Source of the DNA: Cyanobacteria bacterium auto_48_18
Lineage (GTDB): Bacteria; Cyanobacteriota; Vampirovibrionia; Obscuribacterales; Obscuribacteraceae
Direction: 5' to 3'
DNA: 64,000 nucleotides
Assembly: GCA_036170915.1 (NCBI GenBank)
Contig: JAVHQC010000035.1
Coordinates: 96,001-160,000 of the forward strand
A model generated the notes under the pieces. It made no database searches, was not told the DNA's origin, and was given only the letters and a program-made list of their open reading frames with translations. A program made the translations under genes and the position numbers. Of the stretch, positions 1 through 64,000 are shown piece by piece. Positions within the stretch are counted from its first letter, which is position 1, and each line of letters begins with the position of its first letter.

Positions 1-213
1 GGAAAAATTACCGCCTCTCTTGGTACTGCCTGCTATCCTAAGCAAGCACGCAATTCTTCTGAACTAATTGAAAAGGCTGACAAGGCGCTTTACGCAGCCA
101 AAAACAGTGGCCGCGACCAGGTGCGCGTGTTTGAAGAAGATTTGCAAATAGGTGCATCGCCTACTTTTACAAACGTCACTCGTGAACAAGAGCGGTCAAA
201 TCAAGAGTCGTGA
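1..213 (+). CDS. 3' end of a GGDEF (diguanylate cyclase) domain protein, truncated by window start
   Basis: Frame 1 reads GKITASLGTACYPKQARNSSELIEKADKALYAAKNSGRDQV...ES*, the typical GGDEF C-terminal T-x-S-x-G...AD-x-ALY-x-AK-x-x-GR segment. TGA at 211-213 overlaps the GTG of the next gene. Not in the ORF track; active site not visible. Confidence 0.85.
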   Translation, partial: GKITASLGTACYPKQARNSSELIEKADKALYAAKNSGRDQVRVFEEDLQIGASPTFTNVTREQERSNQES

Positions 214-908
214 CAGTGAAAAAAAGACTGGTGCTCTTCGATATTGACGAAACAATGATTTCTTCAGATGGTGCTGGCAGAAGAGCTCTGGCGCGCGCTT
301 TACGTGAACAACATGAAATACCTGAAGAGCATACCCGCATTTCAATGTCCGGAAAAACCGATCCACAAATTCTCATGGAAATTTTTACGGCATATGGTTA
401 TGACAAAGCCAAAGCGCTTTCGCATATTGATGACCTGATTGCCTGCTATCTCACCTATCTTGAAGACGAGATGCGGGCTTCGCAGACACTTATTTTGCAT
501 AAAGGCGTGGTGGCGATTTTAGAGCGGCTGGCGGCAGACGAAAATAGCTACCTGGGTTTATTGACCGGCAACGTAGAAACCGGCGCCCGCAAAAAACTCG
601 ATTTTTTCAATCTCAACGGTTATTTTCCAATTGGCGCTTATGGCTCAGACTCAGCCAATCGTCTAGATTTACCGCAATTTGCCGTGGGCCGAGCACAAAA
701 GCATTTTGAAACCGAATTTGCGCCACCGCATGTGGTGATAGTAGGTGACAGTGTCAACGATATTGCTTGTGCGCATGGTTATGGTGCCAGCGTAATCGCC
801 GTCAATACAGGCAAAACTTCATGGCAAGAACTTGCTGATTGCAAACCGCAGCATCTTTTTCAAGATCTAGCTGACACCGAAGCTGTTTACCAGGCAATAT
901 TCAACTAA
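210..908 (+). CDS. HAD-family hydrolase (phosphoglycolate phosphatase-like)
   Basis: Motif I LFDIDET, motif II LLTGN, motif IV VGDSVND. Confidence 0.85.
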   Translation: MTVKKRLVLFDIDETMISSDGAGRRALARALREQHEIPEEHTRISMSGKTDPQILMEIFTAYGYDKAKALSHIDDLIACYLTYLEDEMRASQTLILHKGVVAILERLAADENSYLGLLTGNVETGARKKLDFFNLNGYFPIGAYGSDSANRLDLPQFAVGRAQKHFETEFAPPHVVIVGDSVNDIACAHGYGASVIAVNTGKTSWQELADCKPQHLFQDLADTEAVYQAIFN

Positions 909-1381
909 TTTCGGCGGCTGACGATATATTTTAAAATTGCTGCCCGCTGGTGCTGATTGAGCGTTGCGTCCCAGTGCAGCGCTTTATAACGAATGGGGGG
1001 CATACTGCCCTCTTCCACTACCGTAGAAATTTTGGCCAGATCAATATTTGAAATTAGCTCTTTTCCTGAAACCTGATCATGAGTCAATTTAAAAGACTTT
1101 TGTCCTTCCAGCATGTCGCGCGCAATGGTATCGCGAGCGATAGGAAAAGAGGCATAGTAAGGGTGAGCGATCAAGTCGGGACTTACACTATGACAGTCAA
1201 CACAACTGCTCTGTAGTATTTTTGCCACCGGCGCAAAGTCTGGGTTATTGCTCACATCGGCAACGGTCTTACGCACCACAAAAAAATTAGACAGTGGAAA
1301 AGCCAGACCAACGGCAAAAACCACAAACAGCACAATGAATGGTAAAAGCCGATTGAGAGAGCTGCCTCTTGTGCTGCGCAT
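905..1381 (-). CDS. Membrane-anchored monoheme c-type heme-binding protein (Haem_bd-like)
   Basis: N-terminal hydrophobic helix, single CxxCH (SCVDCH), and later G-x-MPP-x-x-Y-x-x-x-H-W segment typical of this family. Confidence 0.75.
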   Translation of the reverse strand: MRSTRGSSLNRLLPFIVLFVVFAVGLAFPLSNFFVVRKTVADVSNNPDFAPVAKILQSSCVDCHSVSPDLIAHPYYASFPIARDTIARDMLEGQKSFKLTHDQVSGKELISNIDLAKISTVVEEGSMPPIRYKALHWDATLNQHQRAAILKYIVSRRN

Positions 1382-1461
1382 CGGTGAAAATCCTTATGAG
1401 ACTTTAGACAATATAGCTCATAGAAATAACTATAATTGTTCAGAACATCATAAAAGAGGAA

Positions 1462-2037
1462 TTGGTCTTGTCAGGCGAAAGAAGACCGCGCGGAAATAGA
1501 AGAACAATCAAGGCATACATCGGCCTTGGTTCTAATGAAGGTGACCGACTGGGCTACGTGCAACAGGCGATGCAACTTTTGAAAGACGTTAACGGCATTA
1601 AGGTGACTGAATGCTCAAGCCTCTACGAAACCGAACCCGTGGGAGATTTGTACACTGAATGGTTCGTCAACGCCGTTGTCGCTATCGAAACCAGCTTGAC
1701 GGCAGAAGATCTGTTCGATGTATGTCGTGATATCGAAAAAAGATTGACCGAAATGCATCGCCACAATTCCACAGCGCGAACTCGCGAGCGCATAATCGAT
1801 CTCGACATTCTATTTTATGGCGACAGCGTGATCGAGAGCGCCGGCGGCCTACGCTTACCGCATCCAAAAATACATTTGCGCTCTTTTGCCCTGGTACCGC
1901 TGCTTGAAATCGCACCAGACATTCGTCATCCTGGTTTCGACAAGAGCGTGGCACAACTGCATGAAGAACTGGCCGAACCAGAGCAGGTTTTCCTGTTTGG
2001 CACTCGAGCGGCAGAATCAAGCGAACTAGATCGATAG
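1462..2037 (+). CDS. folK: 2-amino-4-hydroxy-6-hydroxymethyldihydropteridine diphosphokinase (HPPK)
   Basis: YIGLGSN, SSLYETEP, FVNAVV, RIIDLDIL, LPHP, R-x-F-x-L-x-PL-x-EI motifs. Exact start uncertain (TTG 1462 or 1468). Confidence 0.93.
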   Translation: MVLSGERRPRGNRRTIKAYIGLGSNEGDRLGYVQQAMQLLKDVNGIKVTECSSLYETEPVGDLYTEWFVNAVVAIETSLTAEDLFDVCRDIEKRLTEMHRHNSTARTRERIIDLDILFYGDSVIESAGGLRLPHPKIHLRSFALVPLLEIAPDIRHPGFDKSVAQLHEELAEPEQVFLFGTRAAESSELDR

Positions 2038-2039
2038 CA

Positions 2040-2420
2040 ATGAATTTTAAAATCGGCTCCGACATTTGTTCAATCAAAAGAGTAGAAGACGTATACACGC
2101 GTTTCGGTGAGCGTTTTCTCGACCGAATTCTAACCAGCGGCGAAAAAGCGTATGTGATGTCGCGGCCCAAAGATTTTTTGTCCAGAGTAGCTGCGCGCTT
2201 CGCTGCTAAAGAAGCCACGTCTAAGGCCTTGGGCACGGGCTTTATTGGCGTTGGCTGGAAAGAAATCGAAGTTGTACGCTTGCCTTCAGGTGCGCCGACC
2301 ATAAAATTACACGGTCGCGCACAGGCTGTGGCCGCACAGCGCGGTCTGACAACTTTTGAATTGACTATGAGCCACGAGCAAGAATATGCCATTGCCTTTG
2401 TTCTGGCAGTGGGAAATTAG
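2040..2420 (+). CDS. acpS: Holo-[acyl-carrier-protein] synthase
   Basis: IGSDI, ARFAAKEA-x-x-KALGTG, SGAP, MSHEQEYA; 126 aa. Confidence 0.93.
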   Translation: MNFKIGSDICSIKRVEDVYTRFGERFLDRILTSGEKAYVMSRPKDFLSRVAARFAAKEATSKALGTGFIGVGWKEIEVVRLPSGAPTIKLHGRAQAVAAQRGLTTFELTMSHEQEYAIAFVLAVGN

Positions 2421-2431
2421 CTCAAATTTTG

Positions 2432-2851
2432 CTATTTGCCAATTTCAGGACCTGGCTGCCCTACGGGCCTGCCGATAGCCATAGCGATCATCAAACACTG
2501 GTCGACTTTCTCCATCACTTCTTGAGGGAAGGCGCCAATTTTGCTCACCATTAGTGTTTTGGGAATAGTCGCGATAACGGTGCAATCAATGACGCTGTCT
2601 AATCGTAGACCCGCCGCTTTGCCTTCAGGAGTATCCATCAAAACTTCTACTTGTGTGGGTTCACGAGCAGCTCTTGTGGTATTGCTGGTTAAAGGCACCA
2701 GCAGCACGTCGTCGAGACGTGCGTTGTTGTAGTCATTAGAAATCAGTACGGCAGGTCGGCGTTTTGTCTGAGTCGATCCGTCATCAGTTGTGTACGGAAA
2801 GGACACTAGGACGACGTCACCTTTCCTGTACGTTGTCGGCTTCGAAGTCAT
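2432..2851 (-). CDS. PemK/MazF-family endoribonuclease toxin
   Basis: GDVVLVSFP, KRRPAVLISN, VPLTS, GL-x-x-DS, KIG motifs. Confidence 0.88.
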   Translation of the reverse strand: MTSKPTTYRKGDVVLVSFPYTTDDGSTQTKRRPAVLISNDYNNARLDDVLLVPLTSNTTRAAREPTQVEVLMDTPEGKAAGLRLDSVIDCTVIATIPKTLMVSKIGAFPQEVMEKVDQCLMIAMAIGRPVGQPGPEIGK

Positions 2852-2927
2852 TGGCTAGTCGGAAGAGACCGTTAAATGGTAAGTCCGTTAAAAAAACGGC
2901 TGCCCAGGTACACCTGGTCAGCTTGTA

Positions 2928-2936
2928 ATTGTAGCA
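2928..2936 (-). promoter_or_regulatory. Candidate extended -10 element (TGcTACAAT) for the PemK/MazF gene
   Basis: Minus strand reads TGCTACAAT about 77 nt upstream of the toxin ATG and downstream of a terminator. Confidence 0.35.
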
Positions 2937-2976
2937 AGTTTGAAAACTTTTGAGGCGGCCTATAAAAACACAGCAC

Positions 2977-2998
2977 AAAAGGGCTCTTTCGAGCCCTT
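2977..2998 (-). terminator. Rho-independent terminator after the 74-aa ORF
   Basis: AAGGGCTC-TTTC-GAGCCCTT perfect 8-bp stem; on the minus strand it has a GAAA loop followed by TTTTGTG. Confidence 0.75.
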
Positions 2999-3028
2999 GG
3001 TCAACCAGACCGGGGGATTAGCCTTTAG

Positions 3029-3253
3029 TTAGGCGTAACCATGACCATATACGGCATCGGTTTCATGATCTTCACGACAAAGGATGGCAGATGATGCCTG
3101 AGCGATACCTCTGACGGTCTCCTCACGAGCTGCCGGCATATAGGACATGGCCAAATCTTTGAAGCCGTGTCTTATTTCCCAGAAGTTCGGAGCGCCTTCA
3201 AAGACACTCTTTTCCGATTTATCGTTGTCATTTCCGAAGAAGTCGTTATCCAC
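3029..3253 (-). CDS. Small acidic hypothetical protein (74 aa)
   Basis: GTG start preceded by AGAGGGA SD-like sequence; TATAAT upstream; terminator downstream. Confidence 0.55.
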   Translation of the reverse strand: MDNDFFGNDNDKSEKSVFEGAPNFWEIRHGFKDLAMSYMPAAREETVRGIAQASSAILCREDHETDAVYGHGYA

Positions 3254-3490
3254 TAATTTCCCTCTCCATTTGGAGATGAGTTACTTGACGCAATTATAAC
3301 CGGCTTTCAAGAGATAAGTCCAGCAGAATTAATCTACCAAACCACACTTTTGATTACTTCGATCTTTATCAGTCCACAGTTGTACTTACCCAGAATCGAA
3401 GATCAAATAGACCCTCTCCGGGTAAATTTAATATAGCGCTTGGCGAGCCACCTGCCAATGGTGGTTTTACGATGTAAAGCGGACAGGCTG

Positions 3491-3895
3491 CTATTCTCGG
3501 TCAGGGAATTGCTTGCGTAAAAACTCAATAGTGCGCACTGTAGCCCCACCTGGCACGAAGACTTCAGCTATACCCTGGCTCAAAAGCGAATCGCGGTCTT
3601 CATCAGGCATGACGCCGCCGCCGAACACGAGAATATCGTCTACGCCTTGCTCTTTGAGCAATTTGACCACCTTAGGCAACAAAGTGAGGTGGGCCCCAGA
3701 CAGGATGGAAAGGCCAATGGCATCAACGTCTTCTTGAATTGCCGTTTCCACGATTTCTTCAGGAGAACGGTGCAAGCCAGTGTATACAACTTCCATACCA
3801 GCATCGCGCAGAGCCCTGGCAATCACTTTGGCCCCACGATCGTGGCCATCCAGCCCAGGTTTGCCAATTAGAACGCGAATTTTGCCCTTAGTCAT
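3491..3895 (-). CDS. Stand-alone cobalamin-binding subunit (methylmalonyl-CoA/isobutyryl-CoA mutase C-terminal type)
   Basis: KPGLDGHDRGAKVIAR (DxHxxG base-off motif), GLSILSGAH, FGGG. Confidence 0.92.
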   Translation of the reverse strand: MTKGKIRVLIGKPGLDGHDRGAKVIARALRDAGMEVVYTGLHRSPEEIVETAIQEDVDAIGLSILSGAHLTLLPKVVKLLKEQGVDDILVFGGGVMPDEDRDSLLSQGIAEVFVPGGATVRTIEFLRKQFPDRE

Positions 3896-3964
3896 GGTGC
3901 CTCACATCTATATAGATACATAGTTTAGACCAGTCACTACCAGCGGCCCAGTCTTTTTGAAAAC

Positions 3965-4450
3965 CTACGGCGTGCCGGAAGGCAGTTTGGGAGCCACGAG
4001 CGACAAAAGTTCTTCAAAATTTGGAATATCGCGCCTGTTAATCAAATAAAAACCTCTTTTCGTCCTCAGCACCGCCCAGACCAGAAATTTTGGCAACTTC
4101 AAACTAACAATGTCTTCGTCGGCAATGGTGTGACGACCGAACAGAGTTTCAATAATCAAGCTGCCTTTGGCAACGATTACGCCATTTACTTCAAAAAGCA
4201 GGGAAGGCAACATCACCAGATCAAGGCCAAAAATGAAGACCAGCAAGAAAACTTCGGCGCCAAAGTCGACGGCCAATTTGTGCTGCGCGCGCTCTATCAT
4301 GCTCATCGGCATAGATATATTGAGACCAAGCAGAATCAGCAAGTAAAAATATCGCACCAGGCTTTTGCGCGCCTTACGCCTGAAGCTGGGCAAGTCTTCG
4401 GTTGCAAGCACAGTTTTCTCGGATTTTGCGGGTTTCTTAGTGTTCGCCAT
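3965..4450 (-). CDS. Hypothetical membrane protein (2 TM plus small beta-rich domain)
   Basis: Two hydrophobic segments. Start moved to ATG 4450 (MANTKK); the track start is 4498. Confidence 0.55.
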   Translation of the reverse strand: MANTKKPAKSEKTVLATEDLPSFRRKARKSLVRYFYLLILLGLNISMPMSMIERAQHKLAVDFGAEVFLLVFIFGLDLVMLPSLLFEVNGVIVAKGSLIIETLFGRHTIADEDIVSLKLPKFLVWAVLRTKRGFYLINRRDIPNFEELLSLVAPKLPSGTP

Positions 4451-4547
4451 GGGCTCGATATTATACTTCTCCAACCTGAGCAAATGAACTATCGGCAAAG
4501 CGACAATTGGAGCTAATCTTTAGTGTTTGGACCCATAAGAGTAAATC

Positions 4548-6185
4548 ATGAAGCTAGCCGATTATATTTTCCAGCGCATTGAAAAGACCGGAGTGCAGCA
4601 TACTTTTGGCATTCCTGGCGATTTCGTTTTACCACTTTATGCAGCCCAGACCCGCACCAGCCTTAAGACTGTTGTGCTCACCCATGAGCCCTCGGTAGGA
4701 TATGCAGCCGACGCCTACGCACGTCTGCGGGGCCTCGGTGTAGCGCTGGTCACTTATGGTGCCGGCGGACTGAATATGGTCAATCCGGTGGGCCTGGCTT
4801 ACGCTGAAGAATCACCACTGCTGGTGATCAGTGGCGCGCCAGAAACAAGATTTCGTCAAGACAAACCTCATTTGCACCACTGCGTCAAAAGTTTCGATAC
4901 TCAACACCGCGTCTACGCCGAAGTGACTGAATCAGACGCTTTGATTGACAATATCAAAACTGCTCAAAGCGAAATCGACCGAGTCTTTGATACCACCCTA
5001 TCTGCCTCAAGACCAGGATATTTAGAGCTGCCACGCGACATGGTTAACCAGGAACTGGTTATTGAACCAGCAAAATTACCAGAGCTGCAGCCAGTACATC
5101 CAGCCCTGGCCGCGGCCGTCAGCGAAATTGCCATGCGCTTAAAAGCAGCAGTTCAACCGGTTTTAATTGTTGGGGTGGAAGTGCGACGCTTTGGTCTCAA
5201 AGACGCGGTGATCGCCTTTTCAGAAGCATTAAATATACCTGTGGTGACTTCAATTTTAGGCAAAGCAACTTTCCCTGAAACGCATCCAAATTTTATCGGC
5301 AATTATTTTGGCCAGTTTGGTAATCCTAAAGTCAAAGAGTTTGTCGAAAGCTCTGATTGCATTATCGCACTAGGGGCGGTGATGACTGAGATGGAGAGTG
5401 GTGGCTATACAGCCAAACTAAAAGCTGAGTGCCTGACTCAAATAAACAATCACGAAGTAAAAATCGGCTATCACAATTATGGCAATCTTAAGCTCGATCA
5501 AGTCTTGAAAGAACTGCTCGATTCAGTCACTTCAAAATTGACGCCAACAAAAAGATTCACGGTGCCATCCATTGCGAGAGAAGTGATTGAAGCACCTGAA
5601 GGAAGTAAAAAACTGACAGTGGCAGCCATGATCGGTGCTCTCAACGAAGTTTTAAAAGACAGCCAGGAATTTTCTGTAGTCACCGATACTGGTGACTGCA
5701 TGTATGCCGGAATGAGTTTGCAAACCGATATTTTTCTGGCGCCTGGTTACTATGTCAGCATGGGATTCGGTGTACCTGCAGCCATCGGCGCTCAGCTTGC
5801 TATGCCTAGTCGCCGGCCCATAGTGCTTGTTGGTGACGGTGCTTTTCAGATGACAGGAATGGAAATTAGCACAGCCGTCAAAATGGGGCTCAGTCCAATT
5901 GTAATTGTTTTCAATAACGCCAGCTATGCCATGCTGCGTTTCATCGATCAAGAGCGCGACTATTTTGATTTGCCGCGCTGGGATTATGTCGAGCTGGCAA
6001 AGGCAGTGGGCGGAAATGGCGTGCAGGCCTCTTCGGCAGCTGACTTCAAAAAAGCTCTGGCAGTGGCGCAAAAAAGCGACAAGATGTTTTTGATTGACGC
6101 TGTGATTGAAAACGACGACATTTCACCGACACTGCGGCGACTGACTGATCACTTTGGCAAGAAAGTCAAAGCGGCAATTTCTTAA
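4548..6185 (+). CDS. ipdC: ThDP-dependent alpha-keto acid decarboxylase (indolepyruvate/phenylpyruvate decarboxylase family)
   Basis: FGIPGDF, HEPSVGYAADAYAR, LHH loop, GDGAFQMTG...VFNN ThDP motif. Substrate not determinable from sequence. Confidence 0.8.
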   Translation: MKLADYIFQRIEKTGVQHTFGIPGDFVLPLYAAQTRTSLKTVVLTHEPSVGYAADAYARLRGLGVALVTYGAGGLNMVNPVGLAYAEESPLLVISGAPETRFRQDKPHLHHCVKSFDTQHRVYAEVTESDALIDNIKTAQSEIDRVFDTTLSASRPGYLELPRDMVNQELVIEPAKLPELQPVHPALAAAVSEIAMRLKAAVQPVLIVGVEVRRFGLKDAVIAFSEALNIPVVTSILGKATFPETHPNFIGNYFGQFGNPKVKEFVESSDCIIALGAVMTEMESGGYTAKLKAECLTQINNHEVKIGYHNYGNLKLDQVLKELLDSVTSKLTPTKRFTVPSIAREVIEAPEGSKKLTVAAMIGALNEVLKDSQEFSVVTDTGDCMYAGMSLQTDIFLAPGYYVSMGFGVPAAIGAQLAMPSRRPIVLVGDGAFQMTGMEISTAVKMGLSPIVIVFNNASYAMLRFIDQERDYFDLPRWDYVELAKAVGGNGVQASSAADFKKALAVAQKSDKMFLIDAVIENDDISPTLRRLTDHFGKKVKAAIS

Positions 6186-6196
6186 GAGAATAATTT

Positions 6197-6706
6197 ATGC
6201 CTAAAAATAAGTTTGCCATTTTGACCATATCAGCCCTCATGGCTAATAGCTGCTGCATCGCTCATGCTCAAGAGCTAGTTGAAGACGACACAATCAACAT
6301 CAACGATTATCGTATTCAATCAACTGCTATAGCCGAGAAAATTGACATGCCTGAACAAAAAAGCAAAGCCACAAGCAAAGGTAAATCTCTACTTGCAGCA
6401 CCAAGAGTGGTGGGTGGAATAATTTCAGGAATTACCGTAGGCGTTCCGGTGCGTATAGCTCATGATGTCTCTTTTGAGACTAAGCGTATGCGTAATCAAA
6501 TTACCGATGACATGGATGGTTCAGCTAGACCCGACTTTCTTGCCCGCACTATCGGCACCTGCACCGGTGTCGCCTATGGGCTCGTGAGCGGAGTGATCAA
6601 GGGTTCAATCAAAGGAACTGAACGAGGGCTCGAGTGCGGAGCCCGCAAACCCTTTTCGCAAGAATCAATGAGTCTAAAGGACACTGAGCTCAAGGCTGAG
6701 CCTTAA
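6197..6706 (+). CDS. Hypothetical exported protein
   Basis: Signal-peptide-like N-terminus ending AHA-Q; Gly-rich amphipathic helices. Confidence 0.6.
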   Translation: MPKNKFAILTISALMANSCCIAHAQELVEDDTININDYRIQSTAIAEKIDMPEQKSKATSKGKSLLAAPRVVGGIISGITVGVPVRIAHDVSFETKRMRNQITDDMDGSARPDFLARTIGTCTGVAYGLVSGVIKGSIKGTERGLECGARKPFSQESMSLKDTELKAEP

Positions 6707-6854
6707 GTTTGCAATTTCAGTTTTCATTTGGCAAAGCCGGAAAAATCGACTAACATAGACCCCTTGGCAACCGCGCGGCTTTTTCGGCGATAAAAAAGGC
6801 GCCCTAATGGGTATGAAACAGACGTGCTGGCCAAAATGCGTTTGAGGGAATCTC

Positions 6855-8969
6855 GTGCCGATTCACAGCAATAGCAAGTCCGGAACTGATAGCTCAACTG
6901 CCAATTCATCAGAAGTGGCAAAAGCAGATCCGGGATTTGTACCTTCACTGCTCCACTCTGCAGCCTACGAAGGGCTGCAAGCACCGGTTCAGGGTTTGGC
7001 GCAAATCGTAGACCAGACTGCGGGTACGAAGCTGCAAAAAAGCGTCACCTTTATGGACGCTCCAGAACGGGCAGAATTTCAGTCAGCCAGCTGGTACGGC
7101 CAGCAGTTTGGTTCAGTGGGCAAACTCGTTCCCTTTATTGCCGCGTATGCCGTCACTCATAAGGCTTTTACCGGTGCAGGATTAACTAAAGGCACCGAGA
7201 ACGCCGCTAAAACTCTGTTTAGCAAATCTAACGGCACTCACATCGCCGAAATTGCCGTGGCCGGTTTCGCCACGGAGGCAATTTTTGTGCCTGTGGTAGG
7301 TGCAGACCATAAACGCGGCCAGCCCTTGAGTAATTTTGAATTTATCGAAGCACGGGCGAAAAATGGCGCCGTGGGCGCCATTACATTTGCCACTCTTTCC
7401 AGTGGCATGATTGGTTTGAGACATGCGGGCATGGCTGTTGAAAATAAGGCCGTCAAATCTGTTTTAACTAACAACGCTTTTGGTGCGGCCATATCAGGCA
7501 TTCCCACAGGCATCGTCAGTGCCGATACTCACGCTCGCATTGTAGAAGGCCGCTCCGCCACCAATCAAGAACGGGTTGAATCGGCCTATTCCATGTTCAT
7601 AATCGGCGGTGCTCTAGGTGGTCTGAGCAGAAACCGCTCTGCCAAAACCGAGACCACAGGCATAGAAGCAAAAAGTACACCAACCAAATCGACTTTGCTC
7701 TCGTCAATCAGCGAGCGAGTACAGAAAAAAGTTAGTGCTGGTTACGAAAGTTTCGACAGTTTTATGGCCTCAATCAATCCGCTGCTCAAAGGCCCTGAAT
7801 TGCAACCGGCCCATATTCAACCGGGTGGACGCAGTGGCCTAGGCAACCGAGCGATGGAATCAACTTTACATGAGCTCGGCAAACCGGTGGTTTTGGAGAA
7901 TCGCAGTGCCACTGTCAGTAGTGCCACTATAGAAGGTTCAAACCCATCGAGCAGTGCTGTAATTAGAAATGCTCCTGAGGCTGTTAAAGAAGCAAAAGCA
8001 AAAGACAAAGCTTCTGAAAATACAAAACTCGAATCGACTGATGGCTTGACTTCAGCCTCAAAATGGCTCGATCAGCTTGGCATGTCCGATATAGCCGAGT
8101 TTGTTAAAAACGACCGGGTCTTGAAAAAACAAAAAGTGGTGAAAACACTTGGTCAGGGAAATGACTCACCTGCAGTGCTCGAGCTTGCCCCGAGCAAAGA
8201 ATTTCCCAATGGTGGTGCTCTGAAAGTGACCATAGCCGAAGGCGGTTTCGAGAGCAACTATGGCAAACGCCCTGGTGACGCCAAAATTTATGGCAAAGTA
8301 CACGAAGTTGACTTAAACGGCAGCGGTTTCTCAGGCTCGGCTGCACTCTATGTGCAGGAGCTGGCTGACCCTGTCTCCAGGCCGGCTCCACAACTGGTTG
8401 ACGCACTATCGCGCCGACTGGACAAGGCCGGTTTGGAAATCACCGATGTGGGCTCTGGAATCGAAGGTCAAGTCGGTGTGAGCAGAGTGACAGGAGATCT
8501 GGTTGTTATCGATTATCCGGCTGTGACCAAAAAGGGTGGCGGCAACGAAACTTTAGAAGCAATCCGCGGCGGCTACGAGCGTGTCGAACAGCAGTATGAG
8601 GCCGAAAACAGTGCTATGAGGCGCGGCAAAAGCCTTGAAGAAGCTGAGCCTCTGCCAGAAGTCAAAGTTGACGTCGAAACCATGGCCAAGAGACAAGAAG
8701 TGCTAGAAGGCACCAAATTGACCCCAGCTGAGAAAGATATTTTGAAGCAGCTCAGTCAAGCTGAAGAAGGTTTCTTTAGCATGAAGGAAGTTTATGAAAT
8801 GGCCGCTTACGTAGACGGCAAATACAACGCTAAAGGCACAGGTGCTGATTTAGCTTATGGAAAAAAAGTAGTTGAAGCCGTAGTTAAGAAAGCTCGTACA
8901 ATGGGAGCGCTGCAAAAGCCAGCGCGTGCAGCTAAAATAGAAAAAGACTTAGAACACGACGACTACTAA
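6855..8969 (+). CDS. Large hypothetical protein with Gly/Ala-rich hydrophobic N-terminal helices and a kinase-like C-terminal region
   Basis: 704-aa ORF with GAGGGA SD before GTG; see findings for motif detail. Confidence 0.65.
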   Translation: MPIHSNSKSGTDSSTANSSEVAKADPGFVPSLLHSAAYEGLQAPVQGLAQIVDQTAGTKLQKSVTFMDAPERAEFQSASWYGQQFGSVGKLVPFIAAYAVTHKAFTGAGLTKGTENAAKTLFSKSNGTHIAEIAVAGFATEAIFVPVVGADHKRGQPLSNFEFIEARAKNGAVGAITFATLSSGMIGLRHAGMAVENKAVKSVLTNNAFGAAISGIPTGIVSADTHARIVEGRSATNQERVESAYSMFIIGGALGGLSRNRSAKTETTGIEAKSTPTKSTLLSSISERVQKKVSAGYESFDSFMASINPLLKGPELQPAHIQPGGRSGLGNRAMESTLHELGKPVVLENRSATVSSATIEGSNPSSSAVIRNAPEAVKEAKAKDKASENTKLESTDGLTSASKWLDQLGMSDIAEFVKNDRVLKKQKVVKTLGQGNDSPAVLELAPSKEFPNGGALKVTIAEGGFESNYGKRPGDAKIYGKVHEVDLNGSGFSGSAALYVQELADPVSRPAPQLVDALSRRLDKAGLEITDVGSGIEGQVGVSRVTGDLVVIDYPAVTKKGGGNETLEAIRGGYERVEQQYEAENSAMRRGKSLEEAEPLPEVKVDVETMAKRQEVLEGTKLTPAEKDILKQLSQAEEGFFSMKEVYEMAAYVDGKYNAKGTGADLAYGKKVVEAVVKKARTMGALQKPARAAKIEKDLEHDDY

Positions 8970-8972
8970 AAA

Positions 8973-9707
8973 ATGACTAAACACATTGGCATTGTCGCCT
9001 GTAGCGCTGAAGGCGCGGCGCTCTGTTATCGCACCATATGCAGTGAAGCTCAAACAATCATGGGCCGCCACTGGCATCCTGAAGTCAGCCTGCACACCCA
9101 TCCTATGGGCCGATACCTTCAAACTCTAGAAGGTAAAGGTGGATGGCAAGGTGTGGCGGAACTAATGATTGACTCATCTGTACGCCTGTCACGCATGGGC
9201 GCTGATTTCATCATTTGCCCAGACAATACGGTACATCAGGCTTTCGACTTAGTTGCTCCTGCTTCGCCTCTGCCGTGGTTGCATATTGCCGAAGTGGTGG
9301 CAGGTGAAGCTCAACTGAAAGGCTTGAAAAAGCTGGGCGTTTTAGGCACTCGCTATTTGATGGAAGGCCCAGTCTATCAGGTCAAGTTGGAAGCTCTGGA
9401 TATCAACTGGGAAACACCTAGCGACAGCGATAAAAAAGAAATCAATCGCATTATTTTTGACGAGCTGGTTAACGGTAAGTTCAAAGATTCTTCTCGCAGT
9501 TATTTTCAAGAAGTGATCACCGTTCTGAAGCGCCGCGGATGCGACGGTGTAATACTGGGATGCACCGAAATTCCACTATTGATTGACCAACAAGACTCAG
9601 TATTACCCGTACTTGACTCAACCAGGTTACTGGCCAGAGCAGCGCTTTTCATGGCCATGCAGAATAAACCGGTCAAGCGACCACGGTCAACACTGGCACC
9701 ACAATAA
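8973..9707 (+). CDS. Aspartate/glutamate racemase family protein
   Basis: GADFIICPDNTVH, LHIA, GVLGTRYLM, ILGCTEIPLL. Confidence 0.88.
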   Translation: MTKHIGIVACSAEGAALCYRTICSEAQTIMGRHWHPEVSLHTHPMGRYLQTLEGKGGWQGVAELMIDSSVRLSRMGADFIICPDNTVHQAFDLVAPASPLPWLHIAEVVAGEAQLKGLKKLGVLGTRYLMEGPVYQVKLEALDINWETPSDSDKKEINRIIFDELVNGKFKDSSRSYFQEVITVLKRRGCDGVILGCTEIPLLIDQQDSVLPVLDSTRLLARAALFMAMQNKPVKRPRSTLAPQ

Positions 9708-11074
9708 TGACCATCACTGCACCAAAAGATCTGACCCCTCTGGTCACTGGCAATCTGTGGCGAGCAATCTGGATCATGAGCTGGCCTCTGCTACTGATGA
9801 CCATCGCCAATTCGTTTGTTGGATTAGTTGATGTGTATGTGGCCAGCTTTCTTGGCTCTAACACGCAAGCGGCAGTAGGTCTAGCTGAGCATGTGCTCTT
9901 TCTCTTTTTGCTATTTATCCTTTCGGTTGGTGTCGGCTCAACCGCAATTGTGGCGCGAGCATTTGGCGCCGGCGACAAGGCTTCGATGATACGCGCTACT
10001 GGTCAATCATTCGCTCTTTCTATTGTGCTTGGTCTGGGTATGACAGTCACAGCCACCCTGTTGGGTCATTACGCACTTCCATTTTTCACCAGCTCGCCAG
10101 AAGTATTGCAGGTAGGGCGAAGCTATCTGATCGCTTACAGTTTCGTACTAATTCCTTTTAGTATGACTTGCATTGCTAACGCAGTTTTTCGAGCGATCGG
10201 CGATAGCAAGACGCCACTATATATAGTGTCAGTGGTGACCGCCATCAATATTGCCGGTGACTTTCTTACCGTCATGTATGGCTGGCCGGTCAAGGGGCTC
10301 GGTGTATTAGGCATGGCTTATGCCGCCCTGGTGGGAAGCTCTGTTGGTGCGGTGCTCGCAGTAATCGCCATTCGCAAGTCGATTCTGAAGGATAGCCTGA
10401 AAAGCATATATCCTTTCGACAGAGATGAAATTATGCGTATTGTCAGAATTGGCATACCATCAGCCTTGCAAAGGCTGGCATGGTCACTTTCAGTCTTTGT
10501 CGTCTTCTTTATTTTAGCCCGTTGTCCTGACTCGGTGAGCTCACTGGCATCATGGACAATTGGTATGCGCGTCGAATCACTGATATTCATGCCGCTTATG
10601 GCTCTTAGCTTGGCAGTAGCATCTATAGTCGGTCAAAATCTTGGTGCCAATGAATACGACCGTGCTTTCAATGCTGGTTGGCGCGTCACCTGGATCGGCA
10701 TCTGGTCAATGACTGTGCTTGGTTGCGTGCTGTACTTTACCGCCGAGCCAATTGCTCGACTCATGAGTCACGACCCAGGCACCATTACCTACACCACTAA
10801 TTATTTGAGGATAAACGCGCTGGGTGAGCCCTTCCTGGCATTGGGAATGGTCTTAACCGGTGCGCTGCAAGGAGCTGGTGATACCAAGACACCAATGTAC
10901 GTCACTCTGATTTGCAATTGGGTCATTCGCTTACCAATTGCATTCTTTCTGGCACTAAGCCTCAATTTGGGCCCTGATGGCGTCTGGTGGGCAATGATAT
11001 TTTCAGTAGTTATTCAGGGCTGTTTGATTGCCTGGCGTTACCAGTCAAAAGGCTGGATGCAGGCGCGACTCTAA
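9707..11074 (+). CDS. MATE family efflux transporter
   Basis: About 12 TM helices with duplicated halves (RAIGDSKTP / QGAGDTKTP); TAATG coupling to the racemase gene. Confidence 0.9.
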   Translation: MTITAPKDLTPLVTGNLWRAIWIMSWPLLLMTIANSFVGLVDVYVASFLGSNTQAAVGLAEHVLFLFLLFILSVGVGSTAIVARAFGAGDKASMIRATGQSFALSIVLGLGMTVTATLLGHYALPFFTSSPEVLQVGRSYLIAYSFVLIPFSMTCIANAVFRAIGDSKTPLYIVSVVTAINIAGDFLTVMYGWPVKGLGVLGMAYAALVGSSVGAVLAVIAIRKSILKDSLKSIYPFDRDEIMRIVRIGIPSALQRLAWSLSVFVVFFILARCPDSVSSLASWTIGMRVESLIFMPLMALSLAVASIVGQNLGANEYDRAFNAGWRVTWIGIWSMTVLGCVLYFTAEPIARLMSHDPGTITYTTNYLRINALGEPFLALGMVLTGALQGAGDTKTPMYVTLICNWVIRLPIAFFLALSLNLGPDGVWWAMIFSVVIQGCLIAWRYQSKGWMQARL

Positions 11075-12320
11075 CTTGGGCAGGAGTAACCAGCAGTGCC
11101 AGCAATACCCATTGCACGAGCTTTATATGACCACTGTTGAAATTGTATTCAAAGATTCCAGCAAAGCTTAAAGAGATCATTGCCCCCAGCAAACCTAGTC
11201 CGATGGCGCTGTTGAAGACGCTTAGATTGTCAGTCGACGATAATTTAGATTGCCTGTAAGAAAAATAAAGGGCACTGCCAAGCAAATACAAAAATGCAAC
11301 TGCTCCTAAAACTCCTGTAGTTGACAAAATTTGCAGATAATTACTGTGAGCATGGTTCAAGTCGGTAGAACGGCCTGCCACCACCGCTTCAGATATGGGT
11401 AAACGAGGAAACTTACGCGGCCCCACACCAGTAACAGGATGCTCTTGAAAAAGTTGCCAGGCAGTGGACCAAATTTTCAGACGAGCAGTAACGCTTACAT
11501 CAGTTTGCCAATGAGCTAATGGAGCGATTCTGGCCTTCACCAGCGGAACAAAGCAATAACTGAGCACTCCCACCACCAGCAGTACCATAGCGCCGCGCAG
11601 AAGCATTTTTGGAGAAACGTACAAACAGATACTGAGAAAAGCAAACATCATGCCTACCCAGGCGCTGCGCTCGCCACAAAAAAGCAAACCGAGTAAATTG
11701 GCTAGCAGCACAGCCAGAAAGACTTTGCCGTTGTGCAGAAGAGGTAAATGCTGGTAACCTTTTTTAATCAGAAATCCCAGGGCCATAAAACTTGTCAGTT
11801 GAATAACACCAGCAAAAGACATTGGTTCACTAAGAAATCCGGTGGCTTGCAAAAACGGATAAGTAGTGAAAGGACGAAAATTAAAAATCTGCTGCGGCAC
11901 GGCAAACAGCCCGGAAAGCGCACCAGCTAAGAGCAAAACTGTCAAAGTCCAGGCAGCAGTACTATATTTACCGGAAACTTCCGATCTTCGAAACATTTGC
12001 AAGGCCACCAGATACGGTACCATCATGCCCCGCATGCTCCAGAGAGCCTTAACTCCTTCATCAATGCCGCCACTAGCCAATCCGGAAATTAAAACCGGCA
12101 CGGCAAACAGGCAAAGCGGCAGCAGTAGGGGGGCTTCCCTCAATACTTTTAGACGTTCAAGCCGGTCAGGCTGAGCCAGTGCCACAAGCAAAAGTAGAAT
12201 TAGACAAATCCATGAAGCGGAGACACTGCAACAGAAACAAATTGCTAAAGCCATAGCAAGATAGCGTTCGATGGTCGCAAGAGAAAAAGAGAAAGGAAAA
12301 GAAAAAGGAATGTTAGCCAC
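11010..12320 (-). CDS. O-antigen ligase (Wzy_C/WaaL) family membrane protein
   Basis: Multi-TM; ERSAWVG, ARLKIW, HPVTGVG, HAHSNYLQ motifs. Confidence 0.85.
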   Translation of the reverse strand: MANIPFSFPFSFSLATIERYLAMALAICFCCSVSASWICLILLLLVALAQPDRLERLKVLREAPLLLPLCLFAVPVLISGLASGGIDEGVKALWSMRGMMVPYLVALQMFRRSEVSGKYSTAAWTLTVLLLAGALSGLFAVPQQIFNFRPFTTYPFLQATGFLSEPMSFAGVIQLTSFMALGFLIKKGYQHLPLLHNGKVFLAVLLANLLGLLFCGERSAWVGMMFAFLSICLYVSPKMLLRGAMVLLVVGVLSYCFVPLVKARIAPLAHWQTDVSVTARLKIWSTAWQLFQEHPVTGVGPRKFPRLPISEAVVAGRSTDLNHAHSNYLQILSTTGVLGAVAFLYLLGSALYFSYRQSKLSSTDNLSVFNSAIGLGLLGAMISLSFAGIFEYNFNSGHIKLVQWVLLALLVTPAQVRVAPASSLLTGNARQSNSPE

Positions 12321-12331
12321 CTGACTTCAGA

Positions 12332-13348
12332 CTACTTATTCCAGTTGACCATGCCCATAATTTCGCGTACTTCAGTCAATGTCTGGCTTGCCACCTTGCG
12401 GGCTTTAAGATTGCCATGCTCAATAATCTTGCGCACATTCTCAGGATCTTTAGCCAAGATTTCACGCTTCTCGCGGAACGGTCTGAAATAGTCATTAATA
12501 TGCACAGCCAGGCGCTTCTTGCAGTCAACGCAGCCAATTTTTGCTGTCTCGCATTCATCTTTGGCTTGAGCCAAAATATCTTTGGCAAAAATATTGTAGA
12601 GAGGCCATGGCACTTCACAAAGATCCGTATGGCCAGGGTCGCTTCTGGCGATGCGAGTGCGATCGGTAATCGCTTGCTTGATTTTCTTTTCGGTATCGCT
12701 GTCAGTGTCAGCTATTTTTATATCATTGTTAAAAGACTTGCCCATTTTCTGCCCGTCAATGCCGCGCAGTAAAGGTGTCTCTGTAAATTCAGGTTTGGGC
12801 TCGGGGAAATAATCGACGCCAAATAGATGATTAAAGCGACGTGCTACATCACGAGCAAATTCAAGATGCGACTCCTGATCTTTACCCACAGGAATAAGCT
12901 CACCTTTAAAAGACAAAATGTCGGCAGTCATCAAAACCGGATAGCCGAGCAAACCATAGGTGATTTTGTCGTGGGCGGCATTCTCGTCTGAATCAAGCAT
13001 TTTGACCATGTCTTTCAAAGTCGGCTCACGCTCAACCCAGTTGTGGGGCGTAATCATTGAAAGCAGGAGGTGTAGCTCGGCAATTTCAGGAATGGCCGAC
13101 TGCACATAAATGGTTGAGACATCAGGATCAATGCCGACGCAAAGCCAATCTAGAGCAATTTCCCAGATGTGACCCTGAACTTCTTTGGTATTTTGAAACT
13201 TTGTCGTCAGCGCATGCCAATCGACAATTGAGAAATACGATTCATAGCGGCTTTGAAACTGTATCCAGTTTGAGAGCGCGCCAAAATAGTGTCCCAGGTG
13301 CAGACGTCCGGTTGGACGCATACCCGACATTATTCGCTTTGATGTCAT
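12332..13348 (-). CDS. trpS: Tryptophan--tRNA ligase
   Basis: SGMRPTGRLHLGH (HIGH-type), GYPVLM-x-ADIL, PVGKDQ, KMGKS (KMSKS-type). Confidence 0.96.
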   Translation of the reverse strand: MTSKRIMSGMRPTGRLHLGHYFGALSNWIQFQSRYESYFSIVDWHALTTKFQNTKEVQGHIWEIALDWLCVGIDPDVSTIYVQSAIPEIAELHLLLSMITPHNWVEREPTLKDMVKMLDSDENAAHDKITYGLLGYPVLMTADILSFKGELIPVGKDQESHLEFARDVARRFNHLFGVDYFPEPKPEFTETPLLRGIDGQKMGKSFNNDIKIADTDSDTEKKIKQAITDRTRIARSDPGHTDLCEVPWPLYNIFAKDILAQAKDECETAKIGCVDCKKRLAVHINDYFRPFREKREILAKDPENVRKIIEHGNLKARKVASQTLTEVREIMGMVNWNK

Positions 13349-13359
13349 CTTCGGTCTTT

Positions 13360-13470
13360 CTATTTACCAGCTTGAGATTTAGCAATGTTCTCTCTAACAA
13401 TTGCTTTCTTTCTGTTTACTTTGTTTTTGCGGCGAGTCTTCTTCTCACGGCGATTATGCTTGTCGGTCAT
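13360..13470 (-). CDS. Unannotated 36-aa highly basic small protein
   Basis: Hand translation MTDKHNRREKKTRRKNKVNRKKAIVRENIAKSQAGK*; AGGA 7 nt upstream of the ATG; stop 11 nt before the trpS ATG; below the ORF-track size cut-off. Confidence 0.6.
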   Translation of the reverse strand: MTDKHNRREKKTRRKNKVNRKKAIVRENIAKSQAGK

Positions 13471-13535
13471 CTTCCAGTCCTAACTTGACGGTAAAGAACT
13501 GAGTTTACCTAATGCGAGCGCTAATTGCAGGAAAT

Positions 13536-15242
13536 TTAGCGAGGTGCAAACCTTTCTTTTTCACGAGTGAGGCGGTCCCAGTCAGAATCGGTCATGAAGC
13601 CCATTTTAACTAAAAGTTCTACAAGCTTGACGCCCTTCTGCCTGGCGAGCTCAATTACGTCTCTCAATTCGTCGCCGTTGAGGCGCCGACGCTGCAATAG
13701 ATACTGCTCCAGCTCTACTCGACCCAGCAGAAGATCGGCCGTCAAGCTGACAACCTGATCAGGCGGGTCGATGTAACCGCGCTCTAAAGCATACTTACAG
13801 TTATGTAATACCTGAGCCGGGTCTCGACCTAAGCCGCCATCTGTGGCAACGTTGATAAATGTTTTACCTGTCTTAAAAGCAGAAACAATTTTTTTCAAAT
13901 CGTCATCTAAAGCGTCATTATTCAAGGCTACCTGGCCAAAAGGAGCCACATGAAAGCAGGTTTGAAATAGCCTTTCAATATCAATGGCAACCAGAGGCAA
14001 AGGATCGGTGCGACGGATGTCAAAGGATTTTTTCTCGGGCTCCGGCTCCACATCAGCAGGTTTAAAGGAAGTTTGAGCCTTTGGTTTTTCTAAAACCGAG
14101 GTTTGGGTACCAGGCTTTTCGTCGTCATTTTTCAGAGAAGCAGTCTGAGCTTTGGCCATCAGTTCATTAAACTCAGCGCTGCCTACGGCAGGCAGGCTAT
14201 CAGATGTAATTACTTCTGCCGGTCTTTGAACCTCTGCTTCGGCAACAGGTGTCGAAACTGGCTCAGGAATAACTACTGGATCTGGCACTTGAGCTGGCAC
14301 TTGAACTTGAGCTGGAGCTGGCGCTGGAGTTGGAGCTGGCTCAGGCTTAGAGTCAGGCGCAAAATCAGAATCTATTTTTGGTTCTGATTTAAGTTCTGAT
14401 TTAAGTTCTGATTTAATTTCCGGTTGCTTGCTCGACAGCTCCGCCACTAAATCGGCAGCAGGCTGAGATTTACCGGCATGGCCGTTTTTGTTGGCACCAC
14501 CATCAGTGCCTTTGGGCTTAATGGATTTATCAGCAGCCGATTTTTCGCGGGATTTCTCTCCAGATTTATCTGCGGATTTTTCTACAGATTTCTCAACCAC
14601 TTCCTCAGCTGCCGTCGCCGCTGCTTTATCCACCAGGGCCTGTGCCTGACTGAGATCTTCCACCTGGTCTAGAATCGAGTCGAGACTGGGGCGAATGCTG
14701 TCCACAGAGCCGGTGCTCAGTAACCTGAAAAGCGAATTCGTGGCCTGCACCACGTCAAAACTAAACTCACGCATAGCCTGGCGCATGGTACGACCATCGG
14801 TGACCCAACCCAGCACCACATAATCTTCCTTATAAAGCGGTTGCTTTTGCAGCGCCTCTTGCCATTCTTGAGTGCCAAATTTAGGAGACGGCACAATTTC
14901 GGTATTCAGACCGACATTAGACTTCTGCAAAAAAAGCATTTGATCGGCAAAAGTATTGACTTGTTTAAGCGGTATCTTGAGATTACAGCTTTCCGCACTG
15001 GTGGCGCCCTGAGCCAGGCGCTCCACAATAAAAGTACCTTCATTCCAGAAGAGGAATTCAGTCAGGGCGTCATTGCCCTCTAAGAGGCTGAAATTAGCCG
15101 CCAAAATCTCACCGTCGCAGACGATTACTTCGCCTTTCTGAGTACCATTAGTAAGCTGAACGGAATAACTTTTATTTGATTCGGTGGCCAGAAATTGCAG
15201 CAGACCTGGCAGGCTGACATCGGACAAATTGCCTTCAATCAT
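13536..15242 (-). CDS. DUF4388 (PatA-N) domain protein with winged-helix-like segments, low-complexity linker and degenerate MshEN-like C-terminus
   Basis: N-terminus IEGNLSDVSLPGLLQFL...G...A..FLFWNEGTF; C-terminus ELEQYLLQRRRLNGDEL...KLVELLVKMGFMT. Confidence 0.75.
   Translation of the reverse strand: MIEGNLSDVSLPGLLQFLATESNKSYSVQLTNGTQKGEVIVCDGEILAANFSLLEGNDALTEFLFWNEGTFIVERLAQGATSAESCNLKIPLKQVNTFADQMLFLQKSNVGLNTEIVPSPKFGTQEWQEALQKQPLYKEDYVVLGWVTDGRTMRQAMREFSFDVVQATNSLFRLLSTGSVDSIRPSLDSILDQVEDLSQAQALVDKAAATAAEEVVEKSVEKSADKSGEKSREKSAADKSIKPKGTDGGANKNGHAGKSQPAADLVAELSSKQPEIKSELKSELKSEPKIDSDFAPDSKPEPAPTPAPAPAQVQVPAQVPDPVVIPEPVSTPVAEAEVQRPAEVITSDSLPAVGSAEFNELMAKAQTASLKNDDEKPGTQTSVLEKPKAQTSFKPADVEPEPEKKSFDIRRTDPLPLVAIDIERLFQTCFHVAPFGQVALNNDALDDDLKKIVSAFKTGKTFINVATDGGLGRDPAQVLHNCKYALERGYIDPPDQVVSLTADLLLGRVELEQYLLQRRRLNGDELRDVIELARQKGVKLVELLVKMGFMTDSDWDRLTREKERFAPR
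14382..14417. repeat. 12-bp tandem repeat x3 (TTCTGATTTAAG) encoding KSEL/KSE repeats
   Basis: ttctgatttaag ttctgatttaag ttctgatttaat read directly from the sequence. Confidence 0.85.
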
Positions 15243-15541
15243 TGATCCTTACCTTGCTTCTTGCCTTGTTTCTTGCCTTGACCCATACCTTGTGAAATTG
15301 CGTCAATGCGCTCAAGTTGATCTCCCGAACTTAGTAGAGGTCGTAAGTAATTAGTCCCTTATAAAGGCTAGCGGTTCGCACCATGGTCTACCAAATTTAC
15401 AAAAGTTAATCAATATCTTGACTGCTTAGAGTTGACTGAGATTTGGGTAAATAGCAGGAAGAAGCACAGGCGATTTTCTGCCGATCCTCGATTGAGTTTT
15501 TTTACGAATTTTACTTCTCTACCAAATGGAGTTTAAGCGCG

Positions 15542-16483
15542 TTGGCCGCCAAAGTTACTGATGAACTCTCAGAAGATTACGCCGACGTCTTTGGCACTGG
15601 AGATGAGCCGGAGGCCGATGATGAGCCGGAGAAGGAGGTAGAGGCCAGCGGCTTCACTGAAGACTCTGTTCGCCTCTATCTGCGCGAAATCGGTCGCGTC
15701 AAAATGATCAAGCCAGACGAAGAAATTGAGTTGGCCAGACGTATTGCCAAAGGGGATGGCGAGGCGAAGAAAAAGCTGATTCAAGCTAACTTACGCCTGG
15801 TAATTTCTATTGCAAAAAAATATTTGAATCGCGGACTGCCCTTTCAAGATCTAATTCAAGAAGGCAATTTGGGCCTGATTCGCGCCGCCGAAAAATTTGA
15901 CCATACAAAAGGTTTCAAGTTCTCCACCTATGCCACCTGGTGGATAAGGCAGGCTATCAGCCGCGGACTGGCCGATAAATCACGAACTATCCGTGTGCCT
16001 GTACACATGGTCGAATCAATCAATAAATTGAAAAAAACCAGTGCAAAATTGGCTCAAGAGTTAGGCCGCAAGCCAAACGAGCACGAGCTATCATCGGCAC
16101 TAGAAATTCCTGTGGGTAAAGTGCAAGAAATCATGGCGGCCGACCGCGAACCTGTTTCAATGGAAATGCCGCTTAACCGCGATGATGAGACATATATCGG
16201 CGACCTGATTGAAGACAACGAAGCTACGCGGCCTGATGCCACCACAGCTGAAGAGCTGATGCGTCAAGACTTGAGCCGCATGCTCAGCCAGTTAACGCCC
16301 CGCGAACGTGACATCATGCATTTGCGCTATGGTCTTGAAGACGGCAGGCAACGCACTCTCGAAGAAGTTGGGCGGCTGTTCAACATTACCAGAGAGCGTG
16401 TACGCCAAATTGAACACAAAGCTTTTCGAAAATTGCGGCAGCCCAACTGGTCATCAAGACTGGCTGGATATCTGGACGATTAA
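15542..16483 (+). CDS. RpoD/SigA-family sigma-70 factor with only a short acidic N-terminus
   Basis: [12 protein letters not shown] (1.2), [52 protein letters not shown]. Confidence 0.9.
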
Positions 16484-16548
16484 AATTCGCTAACTGTTAA
16501 CGAATTAGACAAAAGGCCTTCTGTCAACCTCTCAGGCTTGGTAGGGTT

Positions 16549-17940
16549 ATGTCTATGACAGAAAAGCAACTACTCGCGCCGAATGTGTTGACGGAGCTGG
16601 TTGACTTGGGCCAACGCCAGAAACTGCGTTTGCTTTTAAATGACCAGCACCCTGCCGATTTGGCTGAATGTTTTGAAGAGCTGGGACCGAGCTATCGAAT
16701 CTCATGCTTTCGCTTGCTCGATTTAGACAATGCTTCGGCCCTGTTAGCAGAACTCGAACCAGACGGGCAAACAGAGTTGCTGCGCGATTTGGGCGACATC
16801 AGTATTGTTGCTTTGATCAGCAACATGTCGCCCGATGACGCCGTCGATTTGCTCAGTGAATTGCCGCAAGAAAAGGCGCGCGATCTGATTCGCCAGGTCT
16901 CTGACGTAGAAGCGCAAGAAGATCTGACCCAGCTGATGACCTTCAAAGAAGACACTGCCGGCGGCATCATGTCCACCGATTATCTGGCTCTCCATGCCGA
17001 TATGACTGTGGCCGAAGCCCTTGTCTATTTGCGTGAAAAGTACGAAGACTTAGAAGAAGAGATATACGACGTCTATGTCGTAGATGAAAAAGAAGTGCTT
17101 GTGGGCGAAGTAACTCTCAAAGAATTACTCACCGCCTCGCCGGAAGTTTTAGTCAAAGACGTAATGGACGAAGACCTGGTGATGGTCGAAGCCGAGGTCG
17201 ACCAGGAGCAGGCTGCGGAAATTTTAAGCCGCTATGACTTGCTTACTTTACCAGTGGTCGATGCCCACAAAAAATTGCTTGGTATTATCACCGCCGATGA
17301 TGTCATCGACGTATTAAAAGAAGAAGCAATTGAAGATATTTTCCAGTCATCTGGTATTACCACAGGCCCTGAAAATCAGGATGTTCTTAACTACAACGTG
17401 CGCAGTGCTTTTTCTGCCAGACTGCCGTGGTTAATCATTACCCTCTTGATTGAAAGCGGCTCAGCGTCAGTGATCACCCATTTTGATTCTGTCATTCAAC
17501 AAATGGTTCAGGCAGCTTCATTCATGCCTCTGCTTTCGGGAGTCACCGGCGGAGTAGCCACACAGAGTACTTGTATTCAAATTCAAAGTAGCGGTAAAAC
17601 ACCTCTTAGCTTAAAAGCCGCTTTGCGCAGCATTTTTCATGAACTCAAAGTGGGCATGCTGCTGGGCCTTTTCTGTGGCCTGGCCACCTATTTGATTTCT
17701 CGCTTCCTGCACCAGTCCTCTTACCAACTGGGAGTGGTGGTGGGCGTTTCTCTTTTCATCACTATGACTTTTGGCGTCATTATCGGTACATTAATGCCGA
17801 TTATCTTCCGCAGACTGGGTGTAGAACCGGCTCATGCCAGTGGTCCATTTATTACCAGCATTCTTGATGTGTGCACCATGTCGATTTACCTTACAATAGT
17901 GCACTACTTCCTCGTTGCCTCCAAGGGCATTGCATTCTAA
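16549..17940 (+). CDS. mgtE: Magnesium transporter MgtE
   Basis: HPADLA N-domain, TAGGIM, CBS pair, RLPWL, 5 TM helices, GPFITSILD. Confidence 0.92.
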
Positions 17941-17972
17941 TCGGCTTTATTTTCTCCATGAGGTCAAATTCG

Positions 17973-19574
17973 ATGGAACTGGTCAAAGACAAAGATCCAA
18001 ACAAAAAGCTGGTGGATAAACGAGAGAAAGCGTCCACCGTGAACCAGTCGGTGAGCGCTAAGCGACACGAACGTGGAGTACTAATGGCGCGGGAGCGCAT
18101 CGATCAGCTTGTAGATCCGGGCACTTTTCTGGAAATTGATCGATATGCCGTGCACAAATGCCTTGATTTCGGCATGGAAAATAAAGTAGCAGCCGGCGAC
18201 GGAGTAATCACCGGCCAGGCTCATATTGACGGTCGCCCAGTTTATTTGTTCGCTCACGATGCCACGTTTGTTGGTGGTGCTCTAGGCGAAGTTTTTGCTC
18301 GCAAAGTTTGCAAGATTATGGACCTGGCTAAACAAGCAGGTTGTCCGGTGATCGGGCTGAACGAGAGCGGTGGTGCGCGCATTCAAGAAGGCGTGCGTTC
18401 ACTAGCAGGTTATGCCGATATTTTTTATCGCAACGTCAGCTGCTCGGGAGTGATACCACAAATATCAGTAATCTACGGGGCCTGCGCCGGCGGTGCCGTT
18501 TACAGCCCGGCGGTGACCGACTTTACAATCATGGTTAAAGACAAGAGCTGGATGTTTGTCACTGGCCCTGAAATTGTGCGCACCGTCACTGGTGAAGACG
18601 TTTCTCTTGAAGAACTGGGTGGTGCCATGACCCACAACTCGAGATCTGGCGTAGCGCAGCTCTTGGCTGAAGATGAAGAAGACTCATTCTGGTTGACAAA
18701 AAAACTGCTCTCTTACTTGCCCGGCAACAATCTTGACGCACCACCGCAAGAACCATTTGACCTGGCCAACGATCATCTACAACCAGCTGACATGGCTGAA
18801 CTGAACAGCATCGTGCCAGTTGAAGCGGCAAAACCGTACGACATGTACGGAGTAATCAAACGTATCTTTGATAACGGTGATTTCTTTGAAATTTCACCAC
18901 ACTTTGCCACCAACATTATTACGGGATTCGCCAGATTGGGTGGCAGATCTGTAGGCATTATCGCCAACCAACCTAAATCGCTAGCTGGTTGTCTAGACAT
19001 CAACGCTTCTGTGAAAGCCGCTCGATTTGTGCGTTTTCTTGACGCCTTCAATATTCCGATTCTGACCTTCGTTGACGTGCCCGGTTATCTGCCAGGCACA
19101 TCGCAAGAGTACGGCGGCATTATTAGACACGGTGCCAAGTTGCTCTATGCCTACTGCGAAGCTACTGTGCCTATGCTCACTGTCATTACACGCAAAGCCT
19201 ATGGTGGTGCATTTGATGTAATGGGTTCAAAAAATGTGGGTGCAGATTTCAACTTTGCCTGGCCTACAGCCGAAATCGCAGTGGTTGGTGCCGAAGCTGC
19301 CGTCAATTTGCTCTATCGCAAAGAACTGAGTGATGAAGCCAGTAAAGCTGCTGGAAAAGCTAGTGGTGCAGCTACTGAAGGTAGCCGTTTCACCGAACTG
19401 GTCAGCGAATTTAGAGAGCGTTTTGCTAATCCATATATTGCTGCTGAAGAAGGCTATATAGATGATGTGATTATGCCTGAAGAAACCAGAGCGAAATTAA
19501 TCGCCGCATTAACTGTGCAAGCCAATAAAAGAGTGGAACGCCCCCGGCGTAAACATGGCAACATTCCTCTTTAA
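17973..19574 (+). CDS. Acyl-CoA carboxylase carboxyltransferase subunit (PccB/MmdA type)
   Basis: [59 protein letters not shown]. Start moved to ATG 17973 (GAGG SD). Confidence 0.92.
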
Positions 19575-19581
19575 CTGCTGA

Positions 19582-20397
19582 CTAATATTTATAGATGATT
19601 TGAGCTTTATTGGTGCTGCTGACGTCAGCTGGTCGCTTAGGCCGCCTCAGCTGAGGGTGCAGAAGAAATAGATGCCCACCCATCTCAATTGCCTCATTAT
19701 TTTCAAGACCATCTGCGTCGGCTTGATCATCTATTTTATGGTTGCCGTGCAGTTTTACTACTAAATTGATATGAGCGTTATAAGGTGCTGGCAATATGGA
19801 ATCAAATTTGGCCACCGGATCCGCCGCCCCAGTAACTTTTTCCACATGGGTTAGAACCGCCGGCGGAAAAGGCGAATCAAAAAAGACAAATACACCTCTT
19901 ACCTGATCGCCCTGCCGTGCTTGCATCTTGGCCATGCGTCCAAGAAAATCTTTGAATAAGTCAAGTTGAGCGTGAGCATTCTCATTTTCTGCGGTTTTAC
20001 TGAAAAGCGGCTCAACCACTAAAGCGCAGGCTAGTGTCTGGCCGGTGTTGGTTTTAAAGTTCAATTCGTAGACCGGCATTGCCACTTTTTGAAAAATGCC
20101 GCGCGCGAGCTGCTTTACGTCTACAACTGCAATTTTGGAAAGTGATTCCCACAGCTTTATTTGACGATTGTATAGCCCGCTTTGATGCGCCTGGGTAAAG
20201 TAATCGGTCAAAACAAACTTTGCCGCCGCCATTACCATGTCTGGCACTTTGGCGGAAGGCTCAAAGAGCAGATTGGCGCAAGCCGCTTCGAGATCTTGAG
20301 CTGTGGCGGTGCGAGGCGACTGAGTGACTGAACTAAGGTTAAAAGCCTCGGTGGTGTCATTTTTTATGACAATGGTTGAGCTATTTACAACAGACAT
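19582..20397 (-). CDS. Hypothetical protein
   Basis: 271-aa ORF with globular composition and AGGA SD-like sequence; no motif recognised. Confidence 0.6.
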   Translation of the reverse strand: MSVVNSSTIVIKNDTTEAFNLSSVTQSPRTATAQDLEAACANLLFEPSAKVPDMVMAAAKFVLTDYFTQAHQSGLYNRQIKLWESLSKIAVVDVKQLARGIFQKVAMPVYELNFKTNTGQTLACALVVEPLFSKTAENENAHAQLDLFKDFLGRMAKMQARQGDQVRGVFVFFDSPFPPAVLTHVEKVTGAADPVAKFDSILPAPYNAHINLVVKLHGNHKIDDQADADGLENNEAIEMGGHLFLLHPQLRRPKRPADVSSTNKAQIIYKY

Positions 20398-20831
20398 TTG
20401 ATTTATCAGTCCTAACCACTGTAAAGAATGGGGAATTTGGTGCTATATCAGCCGGAAGTTTGGTAAGGCCGCTTAGCACCATTTAAACGTGGTACATCTA
20501 TGTTAGCGAGTTTAACCAGCGACATGCTATTACTCGAACTTGACGAGGGGGTGAATAAAAGTTCAAGAATATTCAGTAATTTAGCAAATCCATGTCCTTG
20601 GAGTACTCTCGGTAAAGCTTATATCAGGTAAACTGATAGTAGGCATCTTGGCGGTTGCAGCTTACTTTCAGAATTGGGGGAAGTAAGTGCGCAAGTGAGG
20701 GAAGTTAACCTCTATCTTATTGGCTAGTTTAATCCCCCCACAATGCGCACTATTTCACAGAGGCAGCCTTCAGGCTCCGATAGGTCCTGAGCACGCACGT
20801 CTATAGTTTCTGTGAGTTAACCATTTAAATA

Positions 20832-21410
20832 ATGCCTCTGCTTCCATCGAAGAACAACACCAAAGAATTTGATCAATCCGCCGTGTCAGTGCTGACCGAC
20901 CTGAAAAAAGGCGGTAGTGACAAGCGTAATGAATTTATCTGGGTGCACCAGGAACGTATCTACGCTGTAGCCCTGCTGGGTACCGGCGACCATGAGCACG
21001 CGGCCGAAGTCACCATATCTTCCTTCAACAATGCTTTCAGTGCTCTCAACCAGAGTTTGCCTAAAAACCCCGATATGTCAATCTGGGACTGGCTTTCTCA
21101 ATATGTCGTTGAGGCCATGGGTGAGTATCACAGCGCCAACAGCGGGCCACCTGACGAAGAAGAAGCAGACCCTGCTCAAGATGGATCCGCCAGCATGGAC
21201 TGGGAGACAACAGTTCTACTTGGCGTGCAGAGAGTCAAACGTTGCATTGGCTCATTGCCTCAAGAGTTGAAAAGAATCTTTCTGCTCAGGCACAGTCTTG
21301 ACCTCAATTACGAACAAATTTCCATCATTACCAATCAAAAAGTCGAAAGATGTATGGCATTGCTCTACCGCTCTCGAGTGCAAGTAGTGAAATGTTTGGG
21401 CCGCGGTTAA
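20832..21410 (+). CDS. Divergent ECF-type sigma-70 factor
   Basis: Region 2-like HQERIYAVAL..TGD...AAEVT...F and DWL; region 4-like LPQELKRIFLLRH..DLNYEQIS...LYRSR; ECF-typical size (192 aa). Confidence 0.7.
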   Translation: MPLLPSKNNTKEFDQSAVSVLTDLKKGGSDKRNEFIWVHQERIYAVALLGTGDHEHAAEVTISSFNNAFSALNQSLPKNPDMSIWDWLSQYVVEAMGEYHSANSGPPDEEEADPAQDGSASMDWETTVLLGVQRVKRCIGSLPQELKRIFLLRHSLDLNYEQISIITNQKVERCMALLYRSRVQVVKCLGRG

Positions 21411-21454
21411 AGTTTACAAGTTAGTGACAGTAAAGGTTTAAAGGTTGATATCTA

Positions 21455-24400
21455 ATGTCTGACGCCGAGTACAGATTACTGATTCAAAGATCATTCGATG
21501 AAGAACTCTCTAAACAAGAGCATCGGGCGTTCGTCAACCATCTGGAAACATCAGATTCCGGTCAGAAGTTTCACCATCAACTTGATCAAATGATCCAGGC
21601 CGCACAAGATACACCTTTGCCCGATGACCTTCGTCCACAAAACCCGGAAGCTCTTGCGAGAATGATTATGGAACAACTACCGCAGAAAAAAGGCTCTATT
21701 TTTGCCATGTTCACCAACTTGTTTGGTGGCGGCGGCGGTGGAAAAGCCAAACCAGGGGCAAGCAAGAACGGTCAGTCGAAAGGCTCGGTCAAAGTTAAAG
21801 GCGGCGACAAGAAAGCCGATGCCAACCGTGGAGCGAAAAAGGGCAAAGGTAATGTTCAAGTAGATGTCGATGACGAAAATGACGTCAGCGCACCAACCGA
21901 CAGACGCCTGCCCGGCATGAAGTTAAGCCGCAAAGAAAAGGCTGCTGAAGCTGCTGCAGAAGAGTTGGAAAACTCAATCGGCACTTTCTCGCGCCTGGGC
22001 AAAATTAATTCCCGTGCCAACGATGCCATGGAAAATCGTGATGCTCAATCAACCACCAGATCTCTTGGTGAAAAATTTGGCATGCCTGGTGCCACAAGCA
22101 ATCCACTTGACGAAGCACCACTAACACTGGCTGAATCAATCAAGCGCAAAGTTTCAGAATCGCAAAAGCTTTCGCCTCTAGACATGGAGAGCGAGGAGTA
22201 CAGTCAAGAAACGTCCGGCGCTCAGGCGCAAAGTGGTGGCAATTTTGCCAGGCCTCAAGACTACGCAGCACCAGAACAAGGCGCTTCAGCATGGAGCGCG
22301 CCAACACCAATCGGTTTACCTATTAAACAAAAAATGGGCGCACCGGTAACGGCTCAGGGCTTAGACTGGAGTGGTGCACCTGCTGGTAGTGGCACCGGCA
22401 GTTATGAAGAACACCCTGGTTCAGCTATTGGTTTAGCACCACCTGGGCAGAAGCCTCCTACTCAGCAAAACATGGGTGCCGTATCGAGCGCCGCATCGGG
22501 CGGGGGTCTTGATTGGGGTGGTGCGCCAGCAGCGGCGCAAAATAATCAAAGCGGCTGGGGAAGTAATCAGCCTGCAATGGAACCTACATCAAGTCAGCCG
22601 CAAGCATTTGCGCCTCCCACTGGCATGAACAATGCTGGTATTAGTATCAGTGCTCCAGCACCAGTAGCACCTGCTGCACCTGCTACTGCTGATGGTGGCG
22701 GCTGGGGTTCGGGCTGGGGCAATGAAAATCAAGCTCCGGCTCCCGGCGCGCCTGTTCAGGGCACCGGCGTGCCTCTAAAATCATCTGACTCGTGGGCAGT
22801 GCCCGGTTCTGAAGCAGCCAGCTCCTGGGGACAGCCCGGCGAAACTCCAGCAGCTGCATTCCAGCCTGAGCCTGTAGCTGCAAGCCCAGGCGTTGACCCA
22901 TGGGGAAGCGCTGCGGTAGCAAATTCTGGTTCTGAATCAAGCACCAGCACTGGTGGCTGGTCGAGCCTGAGCAATGGCAATGCATCAGCTCCAGCTCCAA
23001 TGTCACCGGCACAAGGTGAAGGTGATGGTGGCAACTGGGGCCAGGCAGGCACATGGGGCGCACCTGGTACGCAGGCCGACTCGTCTTCAACTGGTACTCT
23101 AGACTCGGTACATAATGCTGCTCCTGCCCCGGCTAACGACCCCTGGGCACAACCGGCTCAGCCAGCTGCAGCAGCTCCAACTGCTTCGACTAATGACGCT
23201 TGGGCCAGTGTAGCTGCTGAAGTAGCAAAGCCTGCCGCAGTCGCAGCTACTAATGATCCTTGGGCACAACCTGCTCCAGCTGCCGCAGTCGCTAACGATC
23301 CTTGGGCACAACCTGCCTCCATGGGCGCACCACCAGCTTTCCCTGCTCCTGTAGCAACGAATGACCCATGGGCACAGCCTGTATCCGAACCAGCTCCTGC
23401 CCCTAGTAATGATCCCTGGGGCCAAGCTTCACAGGCTCCACAAAGCGCACAAAATTTCGGCGCACCGGCTTCAACTATTCCTGCTTCCGCTCCGGCACCA
23501 GTCAATGACCCTTGGGCCCAGGCAGCGGCAGCACCCCAGGCATTAGCACCGGTTGCCAATGAAAATGTAGGTTGGTCAGCACCAGCAGCTCCTGCTGCTG
23601 ATGCCTCAGGCATGGCCTGGGGACAATCAGCATCTGGGGGTGGCGCTCAACCTATCGCTCCCGCTCCACTTGCTACTCCAGCGTGGGGCTCACCGGAATC
23701 GGCACCACCTGATGCTAGTGCAATGCAGCCGGTGGCTCGAGCAGCTTGGTCACCAGAAGCTGAACAGATGGAAACCGGCACCTGGCAAGCCTATGGGAAG
23801 AAAGAACAATCTACACCACTAGCACCAGCAGCCTCGGCGTTTGTGCCTCAGTCTGCACCAGCAGCCGCCCCGGCAGGCGATCGCTGGGATCAACCGATTC
23901 AAGATCGCAAGCCAGAACCGGCTGCCACTGAAGCTGCTCGTTGGGATGTGCCAATTCAAGCACGCACCACGGGAGCCGATCTACCAGCACCAGCACCAAT
24001 TGCACCGGTGATGAGTTCGGGTATTCCGGTCAATCAGATCGTAGAAAAAATGGGCGCGGTACTTGGTGGTGGGCAGGACAACCGTTGGGATGTACCTATT
24101 CAAGAACGGGCTAATAAAGATGCTGCACCAGAGCAAGCAGCTGAAGTTATGCCTGCAGCACCAGCTAATGCGGCACCATTTGGTGGCGCACCGGCACCTG
24201 CTGCACCATCAGCATGGGGCGATACTCCATCTCCATCTCCATCTCCAGCCCCGACAACCTGGGGCACACATCCGGAACAGCCTACTACAACTCCATGGGG
24301 GGCGGTGGAAAGCGCACCAGCAGCAGCTCCGGCAGGTGCTGCAGACGCGCCTGCAGCACCTGCCGCCTGGTCGGCACCAGCAGAAGTGGCACCTCAAACA

Positions 24401-26098
24401 CAACCAGCTGGATGGGGCAATGAAAAGCCACAAGTTCCTTCCTGGACAGCCGCCGCAGAAGCCGCTCCGGCTGCCGCGCCAGCATGGAACAGTGCTCCGG
24501 CAGCAGCAGCACCAGCTCCTTCTGGATGGGGTGTAGAACCACCTGCAGCAGCACCAACATTGCCAGCGCCTTCAGCCTGGGCAGCAGAACCACCAGCCGC
24601 ACCAGCAGCACCTGCAGGAGCAGAGGCGTGGGGTCAGCCACCAGCATGGGGTCAGGCTTCTCCAACTCCTGCTCCAGCAGCACCACCAGCACCAGAAGTA
24701 ACTGATCGCAACAATGCTGGTGGTATGTTCAATTTAGCCGACCGCGATATCGATAAGATTTTTGGCGACAATCTCGGCGTCAGCGAACCGGTTGGCAGAA
24801 CACTGGTAAATACTGGTGGAACGGATCCTTCATTAGCTGTGCCCGCGGCTGCAGTAAATAATTTTGCTCCACCGCAAGCTCCTGCAGCAGCGGTTCCACA
24901 AACACAGGCTCCAGCACCGATTGCACAAGTACAAGCTCCAGCAGCGGCACCACAAGCAACACCTGCCGCTCAAGAAAACAAAGGTCTGTTTTCACTAACA
25001 GATAATGATCTCGACAAATTGTTCAGCAATAATTTAGGAGTGGACGAACCCTCGACTCAAGTAGCGAACAATGCACCATCCATAAGTCCAGTGCAAGCCG
25101 CCAACAACTTTGCGCCACCAGCGCAAGCAGCCCCAGCAGGCTGGAGTGCACCAGCTGAAGCACCTGCAGCTCAACCGGCAGGTTGGGGTGTACCTGCACC
25201 TGCTCCTGTGGCCGGCGCCACTACATCTGGTGGCGGCTGGTCAGCCGCCCCACAAGCACCAAGCGGCTGGGGCATGGAAGCAGCTCAACCTGCAGCAGCA
25301 GCACCAAGCGGTTGGTCAGGCGCTACTCCTGCAGCACCTGCTGCCGAGGCACCAGGTGGTTGGGGCACACCCACACCACCAGCACCGCCAGCCTGGAATC
25401 AAGCTCCAGCTGCAGCGGCAGCACCAGCGCAAGAGCAAAAAGGTGGCTTGTTCTCAGTTGACGATAATGTGATGAACCGCATTTTCTCAGATAATCTAGG
25501 CATTCCAGAAGATGCAAATAGTTCTTCAGCTACAAATTCTTCTTTAGATTCGCAGACTGATATGGGCATGTCGGCTCCGCCTAAGATTGCTGGTATCGGC
25601 CGTCTTGACGCTTCTGCCGATCAGAACCAAGACGCTGGTTCAGGCAGAATTGCTTCCATCGGGAAATTCTTGCTCGATCAAAAAGACCTGGATAAAATCG
25701 GTAAACTAACAAGCTCCGACTTTAACGAAGGCAAAATGCGCATCCTCACTCTTGAGGCTTCGCAAGATTTGCAATCGTTGCTAAGCCAGATAGGCACTCA
25801 ACAGGGAGTCGTCGGCTCAGTAATTGTGGGTCATGACGGACTTCTGATTGCCAACACCATGCCTGGTGATATGGACGCTGAATCTGTTGGAGTATGGGCA
25901 CTGGGTGTTTATATGAACACTGAACACGTGACTAAAAAAATGGGTCACGATCGGGTGCACCAGGTTGTCTCGAGAACCCACCGCGGTTACGTGGTAATTG
26001 CCGACTTCGGCGGCGGTTTGCTCGTCACTGTAACTGACGGCAGAGACACTGATTCATTGATTCCGCTGATGCGTACCATCACACAGCTGGTTAATTGA
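21455..26098 (+). CDS. 1547-aa protein: anti-sigma-like N-terminus, Trp-studded low-complexity region, C-terminal Roadblock/LC7 (MglB-like) domain
   Basis: C-terminal LQSLL...GVVGSVIVGHDGLLIA...DAESVG...GYVVIA..GGGLLVTV is a Roadblock signature; the N-terminus aligns without gaps to the ZAS repeats of the 41289-42206 protein. Confidence 0.8.
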   Translation: MSDAEYRLLIQRSFDEELSKQEHRAFVNHLETSDSGQKFHHQLDQMIQAAQDTPLPDDLRPQNPEALARMIMEQLPQKKGSIFAMFTNLFGGGGGGKAKPGASKNGQSKGSVKVKGGDKKADANRGAKKGKGNVQVDVDDENDVSAPTDRRLPGMKLSRKEKAAEAAAEELENSIGTFSRLGKINSRANDAMENRDAQSTTRSLGEKFGMPGATSNPLDEAPLTLAESIKRKVSESQKLSPLDMESEEYSQETSGAQAQSGGNFARPQDYAAPEQGASAWSAPTPIGLPIKQKMGAPVTAQGLDWSGAPAGSGTGSYEEHPGSAIGLAPPGQKPPTQQNMGAVSSAASGGGLDWGGAPAAAQNNQSGWGSNQPAMEPTSSQPQAFAPPTGMNNAGISISAPAPVAPAAPATADGGGWGSGWGNENQAPAPGAPVQGTGVPLKSSDSWAVPGSEAASSWGQPGETPAAAFQPEPVAASPGVDPWGSAAVANSGSESSTSTGGWSSLSNGNASAPAPMSPAQGEGDGGNWGQAGTWGAPGTQADSSSTGTLDSVHNAAPAPANDPWAQPAQPAAAAPTASTNDAWASVAAEVAKPAAVAATNDPWAQPAPAAAVANDPWAQPASMGAPPAFPAPVATNDPWAQPVSEPAPAPSNDPWGQASQAPQSAQNFGAPASTIPASAPAPVNDPWAQAAAAPQALAPVANENVGWSAPAAPAADASGMAWGQSASGGGAQPIAPAPLATPAWGSPESAPPDASAMQPVARAAWSPEAEQMETGTWQAYGKKEQSTPLAPAASAFVPQSAPAAAPAGDRWDQPIQDRKPEPAATEAARWDVPIQARTTGADLPAPAPIAPVMSSGIPVNQIVEKMGAVLGGGQDNRWDVPIQERANKDAAPEQAAEVMPAAPANAAPFGGAPAPAAPSAWGDTPSPSPSPAPTTWGTHPEQPTTTPWGAVESAPAAAPAGAADAPAAPAAWSAPAEVAPQTQPAGWGNEKPQVPSWTAAAEAAPAAAPAWNSAPAAAAPAPSGWGVEPPAAAPTLPAPSAWAAEPPAAPAAPAGAEAWGQPPAWGQASPTPAPAAPPAPEVTDRNNAGGMFNLADRDIDKIFGDNLGVSEPVGRTLVNTGGTDPSLAVPAAAVNNFAPPQAPAAAVPQTQAPAPIAQVQAPAAAPQATPAAQENKGLFSLTDNDLDKLFSNNLGVDEPSTQVANNAPSISPVQAANNFAPPAQAAPAGWSAPAEAPAAQPAGWGVPAPAPVAGATTSGGGWSAAPQAPSGWGMEAAQPAAAAPSGWSGATPAAPAAEAPGGWGTPTPPAPPAWNQAPAAAAAPAQEQKGGLFSVDDNVMNRIFSDNLGIPEDANSSSATNSSLDSQTDMGMSAPPKIAGIGRLDASADQNQDAGSGRIASIGKFLLDQKDLDKIGKLTSSDFNEGKMRILTLEASQDLQSLLSQIGTQQGVVGSVIVGHDGLLIANTMPGDMDAESVGVWALGVYMNTEHVTKKMGHDRVHQVVSRTHRGYVVIADFGGGLLVTVTDGRDTDSLIPLMRTITQLVN

Positions 26099-26129
26099 TT
26101 CGCAAAATTCAGTTGCTCAACCAGTCAAT

Positions 26130-27809
26130 TTATGTGGCTTGTGAAAGCACATAATTGACCAGCGTGCGCGCACCAAAACCGGTGCCGCCTTTACAGAACT
26201 CGTCGCGCTCGCGATCGAGCCAGGCCATGCCGGCTATATCAAGGTGGGCCCAGGGTTTACCCTCAGTAAACTCCTTTAAGAACATGGCAGCACAACTAGA
26301 ACCTGCTTCGCCGCGCGAACCGGCATTTTTCAAATCAGCAATGTCACTCTTTAAGGCGTCTTTATATTCGACAAATAAAGGCAACTGCCAGTATTGCTCT
26401 GAGCTTGCGGCACCACTGGCGATGACAGAGTTCACCAGATTTTGGTCTGAGCCCATAATTCCGGCGGCTACACGGCCCAGGGCCGATACTACAGCACCAG
26501 TCAAAGTAGCGATATCGATAATCTCGTCAGCACCATTGCGCAGGGCATAAGTAATGGCATCAGCCAACACGAGCCGCCCTTCAGCGTCGGTATTATTCAC
26601 TTCAATGGTTTTACCATTCATCGATTTGAGCACGTCTCCCGGATGCAGCGCAGCTGAGCCCGGCATATTTTCAGTGGCGGGTATCACAGCTAACACCGAT
26701 ACCTCTGGTTTGACTTTAGCAATTACCTGCATGGCTGCAAGTACTGCTGCCGCTCCGGCCATGTCATATTTCATATGCTCCATGCCCACAGCGGTTTTCA
26801 ATGATAAGCCGCCAGAGTCAAAGGTAATGCCTTTCCCCACCAGACCAATAGTTTTTTTGCTTTTTGTTTTGGCAGCAGTGTACTTGAGAACGATTAAACG
26901 CAGAGGTTCTTTTGCTCCACGAGCTACACCAAGAAAAGCTCCCATACCAAGCTTTGTCACTTGTTCGGGATCAAGTATTTTAATAGTCAAACCATTGTCG
27001 GCGGCAATTTTGCTGGCCGCTTGAGCCAGCCTGGTTGGCGTCATCACGGCTGGCGGTTCGGCAATGAGCGCCCGTGCCATATTAGTCGCCTCAGCCATGG
27101 AAACGGCTAAGAAAGCCGCTTTCTTCACTTGAGCAGCGCTAAGATCGCGGCTAAAAACATTCAAAGTGCAATTGACTGAAGAATTGGCTGCTGCTCTTTT
27201 ATCGTCTGCTCTGGTTTTGTACTGAGCAAAATTGAAAGACGACAAGATCCACGATTCGACTAAAGAAGACAAACAGTCAGAAGCATCCAGCGTCTTTCTT
27301 GCGGCCGGTAGATCGGCTTTGCTTTTTTTGGCACCGACCGCTTTTGTGCCATTTGCCGTTGCAGTTGCACAAGTACGCATAAGCAGTGCAACGTTTCTCA
27401 CAACAATTGTTTTAGGGCTCTTCTTAGCTGCAGTCGCTTTATCTTTATCTGTGTCTTTGTCTTTATCGCTGAGAGCCTGAGCATTATTGAGGGCAGTAAT
27501 TTTCTTTGAAATTTGTACGCCCAGTTTGCGATATGCAGAGAGCGTCACGTCTGCTTCAGTACCGAGACCAAACAAGAATAATCTTTTAAATGGTGCTTTA
27601 CCATACGTGGGCAAAATCAGCTGCTGGCCTAATCTTCCGCCAAAACCGTCTTCTGCTGCCATGTTTGCCAGAGCAGTAATGAGGCTCTGATCTATTTTTA
27701 GCTCCAGAGCACTCAGGGCATCAAGAATTTTTTCCTGATTGAATACTCCCACTACCAGCAGATCCGCTGCCAGAGCGCCTGCAGCACCAGATTGTAATTT
27801 TACGTCCAT
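26130..27809 (-). CDS. pepA: Leucyl aminopeptidase (M17)
   Basis: VGKGITFDSGGLSLK, MKYDMAG, NTDAEGRL, DIATLTGA, WAHLDIAG. Confidence 0.95.
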   Translation of the reverse strand: MDVKLQSGAAGALAADLLVVGVFNQEKILDALSALELKIDQSLITALANMAAEDGFGGRLGQQLILPTYGKAPFKRLFLFGLGTEADVTLSAYRKLGVQISKKITALNNAQALSDKDKDTDKDKATAAKKSPKTIVVRNVALLMRTCATATANGTKAVGAKKSKADLPAARKTLDASDCLSSLVESWILSSFNFAQYKTRADDKRAAANSSVNCTLNVFSRDLSAAQVKKAAFLAVSMAEATNMARALIAEPPAVMTPTRLAQAASKIAADNGLTIKILDPEQVTKLGMGAFLGVARGAKEPLRLIVLKYTAAKTKSKKTIGLVGKGITFDSGGLSLKTAVGMEHMKYDMAGAAAVLAAMQVIAKVKPEVSVLAVIPATENMPGSAALHPGDVLKSMNGKTIEVNNTDAEGRLVLADAITYALRNGADEIIDIATLTGAVVSALGRVAAGIMGSDQNLVNSVIASGAASSEQYWQLPLFVEYKDALKSDIADLKNAGSRGEAGSSCAAMFLKEFTEGKPWAHLDIAGMAWLDRERDEFCKGGTGFGARTLVNYVLSQAT

Positions 27810-27818
27810 TGGGTTTCC

Positions 27819-29783
27819 TCAAGTACTGCTATTGATCACGCGTGCCACTATTTCGTCTACGATTTTGCTGTCTACTTGCCGCCGACAATAAGCAAGGTAG
27901 GCTTCCATCCAGCGGCGCAATTCTAAAAGCACTGCTGAAACCGGCACACCATCACGTTTCATCTGAGCAAGATTAACTGATATACGACCTTCATGGTCTA
28001 CGTGAAAACGAGATTTTGCCGGCGAGTCGCCATGCACATAGTGCAAAGATGCTTGCAAGAGCGCCTTATTGTCTTCGCGACCGACTAGCTCTTGCATCTC
28101 AGCGCCGATTTTCTGCAAAACAATGAGCGGACGAAAGAGACTGGCCTGTTGAATATTAGCCAACTTCAGCTCAGTGAGCATATACAACGATTTGACAATT
28201 TTATGAGTGGGCCAGTTATCGAAAGCCTTAATTACTTCGTCGATGGTAGACAAACCGTCTATAAGAGAAGCCAGCTCAGCAATCATTGAGCGGTCTTCAC
28301 GACTCAATACAGTCTCGTCCATCAAGCGTATAGGCGCACCGTTATACTGCTGCCAGACCATCTCGAAATTCCAGACTCTCTCTAAAATCGAATCTCGCCC
28401 CTGGGGCAGACTGGCAAAAATTTGATTGACTTGATCTTGGCAGAGTGCCGAGTCTAAGAGCAAGCGCTCTAGTGTCTGAGTAATTTTGCAATTTTCATCA
28501 AATTCTTGAGACAGTCCTTTGTCTCGAAAAACAAAAATGCCCTCGCTCCAGACTGTAATAAATTCGACCATGGCGTGATAGCCGCGCAACTTATTCATTT
28601 TGGCGTGAGTGGGTTTGCCGTCCACAAAAGCGACAATCAATATTTTTTCGCGATCTTCTACGGTGAGCAAACCGGTTTTCTTGGCCGTTCCCAGTGACTG
28701 TAAAAGGCCAGCCGTATCAATAGCACCGAGGCTTCCGATCATAGAATCGCGCATAGTTTCAATATTGACTGTACGCGAGACGCCTGGCAGTTCGTCTTCG
28801 GTGCGCCTGTGATAGCCACCATAAAGATATTGATCGTCAAGCAAAACTTCTAGCTCACGAGTGTTCAAATAACCGGCACGCACGGCCAGAAGACCAAGGA
28901 AAGTGCGTTGCTGTTTGCCCCAACCTTCTTCTTGTTGCCGCTCAAGAAGCTCGCGTAACTGCGTTTCAGTGAGAATGCCGCAGGCCACCATATAGCGCCC
29001 AAGGCGGAAGGGCTTGCGATTATGATAACAATTTGACAAAAATTGAATGCGCGAAAATACAGGAAAAATTAAACGTGCCGCTTCCAGCTCTTGCAATATT
29101 CGCAAAGCTTCATCAGAAGGCAGTTGATGGTGCGATTCTACATTGCGCACAATCGACTCAACTGAAGCATAATCTTCTACCATCTGCATCACCCAGTTTT
29201 GCGGCGCAGGCAGGGTAAAGTCACCCTTTACTTGCTTACCGTCTGAGGTCAAAACAGGAATTGAAGTTGAGAGAATGTGATTGGCCAGAGTGCTGCCACC
29301 ACCTTTGAGGCGGCGGCGATCGATACCACTAACAGTGGCACAGGCATAGTCAGCCAGCAGCGGGTAGCGAGTGAAAATACCAAAGGGACTGTCGTAAATA
29401 TTGAACGTCAGACCACCAGCAGGATCGTCTTTCGTTAGAGTAATAGCGCCGTCGCCCTTTACAAAAAGCAGCACTCCTTGCGGGTTAAGGAGCTTCTTCG
29501 CGTACATAGCAAATTTAACTAAAGCATCTAAAGGCAGCGAAAAACCAGTCTGCATCAGATCAATGATCAGGCCATCTAAACTTTTACCGGTCTCCACCAA
29601 TTTGTCTAGTTGACTATATAGATTTTCGCGATAAGAAAATGTCAAAAAGGCCAGGGAAGAATTGAGATAATTTTCAGTTGCTTCTTTTTCGCTATTTGAC
29701 GGTCCAGAAGATCCAGATGATCCGGGCGACCCGGACGAACCAGATGCAGCCTGTGGAGCATCGTTAGGAGAGAAGTCAGCCAT
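27819..29783 (-). CDS. DUF4388 domain protein with MshEN c-di-GMP-binding motif and STAS-like N-terminus
   Basis: RLGRYMVACGILTETQLRELLERQ...FLGLLAVRAGYLNTRELEVLLDDQ; DUF4388 GSLGAIDTAGLLQSL..AKKTGLLTV...F.DGKP.HA...WSEGIFVF. Confidence 0.8.
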   Translation of the reverse strand: MADFSPNDAPQAASGSSGSPGSSGSSGPSNSEKEATENYLNSSLAFLTFSYRENLYSQLDKLVETGKSLDGLIIDLMQTGFSLPLDALVKFAMYAKKLLNPQGVLLFVKGDGAITLTKDDPAGGLTFNIYDSPFGIFTRYPLLADYACATVSGIDRRRLKGGGSTLANHILSTSIPVLTSDGKQVKGDFTLPAPQNWVMQMVEDYASVESIVRNVESHHQLPSDEALRILQELEAARLIFPVFSRIQFLSNCYHNRKPFRLGRYMVACGILTETQLRELLERQQEEGWGKQQRTFLGLLAVRAGYLNTRELEVLLDDQYLYGGYHRRTEDELPGVSRTVNIETMRDSMIGSLGAIDTAGLLQSLGTAKKTGLLTVEDREKILIVAFVDGKPTHAKMNKLRGYHAMVEFITVWSEGIFVFRDKGLSQEFDENCKITQTLERLLLDSALCQDQVNQIFASLPQGRDSILERVWNFEMVWQQYNGAPIRLMDETVLSREDRSMIAELASLIDGLSTIDEVIKAFDNWPTHKIVKSLYMLTELKLANIQQASLFRPLIVLQKIGAEMQELVGREDNKALLQASLHYVHGDSPAKSRFHVDHEGRISVNLAQMKRDGVPVSAVLLELRRWMEAYLAYCRRQVDSKIVDEIVARVINSST

Positions 29784-29787
29784 AGCC

Positions 29788-31248
29788 TCAATTCTTGCGA
29801 ACAGCAGGAGATGTTGCAGCGGGTTTATCAGCGCCCGAATTTGTACCGCCAGTGGTGGCGCTTGAATTTACGCTCGAAGTAGCAGCGCCGCCTGGCAGCA
29901 CCATGGTGCCGCTCAATTTCTGCGCAATAGCATCTGAAGGGGCTACAAACAGGGCTTTAATCGCCAGTTGACCTCGACGTGGTCCGGGTTGGGTAATGCG
30001 ACCGACTTCTATAATCAAATCGTTTTTAGCCGAGGTAACGAGACGATAACGCGCTGCACCACCCTGAGAAGACATGGCCACAAGGCGCATGGGTGGGCTG
30101 ACTCTACCGAATAAACCAAGATATTTTGGAATCGAAACTAACTTACTATCCACAAGCCATGACTTAGCGATGTCTGGTCGGCTGTTAACTACAGCCTGGC
30201 AAAAGCTCAATGCAATAGATTGTGGTGCGTCGTCAGCGGCATGGCCAGCTAAAGTATATTTGCCGCCAATAAATTTGAGAATGACTTTGTAACCCGCAGT
30301 GCTGGCCGCAGCAACTGGTTTCGAAATTGTATCTTTGACCAGACCAGGAATTTTATCTTCGTCTCGCTTCTCTACTCGAGCTGGCGCTGGTGGCTGAATA
30401 GTGAGGACAATGTCATTTCCGGAAAAAGCTGCTTTTCCAGTGACGTTTTGGGTGAAGAACGCCGGCAGAGCACTAAAAAGTTCCGGTGCTTCAGGAATTC
30501 CCTCAACAAGCTGGAAGCCCTTAAACCATAATGCTGCAGTGGTGCGATCTGCACCAATCAAAACCAGTGACTTTGGCCCACTAGCGCTAACTGCAGGATG
30601 GACTACTTTGGTAACCTTAGTAATACTGCTTTTGCCTTTTTTGACCACCACCACTTTTGCTGGTGCGTGGGCAACACCACCAACTATGTGGGCATCACGG
30701 AAAGATACATTCTGAGGTAATGGAATAGCAGTAGTGCGTGCTGGTGTCTGAAAAATTACGGCATGACTTTCTCTTATTGACGGGAAACTCCACACTCTAA
30801 AATTACCGATTCCGGTTTCACTGACTTTGACTTTGAATTCGCCCAGTGAGGGGTTAGCTGCCACTACGTGGGCCGGCTCTGCGGATACATACTGGGGCAA
30901 AGCCAACAAATCACGCAGGTAAGTGGCGTAGCGGCTCCACGACAATTCGTCAGGATTACTGCGATAGTCCTCAGCCAGAGGAACCAGGTTGGCCGCCACC
31001 AGTGAAACGGCAGGTGCTGTGGCATTCTCTTTTGTGCTTGCAGAAGTGCTTGCATTTGCGGGAGCACTGGCAGCTGCTGTTTTTGCAGCCGCTTTAACAG
31101 CTGATTTCATCGCTGGTTTTGACGCAGGCGACTTAGCCGCCGGTTTATGTGCGCTGCGCTCAATTGCCAGACTGGCGGGAACCGAAATATAGGTTGCAGC
31201 CAGAGACAGCGACAAAAGTGAACTTGCAAGTTTTTTCGAATTTGTCAT
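29788..31248 (-). CDS. Hypothetical exported protein with Ala/Lys/Pro-rich linker
   Basis: Signal-peptide-like MTNSKKLASSLLSLSLAAT...ASLA from ATG 31248; the track start 31377 is probably too long. Confidence 0.65.
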   Translation of the reverse strand: MTNSKKLASSLLSLSLAATYISVPASLAIERSAHKPAAKSPASKPAMKSAVKAAAKTAAASAPANASTSASTKENATAPAVSLVAANLVPLAEDYRSNPDELSWSRYATYLRDLLALPQYVSAEPAHVVAANPSLGEFKVKVSETGIGNFRVWSFPSIRESHAVIFQTPARTTAIPLPQNVSFRDAHIVGGVAHAPAKVVVVKKGKSSITKVTKVVHPAVSASGPKSLVLIGADRTTAALWFKGFQLVEGIPEAPELFSALPAFFTQNVTGKAAFSGNDIVLTIQPPAPARVEKRDEDKIPGLVKDTISKPVAAASTAGYKVILKFIGGKYTLAGHAADDAPQSIALSFCQAVVNSRPDIAKSWLVDSKLVSIPKYLGLFGRVSPPMRLVAMSSQGGAARYRLVTSAKNDLIIEVGRITQPGPRRGQLAIKALFVAPSDAIAQKLSGTMVLPGGAATSSVNSSATTGGTNSGADKPAATSPAVRKN

Positions 31249-31481
31249 TAATTTGCCGGTGAGTGAGTAACAAGCGCTAATTCCTGCAAATTTTAACCGC
31301 TTGACCTCGAGCCGCGCGTAAGTAAGCTCTAACGCGACAGACCAGCAAGAGTGGAGAAAGATAAATCTTTTGCACAATCGTCAAAATCGAGGTGGAAATC
31401 GTGGGGATCCTCCCATGATTGCCATGGACAAGCGCTCCGGCCGGTTGTAGATTGAAAGGACGCCTCTCAAGGACCCAGCGA

Positions 31482-33725
31482 ATGTCACCCCTCGATTTCA
31501 GATCTTCCGAACCTTTAGACCAGGCAGCCAACAGCAACCTGGCTGGCGGCGGCGATTCTATTGCCCGTGAAGTGCAAAATCAATTCTCTGGCCTGGCTTC
31601 CGCTGGTAAAGATGCTGCTATGGCGGCAATTCCAGGTGGCGCCGAGTCTGGGCTAGGTGCAATTGGTGCTGCCGGCGAACAAGCCGTTTCACCTTTGATT
31701 AATATGATTACAAAGATGCCAGGTCACATCGGTTTGATGAGCAGCTTCTTTGAAATGTTGGGGGCATTCTTCAGCCCTCAGCTTGAAGCCCTTGGCCAGT
31801 TCGGCATGTCGCTTGGTCTCGATGGTTCCCTGTTGCAAGATCTTGGCGGCGACACTATTTCGACGTTGACTTCGATGACATCTGAACACTTTGCTCTCAA
31901 TCTTGGACTACTTCCAGGCAACGCACCTATATTTGGTAACCTGGGCGGCCTCCACGGCAGCTTCAATTCTGATTTACTTTCCAGCAAACTCAATGCCTCT
32001 CTGGGCAGCTCCAACCAGCTTTTCAGCCAAGATGCTTTCAGCCGTAGTTCATTCAATGTGAGCGGCTCAGGAAGCATGGCTAAGTCTGCCTTTGAAGGTG
32101 CTGGTCATTTGTCTGGGCCTGGTATGTCAAATGGCATTCCTCAAGGCCAGATTGCCGGCAACAATCGCTTGTTCAGCGACAGCCTCGGTGGCGGCCAGAG
32201 CTTGAACTCGCAGACTATGGCCCAGTCAGTGCCTATTCAATCGACTATTCAGACACCACTTCAAACAGCTAACGCCTCTTCGCTCAATGTCAGCGGATCA
32301 ACATTTGGCGAACCCATTAATAATGACTTGCTCGCCATGGGCAACACCAACGACTCCTTCCAGTCTACTGTTGGCAGCATGAAGCACGATCTGGGAGCAG
32401 GTCAAATCAAGGGTGGAGCAGAAAATCTTGGTGGACTGAAAGCTAAATCACTCAGTCTAGACGGGCACAACGGTGACCTCAAAGCAGACAGTCTGGGCGA
32501 CAAGCATGCATTACCCAAGCATGATGTCAGCCACAAAGTAGAAGCAAAAACCGAAATGGCAAAGGCCGATCACAAGGTTGATGCCAAACATGAAACCGCT
32601 CGTACTCACAAAACATTCGACCGTGTTTCTCATTCAGTCAAGCCGAGCCATCAAAATGTGCAAGCAGCTAAGCCAGCAACGGCCACTACTGCCAGTCACG
32701 CTGCCGCTAAATCAGCAGCCCCAGCTCAGATTGAAACACAACAAGCTGAAGTTGCCGGCCAGCCAGAGCAGCCATTGAGTGAACAACAGCAATTTGAACA
32801 GCAACAAATGCAACAGCAACAAGTTGCCCAGAATGGCGACGTCAATCAAGCGCAACCAGAAGGCGGCGATGCTCAAACCGCGCCTGTGGAGCCACGCAGC
32901 TACACCATTCGTTCAGGCGACAACCTGTGGAATATCGCCAAAGACAATCTCGGTAATGCCAGCAAATGGTCAGATATTTATAAAATGAATTCTGATGTGC
33001 TTGGCGCTAATCCTGATTTGATCAGACCAGGTACCACCATTCAGTTGCCTGGCGCTGACGCAGCCGCCTCCGCTTCAACCAATGTTGCCCATTACACTGT
33101 GCAGCCTGGTGACAATCTCTGGGATATTGCCCACGAGCAACTGGGCGACGCCACCAAATGGGGTGATATCTACAAAGCCAATAGTGAAATTATTGGTTCT
33201 AATCCATCCATGATTCATCCTGGCCAAGAGCTCTCATTGGGTGGCACTGCCGATCCGTCAATGCAGCTTTCGAGCGCCGCTCAACCAGCTCCAACTCTGG
33301 CATCCGCCGACCCAGGCGCTGCTGCCGGCACAACTAATGTAAACATCAACCCTTCGGGCGCTGAGGCTCAAGCTCAAGTTGCTCAATCACCAACCGATTC
33401 TTACGGTGCCGAAGCCGGCATGCCAGATCAGGCCATGCCTGGTGAGACACTGCAAGCACAGCAACCACAGATGCAAACACAGTCTGGATACAACACTGGC
33501 GCCACCACTTCATCTACTTCGTACAGCAATTATGATGCCATTCGCTCAAACCATCAGTTGCCTGATCCTGCCAGCTTAGGCGAGAAGGTCATTCCTGCTA
33601 AGGCTCAACCTGACGCAATTATTCAGCCGGCTCAAGCTGCCACTCAAAATATGTTCGCCACAAAGCCTGTGGTTAACACTAACCTGGCCAATGACATGCT
33701 TAGCTTCTTAAAGAAACGCCGTTAA
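31482..33725 (+). CDS. Large low-complexity protein with two LysM domains
   Basis: YTIRSGDNLWNIAK...WSDIYKMN...NPDLIRPG and YTVQPGDNLWDIAH...WGDIYKAN...NPSMIHPG; AAGGA SD before ATG 31482. Confidence 0.85.
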   Translation: MSPLDFRSSEPLDQAANSNLAGGGDSIAREVQNQFSGLASAGKDAAMAAIPGGAESGLGAIGAAGEQAVSPLINMITKMPGHIGLMSSFFEMLGAFFSPQLEALGQFGMSLGLDGSLLQDLGGDTISTLTSMTSEHFALNLGLLPGNAPIFGNLGGLHGSFNSDLLSSKLNASLGSSNQLFSQDAFSRSSFNVSGSGSMAKSAFEGAGHLSGPGMSNGIPQGQIAGNNRLFSDSLGGGQSLNSQTMAQSVPIQSTIQTPLQTANASSLNVSGSTFGEPINNDLLAMGNTNDSFQSTVGSMKHDLGAGQIKGGAENLGGLKAKSLSLDGHNGDLKADSLGDKHALPKHDVSHKVEAKTEMAKADHKVDAKHETARTHKTFDRVSHSVKPSHQNVQAAKPATATTASHAAAKSAAPAQIETQQAEVAGQPEQPLSEQQQFEQQQMQQQQVAQNGDVNQAQPEGGDAQTAPVEPRSYTIRSGDNLWNIAKDNLGNASKWSDIYKMNSDVLGANPDLIRPGTTIQLPGADAAASASTNVAHYTVQPGDNLWDIAHEQLGDATKWGDIYKANSEIIGSNPSMIHPGQELSLGGTADPSMQLSSAAQPAPTLASADPGAAAGTTNVNINPSGAEAQAQVAQSPTDSYGAEAGMPDQAMPGETLQAQQPQMQTQSGYNTGATTSSTSYSNYDAIRSNHQLPDPASLGEKVIPAKAQPDAIIQPAQAATQNMFATKPVVNTNLANDMLSFLKKRR

Positions 33726-34830
33726 TCAATCTGGCTGCGGCAGTAACGCTTGTGATATCGGCCTGATTACCCTGGCAAAAAGGTTGCTTGGCAGTGCAAA
33801 ATACTGCGCTGAATAGTTTTTCTTGATCACTTTGCGAAAGTGTAGTCACGGCCGGTAACGCCACCACGGCTTTGCCTGCCGCCTTGGCTAATTGCAGGAG
33901 CTCACCCACGGCTTTACCGCTCAAAGACTGGTTATCCAGGCAACCTTCAGCCACCACAACCATGTCACACCAGTTCAATTTTTCAGTCAAATTTATTCTT
34001 TCGGCGAGCCAGTGAAAACCTGATACAAAGCTCGCTGAAAGTGCCGTTGCCAGGCCAAAACCGGCTCCACCAGCGGCGCCCGCTCCTGGGGCGTCACGCA
34101 ATGAAAATCGCTTATTGGCGGCGGTAGCGGCATCGAGCATGTCGGCAAAGTGAGCTAAGCCTTGCTCAAGCAATAACACCTGTTGGGGGGTGGCACCTTT
34201 TTGCGGTGCAAAAACAGCAGCAGCCCCGCTTGCACCTAAAAGCGGACTGACCACATCAGTGGCTATAACAAAGCTCACTGCTGCAGTTTTCTCTTTCAAA
34301 ACAGCCAGATCGATATACTCAATATCAGTCAAGCTACCGCCACCAAATATAGTGCTTTGACCCTGCGAATTTAGAAATTTGGCACCAAGCGCCACCAGTA
34401 TGGCAGTGCCACCATCAGTAGAGGCACTACCACCAAGAGTAATGACAATTTTTCGAGCTCCGCTTTCAATGGCGTGAGCAATTAATTCACCGGTACCGTA
34501 TGTATGAGCAGTCAGTGGTGCAAGTTCATCAGTTTGAAGATGGGCTATTCCACTGGCCTGGGCCAGTTCGATGCAGGCTGTATCTTTCAATAACAGATAT
34601 GCGGCTTTCAAAGGCTTGGAAGTGGGGCCTGAAACTGTTTGATAAACCAGCTCTCCACCAGCTGCTAGTTGCAAACAAGCAAGAGTGTCATCGCCACCAT
34701 CAGCCACGGGAGCAAGCTCAATCTGATTGAGACCTGGAGTCTGCCCATTGATTCCCACCTCAATGGCCGTGGCCAGGGTGGAGGCGGCAATGGTGCCCTT
34801 GTAGGCGCAGGGCGCTATCAATATTTTCAT
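33700..34830 (-). CDS. Glycerate kinase (GlxK/GarK family)
   Basis: MKILIAPCAYKGT, PVADGGDDT, ELAQASG, TYGTGELI, LGGSASTDGG, PQKGA, GAGAAGG. Start moved to 34830. Confidence 0.92.
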   Translation of the reverse strand: MKILIAPCAYKGTIAASTLATAIEVGINGQTPGLNQIELAPVADGGDDTLACLQLAAGGELVYQTVSGPTSKPLKAAYLLLKDTACIELAQASGIAHLQTDELAPLTAHTYGTGELIAHAIESGARKIVITLGGSASTDGGTAILVALGAKFLNSQGQSTIFGGGSLTDIEYIDLAVLKEKTAAVSFVIATDVVSPLLGASGAAAVFAPQKGATPQQVLLLEQGLAHFADMLDAATAANKRFSLRDAPGAGAAGGAGFGLATALSASFVSGFHWLAERINLTEKLNWCDMVVVAEGCLDNQSLSGKAVGELLQLAKAAGKAVVALPAVTTLSQSDQEKLFSAVFCTAKQPFCQGNQADITSVTAAARLINGVSLRS

Positions 34831-34920
34831 AGCATCCTTAATCTTGGGTTTTGATAGTTTATCCGACACTAGCTGGTGGCAAGTTATAGATAGCGAAAGT
34901 TTTTGAATGGAGTTTTTAAA

Positions 34921-35379
34921 ATGCCAAGACGTGAAGAAGTGAAAAATCTTTTGACTAATATGCAATCAGCCATCGGACCAGATTCGCTGCATCGCAGATT
35001 AGATCTGGCACCTTATAAAGTTGCACGTGCCTGGCCAGGAAAACCATATTTACTCATAGGTAATTCTTATAATGCCGAAAAAGCAGTGCGTGGCAGGTCT
35101 AAAAAAAGAACCGCTGCGATAAGTGCATTACTAGCTCAAGCCGGGGCACGCAATTGCGTCAAAATAGGCGATGCCCTGAAAAACGAAGACTTCGTCAATA
35201 CTTTGAGTCGCTTTGAACATGACTGGCTGAAAAGAGAGCATGCTTCTACATTAATTGGGCCAGCTTATGATGATCAAGGCAATATTCTGCCTCAAAGCTT
35301 TGCTGTCTGGCGCAGACTTTATGCGGCTAAGCCCACAGATTCGAATAAAACCTTAGTTCTGGCGGCCTTGCCGAGCTGA
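34921..35379 (+). CDS. Hypothetical protein
   Basis: GGAG SD before ATG 34921; ends just before palindromic terminator-like elements. Confidence 0.55.
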   Translation: MPRREEVKNLLTNMQSAIGPDSLHRRLDLAPYKVARAWPGKPYLLIGNSYNAEKAVRGRSKKRTAAISALLAQAGARNCVKIGDALKNEDFVNTLSRFEHDWLKREHASTLIGPAYDDQGNILPQSFAVWRRLYAAKPTDSNKTLVLAALPS

Positions 35380-35380
35380 A

Positions 35381-35435
35381 AAAAACTGAGTTCGAACTTA
35401 GTTTTTCAGAAAAATACCTCCGGAGGTATATTTTC
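35381..35435. terminator. Two adjacent palindromes between convergent genes (probable bidirectional terminator region)
   Basis: AAAAACTGAGTTCGAACTTAGTTTTT (35381-35406) and perfect ATACCTCCGGAGGTAT (35414-35429), both flanked by A/T runs. Confidence 0.6.
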
Positions 35436-35438
35436 TAA

Positions 35439-35915
35439 CTAGTGCATCCCCTGCTCACCCGCCCGTGGTTGCTCAATTTTATCCACTCGGCGAGCATGGC
35501 GGCCGCCTTCAAAATCGGTAGTCAGCCAGGCTGCGATAATGGCCTGTGCCTGCTCGCTATTCGTAGTGCGGCCGGCCAAACAGAGAACATTGGCATTATT
35601 ATGCTGTCTGGAAAGTTTGGCTGTTTCCACATCACCTATCAAAGCCGCTCTCACTCTGCGTACTTTGTTGGCGACAATTGATACTCCCACTCCAGACCCG
35701 CAAACGAGAATGCCTTTCTCACATGTACCGTGAGATACAGCATCGGCCACTTTACGAGCATAGTCAGGATAATCGCAAGAATCGAGCGAAAAGGTACCAA
35801 AGTCTTCTACTGCAAGACCCTGCTCGGCAAGCATCTTCTTAATCGCTTCTTTCAATTCAAAGCCGGCATGATCGCTACCAAGAGCGATTGCTGTTGAATT
35901 ACTTTCTGAATTCAA
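35439..35915 (-). CDS. rpiB: Ribose-5-phosphate isomerase B
   Basis: GSDHAGFELK, DYPD, CGSGVG, ANKV, HNNANVL, FEGGRHARR. Confidence 0.95.
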   Translation of the reverse strand: MNSESNSTAIALGSDHAGFELKEAIKKMLAEQGLAVEDFGTFSLDSCDYPDYARKVADAVSHGTCEKGILVCGSGVGVSIVANKVRRVRAALIGDVETAKLSRQHNNANVLCLAGRTTNSEQAQAIIAAWLTTDFEGGRHARRVDKIEQPRAGEQGMH

Positions 35916-35985
35916 AATTTAGTCCTTTATAACGGCTTTATAGTGGTTTACTAAAAGCACCATTTATGGTGGCAGAATCTTTTTT

Positions 35986-36837
35986 TCAAGAATAAACCGG
36001 CAGGCGTTTATAACTTATCTGGCCAACGTTATTAGGCGCCTCAAAAGTATCTGCCGTTTCCACCATTTCTTTGATGCGATCGACTCTGAATAAAAGCATC
36101 TCACTGCGTTCGTGGCAGTAGGCCACCATGCGCCAGTTACCCTGCTCTTTTATCATAATCAACGGATTAAGCGTAACAGTGTCTACTGATTCACGCAAGA
36201 AGCTGTAGTACTGCACTCGTACACTCAGATGATTGATCATCGCTTTTTCCAGCACCGGCAGAGTTTTGTCGGTGGCATACATGGGAAATTCAATCTGAGC
36301 ATAATGGGCTGCGTCTAATTCAAGACTTCTGGCAAAATGGTCTTTCTGAGCGCCCTGGCTGTCCATTTTGGGAAAGTCGAGGGGCAGCTTGTCATAATCG
36401 ATATTGATGTCATCCATCATATTGTGGTCGTCTTCTGTAATAGAACGCCGCAAAGCCTGCAAATCTTCTTCGTTATAAGAATCAAGGAACGAATCGGTAT
36501 CTTGCATATTTAAGGCCAGTGCATCGGAGACGTAAGAGTAATCGTCTTCCATTTCCCCTTCACCCAGCACCGAATCAACAATGGCATCTGCCAGCTCATT
36601 GGAGAGGTGCGAAACCTCGATGGAGACCATGGCGCTCAACTTGCCGATAATCTCTTTGATTAACTCATCGCGCTCTTGAGCGTGAATAGTAACGCCGGCC
36701 ACAAGCTTGTCCAGTAATCTGGCACTGGTAAGAAGAAGTAAGCCTTCTTCTTTAGTAAATTCAAGAGTGAACTTTTCGTTCAGTTCATTGTCTTTGAATT
36801 TGTCTCGACCGTTGTTATTTTCTGCCCTGTCGTGCAT
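35986..36837 (-). CDS. WYL domain protein with acidic N-terminal region
   Basis: C-terminal V.VQYYS...TLNPL...GNWRMVAYCHERSEMLLFRVDRI. Confidence 0.8.
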   Translation of the reverse strand: MHDRAENNNGRDKFKDNELNEKFTLEFTKEEGLLLLTSARLLDKLVAGVTIHAQERDELIKEIIGKLSAMVSIEVSHLSNELADAIVDSVLGEGEMEDDYSYVSDALALNMQDTDSFLDSYNEEDLQALRRSITEDDHNMMDDINIDYDKLPLDFPKMDSQGAQKDHFARSLELDAAHYAQIEFPMYATDKTLPVLEKAMINHLSVRVQYYSFLRESVDTVTLNPLIMIKEQGNWRMVAYCHERSEMLLFRVDRIKEMVETADTFEAPNNVGQISYKRLPVYS

Positions 36838-36992
36838 TTAATTGCCCTGCATGCCACATCAAACTAATCTTGTTGGTCATTGAAAATCAAAACAGATAAA
36901 CTCGAGCCATAGCTCTAGCCTAGCACTGCTTGTCAAGGGCGGGAAGACCTCAACCCAAAAAGGTCAATTAATTGGGTCTGGCGACCTATAAA

Positions 36993-38771
36993 TTACATCC
37001 GCTCTGGAGCTGACACGCCTATTATGCCCAGTGCGTTGCTTAAAACCTGCTTAGTTGCAAAAATTAGTCCCAGTCTTGCTTTCGAGACTGATAATTGATC
37101 AGTTATTACTCTAGAAACTTCATAGAATTTCTGCAAATCATTAGCCAGCTCATAGGCATAACGTGCCAGACGGCCAGGCAAACGTGTTTTGAGAGCTTCT
37201 TCAACCTCTTCTGGAAATAACTCCAGTCGAGCAATCAGGGCTTTTTGATGCCCTGCTATGGTCGAGTCAGAATCAAACAGAGCAGTAAATACTTCTCCAC
37301 CAGATTGATACTCCTGCAAAAATTCATGCCATTGAGCTTGTGAAAATGGTGGCTGGTCTGTTTTACCAGTTTCAGCGTTGACTACGGGCTCCATAGCGCG
37401 ACGCAAAATGGCACAGCAACGAGCATGTGCATACTGAATATAAAATGCAGGATTTTCGCGGCTGGTTTTCTTAGCCAGATCCAGGTCAAAATTGATGGCA
37501 TTTTGCGGGCTCGATTCAGCCAGATAATATCTGGTGGCGTCCACTCCAACTTCTTCCACAACTTCGCTGAGCATAATCACTGTGCCTGCGCGCTTCGACA
37601 TTTTGACAATCTGACCGTCGCGGCTCAGATTAACCATTTGCGTCAGCACCACTTCAAGCTTGGAAGGATCCTGCCCCAGGGCACGCACAGCACCTTTCAG
37701 CCCAGGTACCTGACCATGGTGATCAGCGCCCCAGATGTTGATCACAATGTCATAACCGCGGCGATATTTTTCCAGGTGATAGGCAGCATCATTGGCTAAA
37801 TAAGTGGTGGCACCGGTTGATTTACGCAATACACGATCGCGCTCATCGCCTAATTCTTGCGCCTTCAACCAGTAAGCGCCGTCTTTTTCGTAAGTAAATC
37901 CGTGTTTGTCGAACTCTTTCAAAACATCGGCCACTTTGCCGCTGGCATGCAGACTGCGTTCTGAATACCAGTCATCGAATTCGATACCAAGATTTTTCAA
38001 AAGTGTTTTTTGATTTTCAATAATCAAATCTTTGACCAGATCGCCCACCACTGACGGCCCCTGTTCACCTGATTGCAAATATTGATCGCCGTGCGCGTCC
38101 ACTACTTTCTGCACAAAATCGCGTAAAAATTCTTCAGGATATCCTTCGGCAGGATACTCAACCTCTTTGCCCAGCAAGCGTTGATAAAGAGCCCATGCGC
38201 ATCTTCCAAGATGCAAAATTTGCTCGCCATAATCATTGACATAAAATTCTTGATCGACGTGATAGCCGCCGAACTTCATCAAATTTGAAAGGCAACTACC
38301 AAAAACCGCATTACGACCGTGCCCAATATGCAATTCGCCCGTAGGATTGGCTGATACATACTCAACTAAAACTTTTTTTCCTGCGCCTTTAACTGAGCGG
38401 CCGTAATCGGCAGTTTGGCAATGGACTTGAGAAATAACGTCAGTGAGCCAGACAGTGCCCAATGTAAAGTTGATAAATCCGGGCGCGGCCACCGTTATTT
38501 TGGCTATTGCACCACTTTCAACGGCTTTACTTTTGCCAATATATTCTGCCAATGTCTCGGCAATACGCAGTGGCGATGTTTTGACAAGCGCAGCCATTTT
38601 AAGGGCCATGCCGCAAGCGAAATCACCATGTTCTGCCGACTTTGGCTTTTCGATAACAATGGCAACAGCGCCATTTTCGGCCTCGGCTTTTGTCAGAGGG
38701 CCCATCTTGCCGTTATCACAGGCCTCAAACAAGGCCTGTTCAACAATCTCGGCCAATTTCTCCTTGATCAT
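36993..38771 (-). CDS. argS: Arginine--tRNA ligase
   Basis: HGDFA, PGFINF, EYVSANPTGELHIGHGR, WGADHHG, KMSKRAG, YIQYAHAR, APERM. Confidence 0.97.
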   Translation of the reverse strand: MIKEKLAEIVEQALFEACDNGKMGPLTKAEAENGAVAIVIEKPKSAEHGDFACGMALKMAALVKTSPLRIAETLAEYIGKSKAVESGAIAKITVAAPGFINFTLGTVWLTDVISQVHCQTADYGRSVKGAGKKVLVEYVSANPTGELHIGHGRNAVFGSCLSNLMKFGGYHVDQEFYVNDYGEQILHLGRCAWALYQRLLGKEVEYPAEGYPEEFLRDFVQKVVDAHGDQYLQSGEQGPSVVGDLVKDLIIENQKTLLKNLGIEFDDWYSERSLHASGKVADVLKEFDKHGFTYEKDGAYWLKAQELGDERDRVLRKSTGATTYLANDAAYHLEKYRRGYDIVINIWGADHHGQVPGLKGAVRALGQDPSKLEVVLTQMVNLSRDGQIVKMSKRAGTVIMLSEVVEEVGVDATRYYLAESSPQNAINFDLDLAKKTSRENPAFYIQYAHARCCAILRRAMEPVVNAETGKTDQPPFSQAQWHEFLQEYQSGGEVFTALFDSDSTIAGHQKALIARLELFPEEVEEALKTRLPGRLARYAYELANDLQKFYEVSRVITDQLSVSKARLGLIFATKQVLSNALGIIGVSAPERM

Positions 38772-38890
38772 CGCTTATATACTTCCAAAGTTTCAGGCCA
38801 CGTTTCTGGCAGGGTTTCCTGGCTCATGATATTACATTCATGGGTGGGTTCCAGCTTCCGTGTAGGAGCTTGAAGCAAGTTCGGTATCAT

Positions 38891-39484
38891 ATGAAAATGA
38901 AAATGCCTGAAAAAATCAAAATATTGAATCTTGACTTTGTTCTGCTGGCAGGTCTACTGCCTCTGAGCATCTCGCTGGTCACCGCTTTGCCGCTGCAAGC
39001 ACAAGGCCCGAGCGCCAAAGGCAAAGCCCCAGCATCTAAGTCTGGTGGTGTCATAGACCCATCTGTAATTGACCCTGTCAGGCAGCTGCAGTTGATTTCA
39101 GCGGCGGTTAAGGCCAGCCGCATGGAATTGTCGGCAATTGCCGCCGAACTGGACAAAGTCAACCTTGAGCTGGATAAATTTGAAGGCAAGCCAGCAAAGG
39201 ATATCGACCGTAAACAATTTACCGCTCTAGGTGATCGTTTCAACAACACTCTGGCTCGCAGTGAAGCTGTTGAGAAAAAAGTCAGCCAATCATTAGCCAA
39301 AAGCTTGAAAGATATAGGCAACGTCAAAGCGGCTCTTAAGCGCATTCAGTCGCAAAGATTGACTGACAAGAATGCAAAAAAGGTGTTGAGCGATAGTGAG
39401 TTGAAAGAGTGCCTGAAAGATCTTGGCGATCTCGACAAGACAGTGAGAGAGCTTCAGACCAGCTTGCAAGAACCGCAAAAATAA
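38891..39484 (+). CDS. Hypothetical exported coiled-coil protein
   Basis: Hydrophobic signal-like segment ending LQA-Q, followed by heptad-like helices; start uncertain (38840-38903). Confidence 0.6.
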   Translation: MKMKMPEKIKILNLDFVLLAGLLPLSISLVTALPLQAQGPSAKGKAPASKSGGVIDPSVIDPVRQLQLISAAVKASRMELSAIAAELDKVNLELDKFEGKPAKDIDRKQFTALGDRFNNTLARSEAVEKKVSQSLAKSLKDIGNVKAALKRIQSQRLTDKNAKKVLSDSELKECLKDLGDLDKTVRELQTSLQEPQK

Positions 39485-39497
39485 GTGCACAAATTAA

Positions 39498-39523
39498 GAC
39501 CGCCGGCTCCAAGACCGGCGGTC
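39498..39523. terminator. Hairpin between convergent genes
   Basis: GACCGCCGG-N8-CCGGCGGTC perfect 9-bp stem. Confidence 0.65.
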
Positions 39524-39552
39524 ACACTTTATTGAACTTAGTTCAAAACTTT

Positions 39553-40107
39553 TTAAACGCCTTCAATCTCTTTGAGCAGGCTGAAAACCTGACTGAGAGC
39601 CAGATCATAATCAAGGCCATCGAGGCAATATCCGGTTTTTCCTTTGGCTTCGACTACGTCAAAGCGAGCAGTGTGCTCCATCTCATTGATGGTAATAAGC
39701 AAGCTGGAGCCGCCTGAAAATTGGCATGCAATTTCAGTTAGAGAAGGCAGAAATGTCGACGAGCCAATAGAACGATTTGAAATTCGACGTACATAAAGAT
39801 TCTTATTTCGCCAGTAAGACTCAGTCTCATTGCCGCGGTTGATCGAACCTGGCTGGGCATCACTGACCTGGCACCACTTCTGATTGACGGAAGCAATATC
39901 GCGTCTTTTGAGTGCAAGCAGACGGGCACCATACTGCACGGCAAGATCAATCAGCTTGCGATATTTCAATTCGTCGACGGCAGGTTCGCTGGCGAGCACC
40001 AGAGTACGAGGACTGAAAGCTGTTGATGTACGTTCACGCTCGACAAAGGGCAGAACGTTGGTGCTTACATATTGATTGACAGGTGCTGATGCAATTCCGG
40101 TGGTCAT
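39553..40107 (-). CDS. Hypothetical protein
   Basis: 184-aa ORF with AAGGA SD; no motif recognised. Confidence 0.6.
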   Translation of the reverse strand: MTTGIASAPVNQYVSTNVLPFVERERTSTAFSPRTLVLASEPAVDELKYRKLIDLAVQYGARLLALKRRDIASVNQKWCQVSDAQPGSINRGNETESYWRNKNLYVRRISNRSIGSSTFLPSLTEIACQFSGGSSLLITINEMEHTARFDVVEAKGKTGYCLDGLDYDLALSQVFSLLKEIEGV

Positions 40108-40663
40108 TGAGTTTTCCTTATCTGGAAAATATCCAGGGCAAGACGCGCTTCCTTACTTACTAATTAAAGGTTGGAAGGAGCGGATATATTTGTAGAGGAG
40201 CGGCGTAACCAAAAAATTGCTTTAGTTCGTGCGTCCTATTAACAGTGAATCATTATACGAGATTAGTTGCCACCTGATCAGCAGCGCCGATCAGTTTTAA
40301 TGCTAGCCACCACTGATGGTGTTGCATCGCTAATTATGCAACTGCTCACTATCGTCAATGACGACTCGAGTAGGCATTGAGCATACACTGAAGAAATATA
40401 TTTGTTCAATTGAAAAATTGCCCATGTCCAAAAGATCTTCATAAAAGAAACTATCGATCACCTATTAGATATACGATCGAAATCTTTGCATCGTTTACAA
40501 ACAGTATTGATGAACAACGGCTCATAGTAAGGCTTTGCAGCCCCCTGCGCATTTACGAAAACCTGCATTTCGTTAATGAGAGAATGAACAACTAACGCAA
40601 CTTACTGATACAACCTACTAATAAAGTTGCAACCACTTTCATGGTTGTCGCGCACCACTAAAA

Positions 40664-40695
40664 CAAAAACACTATCTAAATAGATAGTGTTTTTG
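40664..40695. terminator. 14-bp perfect inverted repeat; likely terminator of the ECF/anti-sigma/Spy operon
   Basis: CAAAAACACTATCT-AAAT-AGATAGTGTTTTTG, about 50 nt downstream of the 40748 stop. Confidence 0.7.
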
Positions 40696-40747
40696 AAATA
40701 CGGAAAATAGAAAATTGAATATATGTAGTTCGAAAAAACAACTCGCT

Positions 40748-41299
40748 CTATTTATTTGGATTATCGATCGGCAGGACGTCACGCATGCGACGCATCAGGT
40801 TCTGAATTTTATCTGGCATTACTTCCGTCTGCGAGCCAGGGTTAAGCTGCGCTTTGCGATTTTGAATCATGATGCGCATCATGTCTTCCAACTGCTTCTG
40901 CTGCTTCTCGTCAAGAATTTTGCGTTTATTAAGGTAGTTTTGCATAGCAGCATTACTAAGCTGCGCTCTGCGCGATGCAATTGACTGCTGCATCGACAAT
41001 ATTTGAACCGGGTCAGCATTATGATCAGACAAAAGCTTTTGCAACTTCGACTGCTCATCGCGAATTTGCGGGCTCAGCTCATTGAAATCTTTGTACCACT
41101 GCTGCTCAAGCGTCTGGATTTGACCGCTTTGCACTGGTGTTAGATTGAGCTTAGTCCAGTCAACGCTGCATGAAGCCGAAGCGGCTGGCCCTTCTTGGGC
41201 GAGCCCGGGAGGTGCAAATTGAATAGTACACAAGGTTGCCACGAGAGCCGCAGAAAAAATAGCGCCGGCAGATTTTGCCGAACGAACACTATTCTTCAT
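40748..41299 (-). CDS. Spy/CpxP (LTxxQ) family periplasmic protein
   Basis: Signal peptide, LNLTPVQ and ILDEKQQ LTxxQ-like motifs, Gln-rich helices. Start moved to ATG 41299. Confidence 0.8.
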   Translation of the reverse strand: MKNSVRSAKSAGAIFSAALVATLCTIQFAPPGLAQEGPAASASCSVDWTKLNLTPVQSGQIQTLEQQWYKDFNELSPQIRDEQSKLQKLLSDHNADPVQILSMQQSIASRRAQLSNAAMQNYLNKRKILDEKQQKQLEDMMRIMIQNRKAQLNPGSQTEVMPDKIQNLMRRMRDVLPIDNPNK

Positions 41300-42206
41300 A
41301 CACCACCGCTTCAGCCTTATCTGCTGGTTGCAACAACGATGAATCAATCAAATATCCTTCCGCTGAAACTTGTCGCACGTTCGATTGTTCCGGACTATTG
41401 AGCCAGAAAGCTCCCAGACCGAAAACCATTACAAAGACAGCCGCTACAGCCGCAAGTGCATATAAGCGTCTATCAAGTCCTTTTACTACCTTATTAGATG
41501 TAAGTTGAGCCGATTGTGTTTTTGGTGTAAAGGGCACCACTTGCAATTTGCTTTTGATACCAGGCCACAGATCGAACTCTTCTGGAATCTCAGGTTTATA
41601 AGAATCGCGCAGAATATCGCCCACAGTCGAAATCTTGTTGAATTCAACCTGACAATTGGCGCAATCAGTTAAGTGCTTAGTGATTTCTCTGTGTCTTTGC
41701 GAAACCACTTCTTGATCGAGGTAAGCGGAAAGCTCGTTATCAATCAGGGCACAGTCAGCGTTAAGTCGTTCCTTAATAGAAGACCACAAATCGACATTGA
41801 CGGCCGCCGGCAGTTCCAACCCTTTTGACAGCAGACGATTGGTTTGATTAAGAGCAGTAAATTTCGCCAGACAGTCGGCGCAATCTTTAAGATGCTGATT
41901 AACACCCTCTTGAGCTGGTGAAGTCAATTCTCCATCCAGATAGGCAGAAAGATCGTCAAGAATGACATCACACACAGAAGGTAATTCGTGTGACATTTTC
42001 GACCACAGATCGGGCATCTCGGAGCTATCTGAGAAAGCCCTGCCGAGCATGGCAGTCAACGCTTTTAGCGATTCATAGCTGGCCGTGCACTCGGTGCAAT
42101 CGAGCATATGTTCGTTAATTTCTTTGGCAAGCTCCGGAGCTACTTGATTGTCAAGCAATGCCGAAAGTTCATCCTTATATTTATCGCAAGCTAAAGCTTC
42201 AACCAT
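41289..42206 (-). CDS. Anti-sigma factor with three tandem zf-HC2 (ZAS) domains and a C-terminal TM helix
   Basis: Three C-x6-LSA(Y/L)LD...H-x3-C-x2-C repeats; ATG 42206 overlaps the sigma stop codon. Confidence 0.88.
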   Translation of the reverse strand: MVEALACDKYKDELSALLDNQVAPELAKEINEHMLDCTECTASYESLKALTAMLGRAFSDSSEMPDLWSKMSHELPSVCDVILDDLSAYLDGELTSPAQEGVNQHLKDCADCLAKFTALNQTNRLLSKGLELPAAVNVDLWSSIKERLNADCALIDNELSAYLDQEVVSQRHREITKHLTDCANCQVEFNKISTVGDILRDSYKPEIPEEFDLWPGIKSKLQVVPFTPKTQSAQLTSNKVVKGLDRRLYALAAVAAVFVMVFGLGAFWLNSPEQSNVRQVSAEGYLIDSSLLQPADKAEAVVYEE

Positions 42207-42834
42207 CGCTAGGAACCTCTGGTACAGACTGAGATTGTTCGATGTAGGGCTTAAGCAACTCTTGCAATTTGGTACGGGCTCGCGCAATTCGCGACTTAAC
42301 CGTTCCCATTTCTGTTTGTGTAATTACTGCAATTTCGTCGTAGCTTAAACCCTCCACTTCTCTCAAGACGATGGCTGTACGAAACTGTTCCGGCAACCGC
42401 AACATTGCCTGGCGGATGACTTCCGAGACTTCCTTATTGAGGATTTTTTCATCAGGCAAGATGGAATTATCAGGTATATCGCGGGTTGAGCCGTCAGACT
42501 CACCGTCCTCTCCACCATGAGAATCATCCATAGATACAGTGGGCAGGCGACGCGGGCGCTTACGCAGTTCGTCATAAAATAGATTAGTGACAATTTGAGT
42601 TAGCCAACCACGGAACGAGGCTGGGTTTCTCAGGTTGTTAATGGAGCGCCAGACGCGAATGAAAACTTCCTGAGCCAGATCCGAAGTGTCTTCCCAGTCA
42701 GGAGCCAATTGATAGATTAATGAATATACGGTGCGTTGATGCCGTTTAACCAGCTCTTCAAAGGCCTGGGGCTCGCGTTTCTGGCAAGCTAAAACTAGAT
42801 CACGGTCACTTTTCTGAGAGTAAGCGGTTGGCAT
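42199..42834 (-). CDS. ECF sigma-70 factor (RpoE/cyanobacterial SigG-like)
   Basis: AFEELV..HQ..VY, LAPDW...DLAQEVFIRV, FRGWL..I.TNLFYDELRKR, LREVEGLSYDEIA, GTVKSRIARAR. Confidence 0.93.
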   Translation of the reverse strand: MPTAYSQKSDRDLVLACQKREPQAFEELVKRHQRTVYSLIYQLAPDWEDTSDLAQEVFIRVWRSINNLRNPASFRGWLTQIVTNLFYDELRKRPRRLPTVSMDDSHGGEDGESDGSTRDIPDNSILPDEKILNKEVSEVIRQAMLRLPEQFRTAIVLREVEGLSYDEIAVITQTEMGTVKSRIARARTKLQELLKPYIEQSQSVPEVPSDG

Positions 42835-43076
42835 CGAAGGTCCCTATACACGTTCCTTAATATGGTAACACTTGAAACCGAGCTCGAAATCGCCAAGATT
42901 GAGACAGAAGCATCAATTTTCGACAGCTGAGTTAGATTTCGGGCCACGGTTCTAACGATAGATTTATTTCAGGAATGGCAAAAAATGGTAGCATAGCAGG
43001 TTAAGCCAGCTGAAAGCGGCTTAGCTACAGCTTTTAAGCCGTGCCAAATTTTCATATGACTCAAGGAGTTGCTGCT

Positions 43077-44351
43077 TTGACCACAAACTATTTATTCACT
43101 TCTGAGTCGGTAACAGAAGGCCACCCTGATAAAGTTTGCGACCAGATTTCAGACGCTATTCTCGACGCCATGCTTTCCCAAGATGTGAAAGCTCGAGTTG
43201 CCGCTGAATGCGCAGTATCCACAGGCCTGGTGCTTGTCACCGGTGAAATAACCAGCACCGCCACCGTCGATTTCCAAGAGCTGATTCGCTCCGTCATCAC
43301 AGAAATTGGCTACACCGGCGAAAAAGGGGGCGGTTTCGATGCCATGTCGTGCGCCATTCTCACCGCCATTAACAAACAGTCACCAGATATTGCTTCTGGA
43401 GTCGATCAAGCTTTAGAGAGCCGACCTGTGACAGCAGATGGGAAAGCCTCGTCTACAGATGCAGCTGACGAAACCGGTGCCGGCGACCAGGGCATGATGT
43501 TTGGTTTTGCCTGCAACGAAACACCTGAAATGATGCCTATGCCTATTTCGGTGGCGCACCGCATTGCTCGCCGCCTATCTGAAGTGAGAAAAAACGGCAC
43601 TCTGAAATATTTGAGACCAGACGGCAAAACTCAAGTCAGTATTGAATATAACGGCACCACACCGGTGCGGGTCGATTCCATCGTTGTCTCCACCCAACAC
43701 GACCCAATCGTTGACGGCATCGAAGAAAACACCAAGCTGCAAGAGCGCATCGCTCAAGACTTGAAGGCTTACGTGATTATGCCGGTCTTCCAAGATCTTT
43801 CCATCAAACCAGATGACCAGACCAGATATTTGATCAATCCATCAGGAAGATTTGTTGTCGGTGGGCCACATGGTGATGCCGGATTGACCGGCCGCAAAAT
43901 TATTGTGGATACCTATGGCGGTTATTCGCGCCACGGTGGTGGTGCCTTCTCCGGTAAAGATCCAACAAAAGTTGACCGCTCAGCTGCTTATGCTGCTCGT
44001 CACGTGGCAAAAAATATCGTCGCAGCCGGTTTAGCTGATCGCTGCGAAGTACAAATTGCTTACGCCATTGGTGTAGCCAGGCCAGTTTCGGTCAATGTAA
44101 CTACTTTCGGCACAGGCAAAATGCCTGATCACAAAATTACCGAGTTGATTCATTCAACCTTTGATTTGAGACCAGCTGCCATTATCAAAACATTCAAATT
44201 GAATGAGTTGCCAAAACTCAATGGCGGCAAATTCTATCGCAACGTGGCTGCATACGGGCACTTTGGCAGACCTGATTTGAATCTTCCCTGGGAACAACTG
44301 GATAGGGTGGAAGAGCTAAAAAAGTCGCTGGCTAAAGCAGCCAGTGCCTGA
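43077..44351 (+). CDS. metK: S-adenosylmethionine synthase
   Basis: [44 protein letters not shown] favours a TTG start at 43077 over the track start 43041. Confidence 0.97.
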
Positions 44352-44423
44352 GATAATCTGACGCTGTGATTTTGATTAACGATCTTTAGTAAGGAAACTT
44401 TTTGTGATCGCCAAGCTAAGTCT

Positions 44424-45392
44424 ATGAAATCCGGCACGCTTACAGTCAATCCTGACACTGCGGAGTCATACATTGTTGAACTCACTGAAGGCGAAGTGCT
44501 TCAGATTGGGCGTAAACCTGCCTCCGGTGGTATGAAAAAACTGGTTTTGCCCTACCCTGAAGTATCAGGGCAACATTCAGAAATTCGTTGCAAATCAGAA
44601 GGCTGGACAATCGTTGATGCCGGCAGCACTAACGGCACAATGCTCAACGGCGGGCGCTTGACGCCCGGCAAAGAGTATCACTTACACTCTGGTGACCGTG
44701 TCAAAATCGCCCAGTACGAGCTTCTGGTAGATCCACCTGAATTCGATCATCCTAATCAAGATGAAGATACGGACGATTCACAAGACCGCACGCAGTTCCG
44801 TATTCAAATGATGAACGCCACCATTCTGGTTGGTGACATCAAAGGCTTTACCTCTTTGATGGAAGCCCATGCCACCAGGCCGATGATGGTAATGGAAGCA
44901 GCGCAAAAAGTTTTTGATACTCTCAATGATGAGATCAATAAGAACTATGGTCAGCTCGAGAAAATCGCCGGTGACGCCATCATGGCTTACTGGCAGGGCA
45001 ACGACGCTAAAACTGGCGGCGGGCTTTCAGCGTGTCAGGCCTGCATTACCGCTTTAAAATTGAAGATTATTACCGTCAAATTGGCAGCAGATAAACGAGT
45101 CTGGCCTTTTGAAGGCCATCCGTTAATGCTCGACATGGCTCTGGCAACAGGTCCTGTGGCCTCCGGTAATCTTGGCTCAAACGCATCTAACCCCGCACTT
45201 CTGGGTGACACGGCCAATCTGGTATTTCGACTGGAGAAACTTATTGGCGACGATCGCCCTGGCGACATTATTGTCGAAGGCGTGACTTACGAGCTGGCTA
45301 AAGACAATTTTAAATTTGATTTTCTTGGTCAATTCAATGTAAAAGGCCGCCAGAAACCAGTCGATGTCTATCGCTTGATCTCACCTCTTTAG
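44424..45392 (+). CDS. FHA domain plus class III nucleotide cyclase
   Basis: FHA IGR...VSGQH...GSTNGT; cyclase GDIKGFT, EKIAGDA, GDTANLVFRLE, VKGR. Confidence 0.9.
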   Translation: MKSGTLTVNPDTAESYIVELTEGEVLQIGRKPASGGMKKLVLPYPEVSGQHSEIRCKSEGWTIVDAGSTNGTMLNGGRLTPGKEYHLHSGDRVKIAQYELLVDPPEFDHPNQDEDTDDSQDRTQFRIQMMNATILVGDIKGFTSLMEAHATRPMMVMEAAQKVFDTLNDEINKNYGQLEKIAGDAIMAYWQGNDAKTGGGLSACQACITALKLKIITVKLAADKRVWPFEGHPLMLDMALATGPVASGNLGSNASNPALLGDTANLVFRLEKLIGDDRPGDIIVEGVTYELAKDNFKFDFLGQFNVKGRQKPVDVYRLISPL

Positions 45393-45400
45393 ACCATTCA

Positions 45401-46972
45401 ATGAACAAATTTGCACAACTGGCAGGCCGTCTGGTGATTGGCAGATTACCCGGTCTAGTTTTAGACGCCGAGCACAAGCAAGCTTTGCAGGCCGGCACTC
45501 TCGGTGGTATCACACTTTTCAAAGAAAATGCCAGTGATCTCAAACAGCTGGCCACGCTCACCCACAATATTTTGGCGGCCTCTTACCATGCCCCTGTTTT
45601 AACAGTAGATCAAGAAGGTGGCGCCGTTCAGCGCTTTGACCATGTGCTTTCGCCTTTACCGTCGCCCATGGCAGTGGCTGCCCGTGCAGATATTGAAGCA
45701 ACAAAGGCAATAACCGCCATCAGCTGCAGGCAACTAAAGGCGCTCGGATTTAACTTGTTGCTGGCTCCAACTTTAGACTTGCTCACTAATCCGCTTAATC
45801 CGGTGATAGGCACAAGAGCATTTAGCAGTGAGTTAGAGTGCACTACCAGTATGGGCGCACAAGTGATCGCGGCCATTGAAGAGTCTGGCATGATTGCCTG
45901 TCCAAAACATTTTCCTGGGCACGGCTCAACCAGTCAAGACTCGCACCTGGAGCTGGCTATAGTCGACAAAAGCCGTTTGCAATTAGACCAGTATGACCTG
46001 GCCCCTTTTGCCAGAAACATTGCGTTGATGCGCGCCATTTTAATTGGACACATCTGGTTGCCGCAGCTTGAAGAAAAGAAGCCTGCTACATTGTCACCGC
46101 TGGTAGTGACCGAAATTTTGCGTCGCGAGCTCAAATTTGATGGCCTAGCAATTTCAGACGACATGACCATGAAGGCAATAACTAAAGCTTATGGTCTCGG
46201 TGAAGCTTGCGTCATGGCTGTAGAAGCTGGTATCGACTTGATTTTAGTATGCGGCACTTTTGCCCAATCAGCCGAGGCGGTGCAAGCAATTAGCTCGGCC
46301 ATAGAAAGCGGGCGCTTGAGCAGCAAGCGGGTGAATGAGTCAGTCACCAGATTAGACAAACTATTTCAGGGAAAACCGCAATGCATAGACCCGTCAACTG
46401 AGCCAGATAAGCTCGAAATTTTGCAAAATCAGATTGTGGCAGATTCTTCTTACAGCACCAAATTTAGTACTACCTCGCCCGCGCTGATGCGGGGTAACAT
46501 CTCGAGAGCAACAGACTGGCTGGTGCTTGCACCCAATCACCCACGTTATCACCTGCCCCTGGCCGAAGCTCTGGCCGAAACTATGGCCGAAACTATGCCG
46601 GAAACTCTGGCTGCAAATGAAATCGCCACAGAAGAGCTACGGTATAGCATTAATCCTGATCAAATTGAAATTGAAAATCTGATCGCAAAGTGCCGCAACA
46701 GAAATGTAATTCTGATCACATTCCGCACATTTATTAATAGCAGCCAAGCACAGCTTGCAGATCAGATCGGCAAAAACTCGAGTAAGACAAACCAATTTGT
46801 TCAGATTGCCGCAGACACTCCCTACGATCTGCTCAAAATGCCCACCACGGTGACAGCCTCACTAGCAGCATTCGACCCCAGCGATCAAGCCATGATGGGC
46901 ATTGCCGAGATTATCGGAGGACGGAGCGGAGCGCGGGGTAATTGTCCGGTGAATTTGAGATTAGACATATAA
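45401..46972 (+). CDS. nagZ: GH3 beta-N-acetylhexosaminidase (NagZ-like)
   Basis: VDQEGG.VQR, KHFPGHG....DSH, ISDDM.M. Confidence 0.88.
   Translation: MNKFAQLAGRLVIGRLPGLVLDAEHKQALQAGTLGGITLFKENASDLKQLATLTHNILAASYHAPVLTVDQEGGAVQRFDHVLSPLPSPMAVAARADIEATKAITAISCRQLKALGFNLLLAPTLDLLTNPLNPVIGTRAFSSELECTTSMGAQVIAAIEESGMIACPKHFPGHGSTSQDSHLELAIVDKSRLQLDQYDLAPFARNIALMRAILIGHIWLPQLEEKKPATLSPLVVTEILRRELKFDGLAISDDMTMKAITKAYGLGEACVMAVEAGIDLILVCGTFAQSAEAVQAISSAIESGRLSSKRVNESVTRLDKLFQGKPQCIDPSTEPDKLEILQNQIVADSSYSTKFSTTSPALMRGNISRATDWLVLAPNHPRYHLPLAEALAETMAETMPETLAANEIATEELRYSINPDQIEIENLIAKCRNRNVILITFRTFINSSQAQLADQIGKNSSKTNQFVQIAADTPYDLLKMPTTVTASLAAFDPSDQAMMGIAEIIGGRSGARGNCPVNLRLDI
46559..46612. repeat. Imperfect 12-bp tandem repeat in nagZ (LAEALAETMAETMPETLA)
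   Basis: ctggccgaagct ctggccgaaact atggccgaaact atgccggaaact ctggct. Confidence 0.75.
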
Positions 46973-46998
46973 TAGGTTTGTTGGCCTGAGGTTTAAAG

Positions 46999-47253
46999 AT
47001 GGATCCTGAACAAACACTACCACCGGCGTCAGGGGAGCCAATTCCTCAAGCACCTGCAGCGCCTCAAGTTGCTCAACCTAGTCAAACTGAGAGGATATCG
47101 TCCATGGCAAGCGATCCACGCATATCAAAATATCTCGGTAAAGCCACCAAAGTGGTTGTAGCCTGTGCCGTTAGCGGTTCTATATTGCTGGTGGTGGCAA
47201 TTTTAGCCGTGGTCAACCTGCTTAACCAGGTCACCTCTGCGATACATCCATAG
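46999..47253 (+). CDS. Small single-TM hypothetical protein
   Basis: GAGG SD, Pro-rich N-terminus, one hydrophobic helix. Confidence 0.6.
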   Translation: MDPEQTLPPASGEPIPQAPAAPQVAQPSQTERISSMASDPRISKYLGKATKVVVACAVSGSILLVVAILAVVNLLNQVTSAIHP

Positions 47254-47255
47254 AC

Positions 47256-48869
47256 TTAGCCTTTGATGTCGCGATAAAGTGCAATAGGCATGGCTGCACG
47301 CAGAGCCGCTGCCTTAGCCGCTTCACCAGCAGCAAGCAAAACTCCTAAATCAAGACAATCTTCAGGAATACAACTAACGCCAAAGGCCAAAGACAAGTTT
47401 GAGCTATCAATATTCGGGCTCAAAGGCGCACTCCAAATTGCTTTAGCCACTCTCTGAGCAAAAGTATTGGCACCAGTAGTTTTTGTATTCGGTAAAAGCA
47501 TTGCATAATCATATTGGTCATAGTGGGCCAATAAATCGATGTGACGCTTCAAACGGCTGATGCGACGCACTACTTCGGCCAGTGCAGGAGTATCAAGTGG
47601 CTGCCTTTCAAAATGAGGCGGGCCGCTAATTACTCGCATCTCCATTACCATTACAGAAAGTGGACTGCCTGATCGGTAACCGCGGAAATATTCTTGCTCG
47701 AGAAAATACAAGAACGCTTCATAAGTAAACATGCCGGTTTCAGGCCGTCGCAAGTTCATCATGACACTGTGAATCTTTGATTTATCAATAATCTTGGGGG
47801 CGATTGTTGCCTTCTCTTCTTTGACACCAACGAAGTCATTGGTGAATGTAATCAAGTCGGCGTTAAGCAAAAGGGTAATCAAAGGCACCCACTGGCTGCG
47901 CGATAGACGTGTTTTATCGACAAGTGCTTTAATTGTGGTCTTATCATCAATCACTGAATAAAAAGCTTTCAGTATATGACTGGCCACAGTGGTATCGTGC
48001 GCCGCCAGACTTTCAAAGTCGTAACCGACCACGCTCTCATGTTTACGAATGAGCACAGAATCAGTCTGCAGGCCAACGTTGCGCAAGAACGTAACTTTGT
48101 CCACAAGGTGCACGCCCAGAATTACAAGATTCTCGATGGGCTGAGCAACGTTTCTCTGAGCCACTCTAACTCGTGGTTCAAATTGGTACTTTCCTTCGCG
48201 CCAGGTGAGCAAATCTAAAATGCCTTCATCACCTAAGATGCCGCCTACATCTGCATGTTGAGGTTCGCCATCAACAAAGAATATTTTTGCGTGCAAACTA
48301 CCTTGATCAACATCAAGTCGGCCGGTCATTTTCGCTAATAAAATTGACTGCAGCAATCTGGAAATTTCAACAAGTGACAGGTCACCGTTAGGTGGCAACG
48401 TGGACCGCGTCCAGGCATTGTCTTGCGGTTGGGTGACTGACTTATTGCTTTTGGGATCAGTTTCATCGTTTTGCTTGGAAGTCTGCATAAAGAGCGTGTC
48501 GCGTCGCTTGGACGAATCTCTAAAAGCTTCACTGACTGAAATCACACCGTCCGCTTGTACACTCTGGTGCACTTCGCCGCATGACGAAATAATCAGATTA
48601 TAGACAAGCAAAACGTCACAGCTGGTGTAATCCCAGACCAGGCGCATGTTCTTGCCGACGAATAATTTCCATTCAGTGTCTCCGCCACGCCAGGGACAAA
48701 GAATATTGAGAGTAAAATCTATTGCTCGATCGGGTGTAGACCACGTAATTTCAACTTGCCTTCCCCGATGCTCCATTGCCACCGATAAATAGTGGTGAAT
48801 TTCAGACAAACCCGGCGCGGCCGGTAACTTCTGAAGAGTTTTAGGGAGCGGACCCGATCTCCGTAACAT
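47256..48869 (-). CDS. DUF4388 plus degenerate GGDEF domain protein
   Basis: GDLSLVEISRLLQSILLAKMTGRL...IFFVDGEPQHA...WREGKYQF; GGDEF-fold PETGMFT...PLSVMVME...RHIDLLAHYDQYDYAMLLPNT...LAFGVS. Confidence 0.82.
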   Translation of the reverse strand: MLRRSGPLPKTLQKLPAAPGLSEIHHYLSVAMEHRGRQVEITWSTPDRAIDFTLNILCPWRGGDTEWKLFVGKNMRLVWDYTSCDVLLVYNLIISSCGEVHQSVQADGVISVSEAFRDSSKRRDTLFMQTSKQNDETDPKSNKSVTQPQDNAWTRSTLPPNGDLSLVEISRLLQSILLAKMTGRLDVDQGSLHAKIFFVDGEPQHADVGGILGDEGILDLLTWREGKYQFEPRVRVAQRNVAQPIENLVILGVHLVDKVTFLRNVGLQTDSVLIRKHESVVGYDFESLAAHDTTVASHILKAFYSVIDDKTTIKALVDKTRLSRSQWVPLITLLLNADLITFTNDFVGVKEEKATIAPKIIDKSKIHSVMMNLRRPETGMFTYEAFLYFLEQEYFRGYRSGSPLSVMVMEMRVISGPPHFERQPLDTPALAEVVRRISRLKRHIDLLAHYDQYDYAMLLPNTKTTGANTFAQRVAKAIWSAPLSPNIDSSNLSLAFGVSCIPEDCLDLGVLLAAGEAAKAAALRAAMPIALYRDIKG

Positions 48870-49083
48870 TGGACACCATCCTTTTTCAGCCTGTGTCTAC
48901 AGCAATAGGTTTCTCAACCTAACTCGACACAGTTAACGCCTTACGACTGACAATATGCCCAGCAAATTCAAAACTAACCCAATCAGGGCCCCAATTAGAG
49001 TGCTAGCGTCTTATAAAAAAACATTGCCACGTACCTAATACTACAGGTAGTGCATTTTGTCTTCAATAAACTCGCTCAATCAC

Positions 49084-49575
49084 TCAGTAGCGTTTCATCA
49101 AATATTGACCAGCCAGCACCATCACCAATATGAAGGCACCATTAATTGCTAGAGCCATGGAGAACAGGCTCGTACCGACCATCAACTGCCAGCAGACAAG
49201 TGCATGTCGTGGTGACATGACACGCAAAATACCAAAGCGTCCGACAATAAAAATAGTGAGTGCGAAGAGGAAAAACAAATCGGCTGCAAGTAAACAAAAG
49301 ATTGCATAGCGACCAAGGCCCGCCAGGGGCAAGAAGAGAAAGACAAGCGCAGCCACAACGGAACCACGCAGAATTCTCACGCTCTGTTTATCAGTCTCTC
49401 GAACGGTAACGGCTTTATCATTGGCCGCCTGTTTCACATGGGCAAGTGATTCCCAAAAGGCCGCGATAACGCCAATACGCTTGTTCCCGCGCTCCGCGGG
49501 TATGTCTGCGGAGGGGCTCTGATGACCCGATTGAGGTTCGCTTTCGCTCATGGATACTCCTGTACTACCAGACAA
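49084..49575 (-). CDS. Hypothetical membrane protein (about 3 TM)
   Basis: Three hydrophobic segments; start may be ATG 49551. Confidence 0.6.
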   Translation of the reverse strand: MSGSTGVSMSESEPQSGHQSPSADIPAERGNKRIGVIAAFWESLAHVKQAANDKAVTVRETDKQSVRILRGSVVAALVFLFLPLAGLGRYAIFCLLAADLFFLFALTIFIVGRFGILRVMSPRHALVCWQLMVGTSLFSMALAINGAFILVMVLAGQYLMKRY

Positions 49576-49622
49576 AGTACCGCAATCTGGACAATTCCAA
49601 ACCTGCGAACTATAAGATTGGT

Positions 49623-50288
49623 TTAGAGCACAGCACTAGTTGTGGCAATAAGCTCGCTGCCGATATCAAAGAATGTTTGAAATAGTCTTTTTGCCTCGGC
49701 AACAATGGCGTCAATTTCGTTTTGATTGAAACCTTGAGCATTCATCGTTTCTTTAAAATTAGTCCAGCGCTCACGCTGTTTATCACCATAACGATCAAAA
49801 TAGCTGGCACCGCGATCTTCCGGCAGATTCATTCCAGCTCGCAAAGTTTTGGCCATAAACTTAGCACCGTTGGTTGAACCTTCCAGCACGTAAAGGAAAC
49901 CGAGTAAAGCCAAGGGTGAACGCCTGGCTAGCTCATCCATATAGCTGAGCAAACCAGCGGTAGAAGCTAGCGGCACAACACTATCAGGAGCAACTGAAAA
50001 ATAGTCAAGGTCACCAGTCACAGCACTGAGATCAGTATGATACGGAGCCAGTACAGCCGCCACACGAGTATCTGCCGAAGCAGCGCGTGTCAACAGGTCT
50101 CCCAAATGCTTATGCATGAGATAAAGCTGGCCCAGATAGGCTACATAGCGATCCTGCCTGACTGTACCGCTTCCCAACTGCTTCTGAAAATCTTGCCCTT
50201 CAGTGTCGTTGTGCATATCTTTAGTCGATTCGCGCAAAGCGTCCATTACGCCAACGGCATCGGATGCAGGTGTATTGTGGTCGGCCAT
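49623..50288 (-). CDS. Biliverdin-producing heme oxygenase
   Basis: LRESTKDMH (proximal His helix), LYVLEGSTNGA, YF..YG, EA...F. Start moved to ATG 50288 (GGAG SD). Confidence 0.85.
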   Translation of the reverse strand: MADHNTPASDAVGVMDALRESTKDMHNDTEGQDFQKQLGSGTVRQDRYVAYLGQLYLMHKHLGDLLTRAASADTRVAAVLAPYHTDLSAVTGDLDYFSVAPDSVVPLASTAGLLSYMDELARRSPLALLGFLYVLEGSTNGAKFMAKTLRAGMNLPEDRGASYFDRYGDKQRERWTNFKETMNAQGFNQNEIDAIVAEAKRLFQTFFDIGSELIATTSAVL

Positions 50289-50406
50289 AAAATCTCCAGC
50301 GCATAGACGGGACGCCAATAGTTTATTACAAGCCCTGAATTTTAAGCGGAATAGTTGTGATTCTTTGCGTTTCCAGATTTCAAGAGCCGTTCTCTTTACC
50401 TTTTGA

Positions 50407-51516
50407 CTATTTGCTGAACAGATAATGGGAAACCATCCACTCTTGGCCCTGGCGGAAAGACCACAGCTCAGCACAGGCCATAAAGAATAGCCGCCAGAAC
50501 GCCCACCAGCGCAATGCCTGGTCTTTGCCGTAGGTGTTTGCCAGAACAGGCAAAATCGCTTTTTTATTGCGGTCCATATTTGCCAGCCAGTGATTAGCGG
50601 TCTGACCATAGTGTTCACCGCTCACAGTCCAGTGCTTTTCAATTTTCAGATCGTTCTGAAAATAAAGCAGCAGATCGTTTGAAGGCATAATTCCGCCGGC
50701 AAAGAAGTTACGAGTCATCCAGTCGGTGCCGTCTTTATCTTCATAGTGATAGCAGAGATCTTTGTGAGTGAAAATGTGCACGAACAATTTGCCTTCAGTG
50801 CTAAGGCAGCCAGCAATGCGGGAAAGCAACAAATCATAGTTTTTCATATGTTCAAACATTTCGACTGATACCACTCTATCGAATGGTTCACCAAGCTGAA
50901 AATCAAAATCATTCATATCACAAGTAATTACTGTGACATTCGTTAAACCCAGCTGTCGGCAACGTTCTTCAATATAAAGCCTCTGACTACTTGAATTGGA
51001 AACTGCAGTAATCTTACTTTTAGGAAAGCGCTCGGCAAGATAAAGTGTAAGCGAACCCCAACCACAACCAAGCTCGAGAATTCTCTGACCATCACTAAGA
51101 TCGGCACGGGCAGCAGTAAGAGCAAGCATAGCCTCTTCTGCCTGATCAAGTGTGTCATCACTGTTGACGTAGTAACAGGAGCTGTATTTCATGCGGCGGC
51201 CCAGGCAGAGTTTAAAAAATTCAGCCGGAACTTGATAGTGCTGTTCATTGGCTGAATCAGTCTTAATGGCCACAGGCATAAGCTTCAGCTCTTGCACCAT
51301 GGCAAGCAAATGTTCTTGGCGTAACTGATGAGTGGGTTTGGTTTCTTCTTTCAATTTTGTCAGCAGCAAGTTTCTAATGCCCGCTCGCACTAAAAAATCG
51401 GGCACCATATTAGTGGCTAAGATTTCGTAAATTAGTGCTTCCGAGCCTGGCTTGCTCAAGCTCTCAAAATCGATCTGAGTTTTAGTATTCTTTTCGTCGG
51501 TTTCAACAGCGGTCAT
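50407..51516 (-). CDS. CFA-synthase-like SAM-dependent methyltransferase
   Basis: ANEQHY.VP, MKYSSCY, ILELGCGWGSL, VSVEMFEHM, GGIMPS. Confidence 0.88.
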   Translation of the reverse strand: MTAVETDEKNTKTQIDFESLSKPGSEALIYEILATNMVPDFLVRAGIRNLLLTKLKEETKPTHQLRQEHLLAMVQELKLMPVAIKTDSANEQHYQVPAEFFKLCLGRRMKYSSCYYVNSDDTLDQAEEAMLALTAARADLSDGQRILELGCGWGSLTLYLAERFPKSKITAVSNSSSQRLYIEERCRQLGLTNVTVITCDMNDFDFQLGEPFDRVVSVEMFEHMKNYDLLLSRIAGCLSTEGKLFVHIFTHKDLCYHYEDKDGTDWMTRNFFAGGIMPSNDLLLYFQNDLKIEKHWTVSGEHYGQTANHWLANMDRNKKAILPVLANTYGKDQALRWWAFWRLFFMACAELWSFRQGQEWMVSHYLFSK

Positions 51517-52331
51517 GATGCACTCCTCTTCTTAAACCAGGGAATGAACGGGCTGGTACTTCGCTGGTATGCGGCATAGACTTCTCCTTTGCTACGCAAT
51601 GCTTGCTCTTCTGTGGCTTTGACCCCGGTCACTTTTACAAGAAACCAGAGCATCAAGAGCGGGCAATAGAATGTGCACCAGCCGTAAGGAACAGCCAGTG
51701 AAAAGACAAAAAACGCCACCCAGACAAGCCACTCAAAAAAATAATTGGGATGTCTGGAATAGTTCCACAATCCAACCTGGCAAACTTTACCGCGATTTGA
51801 TGGGTCTTTTTTAAATGTTTCAAGCTCATGATCTGCAAGGCTTTCACCCACTAAGGCAATAAGAAAAATCACCATGCCGATAATCTCGCAAGCAGCAAAT
51901 CTTGGCACAGCATTGACCATGGCCAGGGCAAATGGCAAAGTTAAAGACGCCAGCAAGACCGCCTGCATTTCGAAAGCAAGAAACAGCCCTAAAGCAGCAT
52001 TCTTGCCCCATGCCTGACGATATGCGCTGTAGCGTCCATCTTCAGCCGGCCACAATCGCTTGAAACGAATGGCCAGAAAGAAACCCAATCGCAGGCTCCA
52101 GCACGCCACCATCAGTAGTACTATAGCATTGCGCGGCATCCAGCCCCAGCCATGCATATAAGCCAGAGTAAAATCAATCGAGGCAAGAACTACAAAGCCG
52201 AAACCCCAGACCACATCAACAATACCCGCATTGTTGATCTTCTCGCTCACCAGCCAAACCAGAAACATCAGTACAATCATGGTGGCAAAGCTTACTAGCA
52301 TTAATGTAATTATTGACGAAAGTTCTGCCAC
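51513..52331 (-). CDS. DUF1295 / steroid 5-alpha-reductase-like membrane protein
   Basis: NAGIVDVVW, EDGRY, GLWNYSRHPNYFFEW, YQRSTSPFIPW. Confidence 0.88.
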   Translation of the reverse strand: MAELSSIITLMLVSFATMIVLMFLVWLVSEKINNAGIVDVVWGFGFVVLASIDFTLAYMHGWGWMPRNAIVLLMVACWSLRLGFFLAIRFKRLWPAEDGRYSAYRQAWGKNAALGLFLAFEMQAVLLASLTLPFALAMVNAVPRFAACEIIGMVIFLIALVGESLADHELETFKKDPSNRGKVCQVGLWNYSRHPNYFFEWLVWVAFFVFSLAVPYGWCTFYCPLLMLWFLVKVTGVKATEEQALRSKGEVYAAYQRSTSPFIPWFKKRSAS

Positions 52332-52347
52332 TGTTTTTCAACCTGCC

Positions 52348-53391
52348 TTATAACTGTTCTGTTTCTGCACTGGCGCGCTGCAGTCGATCTCGCACACCAT
52401 CCCAAGATTCGTCGGTTGAAACAGTTTCTACAAAAATACGATCGAGCTTCAAGGCATCGAAGTGTCGCAACTGTTCATAAAGCAACCGAGCGTACTGGTC
52501 TACCTCCGGTGGAGCAATTACCAGCGCGTCATATCCACGCCCGCTCATACTTTCCTTGAGCTGCTCAATTGTGGCTGCAGACGCTATCACTCCCACGCCC
52601 TGATCTAAAGCATTGAGTTCAAGGGCCAACTCTATTAAGCTTCTGCCGTCAGTCACTGTCAATTTTGTCTGCGGAGCGTAATGGCTAGGCAAAGAACCGG
52701 GCACACGCAGCTCTGCTTGCCCAGTATTATTCGAAGCCAATTTATACCCGAGTACAGCTTCTAAAGCCTGACTGGAGATCATTCCGGGGCGCAAAATTTT
52801 GGCTTCAGTGGTAAGGGCGATGATCGTCGATTCAATACCAACTTCACAGGCACCACCATCTAAAACCATGGCCAGAGGTGAATCTCCTTCTAAATGAAAT
52901 TCAGAACGCACCGCTTCAGCCGTTGTGGGCGAAAGTCGGCCAAAGCGATTGGCGGAAGGGGCAGCCAGGCCACCAGTTTTAGCCAACAACTTCAGAGCAA
53001 CCGGGTGCGCCGGCAAGCGCAAACCGATTGAATCTTGACCACCAGTGACCTGCGAAAGTACATGATCAGCTTTGGGTAAAATCATGGTCATGGGCCCAGG
53101 CCAGAATTTTTCGGCCAATTTGTAAGCGTCAGCTGAGATATTTTTTGCCCATTTCTCTAACTCACTGATGGCGGCAATATGCACAATCACCGGATGCGAT
53201 GCAGGACGCCCTTTCAACTCATATAAAGACGCAAGCGCTCTTTCATTGCTTGCATCAGCACCAAGGCCATAAACTGTTTCAGTAGGAAATGCCACCAGTT
53301 TACCGGCCTTAAGAAAAGCAGCGGCGCGTTCAAGTTCAAGTTCAAGTTCAAGTTCAAGTTCAAGTGCGTGATCAGAGGCAGTCATTTTCAT
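52348..53391 (-). CDS. sua5: L-threonylcarbamoyladenylate synthase (Sua5-type)
   Basis: VAFPTETVYGLGA, KGRP..HP.IVH, FWPGP.T, AAPSAN, PG....HYAP linker plus SUA5 C-domain. Confidence 0.93.
   Translation of the reverse strand: MKMTASDHALELELELELELERAAAFLKAGKLVAFPTETVYGLGADASNERALASLYELKGRPASHPVIVHIAAISELEKWAKNISADAYKLAEKFWPGPMTMILPKADHVLSQVTGGQDSIGLRLPAHPVALKLLAKTGGLAAPSANRFGRLSPTTAEAVRSEFHLEGDSPLAMVLDGGACEVGIESTIIALTTEAKILRPGMISSQALEAVLGYKLASNNTGQAELRVPGSLPSHYAPQTKLTVTDGRSLIELALELNALDQGVGVIASAATIEQLKESMSGRGYDALVIAPPEVDQYARLLYEQLRHFDALKLDRIFVETVSTDESWDGVRDRLQRASAETEQL
53329..53364. repeat. Perfect (TTCAAG)6 microsatellite encoding (LE)6 near the Sua5 N-terminus
   Basis: Six exact hexamer copies read directly from the sequence. 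Confidence 0.92.
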
Positions 53392-53404
53392 TATCCGTGA
53401 GATT

Positions 53405-54742
53405 TTAGACCAATCTCTTAAGAAGCTCCCCGTGGCTTAAATTAAGATTGTTGGGCCTAGTATAAACTGCTTGCACAGCGGTGATATTGCGCATGGCAAA
53501 AGCCGAAAAGCAATAAGACAAATAATATTGCCATTTGCGCACAAAAATCTGGTCGAAACCGAGCGCGTGCACTTGCTCTAGACGAGACTCAAACTCCGTT
53601 TGCCAAATCTCCAGCGTTTTCGCGTAGTAGTTGCCGATATCTTCAAGATCATGCAGGAACAAGTCGCTCTTACAGCGCTCCAGCGCCTGACTGACACGCC
53701 GATGACTGAGCAACTGAGAGCCTGGAAATATATGTTTCTGAATAAAATCAGTATTCTGACGCAATAAATCGTAGCGAGAATCAGGACACGTAATCATCTG
53801 CAAAGCAAGCAAGCCATCTTTTTTTAGAAGCGAATTACACTGCTTGAAAAATACATCAAGATACTCATCACCTACTGCTTCGATCATTTCAATGGAAACA
53901 ATTTTGTCAAATTGACCATCAATTTGCCGGTAGTCTTGCAAACGCAAATCAACTTTACGTTCTAAGCCACAAGCAGCTAATCGTTTTTGAGCATAATCAA
54001 ACTGTTCCTGTGAAATAGTAACGGCGGTTATGGAACAGCCATAATTTCTGGCCGCATACTCGGCAAAGCCTCCCCATCCGCAACCGATTTCAAGCACACT
54101 ATCTGTTGCTTTAATTTTGAGCTTGCTGCAAAGACTTTCATATTTCGCCTCTTGTGCCGCAGCCAAATCAGAATTCCAATTTTTAAAATAGGCGCTGGAA
54201 TAAGTCATTGATTGATCAAGAAATAGCTTAAACAAATCATTACTCAAATCATAGTGGTACGAGATATTGCGGCGGCTATTGCTCTCATGATTTCTGCGCC
54301 CGTAATGCAAAATTTGATTGACCGCACCAAGCAAATTAAAAGAACGCCAGCTGTTGTTGCCTTCAAGAATCTGGCAATTGTTGACATTCAGCAGGGCCCA
54401 GGCAATCACACCGGCCACATCACTACTCGACCAATCGCCATCCATGAATGACTCAGACAACCCTACGTGACCAAAAACTACAAGGCGACTAAAGAACTTT
54501 TCGTTCACAACTTTGATGTCAGCCTTGATCAGTACAGCCGAAGTATCACTGCGCTGGGCACCAAAATAAAGTACCTCTCCCTCGGGCAAAGTTAAAGTGA
54601 GCTGCCCAGACTTCATGGCAGCCAGTGCAGAAATCACGATTTTGCGACACATGCGTTGCCAGACTGTGAGCCCATGGCGCCCTGACGGCGCCACAGATGA
54701 GTTCTGCGAAGCTGCTTTAAACTCTACTTTCGACTTCGGCAT
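53405..54742 (-). CDS. Cyclopropane-fatty-acyl-phospholipid synthase family methyltransferase (Cfa/UfaM-like)
   Basis: NISYHYDLSN, MTYSSA, VLEIGCGWGG, SIEMIEAVG, FIQKHIFPG. Start moved to ATG 54742 (AAGGA SD). Confidence 0.9.
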   Translation of the reverse strand: MPKSKVEFKAASQNSSVAPSGRHGLTVWQRMCRKIVISALAAMKSGQLTLTLPEGEVLYFGAQRSDTSAVLIKADIKVVNEKFFSRLVVFGHVGLSESFMDGDWSSSDVAGVIAWALLNVNNCQILEGNNSWRSFNLLGAVNQILHYGRRNHESNSRRNISYHYDLSNDLFKLFLDQSMTYSSAYFKNWNSDLAAAQEAKYESLCSKLKIKATDSVLEIGCGWGGFAEYAARNYGCSITAVTISQEQFDYAQKRLAACGLERKVDLRLQDYRQIDGQFDKIVSIEMIEAVGDEYLDVFFKQCNSLLKKDGLLALQMITCPDSRYDLLRQNTDFIQKHIFPGSQLLSHRRVSQALERCKSDLFLHDLEDIGNYYAKTLEIWQTEFESRLEQVHALGFDQIFVRKWQYYLSYCFSAFAMRNITAVQAVYTRPNNLNLSHGELLKRLV

Positions 54743-55568
54743 GTTTGTGTTCCTTTTCACTGCGATTTAGCACATCAATTTGCATCTGGGGAGAATCTTG
54801 TTTAGCGAAGAATGGCACCTGCTTAAGCCAGAGCATCAGGGCATGCAGGTGGATAGCTGTAATAACCTTTAAAGTGAGCAAAGGATACTGCAAAAATAAA
54901 GACAGATCTAAATTGAAAATCGGTGCACTTTGGCCATGGACATTGGTCACTAGAAGCGTCTCACCACCCTCACTGAGGGTATTTACAGAAAGATTGATCT
55001 GATCTTGCGGTAAGGACAAAATAAAGTGAAAGTAGTCTGACACTCGAGAAAATGGTGAAACATAAAAGTGTTTAGCAGCCAGCAAATTGAAAACGTTCTC
55101 TGAACTCATTGAGTTACCGCTTAGCAAATACATTTTCATTTCGCCAAAAGTGTTGCCAACTTCGGCCACAGCAGCAAGCGGAGAGTGGTGCTTGTCAAAA
55201 ACAAAATAAAAAGAGACAGGGTTGAAAACATAACCCAAGATACGCGGATAAGTCAGCAAAAAGATGCTGCCGTCAAACTCGCTCACAGAGTCCGATAAAA
55301 TATGATGCTCACGCAGATAATGTAGCATTCTATCCTTTAGAGGTGCTGCATTATCTGCCAGTAAGTGATCAGAATCGTAGAAGCTAAAAAGGTTAAAACG
55401 ATTGCGGCTAAACAAAGGCAGGACCGCATCTAGACCATCGAGCTCATCAAGATTTAAATAGAGCATAAAGACTTTGTGCTTAAAGCCATAGCTGGCAGGC
55501 AACCGCCGTTGATGCATGATCTGGCAGCGATACACCTTGGAAGAAAAACTTTGGCCGCTTTTATTCAT
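54717..55568 (-). CDS. DUF1365 family protein
   Basis: H.R..P...F, PRILGYVFNPVSFYF, AEVGNTFGE, K.FYVSPF, IHLHALMLWLK. Confidence 0.9.
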   Translation of the reverse strand: MNKSGQSFSSKVYRCQIMHQRRLPASYGFKHKVFMLYLNLDELDGLDAVLPLFSRNRFNLFSFYDSDHLLADNAAPLKDRMLHYLREHHILSDSVSEFDGSIFLLTYPRILGYVFNPVSFYFVFDKHHSPLAAVAEVGNTFGEMKMYLLSGNSMSSENVFNLLAAKHFYVSPFSRVSDYFHFILSLPQDQINLSVNTLSEGGETLLVTNVHGQSAPIFNLDLSLFLQYPLLTLKVITAIHLHALMLWLKQVPFFAKQDSPQMQIDVLNRSEKEHKHAEVESRV

Positions 55569-56860
55569 AGAGCAGCGCCCACCGCACTTTTCTGCAAAAT
55601 CACTTTTGCCAGATCGATGGCTGAAGTCAATGCATCTTCATGAAAACCATAACGGAAATAGCTACCGCAATAATAAATCGACTGATCAGCTGAGACCATG
55701 TTCAGTGAAGACAAATGCTCTTGGGCAGCAGCTGTAGCTAAGTCAAAAAGCGGATGAGTATATTCGAGAGAGCGCACAATTTTGCTTGGGTCAATAAGAG
55801 ACCTACTATTGAGAGAGACGAAATAGTCTTTCTTAGCCAGGAGCCCCTGCAAGTTATTCATCCAATAATGAGTTGTGCTGGAAGGGCCGGGGGAGCTAAG
55901 AAACCTGGACTGATCACTTTCACCAACACGGTAATTCCACGAAGCCCAGGCTAGTTTTTCACGTGGCATTACCGAACTGTCAGTATGCACTGTGATCTCA
56001 TTATTCTGATATTTAAAAACAGAAAGAAGTTCGCGCTCCCGCTCGGTAGACTCCGCCAAAAGCGCCAGAGCTTGATCAGCATGGCAAGCCAGAATAGCCT
56101 TGTCGAAATCATAAGTGACCTCGGCAGAAGTTACCCGAGCACCATTAGAAGTACGCTCGACTTTTGTAGCAGCACCATGGATGGAAACATTTTTAAGACT
56201 GCGACGCAAAGCACTGACATAATTGCGAGCGCCACCATCTACGGTGTACCACTGAAAATGGGTATCAAGGCCAAGAAAACCATGATTATCAAAAAAACGA
56301 ATCAAAGTACTCATGGGGAAATTTAGCATTTTATCTGGCGGCGTAGACCAGACTGCACCTCCCATAGGTATGAGATACCAGTTCAAAAAATCAACGCCAA
56401 GTTTGAAATGAGCCACATAATCTCGCACAGACATATCGCTCACATTAGACAACGAAAGGCTTGCCACTGCGTTCTTGTTGAACCAGTCGAGCTTAAGTAA
56501 CATGTGCCAAAATCGAAAGTTGAGCAAATTTTTGCGTTGAGCAAAAACGCGGTTCAGGCCAGCACCATTCCACTCTATGCCCTGAGGCAAATATTGCACT
56601 GAAAATGACATGTCGGTAGCTTTGACAGGCACGTTCAATTCAGCCAGCAAAGCTGTCAAATTAGGATAAGTACGCTGGTTATAAACCATAAAGCCAGTGT
56701 CAAAAGAAACGCAGTCTGATTCGCTTTGCACATCGATGGTGTTAGTGTGGCCACCAAGGTAATCGTTGCTTTCGAAAATTGTCAGCTCATAGTGCTCTTT
56801 GAGCTTGTATGCACAGCCAAGACCAGCGATTCCAGCACCGATAATGGCAAGCTTTTTCAT
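55565..56860 (-). CDS. FAD-dependent oxidoreductase (amine oxidase-like, cfa/DUF1365-associated)
   Basis: IIGAGIAGL, LGGHTNT, DTGFMVYN..TYPN, WASWNY, Y.HP, YGFHEDA. Confidence 0.9.
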   Translation of the reverse strand: MKKLAIIGAGIAGLGCAYKLKEHYELTIFESNDYLGGHTNTIDVQSESDCVSFDTGFMVYNQRTYPNLTALLAELNVPVKATDMSFSVQYLPQGIEWNGAGLNRVFAQRKNLLNFRFWHMLLKLDWFNKNAVASLSLSNVSDMSVRDYVAHFKLGVDFLNWYLIPMGGAVWSTPPDKMLNFPMSTLIRFFDNHGFLGLDTHFQWYTVDGGARNYVSALRRSLKNVSIHGAATKVERTSNGARVTSAEVTYDFDKAILACHADQALALLAESTERERELLSVFKYQNNEITVHTDSSVMPREKLAWASWNYRVGESDQSRFLSSPGPSSTTHYWMNNLQGLLAKKDYFVSLNSRSLIDPSKIVRSLEYTHPLFDLATAAAQEHLSSLNMVSADQSIYYCGSYFRYGFHEDALTSAIDLAKVILQKSAVGAAL

Positions 56861-57909
56861 GGCCCTGCACCACTCTCAATTTTCAATGCACTGCCGTAGG
56901 CTTCCACGGGCACAGGACGTAAATCCCAGACAATACCAATTTTTTCCATCACTCTCAAAATATAATAGGTGACGTCAATTTCCCACCAGTAAAAGCCCTG
57001 ACGGACCGCCCCGGGAAAGCGATGATGATTGTTGTGCCAGCCTTCTCCTAAAGTAATCAGGGCCAGGAAGAAATTATTTTTACTGTGATCGTCAGTATGA
57101 TAGCGCTCGCTGCCAAACATATGGGTAAGAGAATTGATGGTGGCAGTGCCATGAAAAAGCAAAACCGTGCTGACGAAAAATCCCCACACAAGTAACTGTA
57201 GCGCGCTGGTTTGCAACTGTGGAAAATACTGCTCTAAAACAAAACCAGTAAGCAATAAGCTTATACCGAGCATTGTGGGCACAATCCAGTCAAAACGATT
57301 GAGCAACACCAGTTCTGGAAACTTAGTCAGATCGGAAATACTCTCATAATCGGTGGGCATATTAGCATCAGCTGTGATCCAGGCAATATGAGACCAGATA
57401 AATCCGCTGATGGTAGGTGAATGCAAATCACCAACTTTGTCTGAAAGGCGGTGATGATTGCGGTGATGGGCAGCCCACCAGAGCGGCCCCCGCTGGGCAG
57501 ACGAACTGGCCATAATCGCGAAGACAAATTGAGCAACACGACTGGTCTTATAGGTGCGATGAGCAAAATAGCGATGATAAAATGCCGTTACCGCGAACAT
57601 TCTCACCCAGTAGAGTGTCACCGTGACCAACAGGGCAAGCGGCGAGAAGCCTACCACTAGAATCCCAAGAGCACCAAGGTGGAGAAACACGAAAGGCAAC
57701 CATCTGCTGGCTCGCGATACTTTCGGCAGGGCTCTAACCTGCTCGGCCCCTGCTGGGAAGTAATCTGAGTCTAACCAGCGCCAGATTCCGGTCAGGTTTG
57801 GCTTCTGTGGGTTTAATTCGCGCGAGAACAATTTTTCCACCATTTGGTCAGCATGGCAGCATAGCAGCGTTTTTCCCCATAAATCTAGATTACATATTCT
57901 TGATGACAA
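56857..57909 (-). CDS. Delta-9-type acyl-CoA/acyl-lipid desaturase
   Basis: His boxes YHRYFAH, HHRNHH, WHNNHH; start could be ATG 57843. Confidence 0.9.
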   Translation of the reverse strand: MSSRICNLDLWGKTLLCCHADQMVEKLFSRELNPQKPNLTGIWRWLDSDYFPAGAEQVRALPKVSRASRWLPFVFLHLGALGILVVGFSPLALLVTVTLYWVRMFAVTAFYHRYFAHRTYKTSRVAQFVFAIMASSSAQRGPLWWAAHHRNHHRLSDKVGDLHSPTISGFIWSHIAWITADANMPTDYESISDLTKFPELVLLNRFDWIVPTMLGISLLLTGFVLEQYFPQLQTSALQLLVWGFFVSTVLLFHGTATINSLTHMFGSERYHTDDHSKNNFFLALITLGEGWHNNHHRFPGAVRQGFYWWEIDVTYYILRVMEKIGIVWDLRPVPVEAYGSALKIESGAGP

Positions 57910-59060
57910 ACGCTTATGCCGTGCAACAAAACGTCATCACCAATGAGGTCGGCCGCCAGTATTCTCCAATTGACTGTATTCTCGATTAGTCGTTTTTGCT
58001 TAGAAGAAACAACCCTTGAGGCTTCTTCATCAACCAGCATTTTTGGCGCCACGATCCAGTAAAGCTCATCCACAAACCCGTGATTGATTAGTGAGCCGGC
58101 GAGCTTACCGCCACCTTCACAAAGAATTTTCTGAGCCCCCTGATTAAGCAAATATTCTAAGCAAAAAGGCAAATCGATCAGCCCGTCGGCGTCTTGTGGT
58201 GACGCCACCAGTTTGCAATTTTTGGGGTACAGGGTTTGTTTGGTTAGTTCACCGCTCAGAGTAAAAATAATCACATCACCCTGAGGGGAAAAAATCTTTG
58301 CCGAAGGATTGATTTGGCATTTAGCGTCAATTACTGCTCGCAGAGGATTTCGGCATGGCCGAGAGGCATTACTTATCTCGCGAACATCCAGGGCCGGATC
58401 ATCAAGGCGAGCAGTGTTGGCACCAACAAGCACACAGTCAAAGCTGTCACGCAAATTCATGACAAAATTTCTCGCGGCTACACCGCTAACATAGCGACTG
58501 CGGCCTTCGCGATCGGCAATGCTACCGTCTAGTGTCATTGCCATCTTCAAAGCCACCCAGGGCATTTTCTCTTTCTGTGCCTTAAAAAATCCGCGATTAA
58601 GATAAAGCGATTGCGCAGCCAGAACGCCGCAGATCACATCAATGCCGGCGGCCTTAAGCTCGGCAATACCGCCACCTGCCACTTTGATATTAGAATCTTC
58701 CGTGCCGATTACTACTCGGGCAACACCACTTTCAATCACCCTTTTTGAACACGGTGGAGTACGGCCCGTGTGGCAACAGGGCTCCAGATTAACGTAAAGC
58801 GTTCCGCCCAGGCTTGCACTGCCGGCTTGATTCAAGGCATTGACTTCGGCATGTGGCTGACCAGCCTTACGATGATAACCTTCACCAACCACAGCACCAT
58901 CTTTGTTTAAAACCACAGCACCGACCACAGGGTTTGGGCTGGTGCGTCCTTCGGCTTGCCGAGCCAATTCCAGGCAGCGGCGCATGTAACGCTGGTCGAG
59001 CGAGTCTGCTTCTACAGGTAAATTCGACGAGCTATCCAAAAAACACTTCAGCGACACCAT
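57885..59060 (-). CDS. ribD: Riboflavin biosynthesis deaminase/reductase
   Basis: TSPNPVVGAV, PHAE, LEPCCH.GRTPPC, K.A.TLDG, CEGGG.LAG. Confidence 0.95.
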   Translation of the reverse strand: MVSLKCFLDSSSNLPVEADSLDQRYMRRCLELARQAEGRTSPNPVVGAVVLNKDGAVVGEGYHRKAGQPHAEVNALNQAGSASLGGTLYVNLEPCCHTGRTPPCSKRVIESGVARVVIGTEDSNIKVAGGGIAELKAAGIDVICGVLAAQSLYLNRGFFKAQKEKMPWVALKMAMTLDGSIADREGRSRYVSGVAARNFVMNLRDSFDCVLVGANTARLDDPALDVREISNASRPCRNPLRAVIDAKCQINPSAKIFSPQGDVIIFTLSGELTKQTLYPKNCKLVASPQDADGLIDLPFCLEYLLNQGAQKILCEGGGKLAGSLINHGFVDELYWIVAPKMLVDEEASRVVSSKQKRLIENTVNWRILAADLIGDDVLLHGISVCHQEYVI

Positions 59061-60078
59061 AAAGCTCCATATCTAGAGTCTTTAAGGTGCCTGTCGCCTC
59101 CTCAATGGCAACATCAGTTAATTTGCTGCCCGCTAGTGAGACCATTCGTCCATACTTTTTCTCATTAACCAGCTGGGCAGCCTTGACGCCAAAGCGTGTA
59201 GCCAGAACACGATCAAAGGCTGTGGGAGAGCCGCCCCTTTGAATATGCCCAAGAATCGTGGCGCGAGTTTCAAAACCGGTTTGACTCTCAATGAGTTTGG
59301 CCAGTCGATCGCCAATACCTCCTAGGCGCTTATGCCCGAATGCATCGACTTGCTCTGCGGCTTCACCGGCTTCTACGCCGTCTCCCTCGCCATCAGAAAA
59401 CTTTGCCCCTTCGGCTACTACTACAATGGAATAGTCGCGACCCCGGGAGTGCCTTGTTTTAATCGCCTGCACCACTTTTTGTGCTTCGATTGGTTTTTCT
59501 GGAACAAGAATAAAATCTGCACCGCCAGCGATACCACCATAGCAAGCCAGCCAACCTGCGTCACGTCCCATCACCTCGCACACATGCACACGGTTATGGG
59601 CTTCAGCAGTAGTGTGCAAGCGGTCCAGCGCTTCAGCGACAATATTAACTGCAGTATCAAAGCCAAAAGTAAAATCGGTAGCGTTCAAATCGTTGTCGAT
59701 GGTTTTTGGCACACAAACTACATTGAGATTATGTTCCTTGTAGAGTCTGTTGGCCACGCCGCATGTATCATCGCCGCCCACCGCAATCAAAGCGTCAAGC
59801 CTGTTCTTCTGCATATTGTCCAAAATTCTTTCCGGACCACGGTCGACTTTAAAGGGGTTAGTGCGCGATGTGCGCAAAATCGTTCCACCCCTGTGAATCA
59901 AGCCGCCTGTAGACTGCATGGTCAAAGGCATGACCATATTCTCGAGAGGGCCGCGCCATCCTTCAAGAAAACCGATTACTTCAGAACTATATTCTTTGAC
60001 GCTAGTGCGAACCACCGCACGAATTACAGCGTTAAGACCAGGGCAATCGCCGCCGCCTGTGAGAATTCCAATGCGCAT
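59032..60078 (-). CDS. 6-phosphofructokinase, PfkA family (PPi-type signature)
   Basis: LTGGGDCPGLN, GGTIL.TSR, GGDD, PKTIDND, EVMGR, LGHIQRGG. Confidence 0.93.
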   Translation of the reverse strand: MRIGILTGGGDCPGLNAVIRAVVRTSVKEYSSEVIGFLEGWRGPLENMVMPLTMQSTGGLIHRGGTILRTSRTNPFKVDRGPERILDNMQKNRLDALIAVGGDDTCGVANRLYKEHNLNVVCVPKTIDNDLNATDFTFGFDTAVNIVAEALDRLHTTAEAHNRVHVCEVMGRDAGWLACYGGIAGGADFILVPEKPIEAQKVVQAIKTRHSRGRDYSIVVVAEGAKFSDGEGDGVEAGEAAEQVDAFGHKRLGGIGDRLAKLIESQTGFETRATILGHIQRGGSPTAFDRVLATRFGVKAAQLVNEKKYGRMVSLAGSKLTDVAIEEATGTLKTLDMELYGVAEVFFG

Positions 60079-60269
60079 TTTGCCACCTTTGTCGCAGCCA
60101 ACTTAACCGCCCCACATGCCAAGCAGACACAGTGGGCGCCGGGCAATCAGTATACTGACCGGACAAAATCTTTTCGTGCGGGCCGCCGAACACTTAAGAA
60201 TCATAAAGTTCCAGGGCTTTTTGGCTGACTTGGCTTACATTTATAATTCACCAAAAGAGGACTAGCACC

Positions 60270-61412
60270 TTGAATCTCTACGAATACGAAGCCAAGCGAA
60301 TCTTTGCCGAAGGCGGCATTCCGGTTCCGCCAGCCCAGCGCATCACCAAGCCGGAAGAGCTGGCCAAAATCCATTTCGGTTATCCCCTCACTTTAAAGTG
60401 TCAGGTCTTGACAGGTGGGCGCGGAAAAGCAGGCGGCATCAAATTCCCTAAAGATTTGAAAGAAGGTATGGCCCTTGCCAAGGACATGCTCAAGCTTGCT
60501 ATTAAAGATTCAAAAACAGAGAGTCTTCTGGTTGAGCCACGCATGAATATTGCCCGGGAGCTCTATCTGGCTGTAACCCTTGATCGTGACCGCGGTTGTC
60601 CAATTTTCATCGCTTCAGCTGAAGGCGGCATTGAAATCGAATCATCCGCTAATGTTTTGACTGAGCCAATTCCTCATGTCTATCAGCCTTACATCGGCCG
60701 CAACCTGGCCGCAAAACTTGGCCTTAAAGGCAGCGAGTTAAATAAAGTTGCTGACATCGCCAACAAGCTCTACAAAATTTTCGAATCAAAAGACCTTGAC
60801 CTGGCCGAAATAAATCCGCTGGTAATTAGCGAAGGTGGAGATGTAGTCGCCCTCGACGGCAAGATCATCATCAATGACGATTCGGTTAATCGTCAGCCGC
60901 AATTCCGTGGTTGGGAAGAAGCACACTTGTGCGACCTTTCACCTAGAGAGCGTGAAGCGAAAATGACCGGCCTCAATTTGGTTGAATTGGACGGCAATAT
61001 CGGCATACTCTGCAATGGTGCCGGATTGACCATGGCTACCATGGACATGGTCAAAGCCTTCGGTGGACAACCAGGCAACTTCCTTGACGCCGGCGGCGGA
61101 TCAGACCAGAAGAAAACTCTGGCTGCTCTGGAACTGGTAAACGACAATCCTAACGTCGACGTTATTCTGCTCAACATCTTAGGTGGCATCACCGCTTGTG
61201 ATGAAGTAGCCGGAGCCCTAGTCGAATTCATGAAAAAGTATCCTGAGCGCGCCATGGTAGTTAGACTACGCGGCAACAATCAAGATATTGCCGAAAAAAT
61301 GTTGGCCGCGTCCGGCCTCAAACTTTATCCCGATTTGGAAGAAGCTGTTAAAGAAGCGGTCAGTCGCTCTAAGAATTCTGCCAAAAAACCAGTTGCCGCC
61401 GGCAAAGCCTAA
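60270..61412 (+). CDS. sucC: Succinyl-CoA ligase (ADP-forming) beta subunit
   Basis: NLYEYEAK, GGRGKAGG, AEINPL, NGAGL.MATMD, NFLD.GGG, VVRLRG.N. Confidence 0.92.
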   Translation: MNLYEYEAKRIFAEGGIPVPPAQRITKPEELAKIHFGYPLTLKCQVLTGGRGKAGGIKFPKDLKEGMALAKDMLKLAIKDSKTESLLVEPRMNIARELYLAVTLDRDRGCPIFIASAEGGIEIESSANVLTEPIPHVYQPYIGRNLAAKLGLKGSELNKVADIANKLYKIFESKDLDLAEINPLVISEGGDVVALDGKIIINDDSVNRQPQFRGWEEAHLCDLSPREREAKMTGLNLVELDGNIGILCNGAGLTMATMDMVKAFGGQPGNFLDAGGGSDQKKTLAALELVNDNPNVDVILLNILGGITACDEVAGALVEFMKKYPERAMVVRLRGNNQDIAEKMLAASGLKLYPDLEEAVKEAVSRSKNSAKKPVAAGKA

Positions 61413-61424
61413 AAGGAGATTGAC

Positions 61425-62306
61425 GTGATACTTGTCGATAAACATACAAAAGTAATTGTCCAGGGCATAACTGGAAAAATGGGTGCTGCCCACACAAAAC
61501 GCATGATCGAATATGGCACTAATATCGTTGGTGGTGTCACACCCGGAAAGGGTGGCGAGAAAATGCATGACGTGCCTGTATTCGATACAGTCAAACAAGC
61601 TGTAGAGAAAACAGAAGCCACTTGCTCTGTAATTTTTGTGCCACCATACCTGGCTCTCGATGCCGGATGCGAAGCCCTCGACGCCGGCATTACACTGCTG
61701 GTATTGATTACAGAAGGCATTCCACCACTCGACACCGCTAAGTTGGTTGCTCAAGTCAAAGCCAAAGGAGCCAAACTAATTGGTCCAAATTGCCCTGGTA
61801 TCATTACACCAGGTCAATCACTTATTGGTATTCTCCCTGGTTCGATTTTCAAATCAGGACCGGTAGGCATGGTGAGCAAAAGCGGCACCCTGACCTATGA
61901 AATTGCCCTAGCTCTGACTGAAAGTGGCCTAGGTCAATCGACATGCATCGGCACCGGCGGCGACCCCATCAAGGGGCTCGACTACCAGGAGCTGCTTTCC
62001 ATGTTCGAACATGACCCTGCCACAGAAGTGATCGTAATGATTGGTGAAATTGGCGGCAGCGCTGAAGAAGAAGCGGCAGCCTACATCAAGAAAAACATCA
62101 AAAAGCCTGTGATTGGTTTCATCGCCGGTCAAACAGCACCTCCCGGAAAACGCATGGGTCATGCTGGTGCCATTATTTCTGGTGGCAAAGGTACAGCCGA
62201 ATCGAAACTGGAAGCCTTCAAAGCTAACGGCGTAAGAGTAGCAATGACGCCATCTGAAGTGGCCAAGCAAGTAGCAGAAGCGCTGAAGCAACCAGCTAAA
62301 GCCTGA
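61425..62306 (+). CDS. sucD: Succinyl-CoA ligase alpha subunit
   Basis: [37 protein letters not shown] (phospho-His). Confidence 0.95.
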
Positions 62307-62331
62307 CCTGTAACGGAACAATCAAGAGAGA

Positions 62332-62358
62332 AAAAGCCGGTCGGCATGACCGGCTTTT
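62332..62358. terminator. Bidirectional Rho-independent terminator
   Basis: AAAAGCCGGTC-GGCAT-GACCGGCTTTT between convergent sucD and the monooxygenase gene. Confidence 0.85.
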
Positions 62359-62381
62359 CTTTGCCAATTACATATGGTAAA

Positions 62382-64000
62382 TCAGCGTTTCAAAATTTCA
62401 CTGAGATAATTTTCCAGATCAGCGGCCACCGCCGGCTGCGAGCGGAATCCAATATAACCATCTGGTCGCACCAGATAGAGGCACTCGGAAGTGGCACCAT
62501 AGGCGCGATGCAGCTCTTTTGTTGAATCAAATAATACTGAAGTATATTTATTGAAAGTAGTGTAATTAGCTTGATATTCAGGAGCATTTTGAGTGTACGG
62601 AACAATCACATGCACGTCGACTAAACCAAAAAACTTTCCCTGCATCATTTTCTCAATTGCTAAAAATTGTTCGTAACCCTTGATACTCGCTTCAAATCCG
62701 TCAAAAAGCAGCAACTGAAAATTAGGAGAAGCCATTTGCAGTGCCAACCTGGTCTCTCCGTGCCTGGTCTGGCACTCTCTGTCCACTACACGATCACCGG
62801 CCATGGGTGCTCTGGCAAAGTCAATCCAGGAAAGCATAGTAGGAGTTTCGCCGGAAGTGGCAGGATCACTAGCAGCACCAGATCTGCTATTTAAATTGAG
62901 ATGTAAGTTGTGTTCCAGAAGGTCTCCCAAACTGGCATGCGACTCACTTGAAATAGGGCTCTTACGATAGCTGATGCCGGTCAGGCTGCCAGCTTTTAAA
63001 ATGCGCTGCTGCACAATCTCTTGTGATGCTAAAAACCCCATAAGCGTATTGCGTACACCTTTAGCCACAGGGCTTCTTAAGGTCACGGCCTTAGTGGCAA
63101 AATCTGTTCCTTCTAAAACAGCCTGGCCAACAGCGTGACGTTCAAGGTTATAACTATCAAGAAGAAAATCACCCGCCTGCCCTTTAACTACAAGAGCCAA
63201 TTTCCACGATAAATTTGCGGCATCCTGCATGCCTGTATTCATGCCCACACCACCTACAGGGCTATGAATATGGGCTGAATCGCCAGCGAGAAAAACGCGA
63301 CCTTTGCGATACGAAGTAACACAGCGGCGGTTGATTTTAAACCAGGCCATCCATCTTGGATCTGAAATGGTAAAGCTGGTGCCGTCGCTGCCTTGTGGAG
63401 CACGCCTTTTAACCAGAGCCAAGACTTCTTCAAATATAAGCGGCCGTCGCTCTTCATTCTCGCCCAGCGGAGGCATGTCAAAAATTAGCCTGTAGCGACT
63501 GTTGCCAAAGGGAAAGCAGGCCAGAAGACCATCTTCAGATAAATAGACGTAACCCTCATCTTCAGCCATTTTCAAAGTGCCCGGGTTTAACTCTACATCG
63601 GCAGCGCCAAAACTCTCGTCATAAGAGACACCTGTAAAACGTAAATCGAGCCCATGCCGAACGGCACTGTGAGCACCGTCGCAGCCAACCAGATATTTCG
63701 CTTTGATTATCTCAGTTTTGATGCTGCCATCATCGGCAGTGCTAGCGATGGAGGCTGAAACAACTTCTGACTCTTCCACAAACGATATCAGCTCTTTGCT
63801 GCGCTCGATGGTCGCACCAGCTTTGGTCAGGTGCTCAGCAAGTATATGTTCAGTTTTATCTTGAGGAATAGTAAGAGCAAATTTGAAGTATGAATCGATT
63901 TCATCAAGACTCAAATGCACAATGCGCTTGTCATCAGCAAAAATATTACTGCCGCGCAAGGCCAGACCAGCTTTGAGAAAAGGATCAACCATTTTGAGAT
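62382..64000 (-). CDS. FAD-dependent monooxygenase (aromatic hydroxylase type), 5' end outside the window
   Basis: YLVGCDGAHSAVR, RVFLAGDSAHIHSP.GG.GMNTGMQDA, C-terminal LVRPDGYI. The frame stays open to the window end and the GxGxxG motif is absent, so the gene is partial. Confidence 0.9.
   Translation of the reverse strand, partial: LKMVDPFLKAGLALRGSNIFADDKRIVHLSLDEIDSYFKFALTIPQDKTEHILAEHLTKAGATIERSKELISFVEESEVVSASIASTADDGSIKTEIIKAKYLVGCDGAHSAVRHGLDLRFTGVSYDESFGAADVELNPGTLKMAEDEGYVYLSEDGLLACFPFGNSRYRLIFDMPPLGENEERRPLIFEEVLALVKRRAPQGSDGTSFTISDPRWMAWFKINRRCVTSYRKGRVFLAGDSAHIHSPVGGVGMNTGMQDAANLSWKLALVVKGQAGDFLLDSYNLERHAVGQAVLEGTDFATKAVTLRSPVAKGVRNTLMGFLASQEIVQQRILKAGSLTGISYRKSPISSESHASLGDLLEHNLHLNLNSRSGAASDPATSGETPTMLSWIDFARAPMAGDRVVDRECQTRHGETRLALQMASPNFQLLLFDGFEASIKGYEQFLAIEKMMQGKFFGLVDVHVIVPYTQNAPEYQANYTTFNKYTSVLFDSTKELHRAYGATSECLYLVRPDGYIGFRSQPAVAADLENYLSEILKR

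Follow-up and report, generated by a model that had tools for sequence, protein, structure and literature searches.

ECF sigma/anti-sigma pairs are a major route of bacterial signalling and, to our knowledge, nearly all of the understood pairs receive their signal via an anti-sigma which is either membrane-spanning or small and redox-sensitive. In RsiW the anti-sigma domain leads into a TM helix with a further domain outside the cell, and regulated proteolysis eliminates the protein. Soluble anti-sigmas such as RsrA, a ZAS protein responding to redox, and ChrR, an anti-sigma domain with a C-terminal cupin sensor, either sense by themselves or carry a sensor at the C-terminus. MglB, which has the Roadblock fold, acts as the GAP for MglA, a Ras-like GTPase, and its gene usually lies beside mglA. 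Co-occurrence of mglA and mglB across genomes, as well as the location of genes for MglB homologues near those for PATAN proteins, is described in PMC4316618. The re-classification of ECF sigma factors lists soluble anti-sigmas in 10 groups, with Roadblock, GTPases and Melainabacteria unmentioned in its main text and one supplement (PMC7826278). Literature searches, with the re-classification covered to that same extent, gave no described anti-sigma built of an anti-sigma domain (ASD), disorder and a Roadblock domain, in agreement with the lack of precedent claimed in the initial annotation of the locus presented here.

The locus lies in a window (the whole stretch of DNA analyzed) of 64,000 nucleotides from a member of the Obscuribacterales, an order of non-photosynthetic relatives of cyanobacteria. 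A gene for a 192-aa ECF-like sigma, P0001 (20832-21410, + strand), is followed after a gap of 44 nt by an ORF of 1547 aa (21455-26098, + strand), exactly in the sigma/anti-sigma order that had been reported for it. The proposed pairing is conserved as well: an ASD-type ORF is situated directly 3' of the sigma gene in 80/80 related loci, almost all of which bear the label Obscuribacterales/Melainabacteria. The ASD-type ORF is complete in 61/80, and 57 of these 61 terminate in a Roadblock domain. At E<=0.001 the sigma was matched throughout the family (24/24 genomes) and in 3/3 genomes of the sister family in the order, but in 0/13 from the remaining families of the class; G001 and G022, two of the 24, have only a weak match of about E 1e-7 and no clear orthologue. 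We think it somewhat probable that the locus is an unusually built sigma/anti-sigma pair found across the lineage, composed of a 192-aa sigma and a 1547-aa cytoplasmic anti-sigma with the Roadblock as its control or localization end.

Region 4 of P0001 is readily recognized, Sigma70_r4_2 being above the Pfam cut-off (E 8.4e-7) and detected in 13/13 orthologues. Sigma70_r2 was matched in just one of the 13 (E 0.076), TIGR02937 reached 24.8 bits against a cut-off of 42.9, and all NCBIfam matches were far under their cut-offs, the top one with 32 bits vs 130. The family profile compared with the PDB matched full-length ECF sigmas over query positions 11-187 (6in7_B with E 3.4e-9, 1or7_A and 5wuq_A), region 2 included, and P0001 is, judging from these profiles, probably a divergent ECF-type sigma with a degenerate region 2. 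HMM alignment of the family to AlgU revealed differences at positions which we take to be residues contacting the core enzyme or DNA. The poor detection of region 2 and the low NCBIfam scores are also what would be expected if the 192-aa protein were a sigma-like decoy or adaptor, comparable to the sigma-like domain of PhyR, and the pair a scaffold interaction module with no transcription role of its own. The shorter metagenomic ASD-like/Roadblock relatives point in the same direction, since a sigma-like ORF was found within about 4 kb in 0/4 loci; at the metagenomic loci L138 and L139 a sigma might lie farther away. We nevertheless regard a decoy as rather improbable, because besides the full-length profile match the pair resembles ECF sigma/anti-sigma operons in protein size, gene order and short spacing, the sigma orthologues are very strongly conserved across the order (63% mean column identity), and neither a receiver nor another domain as in known mimics is present.

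The upstream DNA bears on the same question. Two conserved non-coding blocks lie in the intergenic region common to the sigma gene and its divergent neighbor P0006: block 1, CGTGGTACATCTATGTTA (20488-20505, + strand), whose 8-mer GTGGTACA is present in 60/79 upstream regions, and block 2, ATCAGGTAAACTG..GGCATCTTGGCGGTT (20623-20656, + strand), with GTAAACTG in 53/79, both also seen in the alignment. A leader RNA element including block 2 was sought with no match in Rfam and no consensus structure among 20 sequences. A whole-genome scan for both blocks gave no convincing recurrence that would reveal a regulon, and sigma-70-type promoters and terminators are in no excess over the shuffled expectation; that neither promoter nor regulon is recognizable again speaks for a decoy. 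The lone other composite match of the blocks, with about 0.1 (an estimate) expected by chance, falls within coding sequence, some 420 nt ahead of a ketol-acid reductoisomerase-like ORF, and was rejected as a target. Contigs of RNA from four runs of one microbial-mat study, from strains 90-99% similar, cover only about 20545-21307 and 21440-21587; being contigs they are uninformative on starts, strand and co-transcription, and their coverage of the giant gene ends at about 21587, which carries no weight for or against its expression.

Residues 1-80 of the 1547-aa protein (21455-21694, + strand) form its anti-sigma domain. Taken as a single sequence its resemblance to ZAS is weak, as zf-HC2 matched residues 5-33 in register with profile positions 3-31 below the cut-off (15.3 bits, E 0.022, cut-off 22.2) and BLASTP against the three-repeat ZAS protein encoded at 41292-42287 (- strand) gave E 0.004. 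With orthologues included the resemblance becomes solid: zf-HC2 is found at E<=1 in 12 of the 13 aligned orthologue N-termini (best 4.5e-7), and the N-terminal profile matched RsiW in the PDB (5wuq_C, E 2.2e-6, positions 7-79). Orthologues from sister genera carry the canonical C...HxxxCxxC motif at the aligned positions, where the window protein has D3, H29, S33 and G36 (C3 to D, C to S and C to G, with His29 retained; alignment A1). The ungapped likeness to ZAS repeats with the three cysteines turned into D, S and G, as initially noticed, is thus borne out by the orthologue alignment. The ZAS subclass is recognized by HxxxCxxC with an upstream Cys, and the window copy is an ASD and not a ZAS, because it has these four residues in place of the motif, which is complete in 59/80 loci and lacking in 21/80. 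The Cys ligands were lost twice on the tree, once in the clade of the window, and both clades have 100/99 support. It is well supported by these comparisons that the N-terminus is probably a class-I anti-sigma domain with its zinc ligands lost.

The predicted complex of the sigma with this N-terminus scored 0.85 vs 0.01 for the best of three controls, a mark attained by 116/157 solved complexes and 2/215 mismatched pairs, and the model may pass by its likeness to solved sigma/anti-sigma pairs. Contacts agreed by at least 89% between runs and the partner pLDDT was at least 71. In the model the ASD sits between sigma regions 2 and 4, with contacts on sigma residues 25-73 and 114-189, which suggests that the Cys-less domain of the window may clamp both regions. 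Of the cytoplasmic zinc-independent anti-sigma that had been suggested, ASD homology, loss of ligands and absence of a TM helix stand, and the binding of the sigma is so far a feature of the model. The RsiW alignment stops at an LPxxK motif immediately ahead of the short hydrophobic or amphipathic segment GSIFAMFTNLFGG (21695-21733, + strand), which occupies the site of the RsiW TM helix and is found in all 13 aligned orthologues; its length and hydrophobicity are insufficient for a TM helix. Over the whole protein Kyte-Doolittle hydropathy, averaged in 19-aa windows, peaks at only 1.25, within the Roadblock strands, in accordance with the noted absence of a TM helix.

The low-complexity middle of more than 1000 aa described initially proved to be disorder of about 1280-1300 aa rich in Ala, Pro and Gly (20%, 13% and 10%). 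This region (about 1280 aa; 21734-25585, + strand), in which Gln and Ser are also abundant, holds 46 Trp, regularly spaced according to motif counts in WG/GW, NDPWAQP and RWDxPIQ contexts. There are nearly no DNA tandem repeats under it, just three short arrays, and at the protein level the repeats are ancient and have decayed. By a linear motif HMM, each of the full-length orthologues examined contains 2-3 copies of the motif, those of the window being GMFNLADRDIDKIFGDNLGV (24722-24781), GLFSLTDNDLDKLFSNNLGV (24983-25042) and GLFSVDDNVMNRIFSDNLGI (25445-25504), all on the + strand, and four copies of a related motif are present in the paralogue P0003. It could be argued from the spaced Trp along an Ala/Pro/Gly/Gln/Ser chain, retained in orthologues (2-4% Trp in most of them), and from conserved linear motifs combined with a dimerizing fold, that the giant gene is mainly structural and encodes a putatively self-associating multivalent matrix protein with aromatic "stickers", the binding of the sigma being secondary. 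P0003, which repeats the motif-plus-Roadblock design on a membrane anchor, would fit such a protein too. We hold this to be very improbable, as no other N-terminal feature is as conserved as the ASD, which is paired with the sigma throughout the order.

The C-terminal module (25586-26098, + strand) consists of a pre-helix, GSGRIASIGKFLLDQKD, and a Roadblock/LC7 domain. That the protein ends in a Roadblock domain, as had been claimed, is confirmed concordantly by Pfam (Robl_LC7 at residues 1442-1526, E 9.5e-9), by the PDB profile (7f8m_A, E 1.3e-8) and by Foldseek with the domain model (probability 1.00, TMt 0.84 to 7yh1_A). The module has 72% mean column identity in an alignment of 25 sequences (A3), and the Roadblock part of its AF2 model has pLDDT above 90. 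Structurally the domain comes nearer to Asgard Roadblock and to LAMTOR than to MglB, for which TMt is 0.73-0.79 (3t1r, 6hjm, 6izw, 3t12) and which the sequence profile of the module left unmatched in the PDB. The domain is not specifically MglB-like.

The genome encodes an MglA orthologue (E 8e-79 to M. xanthus MglA) on contig C29, not adjacent to the sigma/giant locus on C35. MglA and the Roadblock module co-occur in the same 30/41 relatives, which are kin and hence non-independent; by family both are present in 24/24 genomes of f1, 3/3 of f2, 2/2 of f3 and 0/11 of f4-f8. Other Roadblock proteins of the cell are one membrane-anchored paralogue and one small stand-alone protein, and in a genome of the sister family (G028) a membrane-anchored relative with a TM-disorder-Roadblock build is situated directly upstream of pilB-pilT-pilC. 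A PATAN (DUF4388, E 3.9e-12) protein of 654 aa, P0007 (27819-29783, - strand), is encoded downstream of the pair. Its orthologue is found at most two genes downstream in relatives, in 28/80 loci, a count restricted by flank length, and its MshE-type c-di-GMP motif is weak (22.3 bits vs cut-off 38). The shared distribution of MglA, the conserved PATAN neighbor and the pilBTC neighborhood give circumstantial support to the coupling of sigma release to a GTPase/polarity module that had been proposed, and equally circumstantially they speak against a genuine sigma/anti-sigma pair whose Roadblock serves dimerization only. Such a pair would have no link to a GTPase or pilus, and freeing its sigma would depend on proteolytic cleavage within the long disordered region or on some unknown ligand. 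The matched solved relatives (LAMTOR, dynein LC7, Asgard homodimers) are indeed dimerization modules, mglA is unlinked to the locus, and the fusion of the Roadblock module to Clp_N domains in P0061 and P0062 hints at a protease connection; even so, we consider dimerization alone unlikely as the whole function.

Two further neighbors deserve mention. P0006 (271 aa; 19582-20397, - strand), with no family assigned, is the divergent partner of the sigma gene, and its homologue lies divergently upstream in 76/80 loci, that is in 76 of the 78 having at least 1.2 kb upstream. Neither Pfam nor NCBIfam gave a match to it, its AF2 model (pLDDT 80) had no Foldseek match at E<=0.001, and a protein atlas search returned no usable match. 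The wide VIA-align search had 8em1_A at its top (Z 6.7, 134 aligned, rmsd 4.4) and several PD-(D/E)xK-type nucleases among the matches of Z 5-6.7, below the level at which more than a common arrangement is indicated. An M17 leucyl aminopeptidase (Pfam/NCBIfam; 26130-27809, - strand) is the convergent neighbor and was found downstream in 45/80 loci, again restricted by flank length.

From all these results we favor a genuine pair in which the Roadblock end has a regulatory part. Architecture, homology and conservation of the pair, together with its co-distribution with MglA, are plain among the sampled genomes; sigma binding, the Roadblock partner and the signal are what we infer. The ASD, probably derived from a zinc-binding ZAS domain with all three Cys ligands gone in this genus, would hold regions 2 and 4 of the sigma in a clamp, so that the sigma is kept from RNA polymerase. 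A disordered tether of about 1300 aa with 2-3 short motifs would replace the membrane helix and outside sensor of the RsiW type, and the Roadblock would be the control or localization end, pairing with other Roadblock proteins (membrane-anchored or small stand-alone), with MglA or with the neighboring PATAN protein. The sigma might in that way be placed or released depending on how the type IV pilus/polarity apparatus stands at the time. The heads seen on the Roadblock module, namely the anti-sigma domain, Clp_N, zinc ribbons, TPR and a membrane anchor, suggest a broader and more tentative reading, on balance doubtful. The pre-helix and Roadblock would be a common docking plug which hangs varied cargo heads on disordered tethers whose linear motifs bind Roadblock, and in Obscuribacterales one head would hold a sigma, so that the MglA/Roadblock/PATAN type IV pilus polarity system gates transcription. 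A family of one Roadblock module with many heads appears to be undescribed, as far as literature searches show.

One of the closest systems described is the Bacillus subtilis pair of the ECF sigma SigW and its class-I ZAS anti-sigma RsiW (PDB 5wuq), RsiW being the best solved match of the N-terminus, SigW being matched by the sigma profile, and the anti-sigma gene following the sigma gene in both; the giant protein differs in having no TM helix, in the zinc ligands lost in the genus and in about 1450 further residues leading to the Roadblock end. With RsrA and ChrR, neither of which was matched in the searches, it shares a cytoplasmic anti-sigma domain, but these are small and have neither long disorder nor a Roadblock. 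MglB has the fold of the tail and is a small stand-alone protein, whereas here the Roadblock ends a protein of 1547 aa encoded on a contig other than that of mglA. The PATAN-MglB neighborhoods of PMC4316618 resemble ours in the PATAN neighbor, but they include neither a sigma nor an anti-sigma as described, the word "sigma" occurring 0 times in that paper. CvnB5 (3leq) of the Streptomyces conservons is weakly matched by the Roadblock profile (E 0.016), but our locus has neither a histidine kinase nor a CvnD-type GTPase, and genome-wide nothing above the cut-off for the latter (PF03029) was found. The conserved, membrane-free anti-sigma ends in a fold by which small GTPases are regulated in bacteria and eukaryotes alike, and the lineage has retained MglA along with many PATAN proteins. 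If this end reads the polarity or pilus apparatus, it would represent a new class of input for sigma control and offer a first functional approach to how the uncultured Obscuribacterales regulate their genes. The FlgM/FliA checkpoint is an analogy only, without homology, and no export or secretion signal was seen; the two would be alike if the fate of the anti-sigma is tied to a motility machine, and if the Roadblock is indeed a docking plug the pair would be a counterpart of that checkpoint controlled by a Ras-like GTPase.

In the source genome (4.9 Mb, 86% complete; window at contig C35:96001-160000), a sigma-like gene encoding 192 aa (20832-21410, +) is followed after 44 nt by a giant ORF of 1547 aa (21455-26098, +), as the initial annotation had described. 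Pfam recognises only Sigma70_r4_2 in the small protein (E 8.4e-7) and only Robl_LC7 in the giant one (residues 1442-1526, E 9.5e-9). Ala, Pro and Gly make up 20%, 13% and 10% of the giant protein's middle region, which contains 46 Trp (21 within WG); there is almost no tandem repetition of the gene at the DNA level. A 19-residue hydropathy scan found no TM helix, in agreement with what had been claimed, the best window (1.25) lying inside the Roadblock strands. Where RsiW has its membrane helix, the giant protein has a 12-residue hydrophobic/amphipathic stretch.

A profile built from 13 orthologues of the small protein aligned solved ECF sigmas nearly full-length (query 11-187; 6in7_B 3.4e-9, RpoE 1or7_A 1.4e-7, SigW 5wuq_A 3.9e-6). 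Pfam recognised region 4 in 13/13 orthologues and region 2 in one of 13, at E 0.076; every NCBIfam match was far under cut-off. In the alignment with AlgU, several positions which we take to be core-enzyme or DNA contacts of ECF sigmas are substituted. Because of these substitutions, the weak region 2 and the sub-cut-off NCBIfam matches, we keep as a rival explanation that the small protein is a decoy and not a working sigma; judging by the profile alignments, we regard it as a divergent ECF-type sigma. Elsewhere in the window, the stretches 41289-42834 (-) and 40748-41347 (-) hold an ECF sigma of canonical build, with regions 2 and 4, alongside an anti-sigma whose three zf-HC2 repeats are joined to an RseA_N-like part and to a TM segment at the C-terminus. 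An LTXXQ/Metal_resist-type periplasmic protein comes next, and a fusion of FHA and adenylate/guanylate cyclase domains lies at 44424-45389 (+).

Residues 5-33 of the giant protein, taken as a single sequence, align in register with zf-HC2 below cut-off (15.3 bits, E 0.022), and its N-terminus matches the three-repeat ZAS protein at 41292-42287 (BLASTP E 0.004). The sequences of relatives are decisive. Twelve of 13 aligned N-termini match zf-HC2 (E<=1, best 4.5e-7), and the alignment profile finds RsiW of the SigW complex (5wuq_C, E 2.2e-6, positions 7-79), the match stopping at LPxxK, the motif just ahead of RsiW's membrane helix. Orthologues in sister genera begin M-x-C-x-R-F-R...H-L-E-x-C-E-S-C, the canonical ZAS ligand set, at whose positions the window protein has D3, H29, S33 and G36. 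The ZAS-like start, and the replacement of three Cys by D, S and G with His kept, had thus been read correctly, and by sequence the N-terminus is an anti-sigma domain (ASD). The Cys/His motif is complete in 59 of 80 loci and incomplete in 21; on the sigma + ASD tree its loss needs two events, both in clades with support 100/99: L072/L076, and 16 rows that include the window and Ca. Obscuribacter phosphatis.

Complex prediction from alignments of the sigma and of the giant protein's first 120 aa scored 0.85, a mark attained by 116/157 solved complexes and 2/215 mismatched pairs; the best of three controls reached 0.01. Contacts agreed between runs to at least 89%, the partner pLDDT was at least 71, and the contacts fell on sigma residues 25-73 and 114-189, i.e. 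on both domains. Since sigma/anti-sigma complexes have already been solved, this pass may stem from likeness to them; the modelling shows the resemblance, and binding by the Cys-less copy is a prediction.

At E<=0.001 the sigma was matched in every genome of the family that was searched (24/24), in all those of the order's second family (3/3) and in none from six further families of the class (0/13). For G001 and G022, which belong to the 24, the match is weak, near E 1e-7, and there is no clear orthologue. With each species represented by a single genome, a scan yielded 95 relatives, and 80 loci were retained; the labels of related records are nearly all Candidatus Obscuribacter, Obscuribacterales or Melainabacteria. 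The pairing is conserved, an ASD-type N-terminus opening the next ORF after the sigma in 80/80. Giant ORFs are complete in 61 of the 80 (744-1845 aa, median 1531), and 57 of these 61 end in the Roadblock module, the other four being truncated ORFs. Breaks or truncations inside the disordered region affect the giant gene in L018 (2003-6136) and L019 (2255-5286), where the remainder continues in another frame, and in those four (L077, L103, L112, L113); they could be frameshifts or assembly errors in low-complexity sequence.

Divergently upstream of the sigma in 76/80 loci lies a family-less gene, P0006 (19582-20397, -; 271 aa, 245-290 aa in relatives), with the invariant motifs AHQSGLYNRQ..LW and DPVARYES.LP.P. 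Its AF2 model is confident (pLDDT 80), yet a clear fold match was not found; P0006 is likely to be either a target of the system or its third component. The intergenic region holds two non-coding blocks conserved across the order (20488-20505 and 20623-20656), often with an AGGAGG-like box between them; spacing varies, the blocks being 76-151 nt apart and block 2 lying 79-246 nt ahead of the start codon, and searches of the blocks found no RNA structure, Rfam match or second genomic copy. At 15542-16480 (+), some 4.3 kb before the ECF-like sigma, is a sigma-70-type factor of 313 aa (regions 1.2, 2, 3, 4), whose orthologue in two other genera (L019 492-1454, L020 10429-11403) directly adjoins that sigma, replacing the P0006 gene. 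Downstream, an M17 aminopeptidase is found in 45 loci and a 654-aa PATAN (DUF4388) protein in 28, both counts limited by the 7-kb flank; in every longer locus examined the PATAN gene is at most two genes downstream.

The best-conserved part of the giant protein is its last 170 residues (72% mean column identity, 25 sequences). Before it, a 20-residue tether motif, G-L-F-x-L-x-D-x-D-[ILM]-D-K-[IL]-F-x-x-N-L-G-[VI], occurs at residues 1090, 1177 and 1331, and a motif HMM found 2-3 copies in each full-length orthologue tested. An exhaustive search with the module profile gave 751 proteins at E<=1e-3 (115 at E<=1e-30). Among the best 150 of the 751, the module, including its pre-helix G-x-I-x-x-[IL]-G-x-F-L-L-D, stands alone or behind several different heads: ASD/ZAS (the orthologues of the giant protein), a Cys-less ASD-like head (shorter proteins, 530-820 aa), a multi-TM anchor, Clp_N, double zinc ribbons or TPR. 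Over residues 1-91, one of the shorter proteins (P0063) shares 44% identity with the window protein; for another shorter-protein subgroup (queries P0102/P0115/P0119/P0133), a sigma-like ORF was found within about 4 kb in 0/4 metagenomic loci.

The genome has three Roadblock proteins: the giant protein, a 125-aa stand-alone one and P0003 (1075 aa; contig C20, L044:6316-9543, -), in which an N-terminal multi-TM domain and an acidic disordered region precede a C-terminal Roadblock. The disordered region of P0003 bears four LFxGGVDxDIDxIFSELAPPEAxKEV motifs, related to those of the giant protein, for which P0003 is a possible membrane partner. A clear MglA orthologue lies on contig C29 (E 8e-79 versus M. 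xanthus MglA structures); same-genus genomes mostly have 2-4 MglA-family matches (about 70% identical paralogues), against a single one found in this genome, which is 86% complete. The same families yielded both MglA and the Roadblock module (f1, the window's, 24/24; f2, the order's second, 3/3; f3 2/2; others 0/11), a count over 41 relatives that are kin and so no statistical test. In f3, a sister family lacking the sigma, pilB, pilT and pilC directly follow the gene of a 636-aa TM-disorder-double-Roadblock protein (L142, G028:C2, 5959-12337). At least 14 DUF4388/PATAN proteins exceed the cut-off in the genome; three are in the window, at 13539-15242 (-), 27819-29783 (-; a weak MshE-type c-di-GMP motif) and 47259-48869 (-; also a GGDEF match). 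According to PMC4316618, genes for MglB homologues, and some for MglA, lie in the vicinity of PATAN genes; sigma factors are not mentioned there.

Most likely, the system would work through a hold by the ASD and docking by the Roadblock end. The hold of the ASD on the sigma would resemble that of other class-I pairs and, in this genus, dispense with zinc, and the tethered Roadblock domain would take the place of a sensor or anchor, docking onto other Roadblock proteins, MglA or the PATAN protein. The state of the pilus/polarity apparatus would thereby decide whether the sigma is stored, localised or freed. The ECF re-classification (PMC7826278) predicts soluble anti-sigmas in 10 groups and allows for further ones. 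Its main text lacks the terms Roadblock, Robl, GTPase and Melainabacteria, and one supplement lacks Robl_LC7, Roadblock, PF03259 and Melainabacteria; no publication on an anti-sigma/Roadblock architecture was found by full-text search among the papers listed, judged by listings, titles and abstracts, so the claim that it is undescribed holds within these sources. The C-terminus had been assigned to Roadblock of the MglB kind, and the first half of this assignment stands: the profile matches 7f8m_A (1.3e-8), dynein LC7 and CvnB5 (0.016), and the AF2 model is a confident Roadblock fold. In Foldseek, Asgard Roadblock and LAMTOR/MP1-p14 came top (TMt about 0.8), followed by MglB (TMt 0.73-0.79), which the sequence profile did not match.
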